In this document: positions 1-64,000 of the stretch, piece after piece
Numbering within the stretch: position 1 is the stretch's first letter
Layout of the letters: every line of letters starts with the position of its first letter
Origin: a virus
Length of the DNA stretch: 64,000 nucleotides
IMG/VR virus record: IMGVR_UViG_3300045988_081376
Reading direction: 5' to 3' (one strand)
Notes under the pieces: generated by a model
Told to the model about the DNA's origin: nothing
Seen by the model: only the letters and a program-made list of their open reading frames with translations
Database searches by the model: none
Position numbers and translations under genes: made by a program

Positions 1-434
1 CAAGCCGCCGCGTAGGTCTTTCCGGTGCCGGTGTTGCCCCACAGAAGAAGTCCGCTGTTCTGCTCCTGCATCTCCTTCCAGTGCTCGGCGTAGCGTCTGC
101 ATTTCAAAAGTCCATCCGTCATTTCAGCGGAATCGAAGCGGCACGCCGTCAGGCTCTTGTCGCGGATTCCGTCGGCGCGCAGCGCCTCGATGCGCAGCCG
201 CTTTTCCTCTCGCTCTCGCTCTTCCTTCCCGCGGAGATACTCCTGATTTGTGCAGTCGCAGCAGCACCCGACGACCTGCGGCGTCTTTGCCGCCCCGTGG
301 AGCATTACGCGGCACTGCTTCGGCTTGCCGCACTTTCCGCAGTGCAGCAGACCGTCTCGCAGGAAGTCCCCCTCTTCCGGTACAGCCAGCGCCGCCGATC
401 GGCGCGCCAGCGTAGTGAAAATATCGTCCAGCAT
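1..434 (-). CDS. DnaC/IstB-like AAA+ helicase loader, N-terminal part (continues past window start)
   Basis: Own minus-strand translation from ATG 434-432: MLDDIFTTLARRSAALAVPEEGDFLRDGLLHCGKCGKPKQC...SGLLLWGNTGTGKTYAAA (Walker A). Start overlaps upstream stop (TGATG). No stop in window, so absent from ORF track. Confidence 0.7.
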   Translation of the reverse strand, partial: MLDDIFTTLARRSAALAVPEEGDFLRDGLLHCGKCGKPKQCRVMLHGAAKTPQVVGCCCDCTNQEYLRGKEEREREEKRLRIEALRADGIRDKSLTACRFDSAEMTDGLLKCRRYAEHWKEMQEQNSGLLLWGNTGTGKTYAAA

Positions 435-1327
435 CACAAACTCCCGCTCATATCTCCGTAGTCGTAGGTGAACCCGCCGCCGTCAGGGCTATTGTTTCCG
501 TTGGCTCTGTCCGCATAGTTCCCGTCTAAAACCTTCGCCATGTTCGCATCCCTGATGAGCCAGTCGAAATTCGCCATGAAATTTCGCTTGTTCCCGCCGT
601 TGAGGAAGGTGCTCTGCGCCGCCAGCGTGAAAAGGCGCTCAAAGTCTTCCAGCTCATACCCGCTTGCGAACCGAGCCTTGATTGCTCTTTTCCGTGCCTC
701 GCTCATGACGGTGCATTTTGTCATTTTCGGGCAAAGATCGTTATACAGCTTCCGAACCTTTGCGTAAGGGATGCGCTCAGCTTCTTCCTGCTGGGGAGTT
801 GCCGCCGCTTCGGGGGCAACGAGTTCTTCTGAACGTAGTGAAGAAGAACTATTATCTTTCTCTATCTCTTTCTCTATCTCTTTCTCTCCGTAACGATGTT
901 CGCACAATGTCTTCACATCGTTCGCACAATGTGACGGTTCTTTTAATTTCGCCCTCGCTCGGGATTCCCTCATTCTCTTGGCGGACGAACCCTCACTTCC
1001 TACATTTTTCACTGCATACGGAAGGAAAAACGTTACATCATCCGAAGTCTCCGCCAAGCCACAGGAAAGAAGATAGTTGATCGTCACCTCCACATTGGCT
1101 GGTTCCTCGTCCAGCTCCAGCGCCAATTCATCGGCAAAACTGTCATCAAGACCAGACCACTGCAAAATACCGTCATGCTTCATGGCGATGAGCTGCATTT
1201 TCAGGTAGATGATGAGGTAGGTATCTCCGCCCGCCAGTTTTCTAAGCTTTTTGATGCGTTTTGAAGTGAAAAAGTCATCATAGAGCCTCAGCCAAAAATA
1301 CCGATTTTCCTGCGCCATTTTTCGCAC
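434..1327 (-). CDS. Phage replisome organizer (DnaD-like)
   Basis: 297-aa ORF. N-term YFWLRLYDDFFTSKRIKKLRKLAGGDTYLIIYLKMQL is typical of the replisome-organizer N domain. C-term has NFMANFDWLIRDANMAKVLDGNY. Lies between SSB and loader. Confidence 0.8.
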   Translation of the reverse strand: MRKMAQENRYFWLRLYDDFFTSKRIKKLRKLAGGDTYLIIYLKMQLIAMKHDGILQWSGLDDSFADELALELDEEPANVEVTINYLLSCGLAETSDDVTFFLPYAVKNVGSEGSSAKRMRESRARAKLKEPSHCANDVKTLCEHRYGEKEIEKEIEKDNSSSSLRSEELVAPEAAATPQQEEAERIPYAKVRKLYNDLCPKMTKCTVMSEARKRAIKARFASGYELEDFERLFTLAAQSTFLNGGNKRNFMANFDWLIRDANMAKVLDGNYADRANGNNSPDGGGFTYDYGDMSGSL

Positions 1328-1344
1328 TCCTTTTCTCCGTCCTC

Positions 1345-1839
1345 CTAAATCGTCGGCACGTAGTCATATTCAGCGTTTTCCTGCTCCTGCTGCTCCCACG
1401 GCAGCGTTCCGCCGTCTTCCGCCGGCGCAGGGTGTTCCTCTGCATAAAATTCTTCTTTGCGAGGGGCGGATTCGGCGGAGGGGCGCGGTGCGGACAGAAT
1501 GTCCAGCACCGCCGCCAGAAGGCTTTGAGATGAGATCGTGTCGGCGCGAAGCTCGGACCAAATCTTTTCCTCACCGTCGCGCGTTCGGTATTTCCTCTGC
1601 GACCACACGCCGTCGATGCTCACCACGTCGCCCTTCTCCAGTGCGCAGGCGACTCGGGTGGTTTCATCGTTTCCAATTGCAAGAATATTCATGAATTCGC
1701 CGCGCGAATAGCACACGCCGAATTGCACTTTTGGCTCTCCCTTGGCGGTCTCTCCGACCTTGACCTCACGAGAGAGTTTGCCCCAGAGGTGCATCGGACG
1801 AGAACCGTCCGATGCTGCCTTTCCAACCATGATCCCCAT
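1345..1839 (-). CDS. ssb: Single-stranded DNA-binding protein (OB-fold, SSB-like)
   Basis: 164-aa ORF with OB-fold-like pattern GEFMNILAIGNDETTRVACALEKGDVVSIDGVWSQRKYRTRDGEEKIWSELRADTI. Acidic C-terminal tail EQQEQENAEYDYVPTI. Next to RecT. Confidence 0.65.
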   Translation of the reverse strand: MGIMVGKAASDGSRPMHLWGKLSREVKVGETAKGEPKVQFGVCYSRGEFMNILAIGNDETTRVACALEKGDVVSIDGVWSQRKYRTRDGEEKIWSELRADTISSQSLLAAVLDILSAPRPSAESAPRKEEFYAEEHPAPAEDGGTLPWEQQEQENAEYDYVPTI

Positions 1840-1853
1840 TTTGCGCGCCCTCC

Positions 1854-2852
1854 TTAATCATCAAAGAAGCTCTGCGCGTAATCGCCCGTATTCGCGTCTG
1901 AGACGCGCTGTGCGGCGTTTTCTTTTTGTGAGGGTAATTTCACATCCGAGCCAGCAGGTGCTCTCACAGCGCCCTCCGTGGCTTCCTGCGTGGCGTTTTC
2001 AGAATCCGCCGCCGTTTCGACCACCTCCCCGGTCGTCGGGATCACGCGCTCGGGCATCTGGAAGTCGGGGATCACGCCGCTGTCTTCGCTTTGGCTGTCG
2101 CTGGCAAACGCCGTCTTTACCTCGGGAGAAAGCGGTGCATAGCCGCTGTTAAGCAGCTGTCGAATGACCGTCTTGCGGCACATCTTGTCCTGCCCGCCGT
2201 TCGGGTCGTACCAGGGCGAGCCGTTCAGCAGTTTTTCAACGTCCTTCGGGTTCATGCTGCCGCTCTGCATTTCGAGAAATTTTTCAAGGTGAAATGCCTT
2301 GGAATATCGGTCCGCGTGACGCAAAAGCCTGTCCATGGGCCAATATTCATAGCGGAACATGGAATTTTTTAATTCGAAATACCCATAGTAGCCGATAACG
2401 GGCTTGCTCTGCCGCTCTTCATCGCTTTCATACTTGGCGAGGTTCACAATGGGCTTGCCCGTCCGGCGATCCCTTCCTTCGATCTCTCCCTCACGGACTT
2501 CCACGCAGTCGATGTCTGCATAAAATCCCGTGGACATTGCAAGTTGAATGTAGCCCTTGTACGAAAGTAGGTAGGTAGCGGTGGTCCCATAGGGCACAAC
2601 ATAGTAGCCGTTTCCAAAAATCAGTCCCATTCCCTCGCCCCGGAGAGCCGCCGCCACAATGGTGCTAGGTTCGCAGTTCTTCAGCTGATCGCTGGCGCTT
2701 ACAGCGGAAATCAGCGTCGATGTAATCCGCGCAACCGCTCTTTCGTCGCGGAGTGATTTCAACATCATGTTCTGCATCGCCGCCGACGTAATAGCGGCTG
2801 AAAACGTCTGCTTTTGAGCTATCTGCGGGGCAAAACTATTGTTAACTTTCAT
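1854..2852 (-). CDS. recT: RecT-family single-strand annealing recombinase
   Basis: 332-aa ORF. RecT core AALRGEGMGLIFGNGYYVVPYG..LLSYKGYIQLAMSTGFY and GYYGYFELKN. Sits in an exonuclease/RecT/SSB module. Confidence 0.85.
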   Translation of the reverse strand: MKVNNSFAPQIAQKQTFSAAITSAAMQNMMLKSLRDERAVARITSTLISAVSASDQLKNCEPSTIVAAALRGEGMGLIFGNGYYVVPYGTTATYLLSYKGYIQLAMSTGFYADIDCVEVREGEIEGRDRRTGKPIVNLAKYESDEERQSKPVIGYYGYFELKNSMFRYEYWPMDRLLRHADRYSKAFHLEKFLEMQSGSMNPKDVEKLLNGSPWYDPNGGQDKMCRKTVIRQLLNSGYAPLSPEVKTAFASDSQSEDSGVIPDFQMPERVIPTTGEVVETAADSENATQEATEGAVRAPAGSDVKLPSQKENAAQRVSDANTGDYAQSFFDD

Positions 2853-3004
2853 TGTTAATTCCCTTTCTTTTGCTTGGTGTTGTTACTGTTTTTTCATCAG
2901 TCCAGCCTTTTCGCTTCCTCGAATAAAGAAGGTCGGCAGAGACACCCAGTTTTTCGGACCAAACGGAAACAGGGTAATTCTCACCGCCAAAGGATATTAG
3001 GCGA

Positions 3005-3490
3005 TTACTCGTTTCGGTTTTCGGATTGCCGTTTTGCCGTTTCCCACCGGCAATTCTCCGGACAGTAGTTGCCGTTCACATCAATACGGTCTATGGTCAA
3101 ATCGTCCCGGTAGCCATTGGCAAGCGCCCAATCCCGGAACGCTTCAAAACCGTTCCGCCATTCTTCGCAGACCGTAATCCCTCGCCCTCCGTAATGCGGA
3201 TAGCATAAAACCCGCTCATTGAAGCACCTTGCCTTCATGCTCTTCCAAGTGCGATATAGCCGCGATTCGCTCATCCCATGCTTTCTGTGCGCATCGCCCG
3301 AGGCGGCGGGAATCAAGCACCCGCACGACTTCGTATCTCCGCTTCGCAAAGCATTTGTTTTGACAAGAGTCTCGTTTCCACAATCGCATTTGCACTTCCA
3401 TAGAGTTTTTCGGTTCGGCGCGTGTCCTGCAAATTCAATGACCGTAAGTTTCCCAAAGCGCTGCTCGGTCAAATCCAATAAACGACCCAT
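3005..3490 (-). CDS. Degenerate HNH-like, Zn-ribbon DNA-binding protein (possible homing-endonuclease relative), paralog 1
   Basis: 161 aa. Motifs: [68 protein letters not shown] (D in place of first HNH His). Paralog of 5636-6331 and 28801-29433. A ~150-nt gap separates it from recT. Confidence 0.6.
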   Translation of the reverse strand: MGRLLDLTEQRFGKLTVIEFAGHAPNRKTLWKCKCDCGNETLVKTNALRSGDTKSCGCLIPAASGDAHRKHGMSESRLYRTWKSMKARCFNERVLCYPHYGGRGITVCEEWRNGFEAFRDWALANGYRDDLTIDRIDVNGNYCPENCRWETAKRQSENRNE

Positions 3491-3496
3491 GTTGGC

Positions 3497-4396
3497 TTAA
3501 TCCGCGCGTCCAAACTGGATGCCGTTTTCCTTCATGTACTGCTTCAAGCCGTTCAGCTGCTCCGCTGTGCCGCGCACGCGGAAGACCAGCTCGAACATCT
3601 TCGGTGTCTCTTCCGTCTGCTCCGTGTGCGCAGTCTCGCGCGGCTCCTCCGTTCTGGGCGGCTCTGCTATCTTCGGCGTTGGTGCTTCCGTTGTCCGCGC
3701 GGCGGCTAGCTTATTCGCCACGTCCTGCTCCTGCTCGCGGCGCATACGCTTGCGCGTTTCCTCGATTTCCTTGATCCGCAGCAGGTTTTCGTTTCGTTTC
3801 AGGCACGACGCCAAATCGTGCGTCCGGCGGAACTCGTCCAGCAGCGTGGTCTCGAACTCGCTGTGCAGCGCGCGCAGGCTCTCCACGGCGTTCGAACACT
3901 TGGCGATCTCGCAGATAATGTCCTTGCGCGCCTGTTCCTCGGAGTAAGTGGCATTCATCCAGCGCGGGTTGTAGATGGCGTCGAACGTCAGAAAATCGTT
4001 CATCTCGCCAATGCTCTGGTTGAAAAACGCGCGCAGCCGTTCGTTCTTCTCCGCTTTCTTCGCCTCGTCGAAGGCTTTGATCTGCCCGTCGAGGTTTGCG
4101 GCGCTCTCATCGCACAGCGCCATCAGGGCTTTGCACTTTTCCTCGAACGGCTTATAGCTCTGCATCGCTGCTTCCTTTGCCATCTTGCGGCACTCGTCGA
4201 TGCGGGCAGCCACCTTGCGGATCGTCGCGCGGTAGCTTTTAGCAGACGCGATCCCGTCCTCAGTGACGACCATCGTGCGGTACGGCGCAAGATTCTCGTC
4301 CAGCCATGCCTTGCACTCCTCGAAATTCGCCTGAATATCGAAATTGCGCAGCGGCGTCAGATCGGTCGAAATGCTGAATTCCATTGCTCCACTCAT
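3497..4396 (-). CDS. DUF1351-like phage protein (recombination-module associated)
   Basis: 299-aa ORF. N-term MEFSISTDLTPLRNFDIQANFEECKAWLDENLAPYRTMVVTEDGIASAKSYRATIRK resembles DUF1351. Coiled-coil centre. 4-nt overlap with the downstream gene. Confidence 0.7.
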   Translation of the reverse strand: MSGAMEFSISTDLTPLRNFDIQANFEECKAWLDENLAPYRTMVVTEDGIASAKSYRATIRKVAARIDECRKMAKEAAMQSYKPFEEKCKALMALCDESAANLDGQIKAFDEAKKAEKNERLRAFFNQSIGEMNDFLTFDAIYNPRWMNATYSEEQARKDIICEIAKCSNAVESLRALHSEFETTLLDEFRRTHDLASCLKRNENLLRIKEIEETRKRMRREQEQDVANKLAAARTTEAPTPKIAEPPRTEEPRETAHTEQTEETPKMFELVFRVRGTAEQLNGLKQYMKENGIQFGRAD

Positions 4397-4632
4397 GCTT
4401 TTCCCTCCTCGGCGTCATACTGCGTGATCTCGCGCAGAAGCGGCAGGATATGCGGCGCGATGCTGTTCTCCGGCACATCAGTTTCCAGCACAATGGCGCG
4501 GTTGTCTCCGCCCTTCGTCGGCGCGATCACCTTGTCGCCCGCCTTGAGCGGCAGGCTCGTGCGATAGGTGTAGGCCATGCCTGCATAGCCGCTGAGCTGC
4601 GGCTTGTAATATCGGACCGTCACATACATCAT
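4393..4632 (-). CDS. Hypothetical phage protein
   Basis: 79-aa ORF, translationally coupled to both neighbours by 4-nt overlaps. Natural-looking composition. Confidence 0.65.
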   Translation of the reverse strand: MMYVTVRYYKPQLSGYAGMAYTYRTSLPLKAGDKVIAPTKGGDNRAIVLETDVPENSIAPHILPLLREITQYDAEEGKA

Positions 4633-4979
4633 CGCTCACCGCCCTTTCTCGGCACGCGCGTCACCCTGACCGCAAACGAAATGCCCGGTCCCTGTGCTTC
4701 CGGTTCTTCCTTCTCTTCCTCGTGCTTAGTTTCCGAGCGCAGCCAGCGAGCGAAGTCCACAGCCCTGCAAATGTCCTGGTCTTCCTTCAGCTCATCGATT
4801 GCCTGCTCCGTTCGCAGGATCGTATCTGCGATAGAAAGCGCGTCGCACTCGGCAAATACGATGGTTCTTGCGTCTCCGTGCTCGCCCGCCTCATCCATCG
4901 ACAGCAGCGCGCACTTGCAGACCATCTTGCTGATTTCCTCCTGTTTTTCGAGATCCCTTACCGTGATTTCCAATGCCAT
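4629..4979 (-). CDS. Hypothetical phage protein (acidic)
   Basis: 116-aa ORF in operon frame with a 4-nt overlap to the next gene. Confidence 0.65.
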   Translation of the reverse strand: MALEITVRDLEKQEEISKMVCKCALLSMDEAGEHGDARTIVFAECDALSIADTILRTEQAIDELKEDQDICRAVDFARWLRSETKHEEEKEEPEAQGPGISFAVRVTRVPRKGGER

Positions 4980-5022
4980 TTTGTTGTTCTCCTTTTCAGT
5001 TTTTATCGTTCAGAGCCAACGC

Positions 5023-5718
5023 TCAGAGCGTCAAGATTTGCGACGGCATCGTTCCGTTTTCCACGTGCCGCCAGAAAGCCTCTGCGCGAGGAAGGAAAAA
5101 TTGAATATCTGATTCGCAATCGTTTCTCTCGAATTTGTAGGCGCGTAAGCTTGCATCACCATCAGCGTTCAGCAGGAGTGCCCAAACCACCGCAAATTCA
5201 AACTCACCGCAAAACATTTGCTCGAGTATCTGCGCATAATATGTTTTTGGAATTTGTCTGTCCCACTTCTCCCAGTCATTTCTTCCGAGGCACGTCGCGG
5301 TCTTGCTCTCGTAAATGCCCTTTCGTCCGCTGGTCAATTCAACCAGCTCGCCATCCGGGGTGCAGGACAAAAAACTGTATCTTCCGACCGGTCGCAAAAT
5401 GGTAAAAGGCTCAAACGTCAATTCGTATTCCGGGTGCATAAGCCGGAACATCTCCCGCAGAGGTTCTTCTGCAACATTGCCGAATTGAACGCGCGGATTA
5501 TCGCTTATGTCTTTCGGCGTAACGGCTCCTAACTTTTCTTTCCAGAGCTGGATTGGCGTCTTGAAGCCGGACACCCCCAAGACCGAACCAATATCGCTTG
5601 CTCCCAGCCCGTGAGATCGACCAATTAACCATTCCTTACGATTTGGGTACGTTGTTCTCGTTATCAACCTTCGGTTCACCTCCTTTTTGGGGTGGGGCGA
5701 ATACCGCTCGTTCCGCAT
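5023..5718 (-). CDS. YqaJ-like (lambda-exonuclease family) recombination exonuclease
   Basis: Motif RKEWLIGRSHGLGASDIGSVLGVSGFKTPIQLWKEKLG is typical of the YqaJ viral recombinase domain. Start uncertain: Met at 5718, or TTG near 5677. The 5814 start in the ORF track would overlap the upstream gene by ~180 nt. Confidence 0.8.
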   Translation of the reverse strand: MRNERYSPHPKKEVNRRLITRTTYPNRKEWLIGRSHGLGASDIGSVLGVSGFKTPIQLWKEKLGAVTPKDISDNPRVQFGNVAEEPLREMFRLMHPEYELTFEPFTILRPVGRYSFLSCTPDGELVELTSGRKGIYESKTATCLGRNDWEKWDRQIPKTYYAQILEQMFCGEFEFAVVWALLLNADGDASLRAYKFERNDCESDIQFFLPRAEAFWRHVENGTMPSQILTL

Positions 5719-6331
5719 CCCATCCACTACGAATCCGGTCGTATATCGTGTGGCTGGGAATTCCAGAAACCTTTGACCATGCGGCGATGGTCTTTTTTTC
5801 TCCCCGAATATCAAGAAAGTGATTTTTTTGCCTGTTATTGCACTGCTCGGACTGCGTCGCCCAGCGGCAATTGTCGGGGCAGTAGTTCCCGTTTACATCA
5901 ATACGGTCGATGGTGCATTGCCCGCGCGGCGCTTGCACGTCATATCCAGCTCCTATAGCCCAATCCCGGAACGCCTCAAAACTCTCGCGCCATTCGTCGC
6001 ACACCACAATCCCGCGTCCGCCATAAAGCGGGTATTCCTTACAGTGTTCGTTAAAACACCTCCGTTTCATCGCGTTCCATACGGTGTAAAGCCTTGTTCC
6101 GCTACCACCATGAGTTGTTTTCAACTCCGATAGCATCTTGCTTACCCTCTGCCTGTGCAAACACCCGCAGCTCTCTGCTCGGCCAGCATTTAACTCGCCC
6201 GCGTTTGCTCTAACTTCCTTGCCGCAATCGCACCGGCACAACCACGCCGGGCGATTGTGTATCCGACCGTCTTGCCGAACGACCGTCAATCGCTCATACC
6301 GGCGTCCGGTTAGATCAATAAACTTAGGCAT
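5636..6331 (-). CDS. Degenerate HNH-like, Zn-ribbon DNA-binding protein, paralog 2 (with C-terminal HTH-like extension)
   Basis: From MPKFIDLTGRRYERLTVV. Motifs: [68 protein letters not shown] at 6331 overlaps the upstream stop by 8 nt. Confidence 0.6.
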   Translation of the reverse strand: MPKFIDLTGRRYERLTVVRQDGRIHNRPAWLCRCDCGKEVRANAGELNAGRAESCGCLHRQRVSKMLSELKTTHGGSGTRLYTVWNAMKRRCFNEHCKEYPLYGGRGIVVCDEWRESFEAFRDWAIGAGYDVQAPRGQCTIDRIDVNGNYCPDNCRWATQSEQCNNRQKNHFLDIRGEKKTIAAWSKVSGIPSHTIYDRIRSGWDAERAVFAPPQKGGEPKVDNENNVPKS

Positions 6332-7085
6332 AGCCCAGCACTCCCTGCCACTTCCCCTGTTTCTCAAGCACGTCTCTCGCGTATTCGCTCGCGCCGCCGT
6401 GGCCGGTGTTGTAAGCTGTAAGCGCATCTGTCAGGTTGCCGCATCCGTAAACGCCAAGCAAATGTGTCAGCACTGCGCATCCTGTGCGGAAATTCCCTGC
6501 CGGGTCCATCAGGTCGGTTACGCCGATGCTTTCTGCCGTCTTCGACCACCAGCGCGGCTGGATCTGGCAGTAGCCATAGCTCTTCCCGCCGTCTCCGATC
6601 TCGTTCTTGAAGTGCGTTTCCCGCTCGATCAGCGCAAGCATCAGCGGATAGTCCACCGAAAACTCCTCGCAAGCTCCATATAGGGCTTCCTGTTCCTCGT
6701 AGCTCAGAGGAACGGCCTCGCTGAAAGGGAAAGGGATGTATGCGTACTCTTCCGCCACCGCGCCATCCGAGAAAACAAGCGCGTCATCGATCATCAGAAC
6801 CGGCTGTGCATCCTCAGAGGGGAGTGTCGGGCATTCCGCGCTTTCCGTTTCGACAGCGGTCTCGGTCATCCTGATGTCGTGAAGCAGCTCTCCCACAACC
6901 CAGACCGCAATCAGAATGTTGACCAGCAGCATCAGGAATGCCAGATAAGGAAGAAGAAACGTCACCGCGTCCTCCGCCTTCTGGATGCGGCGCTGTCTGC
7001 GAATCTTTTTCCGCCGCTCGCGGCGTTCCATCTGTGCGATACGTGCTTGACGCTCCTTCGAGCTTTCGTTCGTTTCGAAATTCAT
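6324..7085 (-). CDS. Membrane-anchored lytic transglycosylase (SLT domain)
   Basis: 253 aa. Basic N-terminus then TM segment FLLPYLAFLMLLVNILIAVWVV. SLT motifs LIERETHF, YGYCQIQ, TAYNTGHGG. RBS aaaaggag upstream. Confidence 0.8.
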   Translation of the reverse strand: MNFETNESSKERQARIAQMERRERRKKIRRQRRIQKAEDAVTFLLPYLAFLMLLVNILIAVWVVGELLHDIRMTETAVETESAECPTLPSEDAQPVLMIDDALVFSDGAVAEEYAYIPFPFSEAVPLSYEEQEALYGACEEFSVDYPLMLALIERETHFKNEIGDGGKSYGYCQIQPRWWSKTAESIGVTDLMDPAGNFRTGCAVLTHLLGVYGCGNLTDALTAYNTGHGGASEYARDVLEKQGKWQGVLGYA

Positions 7086-7100
7086 TTCGCGTGCTCCTTT

Positions 7101-7158
7101 TCTGCAAAAATAAAAGAGGGGCTGAGTCCCGAGATTTTCCCGGTTGCTCAGCCCCTCT
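7101..7158 (-). terminator. Intrinsic terminator inside the early leftward operon
   Basis: 13-bp stem AAGAGGGGCTGAG (7113-7125) / CTCAGCCCCTCTT (7146-7158). On the minus-strand RNA the hairpin is followed by UUAUUUUUG. Confidence 0.65.
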
Positions 7159-7193
7159 TGGCTCTTCCGACCGCCCGCTTGCGGTCAGGTACG

Positions 7194-7355
7194 TTATTCG
7201 CTTTTCTGTTCGCCGAAGCGAAAGACCTTCTTGGCATCCACGCCAACGATCTTCACGCCGAACGCCGTCCGCGTGATCTGCACATCCAACCCTGCCGCAA
7301 GACAAGCGTCGATTGCCTGCGCCTCTTTCGCGCCTATGTAAGTCTTATCTGCCAT
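7194..7355 (-). CDS. Hypothetical small protein
   Basis: MADKTYIGAKEAQAIDACLAAGLDVQITRTAFGVKIVGVDAKKVFRFGEQKSE. ATG at 7355 is preceded by aaggag. Confidence 0.55.
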   Translation of the reverse strand: MADKTYIGAKEAQAIDACLAAGLDVQITRTAFGVKIVGVDAKKVFRFGEQKSE

Positions 7356-7401
7356 TCTTTCTCCTTTTTCCCATGTGCTTGTGCACAGTTCGTTTCCGCC
7401 G

Positions 7402-7626
7402 TCATACGCTTTCGCCATTCAGCCTTGTCATAAACTCCACAAACGGGAGCCTCGGGATCTTCACACGGTTTCCGATCAAAATCGTGGGAAACCGCAGCTG
7501 CTCCGGCGCTTTTTTCGCCGCAACGCGAATCGCGTGAGGGTCGCATTCCAAAATCTCCGCAGCCTCCGCCGGCGTCAAGTACGCCTTGTCCATATTTACA
7601 ACATCTTTCAGTGTCATGGCCATCAC
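7402..7626 (-). CDS. Helix-turn-helix DNA-binding protein (excisionase/AlpA-like family)
   Basis: 74 aa. LTPAEAAEILECDPHAIRVAAKK...FPTILIGNRVKIPRLPFVEFM resembles Xis/MerR-type HTH_17 proteins. Confidence 0.65.
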   Translation of the reverse strand: MMAMTLKDVVNMDKAYLTPAEAAEILECDPHAIRVAAKKAPEQLRFPTILIGNRVKIPRLPFVEFMTRLNGESV

Positions 7627-7630
7627 CCTT

Positions 7631-8401
7631 TCATCCTCCGCGTTCCTGCGTCAGCCGCACTACCTTGCGCCGCAGCACCGTTTCGAATATCGGACGCAGT
7701 TTCTGGTCGCGGGCAATAACGTGCAGTTTCGACACGCCTTTGCACTCACTGGATGATGCGCCCATCCGGCTCATGCGATTCCGCAGCAGCGTCTGCCGGC
7801 GCTCGAGGTCGACGTGCGCCAGTCGTTCTACCTCATCGTAGATGTCGCGGCGGAACATCTGGTGATTCAGACCGAACTGCTCGATGGTGGTGTTAATTTC
7901 CTTCTGCGCCCGCTCCTGCCAACCGTCGCTCTCCAGCATCGGCGCGGCCATCACCGCAAGCGCACCATCGAAGCGGTTCTGCTTTTCCTCCACAGCTTTC
8001 AAGCGGCGTTCCTGCTCGATATTGATTTGCGCCTGTAAGGAAAACATTTCTACGGGTGAAAGCACCTTTTGTCCGTATCCTCCGGTCTTGCGGATGGAGG
8101 GGAGGACTTCGCTTGTCACCCATTTGCGGAACGGTTTGGCTTCCGGCTTGTCCGACCGAAGAATCACATTGTACAGGCCGCTCTCGTTGATAATGGTGGT
8201 TTCCTGCTCCCGGCCCAGTGAATCGGTGAGGGGGATCTGATTCCGCTCATCTTCATCAAGCCGGTCTGCAACCTTGTGGGCGCTTCCAAGCCCCAGTACG
8301 TTGCACACGTCTTTCAGGACAAACCACGGTTCGCCGTCTCGCTCCACCGTGCGGACTGTATTCCCGTGGTAGTGGTAATCGAAAATCCTCATTTCATTCA
8401 T
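7631..8401 (-). CDS. Prophage antirepressor (Bro-N domain plus ORF6C-like C-terminal domain)
   Basis: 256 aa. N-term FDYHYHGNTVRTVERDGEPWFVLKDVCNVLGL..GLYNVILRSDKPEAKPFRKWVTSEVLPSIRKTG is Bro-N. The C-terminal domain is homologous to that of 32767-33579. Confidence 0.85.
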   Translation of the reverse strand: MNEMRIFDYHYHGNTVRTVERDGEPWFVLKDVCNVLGLGSAHKVADRLDEDERNQIPLTDSLGREQETTIINESGLYNVILRSDKPEAKPFRKWVTSEVLPSIRKTGGYGQKVLSPVEMFSLQAQINIEQERRLKAVEEKQNRFDGALAVMAAPMLESDGWQERAQKEINTTIEQFGLNHQMFRRDIYDEVERLAHVDLERRQTLLRNRMSRMGASSSECKGVSKLHVIARDQKLRPIFETVLRRKVVRLTQERGG

Positions 8402-8583
8402 GGCGTTCCCTTCTGCCCTTCCTCTCTGAAAAGCAACTCATTGACATCGCACTTATACAGGCGCGCAATTTCTGGTAGTCTGGACGTGCGAGGGGATGTA
8501 ATCCCCGTCTCCCACTGATAGAGAGTCATCGTACTGACACCAAGCCTTTCTGCGGCCTCTTTTTGCGATAAGTCCGCCCGCAC
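8398..8583 (-). CDS. Cro-like XRE-family HTH regulator
   Basis: 61 aa. LSQKEAAERLGVSTMTLYQWETGITSPRTSRLPEIARLYKCDVNELL (HTH_3). First gene of the leftward operon, divergent from the CI-like gene. GTG start; the true start may lie slightly upstream. Confidence 0.75.
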   Translation of the reverse strand: MRADLSQKEAAERLGVSTMTLYQWETGITSPRTSRLPEIARLYKCDVNELLFREEGQKGTP

Positions 8584-8651
8584 TCGGCAGACCTTGAACC
8601 CGTTTGCGATAAAGCATCACCACTTTCTTCTTAGCATCTTCTTAGTTTCGC

Positions 8652-8680
8652 TTGACATTTACTAAGTAAGGCTGTACAAT
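8652..8680 (+). promoter_or_regulatory. Sigma-70-type promoter facing the CI-like gene
   Basis: TTGACA (8652-8657), 17-nt spacer, TACAAT (8675-8680). ACTAAG/CTTAG operator-like half sites lie nearby. Confidence 0.55.
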
Positions 8681-8771
8681 GCCTCTTGATAGAAATAAAT
8701 AACAGCTTCACATAAGTAAACGTATCGCGAAGCATCCTTGCTTTTTGCTTCGCTTTTGCTTTGTAATGCTA

Positions 8772-8799
8772 AGTATATCACTTAGTTTTACGAAGTCAA
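8772..8799 (-). promoter_or_regulatory. Candidate lytic promoter facing the Cro-like gene
   Basis: Minus strand: TTGACT (8799-8794), 16-nt spacer, TATACT (8777-8772). Palindrome CTAAGTATATCACTTAG (8769-8785) overlaps the -10. Confidence 0.45.
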
Positions 8800-8857
8800 C
8801 GTTTGTTTTTGTTGTTGCGCCTATTTCTGCAATTCGCACAATACTAAGGGGTTCTAT

Positions 8858-9199
8858 ATGGATATTTCGACAATGCTTCATAGGGTCGATCTGCTTTTGC
8901 GCGCAAAGGGATTATCAAAAGCTGAATTTTATGGCATGGTGCCAATCTCATCTTCTGCCGTTGCGCAGTGGAATATGGGGCGCACCAAACCGTCTCCGCC
9001 GAAAATCAAAAGGATGGCTGAAATATTAGATGTTGACCCATCTTATCTCGGATTAGGTGATATAGATGGTGAAAAAAAAGAGCCTGCCGCCCAGGAGGGC
9101 AGCAAACTCAATGTGCTGGATCTCAGCGACTTGACGCCTGAGAATCGCGCAAAGGTGCGAGATTATTTTGATCTCGTCGCACGTTCTCAAGATAAGTAA
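8858..9199 (+). CDS. CI-like XRE-family repressor
   Basis: 113 aa. LLRAKGLSKAEFYGMVPISSSAVAQWNMGRTKPSPPKIKRMAEILDVDPSYL (HTH_3). RBS aagggg. Divergent from the Cro-like gene and upstream of the integrase. Confidence 0.8.
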   Translation: MDISTMLHRVDLLLRAKGLSKAEFYGMVPISSSAVAQWNMGRTKPSPPKIKRMAEILDVDPSYLGLGDIDGEKKEPAAQEGSKLNVLDLSDLTPENRAKVRDYFDLVARSQDK

Positions 9200-9321
9200 G
9201 CGCTTTTATTTTGTTTTCCGGTGTCATGCGCTCAAACAGTTCATACACCTCTTTTTGCAGGCCGTCTATCGCATCCATTCTGTTCGCCCTTCTCCTTCTC
9301 TCATTCTGTGTTCCGTTAATA

Positions 9322-9397
9322 CCGGAGCCGCCGCACCAGCCACGAAAGCGGCGGCTCCGGGCATAGCAGATTTTTGTTTCACCGTTGATCTGCTATG
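9322..9397 (+). terminator. Two consecutive strong hairpins downstream of the CI-like gene (terminator or regulatory)
   Basis: 13-bp stem CCGGAGCCGCCGC/GCGGCGGCTCCGG (9322-9360). Then a 10-bp stem CATAGCAGAT/ATCTGCTATG (9362-9397) with a T-run in its loop. Confidence 0.4.
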
Positions 9398-9552
9398 AGT
9401 CTATCGTAGCAAATTTATTCTCGACCGTCTATGAGACAACCTTCCTATCCGTGCGCCATCATCTTCCTATTCGACACGGTCCGACTTTATTCGCTGAGCG
9501 AAAATGACGATGTGCGAAAAAGCGCAGCAAGCAGTAGAAAGGGGCTGAAACA

Positions 9553-10044
9553 ATGCCGGAATGCTTAGAAGAAAATATATCTGATGAAAGCTTGGCTTTG
9601 AAAGAAATATTGAGAGCCAAAAGAGACTTGCTGGGATTATCGAACCAGGCGATAGCAGATGCCGCCGGTCTTTCCGTTCATACGGTCAACAATTACTTTT
9701 CCAGCCGCTCCAAGGCGACCAGCGCTTATGTCGTTCTCCGCATTGCAAAAGCGCTGAATTGTTCGATCGATAATGTTTGCGGAATAGAATCTGACGAAAA
9801 TTCGTCCGATTCGTCAGAGGAAGTGGAATCCATCAACGCTCAGCATCAGGATGAGATCATTGCCATGCAGGAACGCCAGATCAGCGATCTGCGCAAAGAT
9901 AAAAGGGCGGGGCGGTTTGCTATTTATCTTTCGGTTGTCCTCTCCGTGATCGTCCTCATTTATTTCTTCCATTTTGATGTGCCAAATCCCAACTGGGGCT
10001 TTACAAAACTCATGAGGGATTTCTTTTTATGTTTTGCAAAATAG
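9553..10044 (+). CDS. Membrane-anchored XRE-family HTH protein
   Basis: 163 aa. HTH_3-like LGLSNQAIADAAGLSVHTVNNYFSSRSKATSAYVVLRIAKALNCSIDNVCG. Acidic linker, then C-terminal TM FAIYLSVVLSVIVLIYFFHF. Confidence 0.7.
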   Translation: MPECLEENISDESLALKEILRAKRDLLGLSNQAIADAAGLSVHTVNNYFSSRSKATSAYVVLRIAKALNCSIDNVCGIESDENSSDSSEEVESINAQHQDEIIAMQERQISDLRKDKRAGRFAIYLSVVLSVIVLIYFFHFDVPNPNWGFTKLMRDFFLCFAK

Positions 10045-10096
10045 AACATTCGTTCTCCGTCTCTTAACAGCCACGTTGTAGAAGGGTGATAGCAAT

Positions 10097-11233
10097 ATGA
10101 GGAAATGTATAAAATGCGGCACGGAACTGCCGGAAGGAGCCATCTTTTGCCACATTTGTGGGAAGAAACAGGTGCAGGAAAAGCGCCGCGGTCGAATGAG
10201 ACAAAACGGGCAAGGCAACGCTTATCGGCGCGGGTCTACATGGACAGGACGTGCAACAGGATATTCTTATACCGTCGTAGACGAAAATGGTGATGCAAGG
10301 CTAATCCGGAAAAGACCCACGAAGGGCGGCTTTAAAACAAAAACGGCAGCGCTGGAATGGGCGGCCGCACAGGATGTACAGCAGGTGAAGAAGGAGCCAC
10401 CCACCCTATTGGAACTTTGGCAGGGATGGAGCGAGAACGACTTGCTCACTCGCTCGAAGGACAAGCAGATCGCCTACAGAAAAGCACGCGAGCGCATTGA
10501 ACCGATCATTGCAAGAAAAATAAGCGATCTGACTATCGACGACTTACAGTCTACCGTCAACGCCGGAGCAAAATCGTATTACACCGCCCGAGACATGAAA
10601 TCCCTGCTCTCTAATTTGTATCAAAGGGCGATGGCGAGCGGAGGAGGCAACGGATGGGTAACGGTGAATCTTTCCCGCTTCATCGTGCTTCCGGAGCTGG
10701 AAGAAAAAGTGCCAGAGCCGTTTACCGAGGATGAAGTCAGTGCCATGTGGAAAGCGTGGGATGAAGGAAATGTTTTCGTTGGATATATGCTGCTGATGAT
10801 CTATACGTCAATGATGCCCGGAGAGCTGCTTTCGTGCAAAACCGATATGATCGACTATGACCGGCACGAAATTTACGGATGCGGTAAAAAGACAAAGAAA
10901 CGAAAAGATACCCCTATTGTATTCCCTGAGTTCATCGAGCCGGTCCTGAAGGAATTAAGCAAAAAGTCCACCAGCAAAACAGGTAAAATATTCGGTGGAG
11001 ATGAAGGAACCTTCTATTCGGCTTACCATTCCGCTACAAGAGCGATCGGCGTGCGGGACTTAAACCCGTATTCCTGCCGTCACACAACGGCAACAGAGGC
11101 CGTCAAGAAAGGCGTGGAGCTTCCCGTCGTACAGCAGATCATGCGCCACTCTAAACTAGCATCGACGCAAAGATACATCCACGTCTCTACGGAAGCCGCG
11201 CATAAGGCCATCAATCAGCTGACAAAGCAATGA
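10097..11233 (+). CDS. int: Tyrosine integrase with N-terminal zinc ribbon and arm-binding-like domain
   Basis: 378 aa. CIKCGTELPEGAIFCHICG; GNAYRRGSTWTGRA..GFKTKTAALEW (arm-binding-like). Catalytic region CRHTTATEAVKKG..IMRHSKLASTQRYIHV (H-x-x-R..Y). Confidence 0.9.
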   Translation: MRKCIKCGTELPEGAIFCHICGKKQVQEKRRGRMRQNGQGNAYRRGSTWTGRATGYSYTVVDENGDARLIRKRPTKGGFKTKTAALEWAAAQDVQQVKKEPPTLLELWQGWSENDLLTRSKDKQIAYRKARERIEPIIARKISDLTIDDLQSTVNAGAKSYYTARDMKSLLSNLYQRAMASGGGNGWVTVNLSRFIVLPELEEKVPEPFTEDEVSAMWKAWDEGNVFVGYMLLMIYTSMMPGELLSCKTDMIDYDRHEIYGCGKKTKKRKDTPIVFPEFIEPVLKELSKKSTSKTGKIFGGDEGTFYSAYHSATRAIGVRDLNPYSCRHTTATEAVKKGVELPVVQQIMRHSKLASTQRYIHVSTEAAHKAINQLTKQ

Positions 11234-11235
11234 GT

Positions 11236-11292
11236 TTGTAGCCCATTTCTCGTGGGATGTTACAGCGATCGTGTAGCCCATTTTGTAGCCCA
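11236..11292 (+). repeat. Three direct (T)TGTAGCCCA repeats (putative integrase arm-type sites, int-proximal arm)
   Basis: Copies at 11236-11245, 11272-11280 and 11283-11292. The last two form the tandem TGTAGCCCATTTTGTAGCCCA. Confidence 0.7.
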
Positions 11293-11350
11293 CAGAGCAA
11301 AATTAACCAAACCAAATCCAGCCAAAAGTTGCAAAAACATGTTTCGTGAA

Positions 11351-11395
11351 AAATAAGAAAAAACCTTGGAACCATTGAGATTCCAAGGTTTTTCT
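11351..11395. terminator. Bidirectional intrinsic terminator between integrase and att core
   Basis: 10-bp stem AACCTTGGAA/TTCCAAGGTT (11362-11390), flanked by an A-run and a T-run. Confidence 0.75.
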
Positions 11396-11399
11396 GATA

Positions 11400-11463
11400 T
11401 GGCGCGGAAGAGAGGATTTGAACCTCCGCGACGCTTTTTACACGTCCTACTCCCTTAGCAGGG
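11400..11463 (-). other. att core: 3' ~64 nt of a tRNA-Ser(GCU) gene, not a complete tRNA
   Basis: Minus strand reads ACCCTGCTAAGGGAGTAGGACGTGTAAAAAGCGTCGCGGAGGTTCAAATCCTCTCTTCCGCGCCA. That covers anticodon loop CUGCUAA, long variable arm, T-arm, acceptor 3' strand and CCA. No D-arm or 5' acceptor (GCGGAAG) in the adjacent sequence. Confidence 0.8.
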
Positions 11464-11501
11464 TAACAATAACCATTGATTTATCAATGTTTTTTGCCAT
11501 T

Positions 11502-11522
11502 TTGTAGCCCATTTGTAGCCCA
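11502..11522 (+). repeat. Two direct TTGTAGCCCA repeats (arm-type sites, int-distal arm)
   Basis: Copies at 11502-11511 and 11513-11522, in the same orientation as the three copies left of the core. Confidence 0.7.
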
Positions 11523-11561
11523 TAGATTCCGCCATTTTCCTTCTCACCACACTCCCCTACA

Positions 11562-11600
11562 AGTGAGAAAAGGCGAGGGAGTAATATATCTTACTCCCTC
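11562..11600 (-). terminator. Intrinsic terminator ending the 20.7-11.6 kb leftward operon
   Basis: 10-bp stem GAGGGAGTAA/TTACTCCCTC (11575-11600). On minus-strand RNA it is followed by GCCUUUUCUC. Confidence 0.7.
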
Positions 11601-11633
11601 ACTTTCCGGCATTTGAGCATAGTCATTTCTCTG

Positions 11634-11882
11634 TCAGCGGCGCTTACTGCGAACGTTCTCACCATCGATTTCCTTGAATTCCACCTTAGAAACGCGGAAC
11701 CCATTTGGAACGATTACAGAATTTTTTCTGGCTGCATCCCGTTCCGCCATCACGCGCTCGAACTCGAGTTTCAGTGCTGCAAAGCATTCTGCGCAAACTC
11801 CGAGTGATGGCGCGCGCCGAATGTTGTCATCCAGCGCAGACAGCACCGCGCGATCTCTTTCGTTGCATTTATCCGTCATCAT
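11634..11882 (-). CDS. Hypothetical protein
   Basis: 82-aa ORF, last gene before the terminator. Overlaps the upstream gene by 14 nt. Confidence 0.6.
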   Translation of the reverse strand: MMTDKCNERDRAVLSALDDNIRRAPSLGVCAECFAALKLEFERVMAERDAARKNSVIVPNGFRVSKVEFKEIDGENVRSKRR

Positions 11883-12800
11883 TGTCTCCTATCACTATCT
11901 GGCCGTCAAGCTCGCCATCGCCTTTCGCTCCACCATTCAACCACCATTCCATGACGGCCTCTCCGCTCGTGAAGTAAGTAGGCGGCTTATTCATGCCACG
12001 TCGCTCTCTTTCTTCGATCATTTTATTGAACGATCTGACATACTGTTCTCTGTATTTGGGCCAGCGCTCAAACTCTTCTGCCGCACGCGTATTCATTGGG
12101 CAGCCGATGCACCCGACGCGCTTGAAGCCCTCGTCGTACAATCCGCAATATGGCACATCATACTCCTTGATAAATTCCCAAACTTCGTCGTCCGTCCAGT
12201 CTATGATCGGGTTTAAGGTCGTTTTTGCTTTTTGATAGCACTGCTCAACAAGGCGGCGTGTTTCGCCGTTATCGTTGTTTAGAACCACCCCCCCGCACGG
12301 TTGATAAAAAGGGGATTTCCCCTCGATATTCCAGATATTGTCTTAGCTTTAGTCGCAAAAGTTATCAAACCTTGATTTTTCTTCCGGTTCACGCTTTCAT
12401 CCCATCGGACGCCGGTGATGGTAACTCTTCCCTTCCCTCCGGTTTCTTTCAGTTGCGCGCAGCAGTATCGCACAAGGCGCGTCGGCGGCATTAGCTTTTT
12501 GGGGATCAGCGTCCACATGGTAATAGGGTTTCCGTCTTTATCTTTTGGTACATCGCGTGAAACGTCGGGATAAACATCACGGATAAATTGAACGAGCTCC
12601 GGCGGGTCTACGCTCGTTACACGATAATGCGCATCGTATTTCACTCCTGCAAGGTCGCAGAGCTTTTTGACGACTACACTATCTTTTCCGCCGCTGAACG
12701 CCAGATAATACCCATCAGGCGGCTCGAAGTGCTTCAGGCGGTCGATTGCGATCTGAACCTTATCGACCGTTCCGAAGACGGTGTATTCGATCAGCGCCAT
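11869..12800 (-). pseudogene. PAPS-reductase/DndC-like PP-loop ATPase, split into two ORFs by a frameshift at a G7 (plus-strand C7) tract
   Basis: ORF 12279-12800 carries YYLAFSGGKDSVV (PP-loop) and VRWDESVNRKKN. ORF 11869-12288 continues with NPIIDWTDDEVWEFIKEYDVPYCGLYDEGFKRVGCIGCPMN. The C-run is 12288-12294. One extra G would fuse the frames. Confidence 0.75.
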
Positions 12801-12803
12801 TCT

Positions 12804-12926
12804 TTACTCCTTCCTGTCTTCATAGCGGCACACGCCATCAGTATCCGGCACCGGGCAATAGTCGGCACATACCGGGCAATCATCATTGACGCAAATTTCA
12901 TCCATGCACCACTTACAATCAGGCAT
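12804..12926 (-). CDS. Small Cys-rich protein (40 aa)
   Basis: MPDCKWCMDEICVNDDCPVCADYCPVPDTDGVCRYEDRKE. ATG at 12926 overlaps the upstream stop (ATGCCTGA). Confidence 0.5.
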   Translation of the reverse strand: MPDCKWCMDEICVNDDCPVCADYCPVPDTDGVCRYEDRKE

Positions 12927-13206
12927 TTTTATCAATCCTTTCCCGCAGCCGCCGAACCTTAAAGGCTCGCAGCTCCTCCACCGCGTCCTCGACCTTAAAC
13001 TCGATTGCCATCTGGTCGAGCATGATCCCGACATCGGCGATCTCTTCGGCAATGTTAACAAGTGTGTCGCCGTCAATGCGTCCACGCAGGAATTTGCACA
13101 GCACGTCCTGCAACTCGGCCGTTTCTTCAAAAACCATCGTGATTTGATTTTGACTGCCAAACACGCGCAGCGCGTCAAGAAATACCTTTCTCTCTTCTTC
13201 AGTCAT
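12919..13206 (-). CDS. MazG-like nucleotide pyrophosphohydrolase
   Basis: MTEEERKVFLDALRVFG..MVFEETAELQDVL..NIAEEIADVGIMLDQM (two EExxE/D metal-binding helices). aggag RBS before the Met at 13206. Confidence 0.7.
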   Translation of the reverse strand: MTEEERKVFLDALRVFGSQNQITMVFEETAELQDVLCKFLRGRIDGDTLVNIAEEIADVGIMLDQMAIEFKVEDAVEELRAFKVRRLRERIDKNA

Positions 13207-13250
13207 CGAATTTCTCCTGTTCAATTTTAATTATGCGCTCACCGCTGTCT

Positions 13251-13751
13251 TTACTCCTGGCGCGCCAGTTTTCTTTTCGCCCACCCCCGCAGGTTCCTCC
13301 ATGGGTGAGCTTCTGCATAGTGTGCGCGCTCTCGTGCATTCAAAAGATCGTCATGCAGATTCTGCGCGCTTCTCATCCATTCGAAAAGGTCTTTCGTTTG
13401 CTGGTCTCTTTCCACCTTCATGGTAGCAATGCACGCGTTTGCCCGCCCAAGCGCCGCCTCGGTGTCAGCAAGCTTGTTTCGCAGCGCATCTGCGTCCGCT
13501 TTCAGGTTTGCGATCTCGTTCGCCTTGTTGATGGCTTCGCCGTTCATCTGGTCAAGCTGCTCGGTCAGGGTGGCGTTCTTTCGCTGCATTGCCGCCTTTA
13601 GGTTCGCATACTCGGCGATCAGATCATTCTTTTCGTCGATGCAGTTTTTCAGCTCGACGTTCTCTGCTTCAAGCGCCGCAGTTTTTTCCTGCGCGTCCTC
13701 CACCATCTTCGCCATCTGTTCTTTGGTGTACTTCTTCACATTGATGCTCAT
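13251..13751 (-). CDS. Coiled-coil hypothetical protein
   Basis: 166-aa ORF with a heptad-rich sequence (ALEAENVELKNCIDEKNDLIAEYANLKAAMQRKNATLTEQL). Confidence 0.65.
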   Translation of the reverse strand: MSINVKKYTKEQMAKMVEDAQEKTAALEAENVELKNCIDEKNDLIAEYANLKAAMQRKNATLTEQLDQMNGEAINKANEIANLKADADALRNKLADTEAALGRANACIATMKVERDQQTKDLFEWMRSAQNLHDDLLNARERAHYAEAHPWRNLRGWAKRKLARQE

Positions 13752-13912
13752 AATTTGGCTCCTTTCATTCGCATCTGTTCTTCCCGTCCCCGGTCGCTCG
13801 TGATGCTCACGACCTTGCAGTCGCCGTATCGCTCGATGTCCATGGCGATGCGCTCCTTGATTCCCTGCGCGTCAGCGGCGGAGCCGTTGGCTTTAATCGT
13901 GATCGTCAGCAT
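13748..13912 (-). CDS. Small hypothetical protein (54 aa, below ORF-track cutoff)
   Basis: Own translation: MLTITIKANGSAADAQGIKERIAMDIERYGDCKVVSITSDRGREEQMRMKGAKL. Its stop overlaps the next ATG (ATGA). Confidence 0.45.
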   Translation of the reverse strand: MLTITIKANGSAADAQGIKERIAMDIERYGDCKVVSITSDRGREEQMRMKGAKL

Positions 13913-14160
13913 TTTGGGTCTCCATTGTCTTGAGCCTTATTCGTTTTTTCCCTCCACTCGATATATGCCTTTCTATTCATGCGGTATTCGTAGATCAGGC
14001 TCTCTGCTCGGAGGATATCCCTCCACTTATTACTTGCGGCTACCCAAGCCAACCCGGCGGCATAAACTGCCAATCCAAGAACGATTGCCACCAACGCAAC
14101 GCCGCCAATAAGCATAAATGCCGCGCCAATATTCACCATCACACTATCTATCATTCGCAT
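13906..14160 (-). CDS. Small membrane protein
   Basis: 84 aa. Hydrophobic stretch VMVNIGAAFMLIGGVALVAIVLGLAVYAAGLAWVAA. Confidence 0.6.
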   Translation of the reverse strand: MRMIDSVMVNIGAAFMLIGGVALVAIVLGLAVYAAGLAWVAASNKWRDILRAESLIYEYRMNRKAYIEWREKTNKAQDNGDPKC

Positions 14161-14429
14161 TCACCTCCGTCCTTCGGTTCGCCGTAGCTGCAAAAACCGT
14201 TCTTGCCAACATTGCGCCTATTGCATGGCGAATATCTGTTGTGGCACGTCAGCGTCCCCGGCTTCCCATACCTCTGGGTAAACTCGGACGGCAATGTGCT
14301 GTGCTTGCAGTCCTTGCACCGAGTAACGACCTCTGGAAAGGCCGTACTGTCCCGCAGCTTTTTCGCCACAAAGGTCGCCCCGCAATTTTCCGCGAAGGCG
14401 GCGGCCGTATCAGCGTCGATTAAGCGCAT
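14151..14429 (-). CDS. Cys-rich hypothetical protein
   Basis: MRLIDADTAAAFAENCG...RCKDCKHS..CHNRYSPCNRRNVGKNGFCSYGE. ggaggtg RBS before the Met at 14429. Confidence 0.6.
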   Translation of the reverse strand: MRLIDADTAAAFAENCGATFVAKKLRDSTAFPEVVTRCKDCKHSTLPSEFTQRYGKPGTLTCHNRYSPCNRRNVGKNGFCSYGEPKDGGECE

Positions 14430-14694
14430 TGCTGTCACCTCCGTCCATCTTCGCCCCACATGCGGGGCAGTAATTGTTCTTGCGGTTGTTCCACATATCG
14501 CAGCACGTTGATACATACCCCTCGGCAACAGTCGTTCCGCTTCGATAGTGCGTTACCCACCGCCCATGCACTACCGGCGCAACGTCGGCAGCGGGGATAC
14601 TGTTGATTTCCTGCGTGCAGATTTCTGGATTTTCGTACCGACGTGTGATTAAATCAATCACAGCTTCTCGCTTAATGTATTCACCCATTGTCAT
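14410..14694 (-). CDS. Cys-rich hypothetical protein
   Basis: M(TM)GEYIKREAVIDLITRRYENPE...STCCDMWNNRKNNYCPACGAKM. Start at 14694 or 14688, after ggaggagg. Confidence 0.6.
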   Translation of the reverse strand: MTMGEYIKREAVIDLITRRYENPEICTQEINSIPAADVAPVVHGRWVTHYRSGTTVAEGYVSTCCDMWNNRKNNYCPACGAKMDGGDSNALNRR

Positions 14695-15191
14695 ACCTCC
14701 TCCACATAGCACCAGCTCTGCGGCGCGCGCTTGATGTCATATGGCGCTGCGCCGAATCTCGTATTGCGTAGACCTGTAAACTCGCTCAGTTCGCGCGGCG
14801 TGTCGTAGATTTTTAGGTTGGAGATATGCCAGCCGTAACCGACATTTTCGCCGAGGTAGTTTCCGAACTCTTCTGAGGTTAAGCAAGTATCTTTGAGCCG
14901 ATTGTCGAGCTGCTTCCCGCTATCGTCCCAGAATCCGCAGATGTTCACACGGGTAATTGCGTCGCAGATAAACTCCCCGATGACCTTGCCGCCGCCGTAA
15001 AACTGTGGCCTTGGATAGTCCGTCGCAATGAAGTCCTCGTGCGGATATTTGGGCAGCGTGCAGTAGATATAGCACTTAAACGGCGTTTTCAGCTTTGGGC
15101 GCGTCTTGCGCACTTCAATCGTCTTTTCACCGCTGGCGATCTTCTCCACCCACTTCGGGCGGATGCTCAACATAACAGCTTTACTCATCAC
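14691..15191 (-). CDS. ASCH-domain protein
   Basis: 166 aa. KAVMLSIRPKWVEKIASGEKTIEVRKTRPKLKTPFKCYIYCT matches the ASCH/PUA-like fold pattern. Confidence 0.7.
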   Translation of the reverse strand: MMSKAVMLSIRPKWVEKIASGEKTIEVRKTRPKLKTPFKCYIYCTLPKYPHEDFIATDYPRPQFYGGGKVIGEFICDAITRVNICGFWDDSGKQLDNRLKDTCLTSEEFGNYLGENVGYGWHISNLKIYDTPRELSEFTGLRNTRFGAAPYDIKRAPQSWCYVEEV

Positions 15192-15535
15192 TCCACCTCC
15201 TGCATCCAGAACTCGCGGTGGCAGTCAGAGCACAACCGGTTTGAACAATTCCCGTATCTGATTCTGCAATCAGCGGAAATGCGTTTTGGGCATACCGCCA
15301 AGTACCCAAATGTGTCAATTTCCGTCTCCGGATACTGCTCCAGAAACACGCTCTGCCGCGTCTTGAGCGGGTGCTCCTTCGACCACTGCTCAACGGCAGC
15401 AATGATTTTCTCGTACTCTTCATCGGGTGCGCTGGTGCCAAGGCCACATCCAGCTCTTTTAAGTGGGCAGCCCTCGCAATGCTTGCATAAGTTGCACATT
15501 CTCTTCCGTTCTCTCAAAAATTCTAATGCGTCCAT
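15188..15535 (-). CDS. Cys-rich hypothetical protein
   Basis: MDALEFLRERKRMCNLCKHCEGCPL...CSNRLCSDCHREFW. ggaggt RBS 7 nt before the ATG at 15535. Confidence 0.6.
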   Translation of the reverse strand: MDALEFLRERKRMCNLCKHCEGCPLKRAGCGLGTSAPDEEYEKIIAAVEQWSKEHPLKTRQSVFLEQYPETEIDTFGYLAVCPKRISADCRIRYGNCSNRLCSDCHREFWMQEVE

Positions 15536-15574
15536 AATAGTTACCTCCAATTTTTGTTTTGTTAATTGGATTAG

Positions 15575-15763
15575 TTACAAGAGCATGAGCTCTTCAAGAG
15601 ATAGTTCATTTCGCGCAACTGCCAAAACCTGTCTGTCTGTTAAGCCGTACTTATCTCTCAACGGCACTAAAATTGCGCACATGTTCTTCTTAGTAAAAAG
15701 CACTTCTCCAGATGTAAGCTTTCTGTAAGCCTTCTGAATTTCCACAGCTGCTTCTAACTGCAT
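15575..15763 (-). CDS. Hypothetical small protein
   Basis: 62-aa ORF in operon orientation. Confidence 0.5.
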   Translation of the reverse strand: MQLEAAVEIQKAYRKLTSGEVLFTKKNMCAILVPLRDKYGLTDRQVLAVARNELSLEELMLL

Positions 15764-15822
15764 AATTTAGTAATCTCCTTTCAGTTGATGGATTGATGAA
15801 ATGATCCGTGCAGCGCACCTTG

Positions 15823-15900
15823 TCAAGAATCAGTTCTCTTGTTCCACTCTTTGACAGCAGATTCTTTCGTGCGCCCTCTTAAAAATTCTAAAGCGTCCAT
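15823..15900 (-). CDS. Very small ORF (25 aa), a truncated duplicate of the 5' end of 15188-15535
   Basis: MDALEFLRGRTKESAVKEWNKRTDS. About 25 nt including the RBS nearly match 15510-15548. Confidence 0.3.
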   Translation of the reverse strand: MDALEFLRGRTKESAVKEWNKRTDS

Positions 15901-16087
15901 CTTTACCTCCCTAAAATTTAAAGCTCTCTCTGAGCTTATTCCCGTTGATATCCGCCTCCGCCGTAAAGTAGCGGTGCGCTCGTTGATGTATACGATTCTG
16001 CCGTGTACGGTTTGAGCTTTTCGAAACCGCAAATGCCGCTCGCGCCCTCAAAGGCTGCGGGTGTCCAGCTGTATGTGTCTCCGGTGT

Positions 16088-16759
16088 TCATGCGTCCTCC
16101 CTTATGTCCCCTCCCCATTGCTCCGCCATAGCTTTAGCGATGCCGGGGAAGGTCTTTGCGAGGTTTTTTGCTCTATCTGTGGTAAACATGCCTTTGTGCT
16201 GTGCCCCATGCTTATGGCTGTAACTGCCACTCGGACACCATGTTGCTACCGGTTCAACGATGTTTGTCGGCTCCAACGGCTGGACACCACGCTCCCACAG
16301 CAAGGTTTTTTTGCTAAACGGGTGCCCGTATTGATAGGGCTGTATGGCTTGGGTTGGCTCTGGATACTCAAAGACTTTACTCGGCGTCGGATTCTCAATC
16401 ACAACTTTTTCGCAATCCGCTGCCCAAATAGCTAAAAACAGCGCTTTGCCGCACAAGCCCTCATAATACCGCTTGATATTGAGCTTACCGCCCCTATATA
16501 AGTGCCGCGCTCCGGCGTTGCTTGTCTTAGTGCAGGGAGGGAAAGCAATAATCATATCCCACCGTCCCACATCATGGGTCTGTCCATCCATAGTGGTCAC
16601 TTGCCCCCCCTCGATGGCCTTGAGCGCATCGCCTAAGATATGCCACTCCGGGTGTCCGCCGGACGGCTCCTGAATGTCACAGGAATATGCCTCATGTCCC
16701 AATGCCCGGAACGCTTTGCAAACTTCCTGCGATTCCTCGCAGGCAACTAAAACCTTCAT
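16088..16759 (-). CDS. Phage-type DNA cytosine-C5 methyltransferase-like protein
   Basis: 223 aa. MKVLVACEESQEVCKAFRALGHEAYSCDI, IAFPPCT (PC motif), VVIENP (ENV-like motif). Recognised by family resemblance only. Confidence 0.6.
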   Translation of the reverse strand: MKVLVACEESQEVCKAFRALGHEAYSCDIQEPSGGHPEWHILGDALKAIEGGQVTTMDGQTHDVGRWDMIIAFPPCTKTSNAGARHLYRGGKLNIKRYYEGLCGKALFLAIWAADCEKVVIENPTPSKVFEYPEPTQAIQPYQYGHPFSKKTLLWERGVQPLEPTNIVEPVATWCPSGSYSHKHGAQHKGMFTTDRAKNLAKTFPGIAKAMAEQWGGDIREDA

Positions 16760-16760
16760 C

Positions 16761-17840
16761 TCAATACCTCACTCCGATAAAATCCAGCACTCGGCCATAG
16801 CCGAGGCCCTTTTCATTTGGCTTCCACATCCCGTCAGCAGGATCGTAAGCCCCGCCGCCGATGCAGAACTCATAGTGCTTCGGATGCGTGTGCTTCATGC
16901 GCTCGAATCGGTTCTCGCCCTTTTCGAGATGTGCGCCAAATGCGCAGAACATACAGCCTGTGCGCTGGCAACCCGTGCAATGCAGCTTGCAGTCGATCAG
17001 CGTTTTGGTGTAGTCGTTCTCGCCGTCACTGGCCACAATGTCACCGTAGACACTTGCGATAGGGATTTGCCGGTCTACGATAAACCGTAATACGTCCTGC
17101 TCCGTCCAGAAACTCATGGGCTTAGATAAGGGACGCCTTCCTTCAAAGGCGTTGCAGCCGGTTTCGCGCCATTTTTGCATACGCAGAAGACTTTCCTCCG
17201 CCATTGTTGCCGTCGTGGGCTTGACATCCGCTCGGTGCTCATAGCTCTTTGACGGGGACTTTTTCATAATTCCACAGCACTTGTCTGATATGAGAAATGG
17301 AGCCGAAAGCAAATACTCCCACTTTTCACAGTTGTACATACTCTTTTCCCCATCGGCGCGTAAGACTTCCCCTCGCAATAGCTTCATACTTCGGCTATCT
17401 GGTGAACGCCGCGCGGTTTCTATCCTGTGCGCTACGTCTTTACCGATGATGCTGTACCCGTACTTCGTCACCACCTGCCGAATGTTCATCTTCGGGCGTA
17501 GACGGTGAAGGTTTACGGTCACGCGGGGAAACTCCCTCCGCAGCCAGTCGGCGTACTCATTGACGAACTTCTGTATCTCCGGGTACTCCAGCCCTGTGTT
17601 CACAAACACCAAGTGCAGCTCCCACGGCGGTGCCCTGAAACTCGACAGGTAACGCGCCGCCAAGTATGCCAGCACCGCGCTATCCTTTCCACCGGAAAAA
17701 CTGACATAGCACCTCCCGCCCCATGCGGTGTACCACTGGTCGAGCTTTTCGTAAGTCAGGATTTCTTTGTCTTCCAGATCGAGTGCTAAGAGCTGTTTCG
17801 CCGCCTCTTTCGGAATCGGCTGATTGCTATACTCTTCCAT
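16761..17840 (-). CDS. PAPS-reductase/DndC-like PP-loop ATPase with C-terminal Cys cluster
   Basis: 359 aa. CYVSFSGGKDSAVLAYL (PP-loop SGGKDS). C-terminal CKLHCTGCQRTGCMFCAFG looks like an Fe-S cluster ligand pattern. Confidence 0.8.
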   Translation of the reverse strand: MEEYSNQPIPKEAAKQLLALDLEDKEILTYEKLDQWYTAWGGRCYVSFSGGKDSAVLAYLAARYLSSFRAPPWELHLVFVNTGLEYPEIQKFVNEYADWLRREFPRVTVNLHRLRPKMNIRQVVTKYGYSIIGKDVAHRIETARRSPDSRSMKLLRGEVLRADGEKSMYNCEKWEYLLSAPFLISDKCCGIMKKSPSKSYEHRADVKPTTATMAEESLLRMQKWRETGCNAFEGRRPLSKPMSFWTEQDVLRFIVDRQIPIASVYGDIVASDGENDYTKTLIDCKLHCTGCQRTGCMFCAFGAHLEKGENRFERMKHTHPKHYEFCIGGGAYDPADGMWKPNEKGLGYGRVLDFIGVRY

Positions 17841-18081
17841 CGCGCACCTCGCATTCTCCGAACAACTCCCGGAACGTCTGCCCGGTCAGGTCTTCCAGCG
17901 CAAGCAGCCCTCTGATAGTCGCATCAATATCGCCCTTGATAAAGCGCGAAATGTTGCTCTGGTGGATGCCGGTCGCCGCGCCGAGCGTCGTCTGGTTGTA
18001 GTCAGTCTTTTCAAGCGCCGCCTTGAGCGCCGGATACACGCAGCGCTCCCACGGGGTTTTGCTCATAACAAATCGGCTCAT
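17827..18081 (-). CDS. HTH (XRE-like) small protein
   Basis: MSRFVMSKTPWERCVYPALKAALEKTDYNQTTLGAATGIHQSNISRFIKGD. ATG at 18081 overlaps the upstream stop (ATGA). Confidence 0.55.
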   Translation of the reverse strand: MSRFVMSKTPWERCVYPALKAALEKTDYNQTTLGAATGIHQSNISRFIKGDIDATIRGLLALEDLTGQTFRELFGECEVRDGRV

Positions 18082-18311
18082 GATGGTTCTCTCCCAAAAT
18101 ATTTTTCGTATTCCTCGTTGCTCCACTCCGTCCACACGGAGACGAACCGGCGCTTTTTCTTCGGGTCTTTCCGCACGGCGGAAACGGAGTGCGATACTTG
18201 GCTGATATCCACGCCACACCTTTTTGCCAGCTCGGATGGGGAATCTGCGACGCAGGTCACGATGCCCGCGTGCTTATAATCAAGCGCGAGATATAACTGC
18301 CTGCGTATCAT
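18078..18311 (-). CDS. Hypothetical small protein (possible HTH)
   Basis: 77 aa. SPSELAKRCGVDISQVSHSVSAVRK. Confidence 0.55.
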   Translation of the reverse strand: MIRRQLYLALDYKHAGIVTCVADSPSELAKRCGVDISQVSHSVSAVRKDPKKKRRFVSVWTEWSNEEYEKYFGREPS

Positions 18312-18323
18312 CTTTTTCGCTCC

Positions 18324-18518
18324 TCATTTCAGTCGTTGATAGCGGCGCGTCTTGAAATGGCGCGCGCCTAAGTAATCGTCTTTCTCCTGTGTCTGGCGTG
18401 CTTCTTCTTGCTTCGTCGTGTTGTGCTTGGCAATGTCCGCCTGATAGTACGGGCACTTGTTGTAGCAGCCGGGATACCGCGTCGGCGGTAAGCAGGATTG
18501 GCAGTGCTCAAAGCTCAT
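18324..18518 (-). CDS. Cys-rich small protein
   Basis: 64 aa. MSFEHCQSCLPPTRYPGCYNKCPYYQ. Confidence 0.5.
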   Translation of the reverse strand: MSFEHCQSCLPPTRYPGCYNKCPYYQADIAKHNTTKQEEARQTQEKDDYLGARHFKTRRYQRLK

Positions 18519-18766
18519 CTCACACCCTCCGTTTTCACAAAATGCAAAACCATGTCATACCCCTGATCGGTTTCGATGATGTCCCACGAGTGTCCTTCAC
18601 TAAGTTCATGACCGTCTCGGATCTCGATCCGCCGATCTTTGCTGTCGCCATCGGCATCGCTGTTTTTATATTTCAAGTACGGATAATGCGTCTGCGAGCA
18701 GCCGACCAGCAGCACCGTAACCGTCGCCGCAGCGATTAGGATTCGTTTCATTTCCCTCTCCTTCAT
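18515..18766 (-). CDS. Putative lipoprotein
   Basis: MKRILIAAATVTVLLVGCSQ: signal peptide with lipobox L-V-G-C. Overlaps the 3' end of the upstream methylase ORF. Confidence 0.6.
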   Translation of the reverse strand: MKEREMKRILIAAATVTVLLVGCSQTHYPYLKYKNSDADGDSKDRRIEIRDGHELSEGHSWDIIETDQGYDMVLHFVKTEGVR

Positions 18767-19352
18767 TCCGCGGCGGGCGCGGCAGCGGCTGGTAGATCGT
18801 TTGTGTGTTTCTCATCCACGGTGTCAGCCAGACGCACCACATCACATCCATCAGGGGACTGCCGCTATCGCCGTCCCCTCGTTCCTTAAAGAAGAAATCG
18901 GGGCGCCACGTCAGGGGAAGTATGTAGCTCGGCGGGATCTCTTCAAAAAGTGCCATTCTCTTCGCCGCGTGCCAATACTGTGACTTGAGCAGCATCGCAA
19001 AGGGCTTTTGAATTTCCGCTGCACGGCGAATAAAATCCTCCGCCAGCGAAAACGGCGGGTTCGTGATGATCCAATCAAAGCTTGTGAGAATTCTTTTGAA
19101 AATACCGGGGCTTAAAAAGTCGAACCCTTCGGATATATCCGTTCCGAATGAGCTGCCATATCCGCACGCCCTGATCACGTCCAGCATATCCCCCTCGCCC
19201 GCCGCAGGCTCCCAAATGGTCGTATTTTTCGGCAGGTTCAGAAATTGAAGAAGGGCGACCGTCGCCTCCGGCGGCGTCGGGTAAAAGTCGGCCTGTCTGC
19301 GCCCTCTCGCGCTGTTGCCGCCAGCTATCCTGCTCGCATTCAAGCTATCCAT
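18666..19352 (-). CDS. N6-adenine DNA methyltransferase (NPPF motif)
   Basis: From MDSLNASRIAGG. ADFYPTPPEATVALL, WEPAAGEGDM (SAM-binding), WIITNPPFSLA (motif IV). gggagg RBS before 19352. Confidence 0.75.
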   Translation of the reverse strand: MDSLNASRIAGGNSARGRRQADFYPTPPEATVALLQFLNLPKNTTIWEPAAGEGDMLDVIRACGYGSSFGTDISEGFDFLSPGIFKRILTSFDWIITNPPFSLAEDFIRRAAEIQKPFAMLLKSQYWHAAKRMALFEEIPPSYILPLTWRPDFFFKERGDGDSGSPLMDVMWCVWLTPWMRNTQTIYQPLPRPPRNEGEGNETNPNRCGDGYGAAGRLLADALSVLEI

Positions 19353-19354
19353 AT

Positions 19355-20038
19355 TCAACCTCCCGCAAACAAACTGATCTGCGCTGTGTGTTCCGCAAAG
19401 CGCTTTTCCTGCGCCTGAAAATAGTGAGGGTCGATCTCGCACCCAACAAAATCAAAGCCAAGATCATAGGCGGCTATGCGGCTGCTGCCGCTGCCCAAGT
19501 GGGTGTCCAGTATCTTGTCTCCCGGTTTGGCGTACTTCTGCAAAATCCATGTGTACAAAGCCACTGGCTTTTGCGTTGGATGAATTCGCACTTCGTTCAG
19601 CGCCTTGTTTCCCTGCTGTGTTGTGCCGTCCCTGATGCTTTTCCCTTGAAACATCCCGTTCCACATATAGCGGAATATCCGAACGCTGTCATGAACGTTT
19701 GTCGCCGCGATCTCGCAGTCCGAAAAGGAGCTACTGTCGTTGCACTTATCCCAAACGATACGCCCCGGTGGAAACACGACGTCGAAGTAATTGCAGCCCC
19801 AGACAATGTACTTTTTCGCCACGCGCGCCAGTTCGAAAAAATAGTCAATTCCCGGAACATCCCACTTCGGTGATATGGGATAGTCTCGATGTACGCCAAT
19901 GGGGCTGATCTTACAGCCATAATAGCCACGCCGCTCCGGACCGCTGAAATATGGAGGGTCTACCACAGCCAGATCGAACGCCTTGTCCGGTGTCGCCCGC
20001 ATATACTCCATGCAGTCCGTGTTATATGCTACGTTCAA
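19355..20038 (-). CDS. N4/N6 DNA methyltransferase (beta class, DPPY motif)
   Basis: 227 aa. FDLAVVDPPYF (motif IV) near the N-terminus and ILDTHLGSGSSRIAAYDLGFDFVGCEID (motif I) near the C-terminus. Confidence 0.85.
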   Translation of the reverse strand: MNVAYNTDCMEYMRATPDKAFDLAVVDPPYFSGPERRGYYGCKISPIGVHRDYPISPKWDVPGIDYFFELARVAKKYIVWGCNYFDVVFPPGRIVWDKCNDSSSFSDCEIAATNVHDSVRIFRYMWNGMFQGKSIRDGTTQQGNKALNEVRIHPTQKPVALYTWILQKYAKPGDKILDTHLGSGSSRIAAYDLGFDFVGCEIDPHYFQAQEKRFAEHTAQISLFAGG

Positions 20039-20328
20039 CCCTGCTTCCCTCCTTCAATCACAGTAAACGCTTCCCGGCGCATGACCGCTACGCGAGACCT
20101 CTTCTGTTCCAAATACTCTTTCTGCGCTTTATACTTCGCCGGTAGGCGAAATTTTTCACACGATTTTCGCCATTGGCTCCGCTTCGTATAGTCCCTATCG
20201 AACCATTTGCACTCATCACAGCAGTAACACACGTCCTCCACGTCCTTGACCTCTCCCGGCGTGAAGTATGCGCTGAATAACTCGCAGTTATAGAGACAGT
20301 TATTGCAGGCACACCCATAGCAGCTCAT
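20035..20328 (-). CDS. Cys-rich hypothetical protein
   Basis: 97 aa. MSCYGCACNNCLYNCE..CYCCDECKWFD. 4-nt overlaps with both neighbours. Confidence 0.6.
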   Translation of the reverse strand: MSCYGCACNNCLYNCELFSAYFTPGEVKDVEDVCYCCDECKWFDRDYTKRSQWRKSCEKFRLPAKYKAQKEYLEQKRSRVAVMRREAFTVIEGGKQG

Positions 20329-20702
20329 TCCGCATCTCCATCGCTATCGGCGGTGAGATTTTCAAGAACCGACTCGACACTCATGTTGTAGAGCATGGTC
20401 TTAATCAGTTCCGCCGTCTCGCCGAGTTTGTCAATATCCTTTGCTCCGTAAGTCCACCGCGCAGTGAAAGTCACCATCGGCGCGCCTGTCGGACCATAGA
20501 AGAAACAGGCATCCACGCTGTCACAGTAGAGGTAACTGTTTTTTCGTGGTGTGCTCGCCTTCCCTCCAAAACGTGTCATAGCGTGCTCTGCCATCGTTGC
20601 GGGAGGTGTGGCGACGATGTGTCCATCCATGTTTGATGATCTGGCCGCGCGATGAAGCATGGATTTCTGCTGCTCTTTTGTGAACATATCGCTCAACTCC
20701 AT
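20325..20702 (-). CDS. Hypothetical protein, first gene of the leftward accessory operon
   Basis: 125-aa ORF. Alternative start at Met6 (20687), which has GGAG 9 nt upstream. Confidence 0.6.
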   Translation of the reverse strand: MELSDMFTKEQQKSMLHRAARSSNMDGHIVATPPATMAEHAMTRFGGKASTPRKNSYLYCDSVDACFFYGPTGAPMVTFTARWTYGAKDIDKLGETAELIKTMLYNMSVESVLENLTADSDGDAE

Positions 20703-20722
20703 TCTGTTGGTTGTCTGATTTC

Positions 20723-20758
20723 ATTGTATAAGCTCCCCCCAAACGAATTTTTGCCGCC
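20723..20758 (-). promoter_or_regulatory. Box A: 20-nt conserved element, 10-nt spacer, TACAAT (candidate phage-specific promoter)
   Basis: Minus strand GGCGGCAAAAATTCGTTTGG (20758-20739), N10, TACAAT (20728-20723), about 20 nt upstream of the 20702 start. The 20-mer is identical to 26407-26426 on the plus strand. Confidence 0.6.
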
Positions 20759-21156
20759 TCTGCACCGCCTGCGTACCCGCGCTTTATCTCCCGTCAGCAT
20801 CCTTGTTTCGTCCTTACTGCCTCCCCTGCACGTCGCCGGACACTACGGTGCGAAGCGCCCGCGCAAAATTTTAAAATAGAGACATCACGCGCGAAGCGTT
20901 TTTATAAATTTTTTTCGGAAGGCCTTTTTGTTTTTTGGATTTTTCGCCACGCTTTCAAAACCACCCCCCCTATGTCTTGTTGACCTCACCAATACGTTAA
21001 GGCGGTGAACGTGTGTGGGGAAGGGAGAGTTATGGGGCTTGTGCGCCTGAGAAAGTCGCTTCGAATCGTAAACCACCCCCGCCCAGCCGGAGACGATCGC
21101 ACCCGCCCAGCAGACCCGGACGAGGCCGCGCAGGCCCGCGGAAAGACGCCAAAAGC

Positions 21157-21208
21157 CGGTAACTGTTTCACTTATTGATAATAAGCACAACAGTTACCGC
21201 CATTTTTT
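21157..21208 (+). terminator. Long nested hairpin followed by a T6 run (plus-strand terminator-like)
   Basis: Outer stem CGGTAACTGTT/AACAGTTACCG (21157-21199). Inner stem CTTATT/AATAAG. Then CCATTTTTT. Confidence 0.5.
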
Positions 21209-21365
21209 GTTGCATTTGCAACAGTCGTTCGTCAACCTGCACAACGAGTGAGCGGCACGGCTCTCGCCCGACCTTCCGAGATAGTAAACACTTGTTGACT
21301 ATCAATCACAGTTAACCTTTCTGCCGTTCCGCTCTCTTCGCTCAATGTGTTGCATTTGCAACAGT
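21208..21365. repeat. Two copies of the perfect 16-bp palindrome TGTTGCATTTGCAACA, 140 bp apart
   Basis: Copies at 21208-21223 and 21348-21363. Identity extends to 18 nt (..GT). Half-sites are TGTTGCA/TGCAACA. Confidence 0.8.
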
Positions 21366-21926
21366 TCGCAGCCCTCACCCATGAACAAGCCGGGTTTGGC
21401 GACTCTTCCACCCCTCCCCGTTTTTTTGCTCTTTTTGCCTGTATTTGAAAACAAAGAATAATATAGTGTACTGAAAACGGGCGCGGGATAAACGCGCGCG
21501 CGTACAGCCTCAGGGCTTTTCCCAGTGCTCGCATACGGCAGGGCATGAGAAAAACCCGCTGGGGCGTTCCCTGCGGGCTGTGGCGGTGGTTTATGGCGTT
21601 GTGGTTGGGTTAGATGATGTATAGCGTGCCGTTAACGTCAAGGCTTACGCCCTCTTGCTGCATGTCCTGCTTGATCTAGCGGCAAAGCTCGACGACTTCG
21701 GCGGCGTGTTCCTGCACGGCTTCCGGCGTGGCGGCGCTGTAAACGATCGTTACACCCTCGCCGACATGGCAGTTCAAACAATTATACCACTCATATTTTG
21801 TACACTTCGCGCAAATCGAGAATAAAATAATCGTCTGACAGTCGCCGACTGGTTGCCGATTGGTCGGCCGGATACATGACGGATACAACCTGTATACATG
21901 ATGGATACAAGGCAAAGCGCCGGGGA

Positions 21927-22637
21927 TTACTCCCCAGCGCTTTTATTTTTTGGCTTGTTCCAGCCCTCCCGCTCGAATATTTCCGCCCAGGTTGTCGGCG
22001 TTCCGTCTTCGTGCCACACATACGCGGGCTTTGGCTCTTCCGTTTTCTTTTTCGGGGCGGGGTATGGGGCTTCCTTTGGCTTTTCGATCTGCAAGGGCTT
22101 GTGCATGTTCCCGCTTAATCTGATAATTTTTTCCGTTTCATCTGCTCCGATCTTGACCCATTTATCAACAAAATCGTTGATGCTGACGGACTTTTTCCCG
22201 GCCGCGACCGCCGCCGCTTCGTAAATCTCACTTTTCACGCTGCAAGCGGTTCGCCCGTTTTCGGCTTCCGGCACGTTCTGAGCGCTTTTTTCTTCCTCCG
22301 AGGTTAGACATACTACCCCACCCGCTAAAATCGCTCCTGCGGCTTCCTGTGTCGATTCTGTGGCATTTTCTGCGGCGGGTGTCGGTTGCCATTTCTCCCG
22401 CTTTGTGTCGTAGCCGCGCGCCTCTGCGATTTGCGGCAATGAGTTATCGAGCGTCAGCGCCAACCCGCTGCGCTGCTCCACCGCTTCCAGAATATAGCGG
22501 TTTACGCTTTGACCGTCAGCGGCGGCAGCTTCTTTAATTCTTTCTCGGCTCCCTTTGGGGACAACAACAGAAATTCTTTCATAATTCTCTTTGTTGTACT
22601 TATTCGGGTCCCATGAACTATTTTCTTTTTTTGGCAC
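21927..22637 (-). CDS. Ribbon-helix-helix (Arc/CopG-like) regulator with long C-terminal extension
   Basis: 236 aa. YERISVVVPKGSRERIKEAAAADGQSVNRYILEAVEQR is an RHH signature. GTG start after gaaaggagg. Divergent from the operator array. Confidence 0.75.
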   Translation of the reverse strand: MPKKENSSWDPNKYNKENYERISVVVPKGSRERIKEAAAADGQSVNRYILEAVEQRSGLALTLDNSLPQIAEARGYDTKREKWQPTPAAENATESTQEAAGAILAGGVVCLTSEEEKSAQNVPEAENGRTACSVKSEIYEAAAVAAGKKSVSINDFVDKWVKIGADETEKIIRLSGNMHKPLQIEKPKEAPYPAPKKKTEEPKPAYVWHEDGTPTTWAEIFEREGWNKPKNKSAGE

Positions 22638-22661
22638 AGTGTCGCCTCCTTTCTTCCGAAT

Positions 22662-22690
22662 ATACTATATGTAAACTGCTCAGTTTGCAA
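22662..22690 (-). promoter_or_regulatory. Promoter of the RHH gene
   Basis: Minus strand: TTGCAA (22690-22685), 17-nt spacer, TAGTAT (22667-22662). Confidence 0.55.
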
Positions 22691-22712
22691 GCTTTTCCTA
22701 GAAAAAACATTT

Positions 22713-22898
22713 AATTGCACAATTATCTTGAATCGCAATTGTGCAATTTGCTAAATCGGTTGTAATTGCGCAATTTATATTGACAATTGTGCAATTACGG
22801 TTTATTATAGGCACATAAAGCAATTGAGCAATTTACCACAAGGGATAACGCTTACATTACAGGAGGAATGAAAATGACAGTAAAGGAATTGTGCAATT
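22713..22898. repeat. Operator array: six copies of the 12-bp palindromic motif AATTGNNCAATT
   Basis: Copies at 22713-22724, 22737-22748, 22764-22775, 22785-22796, 22822-22833 and 22887-22898. The last lies inside the first plus-strand ORF. Confidence 0.8.
22780..22808 (+). promoter_or_regulatory. Promoter of the plus-strand accessory operon
   Basis: TTGACA (22780-22785), 17-nt spacer, TATTAT (22803-22808). Operator copy 22785-22796 overlaps the last base of the -35 hexamer and fills the start of the spacer. Confidence 0.6.
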
Positions 22899-23092
22899 TG
22901 ATTAAGTTCTACCCCGACGACGATAGAAAGATGGGAATCTACATTTCAGCCGACGGAGCAACAAAGGACTTCGACCCGGCCGTTGCAATTGAGTTAGCCG
23001 CCTATGGCGATTTCGTCATCTCCGAAATTGGCATAAGTTCGAGAGGCGCAGAAATCGAGATCAAGCGCGAATTTGTAAAGGCCATCACCTGA
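22874..23092 (+). CDS. Small hypothetical protein, paralog of 33606-33821
   Basis: MTVKELCNLIKFYPDDDRKMGIYISADGATKDFDPAVAIELAAYGDFVISEIGISSRGAEIEIKREFVKAIT. Shares AAYGDFV and (D/E)FVKA with the paralog. aggagg RBS. Confidence 0.7.
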   Translation: MTVKELCNLIKFYPDDDRKMGIYISADGATKDFDPAVAIELAAYGDFVISEIGISSRGAEIEIKREFVKAIT

Positions 23093-23166
23093 TCGGCGCT
23101 GCTTCTGGGCGGTTGAGCATATCAGCCGCACCCCACGAAATCAAAACCAAAAAAGGAGAAATAACC

Positions 23167-23316
23167 ATGCTTCCCATCAAGAACATTCTTGACAGCCTGC
23201 GCGATGATGTTTTATCCGGCAAGATCACGCTTCACGAGGCAGCCGAGGAACTGCACGAAAGCGGATGGATGAACTTCATCGACGAGGACGCGGCCCGCCG
23301 CCTTCTCAAACTGTGA
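23167..23316 (+). CDS. Small hypothetical protein
   Basis: MLPIKNILDSLRDDVLSGKITLHEAAEELHESGWMNFIDEDAARRLLKL. aaggag RBS. Confidence 0.6.
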   Translation: MLPIKNILDSLRDDVLSGKITLHEAAEELHESGWMNFIDEDAARRLLKL

Positions 23317-23353
23317 CCAGAAATTTAAAACCATAAAACGGAGGATCTCAACC

Positions 23354-24637
23354 ATGAAAACCACTTCCATTAAATTCTTTTACAACGGTATCAAGCTCAA
23401 CGGCGAGAACAAGCTTTTAAAGTGCTTCTACAGCATCGATAACAGCACCGCCGAGTCCGGCCCCTGCGTCACCATCTACGCCCGCGATTATTCCGATCTT
23501 CCGCGCGACGTGTTCCCCGTCGAGAATGACACAGATATTTATACCGACTATTTCGACAGCGACCGCGCCACCCTCACGCCCGCGCACCCGCTTTATAAGT
23601 ATGCCCGCGCCGCCGCCATCAAGGCCGATCTGCGCGACTCTGTGCCCTACCTCGAGAAGCTGGAGCGCACGCTGAACAGCGGCAAGCTTGCCCCCTGGCA
23701 GAACGCCGATACCCTGAAAATTGACGTGGAAAGCCGCCGCGCGAAGGTCGAGCAGTACCGCGCCGAGCTGGAACAGCTCCCGAAGACTCACCCTACCGCC
23801 GCCGACCTCGCCGAGATCGACGCCATGAAGACCGCCGCCGAGAACGCCCGCCGCGCCCGTGAACAGGCTGAACAGCTCGAAGCGCGTGAAAAGATGCTGC
23901 GCCAGCGCGCCGAGGGTCGCGCCTATATCGAAGGGATCGCCCAGCAGCACCCGATCACCGAGGGCGCGCCCTATGTGGAAATTCCCTTTTCTGAAAATCC
24001 CGCCTTTTATGCCTTCAACGACCAGACCGACAAAACCGGCGAACCCCTGCGCCTTTCCGTCGCCGCTGCGGAAATCGTCCTGAAGCATTTTGATGAACAG
24101 GCCGCCGCCGAGAATCGCGGCTATGACAAGACCGATTTTGTCATTCATTACATCGACGACAACGGCGAGCCGTCCACCTATTCCGGCCGCTACGATCTCG
24201 GCGACAACGACGGCATGATCGCCCATATCCGCAGTTTTGGCGAGTTCCTGCGCGACAAGGGGAATCTTGGAAATGGCAATCCCAGCGACGAAGATAAAGA
24301 AGCCGGAGCCGCTATTGTCGAGTTTTCCGACATGCTCGAAGGATACACCGCCGGCGGGCACGTCGTCTCCGTTGATTTCGCCCCGTGGCTGGATGACTAC
24401 GCCCGCCGCAAGGCAGAACAGCAAGCCGCCGAAGAACAGGCCGCCCGCGCGAGCTTCGAAGAGACGCTCGCAATGCTCGAAATGCTCACAGACGAGCAGC
24501 TGGAAGCCGCCATTTTCAGTATTGACCCGAACGACACCGAGAACGCCGACATCGCCCGCTTTTTCTTCCAGCAGCTCGCCAAGCGCGACAAGTCCCACGC
24601 CGTCGAGGTGCTGCGCCGCTGGAACTCTCAAAACTGA
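23354..24637 (+). CDS. Large hypothetical protein (acidic, central coiled coil)
   Basis: 427-aa ORF with RBS acggagg. Natural composition, unlike the 511-aa antisense ORF. No family recognised with confidence. Confidence 0.7.
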   Translation: MKTTSIKFFYNGIKLNGENKLLKCFYSIDNSTAESGPCVTIYARDYSDLPRDVFPVENDTDIYTDYFDSDRATLTPAHPLYKYARAAAIKADLRDSVPYLEKLERTLNSGKLAPWQNADTLKIDVESRRAKVEQYRAELEQLPKTHPTAADLAEIDAMKTAAENARRAREQAEQLEAREKMLRQRAEGRAYIEGIAQQHPITEGAPYVEIPFSENPAFYAFNDQTDKTGEPLRLSVAAAEIVLKHFDEQAAAENRGYDKTDFVIHYIDDNGEPSTYSGRYDLGDNDGMIAHIRSFGEFLRDKGNLGNGNPSDEDKEAGAAIVEFSDMLEGYTAGGHVVSVDFAPWLDDYARRKAEQQAAEEQAARASFEETLAMLEMLTDEQLEAAIFSIDPNDTENADIARFFFQQLAKRDKSHAVEVLRRWNSQN

Positions 24638-24700
24638 ACAGCGGCACACGATCAACTGAACAGCCCAGCCCCGGAGGTCACGAGGGCAGAAAGGACACCT

Positions 24701-24967
24701 ATGAAAGCTAAACTGAACGATGCGCAGGCCCGCGCATATATCGCGGGCGAATCGAGCGAACCCGTGCAGGAGATTGAGCGTAAACACATTCTCCGCCTTG
24801 TGTCCGCTTTGCAGGAGGCTGCAGAGCGTCCCGGCATGAACCTCGCAAACCTGTGCAAAACCGCCGACCGCTATGTGGAAAATCATCAGAACACAGAAAA
24901 CCGGCAGGAGCTTTCCTTGCTGATTGCGGCCCGTGACGCCATCAAATCCCAATCAAATGAACAATGA
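24701..24967 (+). CDS. Hypothetical protein
   Basis: 88-aa ORF in operon orientation. Confidence 0.55.
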   Translation: MKAKLNDAQARAYIAGESSEPVQEIERKHILRLVSALQEAAERPGMNLANLCKTADRYVENHQNTENRQELSLLIAARDAIKSQSNEQ

Positions 24968-25025
24968 TTCGATGAAATCGAATCTGGTCCAGGAACCGCA
25001 AGAGTGCGAAAGGAGATCACCCCCC

Positions 25026-25241
25026 ATGTTTATGGTTTACTTCAAAGGCCCCAGAGACAAACAGCATAAGCCCATGAGCCTGAACACCGGCGAGCTGTTT
25101 AATCGCCTCGTTTATGCGCCCGTCTATGATGACGACCTCCTCCCCGCCGTCAAGTCGTGGATCGACCTGAACAAGAAGCGCGCCCCCGATTGCTCCATTC
25201 AGTGCCGCATCCCCGGCACATCGAAAGTCATTTACGCCTGA
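25026..25241 (+). CDS. Hypothetical protein
   Basis: MFMVYFKGPRDKQHKPMSLNTGELFNRLVYAPVYDDDLLPAVKSWIDLNKKRAPDCSIQCRIPGTSKVIYA. aaggag RBS. Confidence 0.55.
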   Translation: MFMVYFKGPRDKQHKPMSLNTGELFNRLVYAPVYDDDLLPAVKSWIDLNKKRAPDCSIQCRIPGTSKVIYA

Positions 25242-25279
25242 ACATCCCCCACAAAACCGCCCGGAAAGGAGCCCCCGTC

Positions 25280-25372
25280 ATGACCACTTTTTTCATCTTT
25301 GTTGGCGTCTCGACCACCGTCTACCACCTCATGCGCGTTCTTATCTATATCGACACCGGCGAAAAATGGTAA
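25280..25372 (+). CDS. Tiny hydrophobic peptide (30 aa)
   Basis: MTTFFIFVGVSTTVYHLMRVLIYIDTGEKW. aaaggag RBS 8 nt upstream. Confidence 0.4.
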   Translation: MTTFFIFVGVSTTVYHLMRVLIYIDTGEKW

Positions 25373-25445
25373 GGCGGCAAAAACTCCCCTTGGAGTATCG
25401 GCATATAATGAAAGCAGAATCTGAACAGAAAAGGAGAATATCGCC

Positions 25446-26159
25446 ATGCTGACCACTGAGCAGACCCTCGAGCGCGTTTTGCGCATCGCCCGCAGCCTCC
25501 CGGAAACGGAACGGCAGTATTTTGATTTTGCCCAGAAGCACCCGGTCGATTGCGGTAAGAATCACTCGGCAATCGGCGTCCAGTTGTCCGCCCTCGTCAT
25601 CGACCTGCGCGAAACCATCGCCACCGAGGAAGAATGCAAGCGCGGACGTGCCGCCCCGTATGCCGCCGCCAAGCGCATCTGCAAGCGCACCGTCGACCGC
25701 AACAGCCACCGCCCCAGCACGCAGGGCGCGTGGATCGACTCCGAAGGCAAGCAATGCCTCTGCGACGGCATGACCGGCGTTCGCCTGAACAGCCCCTTCA
25801 AATTGGCCGTAGCCCCTGAGCCTGAATGTGGCGAGCGATTCGACCTCGACGCCGTGATCCGTCCCATTCGTCTGAACAGCATCGCCCTGAAATCTCTGCC
25901 CGCCGAGGTTCGCGCCAAAATCAAATCCGACCGCGCCGAATACAAAGCGAGCGGTCGGTCTAAATACGAGTCGTTCGTTTCGACGTATGACTTCGGCGTG
26001 GGTCTTCCGTTGGTCAACGCGGAATATCTCCTTGATCTGCTCGAGCTTTTTCCTGATTGCGAAATCTACGCGCACGATAATCCGCTCTACCCCATTTACT
26101 TCAAAAGCGTCTCCAGTGAAGCCGTCCTTTGCCCCATCCGCAAAAGCGAAAAGGGCTGA
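25446..26159 (+). CDS. Hypothetical protein whose C-terminus resembles sliding-clamp (DnaN) domain III
   Basis: 237 aa. LVNAEYLLDLLELFPDCEIYAHDNPLYPIYFKSVSSEAVLCPIRKS is reminiscent of the DnaN C-terminal pattern N..YL.D.L......P......A.lMPmR. aaggag RBS. Confidence 0.45.
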   Translation: MLTTEQTLERVLRIARSLPETERQYFDFAQKHPVDCGKNHSAIGVQLSALVIDLRETIATEEECKRGRAAPYAAAKRICKRTVDRNSHRPSTQGAWIDSEGKQCLCDGMTGVRLNSPFKLAVAPEPECGERFDLDAVIRPIRLNSIALKSLPAEVRAKIKSDRAEYKASGRSKYESFVSTYDFGVGLPLVNAEYLLDLLELFPDCEIYAHDNPLYPIYFKSVSSEAVLCPIRKSEKG

Positions 26160-26177
26160 ACGGAACAGGAGTGCGTC

Positions 26178-26402
26178 ATGACCTACGACGTTTTTGATGC
26201 GGGCTATTCCCCGCCAGATCCGCGAAACCCCGGCCGCTATCTCGGCAGCGTCGAGATTCCCACCGCCCGTGAGGGAGTCCCGAACCGCGCCGCGCTCCGC
26301 TTTCTCGACCACCTCGACCGGACGCGCCGCAATGCCTACAGTGCCCGTTTCAATCTCGTGTCCCCCGCCGAGCGAAAAATCTACAAAAACTTTTTCGTGT
26401 GA
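26178..26402 (+). CDS. Hypothetical protein
   Basis: 74-aa ORF with aggag RBS. Last gene before box B. Confidence 0.55.
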   Translation: MTYDVFDAGYSPPDPRNPGRYLGSVEIPTAREGVPNRAALRFLDHLDRTRRNAYSARFNLVSPAERKIYKNFFV

Positions 26403-26406
26403 ACAG

Positions 26407-26442
26407 GGCGGCAAAAATTCGTTTGGAGCCACTGCGTATAAT
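26407..26442 (+). promoter_or_regulatory. Box B: 20-nt conserved element, 10-nt spacer, TATAAT (candidate phage-specific promoter)
   Basis: GGCGGCAAAAATTCGTTTGG (26407-26426), N10, TATAAT (26437-26442). Inverted copy of box A, with the same spacing to the -10. Confidence 0.6.
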
Positions 26443-26651
26443 AATACTTGAGGGCGGGAGATCAAACCCTCCCATGAGCGCGCGGCAGACATACGGGTGC
26501 GCCGGGTCTGCGCCGTGCAATAGTCCCGACGTCGCGCCGCCCTCGCTCCATGGCCTCCTTTCTGTTATATAAGCCCTTCCGTAAGAAAGGCTGCGCTGGT
26601 GTTGCGAGTGAATCCGTCTCCGGCGTCCCGCGGGCAGTTCGCGCAGGAACG

Positions 26652-26683
26652 GTGGTTGAGGTGCGGGAACGCACCTCAACCAC
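26652..26683 (+). promoter_or_regulatory. 14-bp perfect hairpin with GGAA loop, 25 nt upstream of the HNH start
   Basis: GTGGTTGAGGTGCG-GGAA-CGCACCTCAACCAC. No U-tract follows. Confidence 0.5.
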
Positions 26684-26708
26684 GAGCTGAGAATGAAAGT
26701 GGTTTTGT

Positions 26709-27248
26709 ATGGAAGAAATCTGGAAGGAAATCGAAGGGTTCCGTGGGAAATACTTCGTGAGCAATTGGGGGCGTGTCAAAAATAAAGCCGGTCGAATTAT
26801 CAGCCAGCACGCTCGAAAAAGCAGATATAACTATGTTGAAGTAGAACTGTGGCTGGACACCGTCAGGCATTTGTGCAAAGTGCATCGTTTAGTGGCAAAA
26901 GCATTCGTTGAAAATCCGTGTCATTATCCAGAGGTCAATCACAAAGACGAAAACCATCTCAACAACCGAGCCGATAATTTAGAATGGTGCGACCATCTAT
27001 ATAATTGCAGATACGGGACGAGGGGAGCTCGCATAGGTGCAAAGCTTTCTCGATCGGTCATCCAGTTGAAAAACGGGGAAATCGTCGCCGTATGGGACAG
27101 TGTTAGAGCCGCTGAAAAAGCAGGGTACACCCGCGCAAGCATCGTAAGATGCTGTAACGGAGAATATTCGCACCATAAGGGATACCAATGGGAATTCTTT
27201 AATGCGGGCATAGCTCAGCTAAGAAGAGCGCACGAGCCATATTCGTGA
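26709..27248 (+). CDS. HNH homing endonuclease (NUMOD4 + HNH_3 + C-terminal DNA-binding module)
   Basis: 179 aa. EIWKEIEGFRGKYFVSNWGRVKN (NUMOD4), VHRLVAKAFVENP..EVNHKDENHLNNRADNLEW (HNH_3), VWDSVRAAEKAGYTRASIVRCCNG. The last ~45 nt overlap the tRNA-like gene. Confidence 0.85.
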   Translation: MEEIWKEIEGFRGKYFVSNWGRVKNKAGRIISQHARKSRYNYVEVELWLDTVRHLCKVHRLVAKAFVENPCHYPEVNHKDENHLNNRADNLEWCDHLYNCRYGTRGARIGAKLSRSVIQLKNGEIVAVWDSVRAAEKAGYTRASIVRCCNGEYSHHKGYQWEFFNAGIAQLRRAHEPYS

Positions 27249-27277
27249 GGTCGTGGGGGCGGAACCCACTGCCCGCA
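27204..27277 (+). tRNA. Aberrant tRNA-like gene (anticodon position CAU; C33 and non-canonical T-loop); possibly a pseudo-tRNA
   Basis: Hand fold: GCGGGCA TA GCTC-AGCTAAGAA-GAGC G CACGA-GCCATAT-TCGTG AGGTC GTGGG-GGCGGAA-CCCAC TGCCCGC A. All four stems pair, but the anticodon loop lacks U33 and the T-loop lacks TTC. Confidence 0.5.
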
Positions 27278-27575
27278 AAATCAAATGAAAGGGGCGAGTT
27301 ATCGAATGTATTTTTACGAGCCTTCTTGCGCTGCGATCAGGCTCATCGCGCAAATACTCGCCCTTGCGGTCTACTTGATCTCCCACCCGATCATGCCCGC
27401 AGAATCGTATCAGCGCCCCGCGCAGGCGCACAAGTGCGGTGATGGAAGACTCTATACCACGGGGTTTATCTAGTGCCGATTTGTGGGTGGGAATTGTGAA
27501 ATGCAACTAATAGGGCGTTCTATCGGAGCGAGGATTGAGCGAAAGACTCCCCTCGCCGCCCTCGTTCCGATATAT

Positions 27576-27651
27576 GCGGCGGTAGCTCAGCAGGCAGAGC
27601 ATCAGACTTCCAATCTGAGGGTCGCGGGTTCGAGACCCGTCCGCCGCTCCA
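27576..27651 (+). tRNA. tRNA-Gly (UCC)
   Basis: Hand fold: GCGGCGG TA GCTC-AGCAGGCA-GAGC A TCAGA-CTTCCAA-TCTGA GGGTC GCGGG-TTCGAGA-CCCGT CCGCCGC T CCA. 76 nt with encoded CCA. Confidence 0.85.
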
Positions 27652-27771
27652 CGCGCCACTTTGGTGGGCGCTTCATGGTTTTTCTCCTCGCTATAAAAAG
27701 GCTCCAGCGGGCGGCAAATCGCTGGATCGGATGAAAAGCCCCGACGGCGGGAGGAAATGCCCGCCATATAT

Positions 27772-27875
27772 GGAGACGTGACAGAACGGCAATGTAAGAT
27801 CCGCTCCGGGCAGTTAGGTGGGACATCTCCCGGTAGCGAAACCACCGTGCGGGGTTCGAGTCCCCGCCGTCTCCA
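27772..27875 (+). tRNA. Oversized (104-nt) tRNA-like gene, identity unassigned
   Basis: Acceptor GGAGACG/CGTCTCC. Class-II-like D-arm TG ACA-GAACGGCAA-TGT. Canonical T-arm CGGGG-TTCGAGT-CCCCG. About 55 nt lie between the D and T arms and I could not fold them into a standard anticodon plus variable arm. Confidence 0.45.
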
Positions 27876-27966
27876 CAAAAGCGCCCCTTGCGGAGTTGGT
27901 GGCGCTATACAAGTAAAGGAAACCGACGCCAGATCGCCCGCCATGGCGTAAACAAGGCGGGGATTT

Positions 27967-28045
27967 GCATCCGTAGCTCAGAGGGGCAGAGCGTCGAGGA
28001 ATTTCACGCCTCTAAATGTCGCCGGTTCGAGTCCGGCCGGATGCA
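27967..28045 (+). tRNA. Aberrant tRNA-like gene (extended anticodon arm; possible UUC/Glu reading)
   Basis: GCATCCG TA GCTC-AGAGGGGCA-GAGC ... GCCGG-TTCGAGT-CCGGC CGGATGC A. The central 22 nt TCGAGGAATTTCACGCCTCTAA give a GAGG/CCTC stem with either a 9-nt loop or a 7-nt loop AUUUCAC closed by an A.G pair. Confidence 0.5.
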
Positions 28046-28256
28046 CTAATTCGACGTGGACGCCGCGAGTGGATAGCGTTTTAGCGGAGCAGCCGCCTGG
28101 CCGATGCGAAGTCCTGAAGTAAGGCCCTCAAGTGCCGATGTTGTAATTGCGCCTATGGTTCTCTGGCTAAAGCGGCACACGGATAGAACCCGACAGCCGG
28201 GAAAGACCGGCACAGGACCCCGCGCACCTCTCAACGATGTGTCCCAGCGGGGACAT

Positions 28257-28331
28257 ACAGGCGTAGCCAAATGGTAAGGCATGGGACTTTGACTCCCAGA
28301 TATGCAGGTTCGACCCCTGCCGCTTGCACCA
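28257..28331 (+). tRNA. tRNA-Gln (UUG)
   Basis: ACAGGCG TA GCC-AAATGGTAA-GGC A TGGGA-CTTTGAC-TCCCA GATAT GCAGG-TTCGACC-CCTGC CGCTTGC A CCA. Positions 1-72 are an A.C mismatch. The Gln-type D-arm resembles bacterial tRNA-Gln. Confidence 0.8.
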
Positions 28332-28362
28332 TCCAAATTTTCACGAAAGGAGGCCCATCCCA

Positions 28363-28638
28363 ATGACCAAACCCGAGTTGATCGACAAGCTTGCCGAGGA
28401 AGCCGGCACCACCAAGGCGCAGGCTGAGCGCGATCTCACCGCCCTGTATTCCATCATCACTGCCGCCCTGGTTGGCGGCGATAGCGTCGCCATCCCTGGT
28501 ATCGGCAAGTTCGAAGTCAAGGAGCGCGCCGAGCGCAAGGGGCGCAACCCCTCGACCGGCGAAAGCGTCATCATCCCCGCGAGCAAGGCCGTCACCTTCA
28601 AGGCGGCCAAAACGCTCAAGGACGCCGTTCGCGGCTGA
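28363..28638 (+). CDS. hup: HU/IHF-family DNA-binding protein
   Basis: MTKPELIDKLAEEAGTTKAQAERDLTALYSIITAALVGGDSVAIPGIGKFEVKERAERKGRNPSTGESVIIPASKAVTFKAAKTLKDAVRG. aaaggagg RBS. The ORF-track start 28324 lies inside the tRNA. Confidence 0.9.
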   Translation: MTKPELIDKLAEEAGTTKAQAERDLTALYSIITAALVGGDSVAIPGIGKFEVKERAERKGRNPSTGESVIIPASKAVTFKAAKTLKDAVRG

Positions 28639-28653
28639 TCTCTAAACGGAAAC

Positions 28654-28690
28654 GCCCCGAGCGCGCACAAAGCCGCTCGGGGCTTGCCCT
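28654..28690 (+). terminator. Hairpin downstream of the HU gene (weak terminator)
   Basis: 10-bp stem GCCCCGAGCG/CGCTCGGGGC (28654-28683), followed by TTGCCCTT. Confidence 0.45.
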
Positions 28691-28800
28691 TAAAATCGAA
28701 ATTTTTAGTATATCAGAAAATCCAATTTTGGATTTTCTAATACGCTAAGACATAAGGAAAACGAGGCAAAGACTTCACCCCAACAGAAGGAGGAACCCCC

Positions 28801-29433
28801 ATGCCATCTGCCATCAACTTAACCGGCCAGCGGTTCGGACATCTTCGAGTAATCAGACCCATGAAAACACGTTCATATGGAAGTTTAAAATGGCTTTGCG
28901 TATGCGACTGTGGAAAGGAAACCATTGTCGCCGGCGGGCATCTGCGGTCAGGGCATACAAAGTCCTGCGGGTGTCAAAGAAATGCAATAAATCCTATGAA
29001 GACACACGGCGAATCGAAAACGCGCTTGTATAACGTTTGGCTTCTCATGCGGAGAAGATGCTCCAACCCAAAAGCCAAAGAATATGCTCGATACGGCGGT
29101 AGAGGTATCGCTGTTTGCGAAGAATGGCAGAACAGTTTCGAAGCGTTCCGCGACTGGGCGCTTGCAAACGGGTATAATAAAAATGCCGCCTATGGTGAAT
29201 GCACCCTCGACCGCATTGATGTGAACGGGAACTACTGTCCAGAGAATTGCCGATGGGCCAATGAATTGGTTCAGGCAAACAATCGGCGTTCAAATCGCGT
29301 ATTTGAAATTAACGGGCAAGCAAAAACGTTAGCAGAATGGTGTCGGATGACCGGCGCTTGCGATTCGACAGTTCGCCGCAGAATTGCCCGTGGGGTTCGG
29401 GTAGAAAATCTATTCAAGAAAGGGCGGGTTTAA
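28801..29433 (+). CDS. Degenerate HNH-like, Zn-ribbon DNA-binding protein, paralog 3
   Basis: 210 aa. [72 protein letters not shown]. gaaggagg RBS. Lower GC than paralogs 1 and 2. Confidence 0.6.
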
Positions 29434-29434
29434 A

Positions 29435-30520
29435 ATGTCTTATTATTTTGATAGCGCAAGCACGGAAGAAGTTTCAAGCGTTGCGTGGGAAGCCATGAAG
29501 CAAGCCCCATTTGGCAACCCATCCAGCCTGCACAGTGAAGGATGGCGCGCAAGAGAATCTTTGGAGCGTAGCCGCGCTCAAATTTTATCATTATTAGGCG
29601 CTGGCAATAACTATGAACTTTATTTCACCAGCGGAGCAACGGAGGCGTGTAATACCGCTATTCATTCCATGCAAAAAGCTGTCGGAATTTCAGAAACTTA
29701 TGCGTCGCCTTTTGAACATCATGCGATATTGGAATGCGTTTCTGGGCGGGTTCTTCCAAATGATAAAGTCGCAAACACGGGTGCTTATGCGCAGATGCTC
29801 GCCAATAACGAGACTGGAGAGATTTACGATATTGCGGCCCTGCGGGGGAGTTTTTCAGGACTTCTTGCCTGCGATATAACAAGCGCCGTTGCACACATCC
29901 CCATCAACCTTCTGGATTTCAATGTGGATTACGCTATGTTCGGCGGTCATAAATTTGGAACTCCAAAAGGCATCGGCGCTCTGATCGTCCGCGATGGCGC
30001 TCCCGTTACCCCCATGATCTGCGGCGGCAATCAGGAACGCGGAATGCGCGGCGGAACCGAGAGCGTTGCCCTCGCCTGCGCTATGGCAGCCGCCCTTGAA
30101 AAGCGCTGCGAAACCATGTATGATGACATTGCCCGCATCGCAGAGCTGCGCGACGAGTTCATTACCGAAATTCTCCGTCTCGTGCCGGATGCCTACATCA
30201 ACGGCCCTTGGGTCATCTGCGACGCATCGCGCCGCCTGCCCAATAACGCCAACATCAGCTTTCTCGGCGTGGAATCGCAGTCCCTTGTGCTCGCCCTGTC
30301 TCGTAAGGGGCTGTGCGCCTCCAGCGGCAGCGCCTGCACCAGCGGCAGCCTTGAAGGAAGCTACGTTCTCCGCGCCATGGGGCTTTCCGAAGAGCGCGCC
30401 CGCTCCGCCGTCCGCTTCTCCCTCCCGTATCGCATTACGCAAGGCGAGCTGAAGCAGGCGGTTGAGATCGTCGTGAGTACCGTTTCCGAGCTGCGCGCAC
30501 TCTCTCCCGCTTGCCCCTGA
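29435..30520 (+). CDS. Cysteine desulfurase (NifS/IscS/DndA-type, class V aminotransferase)
   Basis: 361 aa. FTSGATEACNTAIH, GGHKFGTPKGIGALIV (PLP lysine), MRGGTES, SSGSACTSG (active-site Cys). The ATG lies 1 nt after the upstream TAA. Confidence 0.85.
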   Translation: MSYYFDSASTEEVSSVAWEAMKQAPFGNPSSLHSEGWRARESLERSRAQILSLLGAGNNYELYFTSGATEACNTAIHSMQKAVGISETYASPFEHHAILECVSGRVLPNDKVANTGAYAQMLANNETGEIYDIAALRGSFSGLLACDITSAVAHIPINLLDFNVDYAMFGGHKFGTPKGIGALIVRDGAPVTPMICGGNQERGMRGGTESVALACAMAAALEKRCETMYDDIARIAELRDEFITEILRLVPDAYINGPWVICDASRRLPNNANISFLGVESQSLVLALSRKGLCASSGSACTSGSLEGSYVLRAMGLSEERARSAVRFSLPYRITQGELKQAVEIVVSTVSELRALSPACP

Positions 30521-30549
30521 TATCGAAATTTTCAAAGGAGTTTTTTGCC

Positions 30550-30840
30550 ATGAAAATTCTTGACCCCGGCGCCGTGCTGCGCTATAAGGCCCTCAAAGAA
30601 TCCGCCAATCATCTCGCGGTCGCCCCCTTTATCAAGATCGTTTCCCTCGACCCGTGCGAGGAACGCGAGACCGCCGGCATCGGCCTTGAGTTCCCCAACA
30701 ACTGCGCAATGATGAACCCCGGCGTTCGCAACGCCGTTTCGTTCCTTTTCGCCCAATGCGACACCGTGCAGATGAACCGCACCGACGCAGGTATTTCCCT
30801 CGTCTTCACCATTTTCAATGTCTGGAAGGAGGAACCGTAA
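30550..30840 (+). CDS. Hypothetical protein
   Basis: MKILDPGAVLRYKALKESANHLAVAPFIKIVSLDPCEERE... aaggag RBS. Confidence 0.6.
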   Translation: MKILDPGAVLRYKALKESANHLAVAPFIKIVSLDPCEERETAGIGLEFPNNCAMMNPGVRNAVSFLFAQCDTVQMNRTDAGISLVFTIFNVWKEEP

Positions 30841-31055
30841 TGCCGAACCTGAAAGCCAACGTGATCCCCCGCCTTTATATCGTCCGCGCCGCCAGCCCCA
30901 AGAATCCCGCCCTTGTCTATATGGATATGGTCGAGGCGGAATCGCCGCAGAAGGCGAAAATGCTCTCCAAATTTTACGGCGATCCCAAACTCACCATTCT
31001 GAGCGCCGACCCCGCGCCGGCAGAAAGCGAATCAGGTGCTTCCCATGCAGAGTGA
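30840..31055 (+). CDS. Hypothetical protein
   Basis: MPNLKANVIPRLYIVRAASPKNPALVYMDMVEAESPQKAKMLSKFYGDPKL... ggagg RBS. TAATG overlap with the upstream stop. Confidence 0.6.
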   Translation: MPNLKANVIPRLYIVRAASPKNPALVYMDMVEAESPQKAKMLSKFYGDPKLTILSADPAPAESESGASHAE

Positions 31056-31341
31056 AGTCGAGCAGATGAAGCGCCTTGCCGACAATATCTGGAAGTACAT
31101 CGAGCCGAAGGTCGATAAGAAGATCGAGCCATATTTCAAGGTCATCCGCGCTACCGTCACCTCCGCCGCATCCGGCGGTCTGATGGGCGTGCAGTTTCCC
31201 TTCGATGAATCCCCGATCTCCATTCCCTATGTCACCTCCATGGCGTCCTCGAGAGTGGGCGACAGCGTATGGGTCGCCATCCCCTATTCGAAGATGCAGA
31301 ACGCCTTCGTTATCGCCTCTTCCCTCTTCAAGAATCTGTGA
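31045..31341 (+). CDS. Hypothetical protein
   Basis: MQSEVEQMKRLADNIWKYIEPKVDKKIEPYFKVIRATVTS... Start is ATG 31045 or GTG 31036. Confidence 0.55.
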   Translation: MQSEVEQMKRLADNIWKYIEPKVDKKIEPYFKVIRATVTSAASGGLMGVQFPFDESPISIPYVTSMASSRVGDSVWVAIPYSKMQNAFVIASSLFKNL

Positions 31342-31442
31342 AATTGAGAAGACCATTTCCCCGACTCGGGAAAATGGTCTTCTTGACTTTATCTGCCGAA
31401 GCATCCTATAATTGCCCTATCATCTACAGGAGGGAAAACAAT

Positions 31443-32024
31443 ATGGCTCTGATTCAATGCACCGAATGCGGCCACACCGTCAGTGACCGCGCGGAAATCT
31501 GCCCCGGCTGTGGCTGCCCGGTCAAGCTCATCTTGCAGGATATTGAGCAGCAAAAAGCCGAAGCCGCCGCAAGCCTCGAGGAAAAGCGTTCCGCCGCCGA
31601 AGAGAAGCGCGAGCGCGATGGCTGCATCTTTGACATCTCAGATGTTTACGCCCCCGGCGGCGTCAAGCTAAGCTGCCACTTCTGCGGCGGCTCTGCCACC
31701 GTCCCAAAGTCAGACTTTTACTCGGCGACTTCCAACTGCTGCACGCCGAAATGTGAGATCAAATGTCCCTCCTGCCGCCGCACACATCGCCGCGGCGTCC
31801 CCATCTATACCGCGTCCATGCAGGAAGTCCGCGCCCCCGAGGAGGAAAAGCCGATTCTCTGCCCGCATTGCGGCTCGGGAGATTTCGACATCGTAAAGGA
31901 GGGCTTTGCCGCCGGCAAGGCTGCCGTCGGCGGCTTTCTGCTCGGCCCTCTCGGCGTTCTTGCAGGTGCGTCCGGCAGCAACAATATCCAGCGCATCTGC
32001 CGCCGCTGCGGTACGCGCTTCTGA
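31443..32024 (+). CDS. Multi-zinc-ribbon protein with C-terminal hydrophobic segment
   Basis: MALIQCTECGHTVSDRAEICPGCGCP, CHFCGG, CPSCRR, CPHCGSGDF, CRRCG. Hydrophobic GKAAVGGFLLGPLGVLAGA. ggaggg RBS. Confidence 0.65.
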   Translation: MALIQCTECGHTVSDRAEICPGCGCPVKLILQDIEQQKAEAAASLEEKRSAAEEKRERDGCIFDISDVYAPGGVKLSCHFCGGSATVPKSDFYSATSNCCTPKCEIKCPSCRRTHRRGVPIYTASMQEVRAPEEEKPILCPHCGSGDFDIVKEGFAAGKAAVGGFLLGPLGVLAGASGSNNIQRICRRCGTRF

Positions 32025-32029
32025 TAATC

Positions 32030-32058
32030 AAAAAGCCGCCCGTTTTGGGCGGCTTTTT
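32030..32058. terminator. Bidirectional intrinsic terminator
   Basis: AAAAA-GCCGCCC-GTTTT-GGGCGGC-TTTTT. Confidence 0.85.
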
Positions 32059-32359
32059 ATAATGTAGTTTTCGCTACAATTACGCATAGAATAAAAACAA
32101 ACGCAATTATTCCAAGAAACACGGTATAATCATTTGGCTTATATTCACCTCTCGGATTATATGGCCTTGGCGGTCTCTTCATTTCGAAACAGTTCCGGTG
32201 GTTTCCGTGCCTATTTCTCTGGCAAAAACTATTTTTTGCGCAATCTGCGCATCGTCTTGCGCCGTTAGGTGCAGGCGGGTGAGTCTTCTGCGCCCAATAT
32301 CGGTTGAACTCTCTTCGTGCGTTATTCCGAAATCGTTGCCCGTATTCCACAGTTTTCAC
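32057..32359 (-). CDS. Possible tail-anchored small membrane protein (weak call)
   Basis: 100-aa ORF convergent on the bidirectional terminator. C-terminal TM FLGIIAFVFILCVIVA. Weak RBS, GTG start and odd R/N-rich composition. Confidence 0.4.
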   Translation of the reverse strand: MKTVEYGQRFRNNARREFNRYWAQKTHPPAPNGARRCADCAKNSFCQRNRHGNHRNCFEMKRPPRPYNPRGEYKPNDYTVFLGIIAFVFILCVIVAKTTL

Positions 32360-32396
32360 CCTTTCATTTTTTGCATTTTAATTTTGATATTTTCGC

Positions 32397-32425
32397 TTGA
32401 CATTGTGGCTAACAACATCTATAAT
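32397..32425 (+). promoter_or_regulatory. Consensus sigma-70 promoter
   Basis: TTGACA (32397-32402), 17-nt spacer, TATAAT (32420-32425). Confidence 0.75.
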
Positions 32426-32457
32426 GTAGTTAACCACCAGAAAGGAGGTTTTAACGG

Positions 32458-32634
32458 GTGGAACAAAAAAGCCGTGCCGAGTATTATCGAGAGCGACGAA
32501 AGAAATTAAAACAACTTGTTTTTATGGTCGATAAGGAAAAAGCCGAGAAACTCGACAAAATCCTTTCCGATCGTGAAGAGAGTAGAATCGAATGGTTTCG
32601 CCGCAAACTTGATGAAGAAATCGGAGATAAATAA
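32458..32634 (+). CDS. Small RHH/CopG-like protein (58 aa, below ORF-track cutoff)
   Basis: Own translation from GTG 32458, 8 nt after aaaggagg: MEQKSRAEYYRERRKKLKQLVFMVDKEKAEKLDKILSDREESRIEWFRRKLDEEIGDK. Confidence 0.55.
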   Translation: MEQKSRAEYYRERRKKLKQLVFMVDKEKAEKLDKILSDREESRIEWFRRKLDEEIGDK

Positions 32635-32766
32635 AGAAATGGCCCCCTCTTTGAGCTTTAGTTTGCAGACCTAACGCAAAGAAGGAGCCTCCCAGAGGAA
32701 ACCTCATGGTAAATTTATTATACTGCGTCGAATTTCCTCTGTCAAATTGAATTTGTGGAGGACTTT

Positions 32767-33579
32767 ATGAACGAATTGACTATCATTAACAACACGCAGG
32801 TTCTCGTCAAGGAATTCTCCGGCCAGCGCGTCGTCACCTTCAAGGAGATCGACGCCGTGCATGGCAGACCGGACGGGACAGCCCGCAAGCGGTTCAATGA
32901 CAACCGCGAACACTTTATCGAGGGCGAAGATTTCTTCAAAATAACGCCGTCCGAATTTCGGACGGCGATCGGAGAGATGGATGCCCGCCAGCAGAATGAC
33001 GTCACCCTCATCACAGAATCCGGCTATCTCATGCTGGTAAAATCCTTTACCGACGATCTCGCGTGGAAAGTCCAGCGCGAACTTGTCAACGGATATTTCC
33101 GAGCCAAGGCGGCCAACTCTCAGTTTGCTTCCCTCTCTCCCCAGCTTCAGGCTCTTATCAGTATTGAGATGCGCCAGCAGGAGCAGGAGCGCCGTATGGA
33201 CGAGCTTTCCAGCCGCTTCGAGCAGAACGCAAAGCGCATGGACAATCTCGCCGCCGCTTGGTCTGCCCCGCTTGCATCGGGAGACAACTGGCAGGAATCC
33301 GCCAACCGCGCGATCAATGCCATCGTGCAGCATTTCGGACTCAATCACCAGAAATTCCGCCACGACATTTACGAGGAACTGGAGCGCGCCGCGGGCGCAG
33401 ACCTCCAGCAGCGTCTCACCCGCCTGCAAAACAGAATGGCGGCATCCGGAGCCACGGCCACGCAGCGCAGAGCTGTCAATAAACTCACCATCGTTTCGCA
33501 GGATCGGAAACTGCGCGCCATCTTTGAAAGCATCCTGCGCTGCCGCGTCACCGAACTGAACGCAGCGCGCATCGACTGA
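32767..33579 (+). CDS. Antirepressor (ORF6N/KilA-N-like N domain plus ORF6C-like C domain)
   Basis: MNELTIINNTQVLVKEFSGQRVVTFKEIDAVHGRPDGTARKRFNDNREHFIEGEDFF..ITESGYLMLVKSF. The C domain (DNWQESANRAINAIVQHFGLNHQKFRHDIYEELER) is homologous to that of 7631-8401. Confidence 0.8.
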   Translation: MNELTIINNTQVLVKEFSGQRVVTFKEIDAVHGRPDGTARKRFNDNREHFIEGEDFFKITPSEFRTAIGEMDARQQNDVTLITESGYLMLVKSFTDDLAWKVQRELVNGYFRAKAANSQFASLSPQLQALISIEMRQQEQERRMDELSSRFEQNAKRMDNLAAAWSAPLASGDNWQESANRAINAIVQHFGLNHQKFRHDIYEELERAAGADLQQRLTRLQNRMAASGATATQRRAVNKLTIVSQDRKLRAIFESILRCRVTELNAARID

Positions 33580-33605
33580 ATTTGAGTTTATAAGGAGAAA
33601 ATACT

Positions 33606-33821
33606 ATGTTTACGGTAAAAAGTCTTGCAAATAGCATTGAGTTTGGCGGCGGTGTTGCCGAAAAAGTTTACCTCGCCAGCGGCGGCTCTGCAAGCGAGCT
33701 GAATACGCTCGACCCTCTGGCAATGGCCGCGTATGGTGATTTTGTCGTCGATTACATTCATGTTTCCGAATGTGGCGTTGAGCTGGTGCTGAAACAGGAT
33801 TTTGTCAAGGCTGGGGCATAA
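33606..33821 (+). CDS. Small hypothetical protein, paralog of 22874-23092
   Basis: MFTVKSLANSIEFGGGVAEKVYLASGGSASELNTLDPLAMAAYGDFVVDYIHVSECGVELVLKQDFVKAGA. aaggag RBS. Immediately upstream of the recombinase. Confidence 0.7.
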   Translation: MFTVKSLANSIEFGGGVAEKVYLASGGSASELNTLDPLAMAAYGDFVVDYIHVSECGVELVLKQDFVKAGA

Positions 33822-33871
33822 CGCCCCGGCCAATCCAGCCCGTCCCCACCCCCGCTTGAAAGGAGCCGACC

Positions 33872-34876
33872 ATGCCCGTCACCTCTGCCGCCGAGCGGCG
33901 TTTTCTCAAGAGTTCCGACCTCTGGCTGCGCAACTGCCAGTCTACCGGCATCGCGCCCAAAACGCTGACCGACTACTCCCATATCATTACCTCGTTCTAT
34001 GATTTTTTCGTGTCCTCCGATCTCTTTCGTGATGACCCGACCTTTACCACCATTCAGGCGTATCGGGACGCGCTGTTAGATCGTGGCTGTGCCGTCCGCA
34101 CGGTGCATCAGCATCTGGTCGTCCTGCGCGCGTTCTTTACCTTTGCCAGCTCTCCCGACCTTGGCGGCGAGCAGTTCTATTCGTCAAATCCCGTCTCCCT
34201 GATGCTCTTCCCCGCCATGCGGAAGATCGACGCCCGCCCCTACGATCTCCTGCTCACCGATGAACAGGTCATGCACCTCTGGCGCAATACCCCCGTTGTC
34301 ACCACGCACCCGGAGAACTGGCCGCGCAATTACGCCATTGTCGTTTTGCTTCTCTCTACCGAGCTGCGCAATTCCGAGCTGCGCACCCTCTCGCTTGCCG
34401 ACCTCGATTTCCAGTCCGAGCAGATCACTGTTGACCACGGAAAGGGCGATAAATTTCGCACGGTCGATTTCCCCCTCATCGCGCAGACCGCCGTCCGCGC
34501 CTATCTCGCCTCCGGCATCCGCCCGCAGGATGTGCCCGCGTCCGCGCCCCTTTTCGGCACCATGCGTTCCGGCGCGTGGAGGGTCGGCACGCAGCAGTGG
34601 CTTTCCGGCGTGGTCGAGCGGCACGTCTTCGCCGTCACCGGCGTTCACAATATCCGCTCGCATGATCTGCGCCATGTCGGCGCTCGTATCGACCTGAACT
34701 CCGGCATGGACCATTACGCCCTGCAAGCAAAGCTTGGGCACGCAAACCCGCAGACCACGCAGATTTATTCCGGCAAGCTTATGGCGCGTGCCGGACGCGG
34801 CAGCGCGAGGAGAGTCATCGCCGAGCGCGACTATCAGGCGCAGCGCAATCTTGACCGCCTCGCCGCCGCAAATTGA
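33872..34876 (+). CDS. Tyrosine recombinase (XerC/XerD-like integrase), second in window
   Basis: 334 aa. LLLSTELRNSELRTLSLADLD (R box), IRSHDLRHVGARIDLNSG, LGHANPQTTQIYSG (H-x-x-R...Y). aaaggag RBS. Confidence 0.9.
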   Translation: MPVTSAAERRFLKSSDLWLRNCQSTGIAPKTLTDYSHIITSFYDFFVSSDLFRDDPTFTTIQAYRDALLDRGCAVRTVHQHLVVLRAFFTFASSPDLGGEQFYSSNPVSLMLFPAMRKIDARPYDLLLTDEQVMHLWRNTPVVTTHPENWPRNYAIVVLLLSTELRNSELRTLSLADLDFQSEQITVDHGKGDKFRTVDFPLIAQTAVRAYLASGIRPQDVPASAPLFGTMRSGAWRVGTQQWLSGVVERHVFAVTGVHNIRSHDLRHVGARIDLNSGMDHYALQAKLGHANPQTTQIYSGKLMARAGRGSARRVIAERDYQAQRNLDRLAAAN

Positions 34877-34891
34877 CAAAATTGCAAACGA

Positions 34892-34927
34892 AACGCACGG
34901 AAGATCGTCCTCCGTGCGTTTCTTGTT
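34892..34927. terminator. Bidirectional terminator between the recombinase and the lysis cassette
   Basis: 10-bp stem AACGCACGGA/TCCGTGCGTT (34892-34920), followed by TCTTGTTT. The opposite side is also T-rich. Confidence 0.75.
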
Positions 34928-34938
34928 TAAAATCTTGC

Positions 34939-35313
34939 TTAAATCGGCGGGCTGTTTTCGCTGATGTCGTCCGCTTCGGAAAATCCGCAGGCTTTGGCGG
35001 CGGCGTATACAATGCCCTCTCCGTCCGCGCCGGTGTTTTCCTCCATGTTCTTTTTCACCACGCGCCCCAGAACCGCTCCAAGCGCCGTGCCGATCGGCGT
35101 AAAAACCACCGTGTAGCACGCCAGCGCCCCCGTATATCTCGCCTCGATGCTCCACTTGGCGAGCAGAAACCCTCCTGCAAGCCCTGCGGCGAGCAGTGCG
35201 ACGAGATAGAGGGCGAGCCTATTGGTGAACCCGAGCGACTTTAGGTGCGCTCTCAGCGCGTCTGAGTGGCTTTTGCAGCGGTTTCTTCTTTTGCCCCTCA
35301 TATCGCCCTGCAT
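34939..35313 (-). CDS. Two-TM membrane protein at the distal end of the lysis cassette
   Basis: 124 aa. Basic N-terminus, TM1 LALYLVALLAAGLAGGFLLA, TM2 GALACYTVVFTPIGTALGAVLG. 4 nt downstream of the endolysin stop. Confidence 0.65.
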   Translation of the reverse strand: MQGDMRGKRRNRCKSHSDALRAHLKSLGFTNRLALYLVALLAAGLAGGFLLAKWSIEARYTGALACYTVVFTPIGTALGAVLGRVVKKNMEENTGADGEGIVYAAAKACGFSEADDISENSPPI

Positions 35314-35316
35314 GGC

Positions 35317-35982
35317 TTACGCCTTTCCCATCAGCTTGGCAAAGCGGTACAGCAGCGTCGCCATCTGCTCGCGCGTCAGCAGGTCTTCCCACATATAGTT
35401 GGGCTGCCCGTCAGGCAGCGGCGTACCGCCCGTGACGATCCCGTTTTTCACGGCCCACTCGCGCGCCTCCTTGCTCCACTTGGAACTGTCGTTGTCTTGC
35501 AGCTCCGCTCGGTATTCACGCATCATCTCCTTGAACTTCTGAATGTCCATCTCGTCATCCTCCTCGTATCGCGGCATCGTGGGTGGCAGCTTGCCCGCGC
35601 GCACCATCGTGCCGCTGTATTTTTTGTGCTCGTCCCATTGGAAATGCGGCCGGTCGGGAAATCCCTTCCAGTCCCCGCCCCATGTAAAGCCCATTCGCTT
35701 GCCGATCTTCGCGCACTGGGCAAAGAAATCGAGATCGTCGTATTCGTGCCCGCGCACATTCTTGCAGATGTCGAACGCAAGCCCCTGCCCGTGGAACGTT
35801 GTATACGGCGTTTTGGCGTAGCCTTTCTGGTAGAGCGTCTTCTGGTAAGCGTCGTCGCGCATCGTCTGCGTGATCTTCACATTCAGCCCTTCCGCCCTGC
35901 ACAGCGCAACAAAGATCGTCGCGTTTTGTGCCACATCCGGCCGCAGGTCGCTGATTTTGCTCGAGTTAACCATTTTCCTCAC
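35317..35982 (-). CDS. Endolysin: peptidase M15 (VanY-like D-Ala-D-Ala carboxypeptidase) with C-terminal SLH-like wall-binding domain
   Basis: FHGQGLAFDI and GFTWGGDWKGFPDRPHFQW (M15 metal ligands). C-term AREWAVKNGIVTGG..LTREQMATLLYRF. Start is GTG 35982 or ATG 35973, overlapping the holin 3' end. Confidence 0.85.
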   Translation of the reverse strand: MRKMVNSSKISDLRPDVAQNATIFVALCRAEGLNVKITQTMRDDAYQKTLYQKGYAKTPYTTFHGQGLAFDICKNVRGHEYDDLDFFAQCAKIGKRMGFTWGGDWKGFPDRPHFQWDEHKKYSGTMVRAGKLPPTMPRYEEDDEMDIQKFKEMMREYRAELQDNDSSKWSKEAREWAVKNGIVTGGTPLPDGQPNYMWEDLLTREQMATLLYRFAKLMGKA

Positions 35983-36169
35983 CCTTCGCGCTGCCTGCCG
36001 CGTTCTGCGTTCCGAAATAGAACGCGATCACCATGAGGTACACGGTGTTGAATTCCTGTGTCACCTTCGTCTGTACCGTCAGCACGCAGAAGGTCGCCGT
36101 CAGCGCAATGGTCACGAGCGACTTCACGCTCAAAAGGTTCGCCACTCTCTTCGTCAATACTTCTTTCAT
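35966..36169 (-). CDS. Holin
   Basis: 67 aa, two hydrophobic helices (SLVTIALTATFCVLTV; VYLMVIAFYFG) and a charged C-terminus. Directly upstream of the endolysin. Confidence 0.75.
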   Translation of the reverse strand: MKEVLTKRVANLLSVKSLVTIALTATFCVLTVQTKVTQEFNTVYLMVIAFYFGTQNAAGSAKGEENG

Positions 36170-36198
36170 TTGAATTTCTCCTTTTATTGCAAAGGTTT

Positions 36199-36972
36199 TT
36201 AAGTTTCTGCAACCACAATGTAATTATATAGCAGCTTGTCAAAACAACTCCAAGCAGATGTCCATCCCACCTGTATAGACCCAACTTGCGGGGTGATGAA
36301 AAAATTTTGGGAGACTGTTGAAATAACGTTGTAATTATCATTAAGGAAATGAACTTCTGATGTGCTAACGAATTGGTCATAAATCCAAAGAAGAGTAACC
36401 GGCAATGAAGTCTGGCCTGAAACAACGTTTACGCTCCAGATAATGATCGCTTTTAATTTATCGGGTGCTATAAAATCACCGGGGGTTGGGATTGATAAAG
36501 ATTGGGTAATAGACTTATTATCGATCGTTCCGAAAAGCGCTTTATAAGCCCCGTCTCCGACAAAATTCCCCAATACATCGAAAATGGAGACACCCTTTCT
36601 GATATTTCCGGGGACTAAGTTCCCATCTCCCTTCACAGTTATCAGTCCTGTGGCGTAAGTGCCTTCCAGCATAGCCACCTGATCTGTGGTTCCCGGGACA
36701 ATCGTTCTCCCCGCCCTTGTGCTCATCTGTAGGGTTCTGCTGTCTCCCTCGTTCAGGTAGCCGCCCTTTTCGATTTTTGATGTGATGAGTCCACCCGAAG
36801 AGACAGTCGGCGCGGCCAGCGTTCCGCCCGGCATGGGGTTCACCGTCACCTTACTCAGTCCATTATTCCCGCTGTCCGGCGTCACGATCTGCTGCTCCGT
36901 GCTCGGCGTCACGATCTTGCTTTGCAGCTTCAGCGATGCACCGCCGCCCCCGCCATAAACTTCAACGCTCAT
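36199..36972 (-). CDS. Tail fibre / receptor-binding protein
   Basis: MSVEVYGGGGGASLKLQSKIVTPSTEQQIVTPDSGNNGLSKVTVNPMP shares LS(K/Q)VTVNP(M/I)P with 52591-53184. ATG at 36972 overlaps the upstream stop (ATGA). The C-terminal half is markedly lower in GC. Confidence 0.65.
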   Translation of the reverse strand: MSVEVYGGGGGASLKLQSKIVTPSTEQQIVTPDSGNNGLSKVTVNPMPGGTLAAPTVSSGGLITSKIEKGGYLNEGDSRTLQMSTRAGRTIVPGTTDQVAMLEGTYATGLITVKGDGNLVPGNIRKGVSIFDVLGNFVGDGAYKALFGTIDNKSITQSLSIPTPGDFIAPDKLKAIIIWSVNVVSGQTSLPVTLLWIYDQFVSTSEVHFLNDNYNVISTVSQNFFITPQVGSIQVGWTSAWSCFDKLLYNYIVVAET

Positions 36973-37328
36973 TTTCTCACCGCCTTTACAATGAGCGGAA
37001 TGTTGACCAACGGCTGATCCCCGAGCGCCGTTACAACGTTGCTGGTCGGGCTTCCGCAAATCTTCGCCGCCGCAAATGCGTCATATTGCGCCGAGGTTGC
37101 GGTCGGCGCCACGCTGATGACGATATCCCACGAAGCGCTCGGGTAGGCGGCTTCAAAACTGTACGTTTTCGTTCTCCACCCGGCGGCAGTCATCGTCACG
37201 TTGTCATAGCGCGTGCTGTCCGCCTTTTCCAGCGTGCTGCTCATGGCGTTCAGCTCGTTCGCGTCAATGTCCGGCGCGCTGCCGTTCTGCCATCCCGGAT
37301 TCTTGTACTTTCCTTCCACAATAGGCAT
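36969..37328 (-). CDS. Hypothetical tail/baseplate-associated protein
   Basis: 119-aa ORF between the baseplate protein and the fibre. Confidence 0.6.
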   Translation of the reverse strand: MPIVEGKYKNPGWQNGSAPDIDANELNAMSSTLEKADSTRYDNVTMTAAGWRTKTYSFEAAYPSASWDIVISVAPTATSAQYDAFAAAKICGSPTSNVVTALGDQPLVNIPLIVKAVRK

Positions 37329-37346
37329 TGTTCATTCCCCCTTTTT

Positions 37347-38621
37347 TCATGTCGGCCACTTGGTCAGCGTGGCGATTGGAAAGTCGTTCGTGCTCACTGC
37401 GTTGATGGTCATCTGCCCCGTCGCGCCCAGCGGACGGGAAAAACCCATGATAAGATGCCGCTCCACCGGCGACCCCGGCTTGTCGCTCCGCACGATCTCC
37501 ACCAGCTCGTTTTCGTTCAGGTGGAACATTTGGCTGCACTGGATGCTCACGCTCTTTTGCAGCACCGTCGCGCGCTTGAGCTTCCATGCCGCGAGGTCTT
37601 GGCATTGCTGCACGGTGTAGTATCCGCTTGCGCTCTCTCGCTTGGTCTTTCGCCCGATGCTCGAGTAAATGTTCGTGTCGCTCTGCGGGTCCATGTTTGT
37701 CGCCCGTCCGGCGATCTGCGCGCCGCTGTCCAGCGCCTCGCCGACGATGATATAGTCGTTGTAGACCTCGGTGTTCTTCACCGTGTAGGTCGCGCCGAGA
37801 AACTGGACTTCCTCCTGCGAGAATTGCCACTGTACCGGCTTGCTCGTGTCCACAATGTCGTCCTGCGATGGGTCGAGCCGCAGCGCGCCGACCTGATCGT
37901 AGCCGATCCATGCGTTCACCATTCCCGCGCAGCCCAGCGCCACGTCTGCCATCGTTCCGCTTTCGCTGTCGATGCGCAGGGTGTACGGCGCGTTTGTGAG
38001 CAGTGCCGTGCCGCCGCCCGGCAGCGCCTGCGATTTGCCGTTGTAATATTCGGTGAATACGGGCGGCACGGGGTCGAGCTGGTATCCGTTCCCGCGGTCG
38101 AGCTTCAGCAGCGCCGAGATCGGCGCGTAGATGTTCGTCCCGGCCTTGACCTCGTAGATGCTTTCCAGATTCCCGAAAAGCGTCCCGTCCAGATTTGCCC
38201 ACTTGTCCACAAGGTTGTAGTGCGCCGTCCGGCTTTTTGGCATCAGCTCTTCGTCCGGCGTTTCGATCAGGAAAACGCCCTGCTGGATGTAATACTCCGA
38301 TCCGTCCGAAAGGATCAGCCCCTCATCGATGGCGATCTGCGTCCCGAACCACACGCCGTTTACGTTGTAGTCAAACGCGTGGTCCAGGTTCGAGAGCGTC
38401 ACGTCTGCCGACCTGCGCCGCCCGTTCTGAAGGTTTACCGTGATACTCCCCCCTTGCAGGAATGCGCCGTTCCTGCGCCCCAGGGGGTTGTTGTCGATAG
38501 CAAATGCCGTCGAGCCGTCCGGCTGCAAAAACCGCAGACGCGCAAGCTTGATGTAAGGCTTTCTCAGCATCTTCATGTAGTCGTTCAAACGCTCTGCGTG
38601 CGTTGTTAACTGTGTAGGCAT
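37347..38621 (-). CDS. Tail-tip/baseplate structural protein (siphovirus tail component-like)
   Basis: From MPTQLTTHAERLNDYMKMLRKPYIKLARLRFLQPDGSTAF. GGAGG lies ~10 nt before 38621. Located two genes downstream of the tape-measure gene. Confidence 0.6.
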   Translation of the reverse strand: MPTQLTTHAERLNDYMKMLRKPYIKLARLRFLQPDGSTAFAIDNNPLGRRNGAFLQGGSITVNLQNGRRRSADVTLSNLDHAFDYNVNGVWFGTQIAIDEGLILSDGSEYYIQQGVFLIETPDEELMPKSRTAHYNLVDKWANLDGTLFGNLESIYEVKAGTNIYAPISALLKLDRGNGYQLDPVPPVFTEYYNGKSQALPGGGTALLTNAPYTLRIDSESGTMADVALGCAGMVNAWIGYDQVGALRLDPSQDDIVDTSKPVQWQFSQEEVQFLGATYTVKNTEVYNDYIIVGEALDSGAQIAGRATNMDPQSDTNIYSSIGRKTKRESASGYYTVQQCQDLAAWKLKRATVLQKSVSIQCSQMFHLNENELVEIVRSDKPGSPVERHLIMGFSRPLGATGQMTINAVSTNDFPIATLTKWPT

Positions 38622-38639
38622 TTTCCTTTCCACCTCCTG

Positions 38640-40721
38640 TCATACCGTTGGCATCAGGGGGTCGCCCGGCAGCAGAATAATGCGCGCCGACTCTGCGTCT
38701 GCCGTTTCTACCCACGGCAGCGACACGACCTGTGCTTGCTCTCTCGTCCCGTCCGCTGTGCTCATGCTCACCGCGTCGCTTGTCCGGATCTTCCAGATGT
38801 CGCCCTTTCGGTTTTTGAGAAACAGCGTCCTCTGCGTTACGCTCAGCGCATAGATGCGGTCGCGCAGCTCCGTCGTGTCGCTGTAATTGCCCTCTCGGTC
38901 GATGCTTCCGATCAGGCTTGTCAGCGTTCCGCTTCGGTAGTTCGCGGACGACGGCTGCACCGTCGGGTACGGTGTGAAGTTTTGCAGCACTCCCGGCTGG
39001 TTGTTGTTGCCGATCGCCCCGCTCGTCAGGTTCTTTCCAAAGCGGAAAATCCCGCTCGGTCGGTATGTCCCCTCCGCGTCCTCCGCGCATTCCAGCACCG
39101 TCCAGTCCCAGAATACCGGCGTGATCTCCTCGCTGATGATCGGCGCAGTCGTGTAGGTGTCCGTGCCGATGCCGAACATATAGTATCGCACCGGGACTTG
39201 TGATTTTGCCCCGCAGTCCACGATTGCCAGCTTGTCGAGCGTCACGTCTGCGATGCGTTTGAGCGTCTGCGCACCCGTTTCGTATCTGTAAATGGAAAAT
39301 CCTTTCAACCCACTGCCAAATACGCCGTTCAGGTTTCCTGCCTGCAACCAGTCTTTGAAGTTTGCCAGCAGCAGCGTCTTTTCGTCAAAGATGGGGGTAA
39401 ACTCTCCGTCTCCGAAAAGGAGCTCCATCTGCTGCGCCGTCAGGTTTTGTTCGCTCACCCACAAATATTTCGTTACCTGCTCCCCTGTTACCACCAGCCC
39501 TGTGATCGTCACGTCGCCAATGAGGGAGGGTTCCGCCCACTGCGTCACTTCCTCGCCCGTCGACTCGCGCGGATAAAGACCGGCTCTCGGATAAAGCCCC
39601 ACGTTTGGATAAAGGCCGTTCGCTCGGTTTGCCTGTCGGAAATAGACGGTTTCCGGCGTCAAAGCTACAAGGAATTCTGTCCCAAATCGCAGCGTGTCGT
39701 TGTTCTGGTAAATCACGGTGTTCCCGCCCCTGATCGTCAGGGAGTCTTCTGCCGCGTCGAACGAAATGTCGACCTGATCCGTTTTCACCGTCAGGAACGT
39801 CGCCGCCTGTGCAATTTTCCCCCTCCATACCACCATCCATGGCGTCTCGTAGTGCATCGCCTGTCCGGTCACGTTATCCCACGTGACCGTGCTTCCGGCT
39901 GGGAGCTTCAGCTTCCCGCCGCTTATTTCGTAATTCCCGTCCGCTCTTCCCATAATGCTTGCAAGGCGCGGCCATGTAATATAAACGCCGCTCACGCCTT
40001 TTGCGCAGCATACCTGCACCGCCGCCGTTGAGGATGCCGTGGCATAACTCACCGCGAAATAGACCCACCCGGTATCAGCCTGAACGCCGTTTTCGGTTTG
40101 TGCTTGCAGCCGTACACCATAGGTCGTTCCGCTGAAAAGTCCGTCATATTTGAATTGCAGTTCGCCCGTTCCGTAGATGCGTTCCGTGTCATAGAGAGGA
40201 TCGTCTTCTGACCCCTTCGCGCACAGTTTCCATCTCACCCAGTTCAGCGTATCTCCCTGTTCCTGTGAATACTTGCCTGTAAAGGTGTATTCCTTCGCAG
40301 AAAGCGGAGCGGGAATATCCGTGATCGATAGTGTCGGGTCGGCTCGCGTGACGAATGCACTTGCGCTCATTTGCGTCACGCTGTCGCTTACGCCCCAATA
40401 CTGCGTGATGACGAGCTTGTAGTTTTCTCCGTTCTTGATGCCCGCGCCCGAAAGCGCGCTTGCAGGAATCGTGTAACTGAAAAGCTGCGTCTCTCCCGCA
40501 AAATTCGTCCCGTAAAACGGGCACCCGTCGGTGCGCTTTCCTGTCGTATAGAGCTGTGTGCTTGCCTCATTGTTCCGATAGATCGTGATAGAAAATGCCG
40601 TCAGTGCGCTCGTTCCGTTCACCTGCCACGTCACCGTCAGCGCCTTCGTCACGTCCACCACGCCGTTGCCCAGCTCGCCCCACAGCGAAGGGGAAATGTT
40701 CGTCGGCTGATAGATCGCCAT
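38640..40721 (-). CDS. Large distal-tail / tail-tip structural protein
   Basis: From MAIYQPTNISPS, after gggagg. Immediately downstream of the tape measure. Confidence 0.6.
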   Translation of the reverse strand: MAIYQPTNISPSLWGELGNGVVDVTKALTVTWQVNGTSALTAFSITIYRNNEASTQLYTTGKRTDGCPFYGTNFAGETQLFSYTIPASALSGAGIKNGENYKLVITQYWGVSDSVTQMSASAFVTRADPTLSITDIPAPLSAKEYTFTGKYSQEQGDTLNWVRWKLCAKGSEDDPLYDTERIYGTGELQFKYDGLFSGTTYGVRLQAQTENGVQADTGWVYFAVSYATASSTAAVQVCCAKGVSGVYITWPRLASIMGRADGNYEISGGKLKLPAGSTVTWDNVTGQAMHYETPWMVVWRGKIAQAATFLTVKTDQVDISFDAAEDSLTIRGGNTVIYQNNDTLRFGTEFLVALTPETVYFRQANRANGLYPNVGLYPRAGLYPRESTGEEVTQWAEPSLIGDVTITGLVVTGEQVTKYLWVSEQNLTAQQMELLFGDGEFTPIFDEKTLLLANFKDWLQAGNLNGVFGSGLKGFSIYRYETGAQTLKRIADVTLDKLAIVDCGAKSQVPVRYYMFGIGTDTYTTAPIISEEITPVFWDWTVLECAEDAEGTYRPSGIFRFGKNLTSGAIGNNNQPGVLQNFTPYPTVQPSSANYRSGTLTSLIGSIDREGNYSDTTELRDRIYALSVTQRTLFLKNRKGDIWKIRTSDAVSMSTADGTREQAQVVSLPWVETADAESARIILLPGDPLMPTV

Positions 40722-40735
40722 GCTTTCTTCCTCCC

Positions 40736-43700
40736 TCACATATTGTTGTAGTTTCCAAGGCTTCCGCCCAGCTGCGTCATTCGGAGCAAAACTTCTTCAA
40801 ACGAAAGCGACCTTGCGTCCTGCGCGCTGATGCGCACTCCGTTTACGGTATAAGAGGTGTTCGTCACGTTGGAATTCGTCACCGTCCCGCCCGCCGTCAC
40901 CGGCGTTCTGTCCGTAGCACCGTATAGGAATCCAAGCTCGCTCATGCGCTTCTGGAATGTCGCATCTGCCGCCGGGGAAAGGAGTTTTTCCGTCAGGCTC
41001 GGCGGCAGCACCGTCTCCGGTCTGTCGGTCGCCTTGATGCCGCCCGTTCCGTTGAGCCATCCTCCCTGGTCGTATACGTCGTATCTCCCCGTGTAGCTCT
41101 CCGTGGTCATGCTTTGGTCGATCAGCGCCGACTGGTACGACCCGTCAGGGTTTACCGCCGTGATCTGATACGTTCCCGCCGCCGTCACTACCCAGTCGCC
41201 CACATTAAGTCCCGGAGGGGCGCTGCCGTTGCTTCGCACTTTGGCGATCCTGCGGGACGGGCTCGGCGTCCCGTAATTGTATTCTCCGTTGTAATTGCCG
41301 GTCGTCTGGTTTTTGTCTACAAGCTTAGATTCATAGCTCCCGTCCGGGCGTACCCCCGTGATCTCGTAGGTCCCGCCGCCCGTAACCACGCGGTCGCCCA
41401 CTCCCAGACCGCCGGGTGCGCTTCCGTTGGCAAGCACCTTAACGAGTCGGTTTGCCGTTTGCTCCACGCGGTCGCCGAACATGCTCAGGTCGATACCCAG
41501 CGCTTCGAAGAGGTCGCGGTTTTTGAGGATCTGCTCTCTCAGCGCCGGTGTCGCGTTTTCTGCAATGTCCTTGAGAATGTCGTTGATCTCGCGCACTGGG
41601 TCGTTGAGCGAATCCATGATGCGATTCCACGCGTTTTCCAGCGCATCATAGTGAGCGTTGATCTGCTTCTTTTTGGCTTCCAGCGCCGCGATCTCCGCGT
41701 CCCTCTGCAGCTTTTTGTTGTAGTCCGCAAGATCGTCCTTTGCCTTCTCCAGCGCGTCCTGCGCGCTCTTGAGGGCGTCCTCGGCGCTCTTTACATTTTT
41801 CTCATCCGCGATCCATTCCCACTGGTTTGTCTTTGCGTTGTAGGTGCGCACGGTTCGCTCGTTGCGCGCCTCAAGCAGCGCCTTCTGCTTTTCGAGCAGG
41901 TCGTTCTGCCTTTCCGTGATGGCCGCGCGCTTTTCCTCAATGGCGAGCGCCGTGTCCTCGGCTTCGTTCTTTTCCTTCAGCGCGTCGATCTGTGCTTGGA
42001 TCGCGTCCAGCTCTGCGTCTCGGTTTTTCTTCGCCTCGTCCAGCTTCTTCTGCACCGCGCTGTCCAGCTCGGAGAGAAGGCTCTTTTGCAGCTCTGCGAT
42101 TTTCTCCTGCCAGTCGTACCATTCAGCGGAAAGGGCGTTGATCTCGTCCTGACTTGCGCCGATGGAACGCATGTATTCCGCCTGCCGGTGCAGCGCGTTC
42201 TGGATGGCCTTGATCTTCTCCACCTGCTCGCCCACGCTCTTGCCCTGCTTTTCCATCAGGGTAAGCTCACTCTTGAGCAGTGAAACATTTTCCTTGTGCG
42301 CCTCAAGCTGCTTGTCCGTCTGGCTCTTGGCGCTTCTGGAGGAAGGCTTTCCTCCGCTCGGGCTTCCTCCGCTTGGGATTCCGCTGGATTCCGGCGTGTA
42401 GAAATTGGTCAGGCTGCCCCATAGGGCGTTCATGTAGTTCTGCTTCGCCATGCGCATGGCGTCTTGGCTGGTCTTTGCCTTTCCCGCCATCATCAGCCCG
42501 TTTGCCGCCGCGCGGATCTGATTGCTCATGCTGTTCTCGTCCATGCCGAAAACGGCGGCGACCGCGCTTGCCGCATAGCCCGCCTGCGTCGCCAGTGTCC
42601 GCAGTGCCGCGATCTGCTGCGAGAAGTTCAGGTTCTGGTTGTTTGCCGCGATCTCGGCTTGAACAAGGTTGTATAAGTTGTCCTTAGCCTTTCCTGTTTC
42701 CGCGGCTTCTTTCAGAAGGCCATCAACATAGTTGTTAATGTAACCGACAGCCCCATCATAAGCTTTCTCCATGTTCAGAAGGGCGTTGTACATCGCCTTC
42801 TGCTCATCGGTTGCTTTGTCATACCCGATGATGTCAATAGCGGCCGCTAAGCGGATCGCCTCCGAGCGTGCCCGTTCAAAGCCCTTGATGCTCTCATCGG
42901 AGACCTTCTTGTTCTTTTGCAGCTCGGATGTGTAGTTTTGCAGCTCGCCAGTCAGCAGACGGTAGTAGTCGCCATCGGTAGTAATTGTGGTGCTCGGCGT
43001 GGAAACGAGTTTCCCCTTCACACGCTGCTGGCTGTATGTAGTCGTGACGCGCGAAGCGTTGTCAAGCTGATCCTGCGCCTTTTGTTTTTTCAGCTCCTTG
43101 TAGTTTTCGATCTGGTTCTGAAGCTCGGCATTTTCTCGTTCAAGAGCATCCCGCTCCGCAAGGATCTCAGTCGTTCGCTCGTTCCATGGGATATTATTGA
43201 TTTCTTCCAGTCTGCTCTTGTTGTCGTCCAGTTTTTTACTATTGGACTGAATGTCTGCATTTAGGTCATCAATAGACTTCCTCGTATCTTCTGTCGCATC
43301 CAAAAGAATCTTTAAGGTTGCCGCCGCCGCAGCGATTCCGAGTATCCACGGATTAAGTGTTGCGACGTTCAGAGCAACAGCCGCCTTTTTTACTGCGCTC
43401 GCAGCTCCTGCAATTCCGTAAAGCCCCGCGGCAACCGCGCCAAATGTCACAACCGCTCTTCCGAAATCCGTGTTTAGCAGATTTACCGTTGCGATCAACC
43501 CATCCAAAGAGACTTTGATTTGATCGGTCTCAACGAGGTTGGAAACGAATTCAGCCCAGCTGTTTTTCAGAATATTGGTCTTGCGCGTCCAGCTGTCCAG
43601 CGCGTTCTCAACTTCTTTGTCTGCGCTTCCGATGGCATTCCCGTAGTCAGCCAGCATGGACTCGTACATGTCCCAGTTCTGGATCAGCGCGAGCAGCTGC

Positions 43701-44764
43701 GAGGTGCGCAGTTTGCCGCCGATGTCGCTGACCATTTCCATCAGCTTCTGCTCGGTCAGCAGCCCGTCCTTCATGCTCTGCGCAAGACCGCCGATGGCCT
43801 TCATCGGGTCGATGACTTCGCCGGTCGCCTGCGCCGCATCGTAGGCATCCTTTGCGTAAATCTTGATGACATCGCGCAAGCCCGCGATCTCGCCGGTCGT
43901 CCACGTCACGCCCTCGTCGATCTCCGTCTTGGTGTCACCCACGATGTTGAGAACCAAAGCGCGGAACGCGCGGGCGGCCTCCGTGCCGCTTCTCTGCGTT
44001 ACCGCCGTGATCGTACCGATGGCAGCGGTCAGCTCGTCGATGCCGACGTGCGCCTGTGCCGCGACGGGCGCCACCGTGCCAAGTCCTTCCGCAATCTTGG
44101 ATAATGAGGTGGCGTACCTGTTGTCGATCTCGTTCGAGCCGTCCAGCACCTTGCTCAGTGCTTCGATGTTGCCCTTGTACTGGTACGCCGCATCCACGGA
44201 AAGAAGGAACTGCTGCGCCGTCTCTGCATTGGTGTCGCCCACGAGCTTTGTCTTTGTCGCAAGCTCGGCAAGGTCTGCCGCCTGACTTCCGTAACCCGCG
44301 CGGGCAAATGCCGAAACGGAGCTGAGATATTCGTCCGCGGCTTCTCCGTAAGCGGAAGCGACCTTATAAGCCTTCTCGCTCAGTGCGTCCAGCTCCGCCG
44401 CCGTCGCCCCTGTCACCTTGCGCACGGTCACAAGCTCGTCGTCGACCTTCTTCATCATGTCCAGCGCATCGCGGAACGCGCCCAGCGTCTTGCTGACCAT
44501 CGTGCCCATGACCTGCCAGACGAGCATCTTCTTATAGATATTGCCGAAACTATCTCCCAACAGGTCGTTTGCCACAGTCACCTTTTTTGTGGATACCGCC
44601 GCCTTTTCCGCCGCCGTGCTGACCTCTTTCAGTTCCCTTGTGGCATTCCCCGCACCCATCTTCACGGGTGTTGCGCTGATTCCGGCAACCTCGCGTTTGA
44701 CTTTCTCTACCTCGATGTGTACCTGCAAAAAATCAGGAACGCCCTTAAAAAGTACCTGTGCCAT
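40736..44764 (-). CDS. Tail tape measure protein
   Basis: 1342 aa. TP901-type core (LGTVAPVAAQAHVGIDELTAAIGTITAVTQRSGTEAARAFRALVLNIVGD), long coiled coils, TM-like segment. Confidence 0.9.
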   Translation of the reverse strand: MAQVLFKGVPDFLQVHIEVEKVKREVAGISATPVKMGAGNATRELKEVSTAAEKAAVSTKKVTVANDLLGDSFGNIYKKMLVWQVMGTMVSKTLGAFRDALDMMKKVDDELVTVRKVTGATAAELDALSEKAYKVASAYGEAADEYLSSVSAFARAGYGSQAADLAELATKTKLVGDTNAETAQQFLLSVDAAYQYKGNIEALSKVLDGSNEIDNRYATSLSKIAEGLGTVAPVAAQAHVGIDELTAAIGTITAVTQRSGTEAARAFRALVLNIVGDTKTEIDEGVTWTTGEIAGLRDVIKIYAKDAYDAAQATGEVIDPMKAIGGLAQSMKDGLLTEQKLMEMVSDIGGKLRTSQLLALIQNWDMYESMLADYGNAIGSADKEVENALDSWTRKTNILKNSWAEFVSNLVETDQIKVSLDGLIATVNLLNTDFGRAVVTFGAVAAGLYGIAGAASAVKKAAVALNVATLNPWILGIAAAAATLKILLDATEDTRKSIDDLNADIQSNSKKLDDNKSRLEEINNIPWNERTTEILAERDALERENAELQNQIENYKELKKQKAQDQLDNASRVTTTYSQQRVKGKLVSTPSTTITTDGDYYRLLTGELQNYTSELQKNKKVSDESIKGFERARSEAIRLAAAIDIIGYDKATDEQKAMYNALLNMEKAYDGAVGYINNYVDGLLKEAAETGKAKDNLYNLVQAEIAANNQNLNFSQQIAALRTLATQAGYAASAVAAVFGMDENSMSNQIRAAANGLMMAGKAKTSQDAMRMAKQNYMNALWGSLTNFYTPESSGIPSGGSPSGGKPSSRSAKSQTDKQLEAHKENVSLLKSELTLMEKQGKSVGEQVEKIKAIQNALHRQAEYMRSIGASQDEINALSAEWYDWQEKIAELQKSLLSELDSAVQKKLDEAKKNRDAELDAIQAQIDALKEKNEAEDTALAIEEKRAAITERQNDLLEKQKALLEARNERTVRTYNAKTNQWEWIADEKNVKSAEDALKSAQDALEKAKDDLADYNKKLQRDAEIAALEAKKKQINAHYDALENAWNRIMDSLNDPVREINDILKDIAENATPALREQILKNRDLFEALGIDLSMFGDRVEQTANRLVKVLANGSAPGGLGVGDRVVTGGGTYEITGVRPDGSYESKLVDKNQTTGNYNGEYNYGTPSPSRRIAKVRSNGSAPPGLNVGDWVVTAAGTYQITAVNPDGSYQSALIDQSMTTESYTGRYDVYDQGGWLNGTGGIKATDRPETVLPPSLTEKLLSPAADATFQKRMSELGFLYGATDRTPVTAGGTVTNSNVTNTSYTVNGVRISAQDARSLSFEEVLLRMTQLGGSLGNYNNM

Positions 44765-44781
44765 TCATCCACCGCCTATCG

Positions 44782-45318
44782 TCAGTCTGAAAATCCCTCG
44801 TCGCCGTCTCGTGTCGTGCTGAATAGATCCGCCGCGGCCTCGAGCGTGCCGTCTGCTGCGTTGATGCCGTCCACCAGCGCCCGCTCCGCGCGCCCCTCCT
44901 CGATCATTTCACCGAGGAAATTGGTAAAGAACGGCCTCTTGGGCGGCTTCCTGCGCCAGTCATAATCAGGATTCCTGTTCTCAATGCGCCCAATCAGTGC
45001 GTCACCGTCCAGCTGCGCTTCCGGCTCCACCTGCTCGCTTTCTCCGCTCGGAAGGTAGACCATCCGCACGCCGTTATCTCTCATGTCAAAGCGCGCATTT
45101 GCATCAATGTCTGCAAGTCCGCCATATTCGCCGCGCCTCACATACTCTTTTGGTGTAAATTTCTCGTATACGTCCCCTTGCACGTGCTCGGCAAGGCACG
45201 CTGACATTTCTTCCTTGAGCACCGGCATCGCGTTTTTCATTGCCGCGCGGAGTTTGCCCTCGATCTGGGCGATGTCCTCGTCCAGCCCCGTCACGCTCGC
45301 CGAAAGTGAAATATTCAT
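44782..45318 (-). CDS. Tail-associated protein (function unassigned)
   Basis: From MNISLSASVTGLDEDIAQIEGKLRAAMKNAMPVLKEEM. aggagg lies 9 nt before 45318. Directly upstream of the tape measure. Confidence 0.55.
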   Translation of the reverse strand: MNISLSASVTGLDEDIAQIEGKLRAAMKNAMPVLKEEMSACLAEHVQGDVYEKFTPKEYVRRGEYGGLADIDANARFDMRDNGVRMVYLPSGESEQVEPEAQLDGDALIGRIENRNPDYDWRRKPPKRPFFTNFLGEMIEEGRAERALVDGINAADGTLEAAADLFSTTRDGDEGFSD

Positions 45319-45417
45319 GCGTCTTCGCCTCCTGCCGTTTCGGCGTTTTGCAAGCGCCAAGGCGCGATCTCCCTCGTGCCCTCGCGCTCGCCCCCTCTTG
45401 CGAGGGGGCTTTTGTTT

Positions 45418-46542
45418 TCATTCGCTCGTTACCACGAGATTCGCCGTGCAGGAGAACTGCGCAGCTCCCTTTGCGGGATAGGTAACGGTGATCTTTCCGG
45501 TGCTTCCAGCGGTCGCGCCCGCCGTGATCACGCCGTCCGGCGAAACGCTCGTGCCACTCGGGCCGCCCGTCAGCTCGTACTTCACCTGATTGGCGGGAAC
45601 GATGTCGACGAGCTGTCCGTTTGCCATCACGAACTTGGCGTTTACCTTTGCCGTGCCGCTCGTGGGCACCGTCACCACGCCGCCCACGATGGCAAGACCC
45701 TTGATGTCGGCTCCCGCCTCATCAGGGACGTAGAGGTAGTGCGCCAGCACGCTTTCGCCGCAGTTGTCGCAGGTGCCGGAAACCACGTCCTCGTCCGCGG
45801 TCAGGGCCTGTCCGGTGTAGCTCGTGGTGTCAGGCGTCGTCTGGTCGCCCACAATGCCGCCGCCGTCTCCGTTGAGCTTCAGCGTCGGCACGATGGCGTA
45901 CAGCCAACCGACGCGCGTGCCGCCGTTGCTCTCGCTGTTCGCGTTGGCGTAAACGGCCATTTGCAGCGTAAAGTGCAGCACCTTCGGGTTCATCATCGAG
46001 GTGATGGTGCCGAGCTGTGCGCTCGCCTTGTTGACGAAGTACCACACCTTGTACTGCTCGCCGCTCTTCGCGGTGAATCCGGTCACGGTGCCGTCCGCAG
46101 TAATGGGATAGGGGATGCCGTCCTGCGCGATCAGCGAGCTTTCGCCCACGGTCTGCACGTAGCACAGCACCTTGCTCATGCCCACCTGTGCGACCGGTGC
46201 GCCGGAGGCAACGTCCACCTTCAGTACCGTTCCCTCAGCAGTCACCACCTGGCAGACGGGCGCGGGCGCGTTATAGCGCAGCGTGCCGCCCACCTGCGCC
46301 ATCTTCATGGCGAGGTTGAATGCAGCGGAGATGCCGTTCACGGTCACGGCGCTGTCGCTGCCCAGCATCGTGGCGATGGCGTTACCCAGTCCCGCGCGGA
46401 TCTCGCCCATCGTCAGGCTCGTCTGGAAGTTCGCGGTCTGGAACTTGTTGTCATAGAAAAGGATCTGTCCGGTCTTCGGGTCTGCGCCAATGCCGAGGCA
46501 CGTTCCCTTGAGGTAAAGTTTCGGATCGGTAAACTGGATCAT
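45418..46542 (-). CDS. Putative major tail (tube) protein with C-terminal Ig-like (Big_2-like) domain
   Basis: 374 aa. C-term VKYELTGGPSGTSVSPDGVITAGATAGSTGKITVTY is Ig-like. Position upstream of the tape measure. Strong hairpin after the stop. Confidence 0.55.
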   Translation of the reverse strand: MIQFTDPKLYLKGTCLGIGADPKTGQILFYDNKFQTANFQTSLTMGEIRAGLGNAIATMLGSDSAVTVNGISAAFNLAMKMAQVGGTLRYNAPAPVCQVVTAEGTVLKVDVASGAPVAQVGMSKVLCYVQTVGESSLIAQDGIPYPITADGTVTGFTAKSGEQYKVWYFVNKASAQLGTITSMMNPKVLHFTLQMAVYANANSESNGGTRVGWLYAIVPTLKLNGDGGGIVGDQTTPDTTSYTGQALTADEDVVSGTCDNCGESVLAHYLYVPDEAGADIKGLAIVGGVVTVPTSGTAKVNAKFVMANGQLVDIVPANQVKYELTGGPSGTSVSPDGVITAGATAGSTGKITVTYPAKGAAQFSCTANLVVTSE

Positions 46543-46575
46543 ACTCTCAACTCCTTTGAAATTTGTCGTCTGTTG

Positions 46576-47415
46576 TTATCCTTGCGCCTGCTGCTCGGCA
46601 ACGGCTTTCGCGCCCGCGCCGCCTGCAAAGCGGTCGAGTGCGATCAGGGCGCCGCTGCTCTGCTGCATTCTGCTGAAAAACGGGCTGGGATACGGGTTTC
46701 CGCCCGTCCACTTTGCGCCGTTCGCTTCGCTTACGCCGCACAGAAGGTATCCCAGCACACGCGCGTAAGCGTCCTTGCGGTCCATCAGTTTCTTAATGGG
46801 CCATTCCATAATGGTTTTCTCGTCCTCGTGGCTCAGTGCCGCCACGGTGCTGAAAAGCTCTCCGAAATCGCCGCTCAGTTTCGCGCTCTTCTGTTCTGCA
46901 ATGTCGCGCTCCGCCTCCACAAGCTCCGGATTCGCGTCTGTGCTCACCAGCTCCACGCCGTTTTGTGCCGCAATGATCTCCCGCAGTCTCGAAAACTGCA
47001 CCGGCGTGATGCTCTGCATCGTTTCTCCGTCCTGCGAGAACTCCACCGCCAGCAGCGTCGACGGATCTCTTTCATCCACCCGCAGTCGAAACCGTTTCAG
47101 CGCCTGTTCCGCTTCCTCGTCCGCCCGCCCAAGCCGCAGGGCGAGTGACAGGAGCAGGAGCGAGCGCGCAAACAGCCCCGTCGGCAGTCCATCGCTGTCT
47201 TTGGTTACAGCCTCGTAGTCCATTGCGTAGTACGCGCTGAGCAGCGGCACGGAGAGATATCTTACAGGGAGCGTCTGCTGCATCAGCTCGAGCGCCGGCC
47301 GCGCCAGCATAAATTCATCCCATCTGGATACAGAAATCGGGTATAGGGTAATGCCGTCCGTTTCGATCTTGCTGTACGTCCGCACGGCTTTTTTGATAGC
47401 AAGAGAAAGTTCCAC
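46576..47415 (-). CDS. Hypothetical structural/assembly protein
   Basis: 279-aa ORF in the late operon. Confidence 0.55.
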   Translation of the reverse strand: MELSLAIKKAVRTYSKIETDGITLYPISVSRWDEFMLARPALELMQQTLPVRYLSVPLLSAYYAMDYEAVTKDSDGLPTGLFARSLLLLSLALRLGRADEEAEQALKRFRLRVDERDPSTLLAVEFSQDGETMQSITPVQFSRLREIIAAQNGVELVSTDANPELVEAERDIAEQKSAKLSGDFGELFSTVAALSHEDEKTIMEWPIKKLMDRKDAYARVLGYLLCGVSEANGAKWTGGNPYPSPFFSRMQQSSGALIALDRFAGGAGAKAVAEQQAQG

Positions 47416-47451
47416 TTTTTTATTTTCTCCTTCCTCGCGTATCCGGAATTT

Positions 47452-47760
47452 TTATAAGGCGATTCCCGCCTGTGCAAAGAAGGCGATGATTGCAGCGCCC
47501 GCCAGAAGCCAGATGACCTTATCCACCATGTTCTCCCAGCGCTCGGCAGGTCTCCCCTCCACCACCGTCATCTTCTTGTCGATCTTGTCGACTTTTTCCG
47601 AAATGTTTTTCTGCTCCTCCGCCATCAGTTTCACGCTTGTGGTCAGTTCATTCATCGCCTTTTGTTCCTCTTCCACCGCATCCATGCGGTGCTTGAGCGA
47701 CTTGATCTCGTGCTCGTGGCCTTCCAGCGCAACGGCTACATCCTGCAATTCCATGCTCAT
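47452..47760 (-). CDS. xhlA: XhlA-like (haemolysin XhlA family) coiled-coil membrane protein
   Basis: 102 aa. Coiled coil HEHEIKSLKHRMDAVEEEQKAMNELTTSVKLMAEEQKNISEKVDKIDKKM, then P..RW...V.K and a C-terminal TM VIWLLAGAAIIAFFAQAGIAL. Confidence 0.7.
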   Translation of the reverse strand: MSMELQDVAVALEGHEHEIKSLKHRMDAVEEEQKAMNELTTSVKLMAEEQKNISEKVDKIDKKMTVVEGRPAERWENMVDKVIWLLAGAAIIAFFAQAGIAL

Positions 47761-47793
47761 GTGGCTGTCCTCCGTGATCGTATTTCTTCTATC

Positions 47794-48498
47794 TCAAAAA
47801 GCGGTCACGGCGCCGGACTCTGCATCGTCGCTCTCCGCCCATTGGATGCTCATTCTGACCTCGCGTCCCACCAGTGTGCCCGTTTGGTCGTAAATTGACC
47901 TGCTCCCATTGTCTCCATGCGCCATGCGAGAAAAATCACATACGCCGATGCCCGTCATGTTTACGCCGTGCAATGCCTCGATGATGCACTGCTCGATGTC
48001 GTATGCGCGGGAATATGCGTCCGTCCTCGTCGTCGTCTCCTGATTCGCGTTGCAGGTGATGATGAATGTCACGCCGATGCGCGCTTTGTAGGGGTTCTCC
48101 GCAAAAACGCGCCCCAGAAAGCATCGGATCGTCGTCTGCGCCTCGGTCTGCGCCTGCCCGTCAAAGCGCTGTGCGTAGAGCCGGTAGCCCTTCTGGTGCT
48201 TTTTCCTCATCTCTGCGCTGTCCACCACGGGCTGTTCGCCGTCAAAAAGCATACTGCGCTTTTCCGCCGCCGTTGGCAGCGAGTTTGCGAGCGGTCTCGC
48301 CCCGTCATACCACAGGTACTTGGAAAGCCGCACGCGCGGCCTTGCGTTATCATCCCGCGGCATATATCCTGCCGCATCGGGCAGATCGAGCAGGTAAAGG
48401 AGCAGCTTCTTCGGCAGCTCCTCCGCTCCCTTGAATGTCAGGTACGAAGGGTGTACGCGCTCGTATGGGTAGGTCGCGCTTTCAAAGTTCGCGTTCAT
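47794..48498 (-). CDS. Hypothetical virion protein
   Basis: 234-aa ORF with a 4-nt overlap to the upstream gene. Confidence 0.55.
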   Translation of the reverse strand: MNANFESATYPYERVHPSYLTFKGAEELPKKLLLYLLDLPDAAGYMPRDDNARPRVRLSKYLWYDGARPLANSLPTAAEKRSMLFDGEQPVVDSAEMRKKHQKGYRLYAQRFDGQAQTEAQTTIRCFLGRVFAENPYKARIGVTFIITCNANQETTTRTDAYSRAYDIEQCIIEALHGVNMTGIGVCDFSRMAHGDNGSRSIYDQTGTLVGREVRMSIQWAESDDAESGAVTAF

Positions 48499-49052
48499 TT
48501 TCCTTCACGCTTCTTTCGAAATGCTTCCAACTCATCCCTGATCTCGCCGGTCCGCTCGGCCAGCTTCTGCACCGCCTCCGGCGTCATGCTCTGCATTGCC
48601 ATCTGCTGCATCCTCGAAACAGGGTCGTTCATTCCCTGAAGCATCGCGTACACCTCTGCGTTGAATCGCTTTTCCAGCTCCTTGTAGTCGGCGATCAGGT
48701 TGTTTGCCCTTTCGCTGGTCGGGCCGCCGCGCGCCTTCATCGCTTTCAGCTGTCCGAGGATGTGTCCGCCCGCCCAGCGGTCGTAGTCGTCTGCCGCCAG
48801 CAGGAACTTCGTTCCCTCCGCCGGTTCGATCTCCTGCATCAGATAGAGCTTTACCAGCGCGCCCATCATGTAGCGGCTCTTGCGCTCTCCGTTTTCCTTG
48901 AAGAACGGAAGAACGGTGTCGTCCGTCAGCCGGATCTCCATGCGTTCAAAGCAGTCCGATGCGCAGGCGCGCAGAAATTCCATCTTTTCCATCAGCGGCA
49001 CATAGTCGCGCGCCGCCGCCATCATTTCGTCTGTCAGCTTTCTGAATTCCAT
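48495..49052 (-). CDS. Hypothetical virion protein
   Basis: 185-aa ORF in the late operon. Confidence 0.55.
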   Translation of the reverse strand: MEFRKLTDEMMAAARDYVPLMEKMEFLRACASDCFERMEIRLTDDTVLPFFKENGERKSRYMMGALVKLYLMQEIEPAEGTKFLLAADDYDRWAGGHILGQLKAMKARGGPTSERANNLIADYKELEKRFNAEVYAMLQGMNDPVSRMQQMAMQSMTPEAVQKLAERTGEIRDELEAFRKKREGK

Positions 49053-49074
49053 AATGTAAACTCCTTTCAGATCG

Positions 49075-49254
49075 TTATGGATTTTTGCGTTCTCTCATCG
49101 GGCATCGCGCCCCGTCGGGCGATACCTCGCACCGCCCCGTGTCGGGACAGAAAAACTGATGCGCGCACCAATCACTTTCGCTGTTGTGCTCGTCCGCGCA
49201 GCAATGCAGACTCACATCTCCGATCTTTCGGTAAGCGTATGGGCAGTGCTCCAT
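49075..49254 (-). CDS. Small Cys/His-rich protein
   Basis: MEHCPYAYRKIGDVSLHCCADEHNSESDWCAHQFFCPDTGRCEVSPDGARCPMRERKNP. ggaggg lies 8 nt before 49254. Confidence 0.5.
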   Translation of the reverse strand: MEHCPYAYRKIGDVSLHCCADEHNSESDWCAHQFFCPDTGRCEVSPDGARCPMRERKNP

Positions 49255-49255
49255 T

Positions 49256-50575
49256 TTAGATTCCCTCCAGTCGGATGCTTGCGCTCGCGCTTGCATTGCC
49301 GCATTTTGCCGTCACCGTCAGCGGCGTTTCGCTGCCGCCCCAGTTCTGTATCGTCACCTGATTCCCGAGCACTGCGGCGGTATAAGCGTCCTCGCTCGCA
49401 CCGGAAATTTCCCATGTCACGGCGTCGTCTTTCTTTTCTCCGCCTTCGTAGCAGGCTGCCCGCAGCGTTGCCGCGTCGTAAGCGCCGATTATTTCGGGCG
49501 GCTCGGTGAGGAATCTGACCTCTGCGCCGCTCTTTTCATCTGCAACGGTCAGTGTGATCTTGCTTTCGATCTCCGGGTTCTGTGCCAGCCGCGCTGTGAT
49601 CGTGCAGCTTCCAGCGCCCACAGCGGTCACAAGTCCGCCCGCATCCACGCTCGCCACCGTTTCGTCGCTCGTCTCCCAGAAATACGAAACCGGATGCTTT
49701 TCGTCTCCGCCCGCCACCGCTTCGCCGCAGCGGATGGATTCTGCCGCCATCTGCGCGGTTCCCCCCGCGCGCAGCACCGTCGCGCCGGAGATTCGGATTT
49801 CCCACGAAAAGGTTTTCCCGCCCGCAACTCTGCGTGCAAGGTCGTCTATCGTTTCGTCCGGTTCCTGAATGCGCGCCGCAAAATACAAAAGATGCGTGCT
49901 CTCGTCTTCGCCGGTGAATTCCTGCGTCACGTCGCTGTATCCTGTGATTTGGAACGCCCTGCGCCCCAGGATCAATCGGCTGTTCTGATCCAGCTCATCC
50001 GTCTCAGGGTTCTTCTGGCAGATGATGTTGAAGTATCCCTGCATGATGAGCGAAACGCCCTGAAAGTCGTTTGCCGTCGCCATCGCCTGCTGTTTTTCCA
50101 CAAGGATGGGTTCCTTGCGCACCCTGCCGTACCAGTCCAGATGGTTCCATGTTGCGTTGCATCGGCGCATGATGCCGCTTCCTGCCACGCTTGAAAGGTT
50201 GGATGGGTTCGTCGCAAGCCACGTTGACCCCATTGTTTCGATCTTTGCTCCCTCTGGGATGTAGTCGACACCGCGGTCTGCCAGCAGGTATTCCTTCTGG
50301 TCATCCGTCTTTCTTGTCAGGCTTGCACCCTGCTTGATCGTATCGCTGATGCGCATTTTCTGCCCGCGCCATGCGTAAAAGTCGCCCGGCACCAGCCCCT
50401 GCACCTGCGCGTCCACAAAATCGGTCGCGTACTTCGCGCGCTCTGCGTAAAAGAGCGCCGCCGCGTCGCCGCCGTATTGCTTTTGCCGGCCGCTGTATTG
50501 CTTCGGCGCATTGGTGCGGCGTACCGCCGTGCCGCCGAGCAGCGTCACGTTTCGGATGACGTCGTTCTCGCTCAT
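49256..50575 (-). CDS. Structural protein with C-terminal Ig-like (Big_2-like) repeats
   Basis: 439 aa. VASVDAGGLVTAVGAGSCTITARL and AVTWEISGASEDAYTAAVLGNQVTIQNWGGSETPLTVTAKC resemble bacterial Ig-like domains. Confidence 0.6.
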   Translation of the reverse strand: MSENDVIRNVTLLGGTAVRRTNAPKQYSGRQKQYGGDAAALFYAERAKYATDFVDAQVQGLVPGDFYAWRGQKMRISDTIKQGASLTRKTDDQKEYLLADRGVDYIPEGAKIETMGSTWLATNPSNLSSVAGSGIMRRCNATWNHLDWYGRVRKEPILVEKQQAMATANDFQGVSLIMQGYFNIICQKNPETDELDQNSRLILGRRAFQITGYSDVTQEFTGEDESTHLLYFAARIQEPDETIDDLARRVAGGKTFSWEIRISGATVLRAGGTAQMAAESIRCGEAVAGGDEKHPVSYFWETSDETVASVDAGGLVTAVGAGSCTITARLAQNPEIESKITLTVADEKSGAEVRFLTEPPEIIGAYDAATLRAACYEGGEKKDDAVTWEISGASEDAYTAAVLGNQVTIQNWGGSETPLTVTAKCGNASASASIRLEGI

Positions 50576-51285
50576 ACAAATCCCTCCCTGCGGTTCCCTG
50601 CGCGGAAAGCGTTGTAGTACGCGCAGTCTTGTTCGTATTTGCGCAGCTCTTCATTGAGAAGACTTCGGTTTGCCATCTTTTTCTTCACGCTTTTTTCCAT
50701 GTATTGCGGCTCGTTCGGCGCTTCAAAACTCCTGTCGTGCGCCTTGGCAACGTCAGCCAGCCAGTCGCGGAAGAAATGTTCGTCCCACGTGCTCGCCACG
50801 CACAGCCCGAGGATGCGCTTTTGCGTCGCCGTCAGTTCATTTGCAAAGGCGCCGTCTCGGTAAAAATCCATCGAATATTCCACGCCTGCCGCGTCCTGTG
50901 CCGCAAATGTCACGATCCCCGTTTCCGCGTCGTAGCTCGCGCCGTGATACGTTGTTTCTACCGCCTCGCCGCTGTCGAGCCATTCAATCTTCACGCAGGA
51001 AAAAACGCTGTAGCCGGTCTTCCCAGTCGCCACCTGCGTTTCCTCCATCGTGCTTTCGCCGGTCGATACCCAACTTGCTTCATCCCACGAAGGGAGCGTC
51101 ATATCCAGCTCCAACCACTGCCTGATCTCGGGAGGGCGGTTGAAGATGGGGATCGCATTTTTCATGTAAAGCGCCATTTTTCGGAAAAACCGCGCAGGGT
51201 TTTCCTGCGCCAGCTCGATCAGCCGCACATCGTTAATATCCGTCATTGCGTTTTCGCCGATGATCTCGCTCCACTTCGTTCCCAT
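50572..51285 (-). CDS. Hypothetical head/neck protein
   Basis: 237-aa ORF with a 4-nt overlap to the downstream gene. Confidence 0.55.
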   Translation of the reverse strand: MGTKWSEIIGENAMTDINDVRLIELAQENPARFFRKMALYMKNAIPIFNRPPEIRQWLELDMTLPSWDEASWVSTGESTMEETQVATGKTGYSVFSCVKIEWLDSGEAVETTYHGASYDAETGIVTFAAQDAAGVEYSMDFYRDGAFANELTATQKRILGLCVASTWDEHFFRDWLADVAKAHDRSFEAPNEPQYMEKSVKKKMANRSLLNEELRKYEQDCAYYNAFRAGNRREGFV

Positions 51286-51289
51286 CGTG

Positions 51290-51433
51290 TTATCCTTTCT
51301 TGCTGTGCCCCTTTTCGCAGCCCCAGCAGACCATCCGTCCCTCCGGTATGATCTCTCCGCAGCAGACGCAGCGGTTATCCGCTTCCGGAATCCAGCGTTC
51401 CTCCGCGCAGCAGTTCATATCCCGCTCACTCAT
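51290..51433 (-). CDS. Small zinc-ribbon protein (47 aa, below ORF-track cutoff)
   Basis: Own translation: MSERDMNCCAEERWIPEADNRCVCCGEIIPEGRMVCWGCEKGHSKKG. Confidence 0.45.
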   Translation of the reverse strand: MSERDMNCCAEERWIPEADNRCVCCGEIIPEGRMVCWGCEKGHSKKG

Positions 51434-51438
51434 AGCGC

Positions 51439-51615
51439 TCACTCATTCCCGCTCTCCGCGTCCGTCGCCACCCCATACCGCTCAAACATTGCGCGGATGG
51501 CGGGATTGCGCAGCAGCTTTTTCCGCTGGCCTTGGTTGAGGTCGTTGTAGACCGCTTGCAGTGCGGCCTTGACCTCCGTGTTGTACGCAATCACGCGCTC
51601 TCGCAGATCGCTCAT
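51439..51615 (-). CDS. Small hypothetical protein (58 aa, below ORF-track cutoff)
   Basis: Own translation: MSDLRERVIAYNTEVKAALQAVYNDLNQGQRKKLLRNPAIRAMFERYGVATDAESGNE. Its ATG overlaps the upstream stop (ATGA). Confidence 0.5.
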   Translation of the reverse strand: MSDLRERVIAYNTEVKAALQAVYNDLNQGQRKKLLRNPAIRAMFERYGVATDAESGNE

Positions 51616-51797
51616 GCCGTCACCCCCGACAGCAGCGCCTCCATTGCTTCGCGCAACTCGGCGTTGTCCTGCTCCAGCGCGGCAATGCGTTCCTCGGGCG
51701 AAGGTTCGGGCGCGGGCTGTTCTGCCGCCAGCTTTTCCAGCTCCGCGATTTCCTCAACGGTTAGATCGCGGTAGATGCCATTTTCACAAATTCTCAT
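51612..51797 (-). CDS. Small hypothetical protein
   Basis: MRICENGIYRDLTVEEIAELEKLAAEQPAPEPSPEERIAALEQDNAELREAMEALLSGVTA. ATGA overlap with the upstream stop. Confidence 0.55.
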   Translation of the reverse strand: MRICENGIYRDLTVEEIAELEKLAAEQPAPEPSPEERIAALEQDNAELREAMEALLSGVTA

Positions 51798-52540
51798 GCT
51801 CTCACTCCCCAAATTTCATATTTGCAACCGACGGCCATGTTACCATCTCCCATCATGACCCCGATGTGCACATTGTTGATTAAATGGTTGAGTGGGTCTT
51901 TTCCGTATACGTTTTCTGTAGGGGTATAATGTCTGTGAACCCCCATTAGCACTTGGCAGTCTGCTGACTGCCAATTAATACCAGCTACTTCCCAAAACAG
52001 CATTGGCATTGTTTTCTCACGAAGCACATACCATAGATTCACCTTTGGATTTTCTTTGCCAAAAAACACTTCAACGGAGTACGAATCGTAATCGTTATAG
52101 CTAGCCCAACATCTCGCTGAAACGTTCATGCAAGATGCTTTGGTGACATCGATATCTCCTCTAACAAGGATTTGCGCGCTTTTGAGTGAAAACGGAAGGC
52201 CATTGTTGTCTTTGGTGATCTCCAGGATTGCAGTCTCCTGCATCTCACCGGATGCAATCAACTCCCACGTCTCGCCCCCCGCCATCTCCACCGGCTCCCA
52301 CTTGGTCGGCTTGCCGTCGGTGTCCACCGCCGTGATTTTGGCGATTTGGCCGGGCGTTGCACCCGTGATGCCGAGGGAGAGGTCGGAGCCGATGTACGTT
52401 CCCTCGATCTGCTCTCCTGCCGCATTATGTGCGGTAGCGCCAGCAAGAAGCGTCTGCGGTGTCACGCTGTCTTTTGTCAGGTCAAGCCTCGTAACGCCGT
52501 CAACAACGACCTTATTAACAGATTTCATTCCGCCTGCCAT
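51794..52540 (-). CDS. Fibre-like protein, paralogous N-terminus to 52591-53184, with low-GC C-terminal domain
   Basis: NKVVVDGVTRLDLTKDSVTPQTLLAGATAHNAAGEQIEGT aligns with NKLIVGGVTKFDLTQDDITPDKLAKGIKAHDKSGAPIVGT. The C-terminal ~140 aa are encoded by ~43% GC DNA. Confidence 0.6.
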   Translation of the reverse strand: MAGGMKSVNKVVVDGVTRLDLTKDSVTPQTLLAGATAHNAAGEQIEGTYIGSDLSLGITGATPGQIAKITAVDTDGKPTKWEPVEMAGGETWELIASGEMQETAILEITKDNNGLPFSLKSAQILVRGDIDVTKASCMNVSARCWASYNDYDSYSVEVFFGKENPKVNLWYVLREKTMPMLFWEVAGINWQSADCQVLMGVHRHYTPTENVYGKDPLNHLINNVHIGVMMGDGNMAVGCKYEIWGVRA

Positions 52541-52590
52541 TCCGTTCCCGCCCTTCCTTTAATATTGAATCAAAAACCCGCATCTTCTTG

Positions 52591-53184
52591 TCACGCCGCT
52601 GTGCCAATAGTCAGCGTCACTCCACCAGCATCATTGTCAGTCTCCGTCATGGGGATTGGGTTAACCGTCACCTGCGACAAGCAGTTGTAGTTGGCATCCG
52701 GCAGAACCTCCTGCTTTTCAAAGGTTGGAGTCACAGTCTTTGCTTGTGGCTTCATCCCCTCTGAACCGCTCATCGCCCCCTCAACACCGAGCACCGTCAC
52801 GCCTTCGCGGATGTTGGAGGGGATCAGCTTCGCAGCCTCTGCCGCCGCGATCTGCGCCTTGCCGCTGCCATCGTTGTAGCCCATCGGGACGGGCACCGGA
52901 GTATTGACATCTACGATGTCCAGCTCCGAGCCGTTGTTATTCGGCATCGTACCGGTCAGCTTCTTGCCGCCAACATAGGCTACCTTGCCGTTCAGGATCT
53001 CCGCCGCAGTCGCGGTACCGTCGCTGGTATCGGCGTCAAAGGTGTTCGTACCGACAATAGGTGCGCCCGACTTGTCGTGCGCCTTGATTCCCTTTGCCAG
53101 TTTGTCGGGAGTGATATCGTCCTGTGTCAGATCAAATTTCGTCACACCACCGACGATCAGTTTGTTTACATACTGATTAGCCAT
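52591..53184 (-). CDS. Fibre-like protein (shares motifs with the tail fibre 36199-36972)
   Basis: 197 aa. Shares its N-terminal motif with 51794-52540. C-terminal CLSQVTVNPIP matches LSKVTVNPMP of the tail fibre. Confidence 0.6.
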   Translation of the reverse strand: MANQYVNKLIVGGVTKFDLTQDDITPDKLAKGIKAHDKSGAPIVGTNTFDADTSDGTATAAEILNGKVAYVGGKKLTGTMPNNNGSELDIVDVNTPVPVPMGYNDGSGKAQIAAAEAAKLIPSNIREGVTVLGVEGAMSGSEGMKPQAKTVTPTFEKQEVLPDANYNCLSQVTVNPIPMTETDNDAGGVTLTIGTAA

Positions 53185-53806
53185 CTTGCATCTCTCCTAA
53201 TATAAACGTGATCCCCCCCGCAGTGTTAGACACTTCGTAAGTGGGGATTTTGGATACCGTTACATCGTCCAACATGAGTTTGTTCTTTGTTTGTATCACC
53301 ACAGCGTTTTCCAGCTGAGGCTTCACATCGTATGGGCCTTTGTATTCCTCTCCGCTTCCCGCTCGAACGCTTGCGGCTTCTACAATTACCATGACTGTAG
53401 TTATATTCCGCGCGCCTGTTTCCTGTGCTTTGCTGTCTTTTCCCTTTTCGCTCATCCCGCTTTGCGGCAGGATGGCGCGGCTCAGGCTCGCGCTGAGCCT
53501 GACCGCTTCGCCTTTTCCGCCGATTACCTTCCCGTCGCGGAAGGAAACGCGCGCCTGCACCTCCTGCGGTCTGCTTGCCATCGAAAAGGTCTGCTTCTGC
53601 GTCAATGGCATATACCAGTACCCATCCTGATACTGTACGCCGCCATCCGGCCATGTTCTTATGATCTTGCCAATGGTGACTTCCACGCAGACGCACATCT
53701 CGCTAGTGATGAGCGTCCCGTCCAGCGCTGCAATTTTCAGTTTTACAGGGTACGAATCCCCCTGCATCATGCTCACCACGCGATATCCCCCTCTTTCTTT
53801 TGGCAC
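53177..53806 (-). CDS. Hypothetical virion protein
   Basis: 209-aa ORF with an 8-nt overlap to the downstream gene. Confidence 0.55.
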   Translation of the reverse strand: MPKERGGYRVVSMMQGDSYPVKLKIAALDGTLITSEMCVCVEVTIGKIIRTWPDGGVQYQDGYWYMPLTQKQTFSMASRPQEVQARVSFRDGKVIGGKGEAVRLSASLSRAILPQSGMSEKGKDSKAQETGARNITTVMVIVEAASVRAGSGEEYKGPYDVKPQLENAVVIQTKNKLMLDDVTVSKIPTYEVSNTAGGITFILGEMQDG

Positions 53807-53824
53807 GTCCGCTTGCGTTTCGCG

Positions 53825-54673
53825 TTATCTCGCGTCGCGCGCGTTCATTTCTTCGATGATGTGGATAAAGTCGCCGCGCTCGTGTCCCTCGCGTCGGCTC
53901 AGGTCGTTCAGTTTGACCGCGCGCTCGCGCGTCACATAGGGGCTGCCTGCGGCAAATGCGTCCGCGTAGCGCTGCGCCACCATCTGCTTGTGCCCTTCGC
54001 ACAGCGCGGGATACAGTTCAAGCAGTTCGTCGCCCAGCTCCACCATCTTGGCAAACGCCTTGCGGTCGAGCACCTCGCCCTCCTTGTAGTCCACGCCCAG
54101 CGTTTCTCGTTCCTCGTCGGTCAGGCCATTCACCACGATCAGCCAGCGGTCTTCAAGGAACTTTCTGTTCATGCTCGTCAGGATGCGGCTCAGGTCGTTC
54201 TTGGGCACATAAAAGCTGCCCGTCTTGCCAACGATGCTGCCATACATTCCTCCGTCGCCAAACTGCACGGTGTTGTCGTCTGCCACCTCTGCCATCCAGA
54301 GGAACTGTACCTTCTGCGCATCCGCGCCATACTGCACGATCTGCGTCATCGCCTGCGGCGCATTTTTCATCGCCTCTGCCACGGCGCTCGCCGCCGCCTG
54401 ACGCGCGATCTCTGCCACTTCTTCCTCGGTGTAGAGTTTCTGCGCAACGGCTTCCTTCTCCACCGTCACGCTCTCGCCCTTCATCGCCGGTTCCGGCTCC
54501 GTCAGGGGCGTTTCGCTGCCGCCGTCACTGATGACGGTCGCTTCGTCCGCCGGGACTTCAAAGGCCGTTCCGTCTTCCGCCGCGCCCACGATGCCCTCCG
54601 TACCGACCTCGCTCTCCTGCTCAATGATCTTCGCGGCCTGCTCCGCCGCGCTCTTAGTCGTCTTCTTGCCCAT
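53825..54673 (-). CDS. Hypothetical head-associated protein
   Basis: From MGKKTTKSAAEQAAKIIEQESE, after aaaggag. Acidic N-terminal region. Confidence 0.55.
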   Translation of the reverse strand: MGKKTTKSAAEQAAKIIEQESEVGTEGIVGAAEDGTAFEVPADEATVISDGGSETPLTEPEPAMKGESVTVEKEAVAQKLYTEEEVAEIARQAAASAVAEAMKNAPQAMTQIVQYGADAQKVQFLWMAEVADDNTVQFGDGGMYGSIVGKTGSFYVPKNDLSRILTSMNRKFLEDRWLIVVNGLTDEERETLGVDYKEGEVLDRKAFAKMVELGDELLELYPALCEGHKQMVAQRYADAFAAGSPYVTRERAVKLNDLSRREGHERGDFIHIIEEMNARDAR

Positions 54674-54861
54674 CGTTTTATCTCCTTTCAGAATAATGGT
54701 ATTCATCTCCCCGCTTAAAGGCAGGGGATTTCCGTTTGGAGCGGCGAGACGGTATCGAGCCGTCACGCGTCCGCGATGTTGCCTATAGCCACCGCTTTCG
54801 CTGCTGCATCAGCACGCCGCGTATGGGCGGGAGGGTTTGCCCCTCCCGCTTTTCGCCGTTA

Positions 54862-56085
54862 TCAGGAAACAGTGATGTGGGCAATCTTGCTGGAGAACGT
54901 GGCCACCGTGTCGAGCGCGATGGTGACGTTCATTCCAATCTCGAAGTCCGCGGACTTCGTGGGGTCCATCTCAATGGTGATGGGCGTTCCCGCCGTGTAG
55001 CCGATGGTCATCGGCTTTCTGCCGCTCGAGGACATCATGTAGATGTCGGTATCGGAGAGCAGCGTCTCGGGCGCAGTGTTCTGCGTGCCGGGGACGATCA
55101 CATCCTGCATCGGCATCAGGCGAACCGCCATGAACTCGCCGAGATAGCCGCTGCGGGTGTAGTCCGCGCCGAGCAGCGTTGCGATGGCGGCGTCCATGTT
55201 CACGTTCGTAGAGCCGGTCACATTCGTCGGCAGCACCTTGGAGAGTGCCACCATGCTTCCGGTCGCAAACAGGCTGGAAATGCGCGTTGCGTTCAGCGCA
55301 GATACCTTGTTTGCCGCCTTCACCCAGTTCTGGGTGTCGAACGTGTAGTTCAGGTTCGCGGGGATCAGGGAAGCGTCGCCCTTGGCGATGTTCATTGCCT
55401 GATTCCACATGCCCATGGTCTTGGCGTACATGCCGGCGGCGATATTCGCAAAGAAGTCACCGAAGTCCATGTTGTTGCCGACCAGCTGAATCCACTTCGC
55501 CGTGATCCAGCAGCTCTTGGGCTGCGGGTTCAGTGCGTAATCACGGCTGTAGAAGCGGTTGCGCGGCACGCTGCGCGAAGCGCCCCAGCTCGAATCCTGA
55601 AATACAGGAATGTCGTTGCTGCCGATGCTGACCATGTACGTCTGACCGAAGTCGACCTCCACGGTATCGGCAAACAGACTGACGGCCTCGGAGTAGACCG
55701 CCGGAAGAATGGGGCGCAGGATCTCCATATAGATTCCCTGCTGCACACGGTAGAACGCCTCGTTTCCGTAGAAACGTCCGCCGTCGCGCTTGAAATCCTC
55801 CCAGCTCTTCGGGGCGTTCTCGCCGGTCTGTGCGCAGGCGATCTTCGCCGCGTACAGCATGTGGTCGCGCTGGAACTTGTCGTTAAGCTGCTTGTATCCC
55901 GCGTCGGTGGTCATGCGCTGCATCGCGGTGCCGCGTCCGTTCATTGCGGCAAGCATCTCGTTTCTGCCTTTGACCGAGTGCTCAAAAAAGAGGGTGCGGC
56001 CGGCCGCAATGATGTCCTCGCGTTCGTTGTTGCCGTGGACTTCGAAATTGTCCTTCGACACGCTGTTGAGAGTCAGTTTAGCCAT
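54862..56085 (-). CDS. Putative major capsid protein
   Basis: 407 aa. Positioned after the scaffold/decoration-like genes and the portal. Strong hairpin after the stop. No specific family recognised. Confidence 0.6.
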   Translation of the reverse strand: MAKLTLNSVSKDNFEVHGNNEREDIIAAGRTLFFEHSVKGRNEMLAAMNGRGTAMQRMTTDAGYKQLNDKFQRDHMLYAAKIACAQTGENAPKSWEDFKRDGGRFYGNEAFYRVQQGIYMEILRPILPAVYSEAVSLFADTVEVDFGQTYMVSIGSNDIPVFQDSSWGASRSVPRNRFYSRDYALNPQPKSCWITAKWIQLVGNNMDFGDFFANIAAGMYAKTMGMWNQAMNIAKGDASLIPANLNYTFDTQNWVKAANKVSALNATRISSLFATGSMVALSKVLPTNVTGSTNVNMDAAIATLLGADYTRSGYLGEFMAVRLMPMQDVIVPGTQNTAPETLLSDTDIYMMSSSGRKPMTIGYTAGTPITIEMDPTKSADFEIGMNVTIALDTVATFSSKIAHITVS

Positions 56086-56115
56086 TTTCTATTCACTCCT
56101 TCCTTGCTTTTCCGC

Positions 56116-56712
56116 TTAGCCGCCTGCTGCGACGCTCACCTTGCAGGCAGCCAGATCGTAATAGCCGAAGCTTGCGGTCGTGCCCTCGGTGAACTTGCCG
56201 CTGCCGCGCAGCTTGAAATAGATCGAACCGGCCTTGGTGGGTGCCGACGCAGTGGGAACCAGAAGGCCGTTTGCGATGGTGAAGAACGTGTTCTCGCCGA
56301 TGGCGGTGGAAAGATTGCCTTCGCCAAAGCGATAGACGTGCTTGTTGTCAAACACGATTTCGGTAAAGGTTCCGTCGCGTCCGGCGGGGATGCCGAGACC
56401 CAGCGTTTCAGTGCCGATGGCGTAGAGCTGTCCGTTCTTTCCGGCAAGGTGCTGCACCTCATAGGTGTTGGCGGCATACACAGGCGTGTCCACGTTGGCC
56501 GCAGCACCGGCGGCGTTCATATACCATGCGTTCTCGTTCTTGATGCCGGTGAACCCGGCACACGGGAGCTGCTCACCTCTCACGCACAGCAGTCCTGCCG
56601 AGCAGTCCGCGTCCGCGCTGGAGGCCTGATAGCGTCCCGTGATGTTGCAAAGCTCGTTGAACTCGTTGTTCGTGATACGGGCTTCAAATGCAGTTTTAGC
56701 GATATAAGACAT
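56116..56712 (-). CDS. Head-associated protein (decoration or accessory), unassigned
   Basis: 198-aa ORF immediately upstream of the putative capsid gene. Confidence 0.5.
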   Translation of the reverse strand: MSYIAKTAFEARITNNEFNELCNITGRYQASSADADCSAGLLCVRGEQLPCAGFTGIKNENAWYMNAAGAAANVDTPVYAANTYEVQHLAGKNGQLYAIGTETLGLGIPAGRDGTFTEIVFDNKHVYRFGEGNLSTAIGENTFFTIANGLLVPTASAPTKAGSIYFKLRGSGKFTEGTTASFGYYDLAACKVSVAAGG

Positions 56713-56730
56713 TCTTGTTCACTCCTTCCT

Positions 56731-58116
56731 TTAGTTGCCCTGCGGGGTCGTCTCGATGCCCCACTTTTCAAGCAGACTTGCAACGCCCTCGCGCTGCTCT
56801 CCGCTGTTCAGTCGTTCGCCGATGAAGCGGGTCTTCTTTGCGTTTGCGCGCCGTTCGTCTGCTGCCATCACCGCAGCACCGCACACGGCAAGCACCGCGT
56901 CGCGCACCAGTTTCTCGCCGATCCAGTTGCCGTCCTTGTCGAGACTGTTGGCGTAAACGCCCGCCTCCACATCGGCAGAAACGGCGGCGAGCGCATCCTC
57001 GCCGATCTTGTCCTCGCGGTTGCGGTTGAAGGCGTTCAGCGTCTCGGTTAGGGCAGCCTTTGCGGCGTTCATGCGGCGCTTGTTCTCCGTCTCCTGCATG
57101 GCCGCGAGCTGGTTGGTTGCGCTTTCCAGCTGCGCGCGCAGTGCATTGATGTCAGTGTTCTTGTCGCGGATGGACGCGCAGGCGTGCTCGCAGATGTCGC
57201 ACACATCCACGCTCTCTTCGTTCTCCGCGTCGAAGTGGAAGGCTGCCGTCAGGTAGCACGGCTTGATGCGGCTTGCCACGACTTCCCCGTTGTCTTCACT
57301 GTTGAAAACATAGGTGAAAGCCGCGCCGGTCTGGTCGATCAGTCCAACGCGCAGGCCGTCTTCGCTCAGCGCCACGATCTTGTAGCCCTCGAACTTCGGA
57401 GCGAGCTGTTCCGCTGCTTTCTTGTTCATGCTTCTTTTCACTCCTTTTTTAGGGTTTTGTTTGGTTTGCGGCTTTCCGTCGTTCAGCGATGCCGCCCGCA
57501 GTTTCAGCGTTTTGAATTCTTCCTGCATGGCCTTGAGCGCCGCAATGCGCGCGCTCTGGATCGCCGGGGAAACGTCATCCCCCAGAATCGTAACGCCGAT
57601 GCCCGTCCACTCGGTAAATACCGCGTAGCCGTCTTCCTCATGCTCCTTTTCTACCAAGGTCTCCGACGACACGTCCATGCGCCCTGCCCGCACGATCTTG
57701 TCCACCAGTTCCTTGGCGTAGAAAGAGTAGAGCTTTCCCTTCGCCATGATCCATGTATGACCATCCCTTTCCACAAGGGTAAAGTCCTTCGGGTCGTCGG
57801 AAAGCGTTCCGACGATTCGCTCCGCCGTCCCATCGGTGAAGCTGTAGTATTTTTCTCCCGTGCTCTGGTCAATGCGCTCGGCCATATTGTGTCCGTCGCC
57901 GACCTTTGGCCCGATGTAAGCGCACAGGATGGGCTGCCCCACAAATGTCAGGTAATACCGCTCGAGATTGCGGTAGTCCCACTTGTTCCGGTTCCTTCCG
58001 TCGCGCATCAGCCACAGCTCAACGCCGAATTCATACGGGCCGAGCTTTTGCATTACGCGCAGCTCTCCGGAATATTTCACTCGATCAGGCGGTCGTTCTC
58101 TTGTTCTGAATGGCAT
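56731..58116 (-). CDS. Putative scaffold / prohead-protease-like protein
   Basis: 461 aa. Globular N-terminal domain followed by a long coiled coil (ALRAQLESATNQLAAMQETENKRRMNAAKAALTE). Lies between portal and capsid. Confidence 0.45.
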   Translation of the reverse strand: MPFRTRERPPDRVKYSGELRVMQKLGPYEFGVELWLMRDGRNRNKWDYRNLERYYLTFVGQPILCAYIGPKVGDGHNMAERIDQSTGEKYYSFTDGTAERIVGTLSDDPKDFTLVERDGHTWIMAKGKLYSFYAKELVDKIVRAGRMDVSSETLVEKEHEEDGYAVFTEWTGIGVTILGDDVSPAIQSARIAALKAMQEEFKTLKLRAASLNDGKPQTKQNPKKGVKRSMNKKAAEQLAPKFEGYKIVALSEDGLRVGLIDQTGAAFTYVFNSEDNGEVVASRIKPCYLTAAFHFDAENEESVDVCDICEHACASIRDKNTDINALRAQLESATNQLAAMQETENKRRMNAAKAALTETLNAFNRNREDKIGEDALAAVSADVEAGVYANSLDKDGNWIGEKLVRDAVLAVCGAAVMAADERRANAKKTRFIGERLNSGEQREGVASLLEKWGIETTPQGN

Positions 58117-58119
58117 TTT

Positions 58120-58662
58120 TTATTCCCCCTCGTTCTCAAACAGCGTCCGTACCCAATTGTCATAGCTCGTGGCGCTGCCGTCAGTCGCGTCGAACATCTC
58201 CCATGCGTACAGGAACGTCTCGTAGCTCTCGCTGTTCTGCATTTGCAGGTTCTCGAATGCCCTGCCCAGCGGGTAAAGCCCCTGCTCGTCCGAAACGCGC
58301 ACACATTCCTTGAGCGCCGTCTCAATGCGGTCAAGCATTCGGATGATCTCTTCAAAAACGTCATCAAGATTTGCAGGCCGCGCCCGGTATTCCTCTGTTG
58401 CCGGATATTCCTGCATCAGATGCCGCTGGTGCAGAATATCTCCGATCGTATCGAAGCGCTTCGGCTGTTCATGCGCCAGCGCGTGGATCGCGTTCGATAA
58501 GTTCATCAGGCCGAACTCGATCAGCACCCACTCCTTGAGCGTGTCCAGTCCGCGCGCCGCGTCCTGATAGGCTCTCGTTGCGTTCCGCGCCGCGTCGCGC
58601 AGCGGCGCATATCGCGCATCATCGTATGTAAAGATTTCTCTTGCCTTTGCCATCGTCTTCAT
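58120..58662 (-). CDS. Hypothetical helical protein
   Basis: 180-aa ORF between the portal and scaffold-like genes. Confidence 0.55.
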   Translation of the reverse strand: MKTMAKAREIFTYDDARYAPLRDAARNATRAYQDAARGLDTLKEWVLIEFGLMNLSNAIHALAHEQPKRFDTIGDILHQRHLMQEYPATEEYRARPANLDDVFEEIIRMLDRIETALKECVRVSDEQGLYPLGRAFENLQMQNSESYETFLYAWEMFDATDGSATSYDNWVRTLFENEGE

Positions 58663-58670
58663 CTCCTTTT

Positions 58671-60449
58671 TCAGCCGTTTGCGTCAATCCCTGCCTCGGC
58701 GCCCTCGCTTGTCTTCTTCCCCTCCGCGTCCGGCCTTCCGCCGGGGTTTGCGTCATGCGCTGCTTGCGGCGGCAGTCTGCTGTCCCCCTGCTTCGCCGAA
58801 TACGTCGAAACGAGCGGGATTCGAAGATCCAGCACGCCGCTTTCGCTGATCGCGTGCGAGAGTGTCAGGTCGTCCACTACGCTCATATCATGCAATGCAA
58901 GGTAAATGACCGTCTGCGGCAGGATGCCGAGCGTCATTCCTTCCTTGGCTGCTTTCAGCGTGTCTGCGTCTTCCGCAACATTGCCGAAGAGTGAAAACCT
59001 CCAGTTGTATTTCAGGTTCATGCCCTCGAAGATGCTTTGCATCATCCGTTCGTAGCAGCGGTAAATCTGCTCTGCGAATTTGCTTTCGATCTGTAGGCTG
59101 ATATTTGCAACGCCCGCTCGTGGCTCGTCGCTCGTCGGGATCAGAGCCGAAAGTCCTGCCTTTGCCATCGTGTAGCCATAACCCGCAGAAGAAATTTTCG
59201 TTGCGCTCGGCGCTTCTGCAAGTTGGTGCATTTTGATGTTCTGCACAGGTGCCGTGAACCATCCGATGCCGCTCGTGTTGCTGTCGGAAAGCATCTGATA
59301 CCACAGGTATTCAAAGAGCCTCCGACCTGCATCAGATAGCCGGTAATCGTCCTCGATGGCGGTCTGATCGTTTTTCTGCTTGTAGGGAATTTCTCCCGTG
59401 AAGAGTGAGATCAGCGGGTTTTGCACCAGCTCCAACTGGATCTGTTCGTACTGCGCAATTTGCAGCAGCGATAAAAACAGTCCCGTCAATGGGGAGACCG
59501 CCGTCGTATTGGCGTCGTCAATCTCAAAGGTGAAAATCTTGTCCACGGGCAGCGTCACCCAGTAGAACCACTTCCCGTTCTGGTAGTAGACTTCCGGTTC
59601 TCCCGCAAGCCCCTGCGGGTTATCCTGTACGATCTGCCGGAATCTTCCCATGTCTACAGTTGCCTTCTCCGCGTAGACATATTTTTTCCCAACGCCCTTT
59701 GGCGCTCTGTCCGTCACCATCGAGAAGGTGTCAAGATACGGCTCAAAGAGGTCGCCAAACTGCTCCGGGAAGCACCCCGGGCGTAGGAAGTAGAAAAGGT
59801 TGAAGGCGACCGTGTACTTGCTCACGCTGTTGAATCCGACGATCTTCGTCCAGTCGGACGGTAGCTGCTGCATAAAGGCGTAGTCCACCTTGTTGTGCGG
59901 CTTGTCCACGCTGATGCGCGGATAGTAGAAGACCTTCCCCTCCTGCACTGCCTGACCGGCAAGCTTGTGCGCCGTGGTTTTCGGGTCCAGCTTGCGCCGC
60001 AGCTTTTCCAGCAGCTTCCATTCCCGCCAGAAGTCATCGTTTTTCGCCGCGTCCTTTTCCGTGAACTCCGGCACGATGTAGCTGTGATATGTCAGCAGAT
60101 CCTGATACATCTTGCGCGTGTGGAAAAGCGGATACGCGGTGTATTCCAGCGCGTGCTCCACCTGCCGCAGTCCCCGCTCGTTGGCAAGCGGGCTTGTCAG
60201 CATTTCCGCCACCTTGTTCTTTGAAAACTCATTCGGCAGCGAAGAGATCGCCTGCACGCGGCGGTTCTGGATGTAAGGGTCGTTTCGGTAATACTGCGCC
60301 CCCGTCGTGCGCGAAAACGCGCTCATCAGGCTGCTCATCGGCATTCCGCCATATTGCTCCGAAAGCTTTTTGAAGCGTCCGAAAATGTCGGAATATGACG
60401 AATACTGCACGTCCTGCAATTCAGTTGTCAGATTCAGCTTTTCCTCCAT
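58671..60449 (-). CDS. Putative portal protein
   Basis: 592 aa. Second gene downstream of TerL, after a small ORF. Size and position are typical of a portal. Confidence 0.65.
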   Translation of the reverse strand: MEEKLNLTTELQDVQYSSYSDIFGRFKKLSEQYGGMPMSSLMSAFSRTTGAQYYRNDPYIQNRRVQAISSLPNEFSKNKVAEMLTSPLANERGLRQVEHALEYTAYPLFHTRKMYQDLLTYHSYIVPEFTEKDAAKNDDFWREWKLLEKLRRKLDPKTTAHKLAGQAVQEGKVFYYPRISVDKPHNKVDYAFMQQLPSDWTKIVGFNSVSKYTVAFNLFYFLRPGCFPEQFGDLFEPYLDTFSMVTDRAPKGVGKKYVYAEKATVDMGRFRQIVQDNPQGLAGEPEVYYQNGKWFYWVTLPVDKIFTFEIDDANTTAVSPLTGLFLSLLQIAQYEQIQLELVQNPLISLFTGEIPYKQKNDQTAIEDDYRLSDAGRRLFEYLWYQMLSDSNTSGIGWFTAPVQNIKMHQLAEAPSATKISSAGYGYTMAKAGLSALIPTSDEPRAGVANISLQIESKFAEQIYRCYERMMQSIFEGMNLKYNWRFSLFGNVAEDADTLKAAKEGMTLGILPQTVIYLALHDMSVVDDLTLSHAISESGVLDLRIPLVSTYSAKQGDSRLPPQAAHDANPGGRPDAEGKKTSEGAEAGIDANG

Positions 60450-60783
60450 TTTCCGTCCCCTCGTTCAGTTTTTCCTGTTCCTCCCGCAGCGCATCCTCCA
60501 GATTGTCGATCAGCTCGTTCATGCGCTCTTTCGACTTTTCCTGTGCTTTCGCCGCCGCTTCCGCCAGCAGTACAAGGATGGAATCTTTCAGCCACGCCCT
60601 GTCTCGCTCGGTAAGGTGTTCGGTATCCGCGCCCTTGATCTCTGCACACGGCATGTTTTTTGGCTTTGTCCGGCGATAGATCAGGATATATTCCGCCGTG
60701 ATGCGGGAGAATCGCTCGTCCGCCGCCCGCCTTACGGTTTCCGCACTCACCGGCGCTGCAAACAGTCTGTAATTTACCGCCAT
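60421..60783 (-). CDS. Hypothetical protein between TerL and portal
   Basis: 120-aa ORF. Overlaps the portal start by 29 nt. Confidence 0.5.
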   Translation of the reverse strand: MAVNYRLFAAPVSAETVRRAADERFSRITAEYILIYRRTKPKNMPCAEIKGADTEHLTERDRAWLKDSILVLLAEAAAKAQEKSKERMNELIDNLEDALREEQEKLNEGTENGGKAESDN

Positions 60784-60784
60784 G

Positions 60785-62641
60785 TCAGTAGATCCTTCCT
60801 CCGCGCCTTTCGGTCACGGTGCGCCCCATCGCCCTTCCGGCGATGCCTGCACCAACCGTTCCGCCGTTTTCAAATTTTTTCAGCTCTTCCGCCCAGTCGC
60901 TCTTCTTCCGGCTGTTGATCTCATTGAGCAGTTCCTCTCGCTCGATGATCTGCGCAAGCCGCAGCGCGTATTTAAGCGCCGACCAGCTGTCGCGCTGTAT
61001 CGCCTTGGAAATGCGCTTTTCGCTCATTCCCGCGCCGCTTGGCACAAGCTTCAGGTTCTGGATCTGCCCACTCAGCTCGCGGCACTTCTGGTACGGCAGT
61101 GCGATCTGGTAGTCTCGGTCGTCGTCCTTGATGCGGTGCGCCCGTTTATATGCTTCCACGCCCTCGTTGGCGTTCAGCGTCAGCAGCTCTACATTGTGGT
61201 GCTCAAATTCCGTCTGTGCGTATTTCAGCATCTCAAAGTCCGGGTCGGTTACGCCCGTGCCGCCCGCTTTGATCGGGTAGATCACTGGGATAGCGTCCGG
61301 CAGCTCCGCCGAGACGTAGGCTGCGTGTCCTCGGATGCACAGCGGCGGAAGCCCGTCTCCAAGGTCGGTCATCAGGTCTTCCAGCACGCCGCGCCCGTAC
61401 TGCCATGAGTCAATGGCGATATAAGTCTGGCTGCCGTCATAGCAGAAACGGTGCCAGATCCCTTTCAGTCGCCGCGCCTGGGCTTTGCTCTGGTCGGGCG
61501 GCGGCCAGTCGTCAACATAAGCGAGCTGTTTCAGGAATCGGTCGCGCTTGAGATATTCTTTCTGCCGCGTCAGTTTCAGCACCACGCAGGCGCATTTCGC
61601 GTTTTTCGAGCTGTCTTCGTAGGATACGTCGTAGCCGACGACGTAGATCACGTCCTCCGGGTCGAGCATCGGGCGCGCCGCCTTGCAGCAGTGCTCCGTT
61701 TCCATCAGGTTCAGCCGTTGACTGTCTGTCAACACTTCGTCCGACAGCACCGGGAATTCGTCCGCCCCCGTGTAGCGCGATTCCATCTCTCGCATCCACT
61801 TTTCTACCGTCAGCTCATCCTTGAGTCCCATCGCCCACTCATAGGGGCGCATCTGCATCAATACGATGCTCTCCCATGAAATGTCCATGGCAAAGGCGCT
61901 TTCGCCTTCCGCCATTTTCTTCATCACCTTGCAGCGTGTCTGAAAAGCGTGGTTCTGCTTTCGTCCCGCGCTTGTGATGGCGTGCTTTTTATAGCCCACG
62001 AAATTGCGGTCCGGTTCTCCCTTGACGTTGTGCCACAGTCGCACCGCAGGAAGAACAACGGTCGAGTACTCTCCATAATCGAACGCGGGCGCTTCCTCCT
62101 GCGCGTATTCTTCCGCCGTCACGTCATGCAGGTTGTCGCCGCGCATTGCCGAGATATAAAATGCGCTTCCGCAGTCAGTCTCGATCTTGAAGTCGTCCTT
62201 ACTTTCCGCCGTCACGCGCCAATGTCTTGCCAACATCGGATAGTCGTGCTCGATCTGCCGGAAGGTCTTGCTGCCGATGGCAGCAAGCTGTCGGTACGAC
62301 GGACCATAATACGCGCTCTGCGTCCCCGGCCAAACAAGGTCGTTGGCCATTGCGTATTTCATCTTCGTGCTGGTCTTCGTCAGGCTTCTCGTGCCGGTGA
62401 TCGAAACCTCGCGTTTGCGCGCATATTCGCGCATCATCACGCGCTGTAACAGCTCTTCGTTCGCAAAATCCGCTTCCTCGCTGCGCGCAATATCCAGCAA
62501 TTTGTCCGGGAACCATCGAATGACCCAGACCACAAATGCCCAGAAACTATCCTCGTAATCGCCATAGTCGCGGTTCTCCGTTGGTTTTTTTGCGATCCAG
62601 CCGACATCTGCCGACCAGACTTTCCCCGTTCTTCTTGCCAT
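60785..62641 (-). CDS. terL: Terminase large subunit
   Basis: 618 aa. ATPase-like ITGTRSLTKTST (Walker A variant) and NLHDVTAEEY. Nuclease-like YVVGYDVSYED and YIAIDSWQYG. Upstream of the portal. Confidence 0.75.
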   Translation of the reverse strand: MARRTGKVWSADVGWIAKKPTENRDYGDYEDSFWAFVVWVIRWFPDKLLDIARSEEADFANEELLQRVMMREYARKREVSITGTRSLTKTSTKMKYAMANDLVWPGTQSAYYGPSYRQLAAIGSKTFRQIEHDYPMLARHWRVTAESKDDFKIETDCGSAFYISAMRGDNLHDVTAEEYAQEEAPAFDYGEYSTVVLPAVRLWHNVKGEPDRNFVGYKKHAITSAGRKQNHAFQTRCKVMKKMAEGESAFAMDISWESIVLMQMRPYEWAMGLKDELTVEKWMREMESRYTGADEFPVLSDEVLTDSQRLNLMETEHCCKAARPMLDPEDVIYVVGYDVSYEDSSKNAKCACVVLKLTRQKEYLKRDRFLKQLAYVDDWPPPDQSKAQARRLKGIWHRFCYDGSQTYIAIDSWQYGRGVLEDLMTDLGDGLPPLCIRGHAAYVSAELPDAIPVIYPIKAGGTGVTDPDFEMLKYAQTEFEHHNVELLTLNANEGVEAYKRAHRIKDDDRDYQIALPYQKCRELSGQIQNLKLVPSGAGMSEKRISKAIQRDSWSALKYALRLAQIIEREELLNEINSRKKSDWAEELKKFENGGTVGAGIAGRAMGRTVTERRGGRIY

Positions 62642-62645
62642 GGCG

Positions 62646-63614
62646 TCACCGCTTTTTCTTTTTCGGCGGCGGCATTTTTACGAGTCCGAGCTTGGCGTAG
62701 GCTTCCTTTTCCCGTTCGTTCGGCTCTTCGGCAAACTCGCCGAGGTCGTCGTGCAGCCTCATGTTGTCCGGCAGCGTTACCAGCTCCGGCATTCCGTCGT
62801 TTTGCCTCATCCGGTTTTCGTTGATGAGGATCATCTGCTCCGCCGCGTCCATCGTGTACGGGTACTTGCACGGCCTGCCGAAGAAGATTTTGAAGGCCTC
62901 GTCGGGACTGCACGGTTTCCCGTTCTTCAGCAGCCCTTTGCGCTCCAGCGCTTCCGTCAGGCTGTCAATGCGCAGGTCGTCAATGGGCTTCGCGTCCTTT
63001 TTTCTCAGCCCCTCGCTCGACAGGTTGTCCTGAATCATCCTGTTTAGCTTGGCCGCCTTGTCAAACTGCCCGATGGAACGCATATTGTCGCGGTCGAGCG
63101 TCATCTTGGCGCAGTCGCGCAGGATAAATTCCTGCTTCACGCTCACGCCGCCCGCCGCCATCAGGTCGCTGGCCAGCGCGTCATAGATTCGGTCAAGCTC
63201 GTTGTAGTCCTCGGCGGTATAGGGGTTTTTTGTGCTGTTCTCTCCCCAGTCCTTGCGCTGCTTCGCCGTTCCGATCTTCCGGTTTCTCGCGCTCTTCTCG
63301 TTGCCCACGGCCTTGGTGAATTCGCCCACGTCCAGCCGCTCGCCGAAAATCTCCATGATGTCCGTCAGCCCATCGAGAAATCCCAGCGTCTCGCCGCGCT
63401 TTTTATCAAGCCCCTTTGTTCGCAGATTGTCGCAGTAGTCCACCCACTTCTCCGCGCTCCCGACCTCTTTGGGAACCGCCAGCATATCGAACGGCACGTC
63501 AAAGCGGATGCAGCAATAAAAAAGAGCAAGACTGTCGCTGGTTTCGCGCGCGATTGCGGTATATTGCTTCTGCTGCTCGTCCAGCGTCAGTGTTTCAACC
63601 GTCTGCTCTTCCAT
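62646..63614 (-). CDS. Putative terminase small subunit (by position only)
   Basis: 322-aa ORF immediately upstream of TerL (4-nt gap). Basic C-terminus PPPKKKKR. aaggagg RBS. Confidence 0.4.
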   Translation of the reverse strand: MEEQTVETLTLDEQQKQYTAIARETSDSLALFYCCIRFDVPFDMLAVPKEVGSAEKWVDYCDNLRTKGLDKKRGETLGFLDGLTDIMEIFGERLDVGEFTKAVGNEKSARNRKIGTAKQRKDWGENSTKNPYTAEDYNELDRIYDALASDLMAAGGVSVKQEFILRDCAKMTLDRDNMRSIGQFDKAAKLNRMIQDNLSSEGLRKKDAKPIDDLRIDSLTEALERKGLLKNGKPCSPDEAFKIFFGRPCKYPYTMDAAEQMILINENRMRQNDGMPELVTLPDNMRLHDDLGEFAEEPNEREKEAYAKLGLVKMPPPKKKKR

Positions 63615-63730
63615 AGCGACCTCCTTGCTCGAAAAATTAAGATGGGAGACGTCGAGGTTTATACCTCCACATCTCCCATGATTTCACATCTCAGGAAAAG
63701 TGCGCCCCATATATGGGGATTTTTTGAAAA

Positions 63731-63970
63731 TTATTTTTTGTCTTCCACGCCGAGGATGTAATCCACGGAAACGTCGTAAAAGTCCGCAAGCAGGATGAGA
63801 GCGCTTGCTCTCGGCTCTACCTCTCCGTTTTCGTAGCGCTTCATCATGTTTTTGCTCAGCCCGCAAAGCTCCGAAGCGACGCGGCGCTTCATTTTTTTCT
63901 GCTCGCGCAGTCTCCGCAGCCGAACGGCGTATACCGGCATTTGGTCCATCGCGCCTTCCTCCCGAAGCAT
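63731..63970 (-). CDS. XRE-family HTH regulator upstream of the packaging genes
   Basis: LRRLREQKKMKRRVASELCGLSKNMMKRYENGEVEPRASALILLADFYDVSVDYILG (HTH_3). Start may be Met8 (63949). Confidence 0.75.
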   Translation of the reverse strand: MLREEGAMDQMPVYAVRLRRLREQKKMKRRVASELCGLSKNMMKRYENGEVEPRASALILLADFYDVSVDYILGVEDKK

Positions 63971-64000
63971 TTTTTATTTACCGACATTGGGCGCTTCATA

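Follow-up and report, generated by a model that had tools for sequence, protein, structure and literature searches.

Three sites in a 64,000-nucleotide stretch of viral DNA (IMG/VR record IMGVR_UViG_3300045988_081376; hereafter the window), named PA, P3 and PB, are on balance best read as a phage-specific family of promoters that lack a -35 element, drive the operons of a 23-kb accessory arm (~11.6-34.9 kb) and probably depend on an extra factor. The virus is a temperate, siphovirus-like gut phage of ~66 kb, probably with an Oscillospiraceae host, and its relatives carry up to five such promoters against three in the window. A first-pass annotation had suggested that the box marks a promoter class of its own, possibly of middle genes, recognized by an alternative sigma factor or activator or by one that the phage encodes. 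That proposal stands in part: a conserved footprint, 3-5 co-oriented sites per genome and the swap of the whole signature in a sister clade speak for it, but the unit is not the 20-nt box that it started from.

Two inverted copies of that box (GGCGGCAAAAATTCGTTTGG) are indeed present with 0 mismatches, and they are the only matches in the window at up to three mismatches. Dinucleotide shuffles predict 0.02 matches, with at least two matches in 0 of 100 shuffles, and the box is the sole 100%-complementary pair (I15) among the window's 25 longest inverted repeats listed. In PA (20723-20758, minus strand), the box at 20758-20739 is followed by the -10-like hexamer TACAAT at 20728-20723; in PB (26407-26442, plus strand), the box at 26407-26426 is followed by TATAAT at 26437-26442. 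The gap is exactly 10 nt in both copies, as first described, and similarity between them is confined to the box and the -10. Neither has a TTGACA-like -35, the hexamers at 16-18 nt spacing (read from the sequence) being AAATTC, AAAATT and AAAAAT. A relaxed core, GCAAAAA-N4-6-TTGG-N9-10-TANNNT, has exactly three matches in the window (PA, P3 and PB), with 0 expected. Together with the shuffles, this result excludes chance as the origin of the box and -10 pairs and of their conserved spacing.

What is the functional unit? The middle of the 20-mer (TTCGT) differs between sites, and the real unit is bipartite, GGCGGCAAAAA followed by TTGG. From the third window site, a degenerate copy at 25373-25409 (plus strand; GGCGGCAAAAActccccTTGG-N10-TATAAT), and ~50 distinct sites in related gut-phage contigs, most of which were gathered with a pattern requiring the conserved blocks so that only the homology-derived sets are unbiased, the element reads GGCGGC-AAAAA(A)-N4-6-TTGG-N9-10-TAYAAT. 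Each genome of the phage clade has three to five sites. All examined sites are intergenic, face the downstream gene and lie 30-35 nt ahead of a ribosome-binding site and ATG, except PB, which precedes a block of RNA genes; this position fits a promoter role, because such a block needs a promoter. At orthologous sites, picked by protein homology and not by motif, mean pairwise identity is 0.88-1.00 for the GGCGGCAAAAA block, 0.80-1.00 for the TTGG block and 0.90-1.00 for the -10 block, against 0.40-0.64 for the 20-nt flanks, the middle and the spacer. Conservation of the box in related phages is thus upheld as a footprint of three blocks (0.80-1.00 identical). The distance from GGCGGC to the -10 is 23-25 nt, and this flexibility of +/-1 is the behavior seen with promoter elements. 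The middle of 4/5 sites in contig L050 reads AATGCC, a concerted change; identical boxes within a genome could reflect gene conversion instead of selection by a factor. Across 185,579 species genomes, the pattern was found only in these phage contigs and as chance-level matches. Its relaxed form gave three matches in Oscillospirales chromosomes (L024, L033 and L042), outside recognizable phage context and possibly a host-type element. The cI/cro region of the window contains no box.

Transcription from PA is predicted to start near 20716, followed by GGAG (20699-20696) in the 5' untranslated region (UTR). Because the most likely start codon is the ATG at 20687, 8 nt downstream of the GGAG, and not the one at 20702, the -10 lies 35 nt from the first gene, and the ~20 nt first given for copy A has to be corrected. 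PA heads a minus-strand operon that encodes 120-aa and 97-aa proteins, an N6_N4 DNA methylase, a methylase-like protein and a PAPS-reductase-like protein. At the orthologous sites in L046, L047, L049 and L050, GGCGGCAAAAA and the -10 are kept and the flanks are divergent. Directly upstream of PA is a conserved non-coding region (20759-21600, minus strand; no called gene) with 72-74% identity in L046 and L047. It contains an intrinsic terminator (~21577-21548, minus strand), two TGTTGCAAATGCAACA palindromes (21208 and 21348), a palindrome with 26-nt arms (21151-21205), direct repeats rich in G and a tract rich in A/T. This region is found together with the box signature and is missing from the sister clade. 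PA and PB do point apart, as the description of two divergent operons had it, but they are not an adjacent divergent pair: between them lie this 0.85-kb region, a ribbon-helix-helix (RHH) gene, an operator-flanked promoter at 22780-22808 and a plus-strand operon with P3.

P3 (25373-25409, plus strand), absent from the first-pass annotation, consists of GGCGGCAAAAA-ctcccc-TTGG (25373-25393), a 10-nt spacer and TATAAT (25404-25409). Its predicted start is near 25416, with an ATG at 25446; it heads a 237-aa PolIII-beta-like gene and a 74-aa gene, and its 5' UTR is homologous to that of PA (gaaa.cagaa.c.gaacagaa.ggag). The predicted start of PB is near 26449, and its box is the 5' edge of a conserved block in L001 and L047. 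An untranslated leader (26443-26574, plus strand; ~125 nt), predicted to be transcribed from PB, is present in all relatives, where it lies ~90 nt before the first tRNA; it has no significant fold (z-score -1.25) and no Rfam match. The cargo of PB (27576-30520, plus strand) comprises tRNA-Gly, tRNA-Glu and tRNA-Gln (27576-28331), HU (28363-28638), a 210-aa protein and a class-V aminotransferase/cysteine-desulfurase-like protein (29435-30520, plus strand), and relatives show no other good promoter between the 74-aa gene and the tRNAs. The leader of the window is interrupted by an HNH/NUMOD4 homing-endonuclease gene (26709-27248, plus strand) that is absent in relatives and therefore falls outside the ancestral PB unit. 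Of the block that copy B was said to precede, the leader, tRNAs, HU and desulfurase thus belong to it, and the HNH gene is a later insertion. Relatives have a further site, P4, in which GGCGGCAAAAATCAAYTTGG-N10-TATAAT stands before an ANT/Bro-type gene (MNELTI...); at this locus in the window (32700-32766, plus strand), P4 has been replaced along with the low-GC module 31384-32766.

Canonical promoters are found in the same arm. One, of sigma-70 type (22780-22808, plus strand; TTGACA-17-TATTAT), precedes the first plus-strand operon of the arm and sits amid five exact AATTGYRCAATT palindromes (22713-22898) and one near-copy seen by eye near 22820; the second reads TTGACT-18-TATAAT. These predicted promoters show that, in this phage, the host enzyme also works from ordinary -35/-10 sites, and the box sites are therefore a distinct class. 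A sister clade (MT835520.1 and JGI Ga0563788_00006) shares the arm synteny and has, at equivalent places, four copies of another signature, TTCCCTTGACACGG-N4-YAnACT, one of them before the homologous leader. Its genomes encode an ECF-sigma-like protein, a candidate reader of the sister-clade signature, whose gene the box phage lacks. The replaced signature, together with this gene, suggests that the specificity of a trans-acting factor differs by clade.

Which protein might read the box? The three regulators named by the first-pass annotation are poor candidates. The RHH protein (21927-22637) has a homologue in only one of four relatives compared over ±10 kb, the 72-aa RHH protein of L050 (50% over 42 aa), besides a weak match in L039 and a homologue in L036 (tblastx); in L046, L047, L049 and L050, a different 66-70-aa protein, RHH-like by sequence reading and not by database match, takes its role. 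No relative examined has a homologue of the helix-turn-helix (HTH) protein at 17827-18081, and the one at 63752-63970 persists, with 51% identity, in the box-less sister clade. Searches of the conserved small arm proteins against Pfam, PHROGs and NCBIfam returned nothing and revealed no cognate factor, and a profile of the sister-clade sigma family had no match in the window or in four relatives. The proteins confined to genomes with the box (71 aa, 74 aa and a 96/71/98-aa trio) carry no DNA-binding signature. The 71-aa protein has a 68%-identical homologue in a phage without the box, and its AF2 model gave no structural match.

The box sites are best taken as clade-specific promoters that probably depend on an extra factor, analogous to the MotA-box middle promoters of T4, in which the MotA box lies 12+/-1 bp from a -10 that must be strong (PMC2988021; geometry also PMC6755090). 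The sites share with T4 a phage-specific box in the -35 region, set a short, fixed distance (12+/-1 bp in T4, 9-10 bp from TTGG here) from an excellent -10 of host type and present in many copies per genome ahead of non-structural genes. The MotA box, (a/t)3TGCTTtA, is however unrelated to GGCGGCAAAAA-N-TTGG, which is longer and bipartite, and the phage here is temperate with a Gram-positive anaerobe as host. No MotA or AsiA homologue was detected among the proteins scanned, and the sole two-domain candidate, the 237-aa protein, has a PolIII-beta-like and not a MotA-like fold. In lambda, the three dispersed promoters PRE, PI and PaQ depend on one phage activator, CII, whose repeat straddles a poor or absent -35. 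The box sites resemble them as few, dispersed temperate-phage promoters with a common element, but the CII site, a direct repeat TTGC-N6-TTGC, is not present here, and CII promoters serve the establishment of lysogeny, whereas the box sites stand before operons of accessory, DNA-modification and tRNA genes, with none close to the integrase or repressor. Phage-encoded sigma factors with their own promoter signatures, such as SPO1 gp28 and gp33/34, likewise yield a clade-specific signature repeated before several operons; here, in contrast, no sigma-like gene was detectable in the window or its four closest relatives, and the -10 matches the host consensus rather than forming a new hexamer. RinA, ArpU and LtrC/Alt are late-operon activators of Firmicutes phages required at promoters with a poor -35 (PMC3753634, PMC3152322). 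They work at one promoter only, ahead of terS, whereas three to five sites lie in the accessory arm here and none at the packaging operon; no member of these families was found among the scanned arm proteins or in the precomputed Pfam lists for the remaining genome.

It is unlikely that the host primary-sigma holoenzyme reads the -10 alone, with the A-tract and GC block as UP-like or structural elements and the box kept for strength. In favor of this reading, the -10 deviates from consensus by at most one base, profile and database scans identified no reader protein, the three relaxed Oscillospirales matches lie outside phage context, and a TTG 13-14 nt before the -10 in both clades' signatures may reflect a contact with the core enzyme common to the two. 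But such promoters, with neither a TGn extended -10 nor a -35, are normally weak, UP elements are A/T-rich, unlike the invariant GGCGGC near -40, the whole signature is swapped in the sister clade despite presumably similar hosts, and other parts of this phage use canonical promoters. Distinctly improbable is a role of the box as operator, at which a phage repressor bound to GGCGGCAAAAA..TTGG over the -35 region would silence the accessory operons, for example in the lysogen. The box overlaps a region that RNA polymerase must occupy, the window, L050 and L036 encode RHH-type proteins early in the arm (the separate RHH-like protein of L046, L047, L049 and L050 being assigned by sequence reading only), and the element shows weak dyad symmetry (CAA-N8-9-TTG, as judged from its sequences). 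It is nevertheless asymmetric, with a single orientation and fixed distance relative to the -10; a repressor site would not explain the firing of a -35-less promoter; the resident repressors already have clear nearby palindromes of other sequence (AATTGYRCAATT and TGTTGCAAATGCAACA); and the cI/cro region has no box.

That the boxes are recombination sites, at which a recombinase such as the second tyrosine recombinase (33872-34876) inverts or mobilizes the 5.7-kb segment, is hardly credible, and we reject them as its borders. The two copies form a perfect inverted repeat of 20 bp, Rci shufflons likewise use asymmetric repeats (of 19 bp), a second integrase-family gene lies in the arm and the boxes coincide with mosaic breakpoints. 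The extra copies (P3, and P4/P5 in relatives) are however in direct orientation with PB and would give deletions, and both -10 elements lie outside the repeats. Exchange within the box would not alter the two outward-facing promoters. The A interior flank ('gcaggcggtgcag') is always joined to the A-type exterior and the B interior to the B-type exterior: at every A/B junction recovered, whether from 12 additional metagenome contigs, from the four IMG/VR contigs or from the four relatives compared over ±10 kb, the arrangement is parental, whereas inversion would leave the junction 'GGTGCAGA+box+AGCCACTGCGTATAAT'. Inversion would also leave the conserved -10 spacing and homologous 5' UTRs unexplained, the 20-mer middle is not conserved between sites, and the second integrase is kept in the sister clade, which has no box.

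For the promoter family that we favor, the sequences themselves show copy number, orientation, conservation, the missing -35 and the signature swap in the sister clade; we infer activity, factor dependence and a cascade of the following form. Region 2 of the host primary sigma would bind the near-perfect -10 (TAYAAT), and a clade-specific trans-acting protein, either an activator whose site overlaps the -35 position or a sigma-remodeling factor, would bind the bipartite element that replaces the -35 (GGCGGC-AAAAA at about -43 to -32, TTGG at about -26 to -23) and supply the contact that normally comes from the -35. Plus-strand transcription of the arm would enter at the operator-controlled 22780 promoter, the probable entry point of the cascade, after which no plus-strand terminator occurs as far as 29564. 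Expression of the blocks further on would next be raised by the box promoters: by P3 for the beta-clamp-like and 74-aa genes, by PB for the leader, tRNAs, HU and desulfurase and, in relatives, by P4 for antirepressor-like genes. PA, behind its terminator, would start the opposite methylase/PAPS-reductase operon. Because mosaic breakpoints coincide with the short conserved box cassettes, these cassettes probably double as junctions for the exchange of modules.

What do the 20-nt boxes at the head of two divergent operons have in common? As the first-pass annotation had reported, the 20-mer GGCGGCAAAAATTCGTTTGG occurs with 0 mismatches at 20739-20758 on the minus strand (copy A) and at 26407-26426 on the plus strand (copy B), and a search of the window that allowed up to three mismatches returned these two sites only, with 0.02 expected from shuffled sequence. 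Of the 25 longest inverted repeats that a listing for the 64 kb gave, only this pair is perfectly complementary. Also as described, exactly 10 nt separate each box from a -10-like hexamer, TACAAT (20728-20723, minus strand) or TATAAT (26437-26442). The hexamers at the spacings of a -35 (16-18 nt) are AAATTC, AAAATT, and AAAAAT, none of them TTGACA-like (0-2/6). When copies A and B are aligned, similarity is limited to the box and the -10 hexamer. Scanning for partial copies revealed a third one at 25373-25409(+), GGCGGCAAAAA-ctcccc-TTGG followed after 10 nt by TATAAT, which immediately follows a stop codon, with the ATG of a gene for a 237-aa protein 36 nt further on. These sites define three putative box promoters, PA (20723-20758, minus), P3 (25373-25409, plus), and PB (26407-26442, plus), and a relaxed core, GCAAAAA-N4-6-TTGG-N9-10-TANNNT, matches exactly these three in the window, where 0 are expected. 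Their hexamers (TACAAT, TATAAT, and TATAAT) are close to the TATAAT of sigma-70/sigma-A promoters, and TAYAAT is the -10 in all relatives. No extended -10 is present, as there is no TG at -15/-14 (the hexamers are preceded by ctta, gcg, and gca). The 5'UTRs of PA and P3 are homologous to each other (gaaa.cagaa.c.gaacagaa.ggag); therefore, the repeated unit is a promoter-plus-leader cassette of ~75 nt, and within it the 20-mer is best preserved. A promoter scan of the window did not list the box sites, although it detected 11/12 matches at 22780 and 31383. Sigma-54 (-24/-12), MerR-type long-spacer, and TTGG-as-(-35) geometries were set aside because their spacings, judged by eye, are unsuitable.

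Gene calls and Pfam marks, taken from ENA ERZ27272129 k141_254780 (66.7 kb, same proteins) and from our own scans, place these promoters in a temperate, siphovirus-like phage, a near-identical contig of which is binned in the metagenome-assembled genome (MAG) HGM13073; the host is probably an Oscillospiraceae bacterium. A lysogeny module comprises an integrase (10097-11233) and HTH repressor-like genes. The early/replication operon starts at ~8.4 kb, runs leftwards over the circular junction, and goes on into genes for packaging, tail, and lysis (64 to 35 kb, minus); in its early lytic part, between an SLT-domain gene and a 74-aa gene, lies a gut-2 RNA motif (RF02990, Rfam) at 7144-7191 (minus) that scores 44.2 bits, above the gathering score. 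The 23-kb accessory arm (11.6-34.9 kb) is transcribed outwards from ~22.7 kb. Its minus-strand genes, which extend down to 11.6 kb, include methylases and PAPS-reductase-like proteins; its plus-strand genes, up to 34.9 kb, include LPD25 (for which a literature search returned only a 2017 polyvalent-protein paper), the 237-aa gene, three tRNAs, HU, and cysteine-desulfurase-like, ANT/Bro-type, and second integrase-family genes. Two PAPS-reductase/PP-loop-like genes, a class-V aminotransferase (cysteine-desulfurase-like) gene, and two DNA methylase-like genes (16761-17840, 11869-12288, 29435-30520, and 18666-20038) are divided between the PA and PB operons, and by analogy the set resembles sulfur-dependent DNA/tRNA modification systems (Dnd-like).

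Between the ribbon-helix-helix (RHH) gene (21927-22637, minus) and the plus-strand operon lies a canonical promoter, TTGACA-17-TATTAT (22780-22808), surrounded within 22700-22900 by five exact AATTGYRCAATT palindromes and, by eye, one near-copy near 22820. A second canonical promoter, TTGACT-18-TATAAT, lies at 31383; ordinary -35/-10 promoters are therefore used by the host enzyme in this phage. The 22700-22900 region forms a second immunity-like switch within the phage, and its AATTGYRCAATT operator is specific to the window, being absent from the relatives L036, L046, L047, L049, and L050. At the far end of the arm is a tyrosine recombinase gene additional to the integrase of the lysogeny module. 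The arm thus owns a recombinase, a repressor/operator region, and a promoter class, which invites the question whether it originated as a separate element.

How far is the promoter signature conserved? Scans of IMG/VR with exact and degenerate patterns retrieved four related contigs, and a metagenome collection yielded sites on 19 additional gut-phage contigs. A motif-independent set was obtained through homologues of the 237-aa protein, which led to ±10 kb of four progressively diverged relatives (L046, L047, L049, and L050); L039, a distant MAG contig, is also box-bearing. Every relative recovered has 2-5 box sites, and all sites examined in contigs of the phage clade face a downstream gene. 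Site A precedes a gene beginning MFTKEQQ and the methylase operon; site 3 precedes the 237-aa gene (one gene earlier in L039); site B precedes a conserved ~125-nt leader and then tRNAs, HU, and desulfurase; site 4, the promoter P4, precedes an ANT/Bro gene beginning MNELTI; and site 5 precedes another Bro gene. The window is without site 4, which was lost along with the replacement of a low-GC module (31384-32766). This module (45% GC) is window-specific and stands in place of the relatives' P4 region. The ENA contig, with otherwise identical proteins, stops inside it at window position 32510 and carries different genes past the lysis genes (884-aa and 248-aa ORFs); therefore, the locus is either variable or mis-joined between assemblies.

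From 51 distinct cores the consensus is GGCGGC-AAAAA(A)-N4-6-(Y)TTGG-N9-10-TAYAAT, with 23-25 nt from GGCGGC to the -10. In homology-derived orthologous sets, mean pairwise identity was 0.88-1.00 for the GGCGGCAAAAA block, 0.80-1.00 for TTGG, and 0.90-1.00 for the -10, against 0.40-0.64 for the 20-nt flanks, the middle, and the spacer, a contrast that reads as a clean footprint at the level of sequence. The TTCGT in the middle of the 20-mer is unconstrained, being CTCCCC, TCAAC, or AATGCC at other sites. AATGCC is common to four of the five sites of L050; sites therefore evolve in concert, through either conversion between cassettes or tracking of a common reader (the protein proposed to bind the box). 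Across 185,579 species genomes, the pattern was found only in these phage contigs and in chance-level matches. Megablast against 50,697 phage records gave just two short matches and no annotated relative, so the clade is without a characterised member. A phage-specific box that replaces the -35 is a promoter class already well known; this signature, phage clade, and reader appear to have no characterised counterpart.

How might such promoters work? The host primary-sigma holoenzyme would bind the consensus -10, and a factor on GGCGGCAAAAA/TTGG (~-43 to -23) would stand in for the missing -35 contact. Judged from their sequence, the box sites are very probably promoters; that they also depend on a dedicated factor is a closer call, which we see as leaning slightly in favor. 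Because no plus-strand intrinsic terminator is predicted in 22808-29564, we propose that P3 and PB are internal boosters of a long transcript from the operator-controlled 22780 promoter. PA lies behind a terminator at ~21577-21548(-), the stem of which shows a compensatory change in L046, and is therefore proposed to be an independent start. The geometry is as in T4 middle promoters, where a MotA box, (a/t)(a/t)(a/t)TGCTTtA, lies 12+/-1 bp upstream of the -10 (PMC2988021), is centered at -30, and requires an excellent -10 match (PMC2988021; PMC6755090). Unlike the T4 element, the box contains no TGCTT and has instead GGCGGCAAAAA-N4-6-TTGG, 9-10 bp from the -10. The box promoters are also similar to lambda CII-dependent promoters.

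The main rival to a dedicated factor is a factor-independent promoter, in which a strong -10 is combined with a structural upstream element. The consensus hexamers are as such a promoter would have them, and the lack of a TGn extension and the covariation of signature with gene content described below count against it; we consider this reading fairly unlikely. That the box is an operator seems improbable to us; it occupies the stretch in which a -35 is missing, at near-constant distance from the -10. The least credible reading, that the 20-mers are recombination sites bracketing an invertible 5.7-kb segment, had been offered as an alternative in the first-pass annotation, and we reject it, since there are copies in direct orientation and parental junctions only. 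The 20-mers do form a perfect 20-nt inverted repeat, 5,648 nt apart; P3 and P4 are in direct orientation relative to PB. The inner flank of A (gcaggcggtgcag) is found joined to exterior sequence of the A type alone, and the inner flank of B (..gtgtgaaca or variants) to that of the B type alone. Recombinant A/B box junctions numbered 0 among the window, the ±10 kb regions of L046, L047, L049, and L050, the four contigs from IMG/VR, and all A/B junctions seen in 12 further metagenome contigs; these are assemblies, which represent majority states only and in which rare inversion could go unseen. Exchange inside the box would not change the promoter target, because the -10 elements lie outside the repeats. 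There is no recombinase gene inside the 20.7-26.4 kb stretch or next to it; 7.4 kb away, the second integrase-family gene (33872-34876) is kept in all relatives and equally conserved in a box-less sister clade. Mosaic breakpoints do coincide with boxes: sequence upstream of B in the contig L001 is unrelated right up to the box, a DUF4942 gene is inserted just before box B in L047, and P4 was lost from the window at such a box junction. The cassettes are therefore probably also short homology junctions for module exchange.

What do the box promoters drive, and what surrounds them? In the PB leader, an HNH/NUMOD4 homing-endonuclease gene (26709-27248) is an insertion absent from relatives; ancestrally, PB would have been followed by a conserved leader (26443-26574) and, ~90 nt later, the first tRNA. 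PB is the sole promoter candidate for the RNA-gene block in relatives, and such a block needs a promoter. The ATG in the leader is unconserved. For the PB leader and the region preceding PA, a structured RNA was set aside for lack of any Rfam match to either region and of significant folding energy (fold z-score -1.25 for the PB leader); at E<=1, Rfam gave, besides the three tRNAs, just clearly spurious sub-threshold matches. Three further paralogous stretches, at 3005-3490, 5819-6133, and 28801-29433, share 78-89% nucleotide repeats (D2, D6, I1, and I2), which suggests, on sequence likeness, several mobile nuclease-like genes in one genome. Adjoining PA upstream is a gene-less conserved stretch of 0.85 kb (20759-21600; 72-74% identity in L046 and L047) whose appearance suggests an operator cluster or replication origin. 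It contains two TGTTGCAAATGCAACA palindromes (21208 and 21348), a palindrome with 26-nt arms (21151-21205), a pair of GGGGGTGGTTT direct repeats spaced by ~110 nt, and a tract rich in A/T; the palindromes occur in all box-bearing genomes and in none of the sister clade.

A second repeated element is the heptamer TGAACAG (often CTGAACAG), copies of which make up a dense array, specific to one strand, at 23673-26406(+). Ten of its 11 plus-strand copies in the 64 kb fall within these 2.7 kb, where shuffles give <=3 per such span, and the minus strand has 4 copies. The array spans the early plus-strand operon of the arm in every relative (L046, L047, L049, L050, L039, MT835520.1 at 40760-47665, and the contig L090), sister clade included. 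Positions within genes are unconserved, and all three reading frames are occupied; several copies overlap stop codons of consecutive genes (24635 and 26400; TGAACAt at 25239). One copy lies in the P3 5'UTR, another adjoins box B, and two (24635-24664) flank the place of a box promoter present in L039 and absent from the window. The array may be a polar signal (Chi-like, elongation/antitermination, or RNA-level) or a junction linker.

Which protein could read the box? The three regulators put forward in the first-pass annotation did not hold up: the RHH protein (21927-22637) is not conserved among box-bearing genomes, the HTH protein at 17827-18081 has no homologue in relatives, and the HTH protein at 63752-63970 is RstR-like and conserved in the box-less sister clade. 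A CI-type repressor was ruled out by the lack of box-like sequence in the cI/cro region. Searches of Pfam, PHROGs, and NCBIfam gave no function for the 72-, 49-, 88-, 71-, 237-, 74-, and 120-aa proteins, and no match to a MotA-like activator or an AsiA-like anti-sigma among the small arm proteins, although remote analogues may exist. The AF2 model of the 237-aa protein (25446-26159; pLDDT 73) has weak sliding-clamp matches in PDB (E 0.05-0.4) and, in BFVD, matches phage "DNA pol III beta C-terminal domain/processivity factor" proteins (E 2e-7 to 5e-4). As modelled, the protein is beta-clamp-like, and these matches ruled it out as a MotA-like two-domain activator. Its N-terminal part is a four-helix domain, and another domain resembles the C-terminal one of the bacterial beta sliding clamp; its small-clamp-like family is widespread in uncultured siphoviruses. 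Arm proteins found in all four box-bearing relatives and in none of the sister clade are a 71-aa protein (25026-25241), a 74-aa protein (26178-26402), and a 96/71/98-aa trio (30550-31341). No small arm protein is better conserved than the 71-aa protein (93% in the distant L039, where its neighbour has 50%); a 68% homologue occurs in L091, a box-less phage, and the structure model of the 71-aa protein found no match. This protein is a weak candidate for the reader, and the three regulators first proposed fare worse.

Does the sister clade use the same signature? One member, MT835520.1, a 58-kb phage from human faeces whose record is unannotated, is syntenic with the window (40-80% amino acid identity over structural, LPD25, beta-clamp-like, HU, desulfurase, and integrase genes). 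It contains no GGCGGCAAAAA box; in its arm, and nowhere else, TTCCCTTGACACGG-N4-YAnACT occurs exactly four times. One minus-strand copy precedes the methylase operon, and the three plus-strand copies precede the LPD25 gene, another gene, and a leader. This leader and the PB leader end alike in ttatataagcccttccgtaagaaa, so its TTCCCTTGACACGG site is the homologue of PB. The second sister-clade genome, JGI Ga0563788_00006, has the same pattern. In both signatures, a TTG stands 13-14 nt before the first -10 base, which brings it nearer than a canonical -35 by roughly a helical turn. Both sister-clade genomes carry in the early part of the arm an ECF-sigma-like protein (Pfam Sigma70_ECF 22.9 bits, cut-off 21.1, E 9e-5), whose family comprises >200 phage-borne clusters, one of them named "sigma24 family" by a source. 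No sigma-like gene was found by hmmsearch --max with the ECF-like profile against all six-frame ORFs of the window, L046, L047, L049, and L050 (best E 2.7). Precomputed lists for the window and relatives contain no Sigma70 Pfam families, and the ~2.7 kb of the genome beyond the window, covered by the contigs L015 and L017, contain no sigma. The ECF-like gene is thus present in 2/2 sister-clade and 0/5 box-bearing genomes; this correlation of signature type with gene content argues for clade-specific trans-acting readers. The reader in the window's clade would not be recognizable as a sigma factor. In the sister-clade arm (MT835520.1 40618-41040 and 39489-40271; L088) are genes for an AcrIC5 anti-CRISPR domain protein (Pfam E 4e-20) and the ECF-sigma-like protein, which supports the view of these arms as anti-defence or host-takeover modules.

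A broader scheme is speculative and, taken whole, rather unlikely: the box and TTCCCTTGACACGG-N4-YAnACT promoters would be interchangeable clade-specific signatures, each with its own phage-encoded factor, an ECF-like sigma in the sister clade and, in the window's clade, an orphan protein (71-aa, 74-aa, or 96/71/98-aa) without detectable similarity to any sigma or known activator, and the cassettes would double as module-exchange junctions. If true, it would reveal a new family of -35-replacing (sigma-appropriation-like) factors in gut Clostridia phages.

We know of nothing reported on the transcription programmes of phages of Oscillospiraceae or other uncultured gut Clostridia. For these, the signature is a compact handle, with three sites in the window, dozens of natural variants, and a natural swap in the sister clade. 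It could serve as bait for the reader protein, to predict operon structure in metagenomic phage genomes, and to ask about the timing of accessory/anti-defence arms (methylases, PAPS-reductase, desulfurase, tRNAs, and HU, with an anti-CRISPR-like gene in the sister clade). The most useful lead is the signature swap with the sigma-bearing sister clade. If the host polymerase is enough by itself, the box would simply mark a strong promoter variant; should the reader prove to be a new -35-replacing factor, the T4 sigma-appropriation paradigm would reach Gram-positive temperate phages as well.
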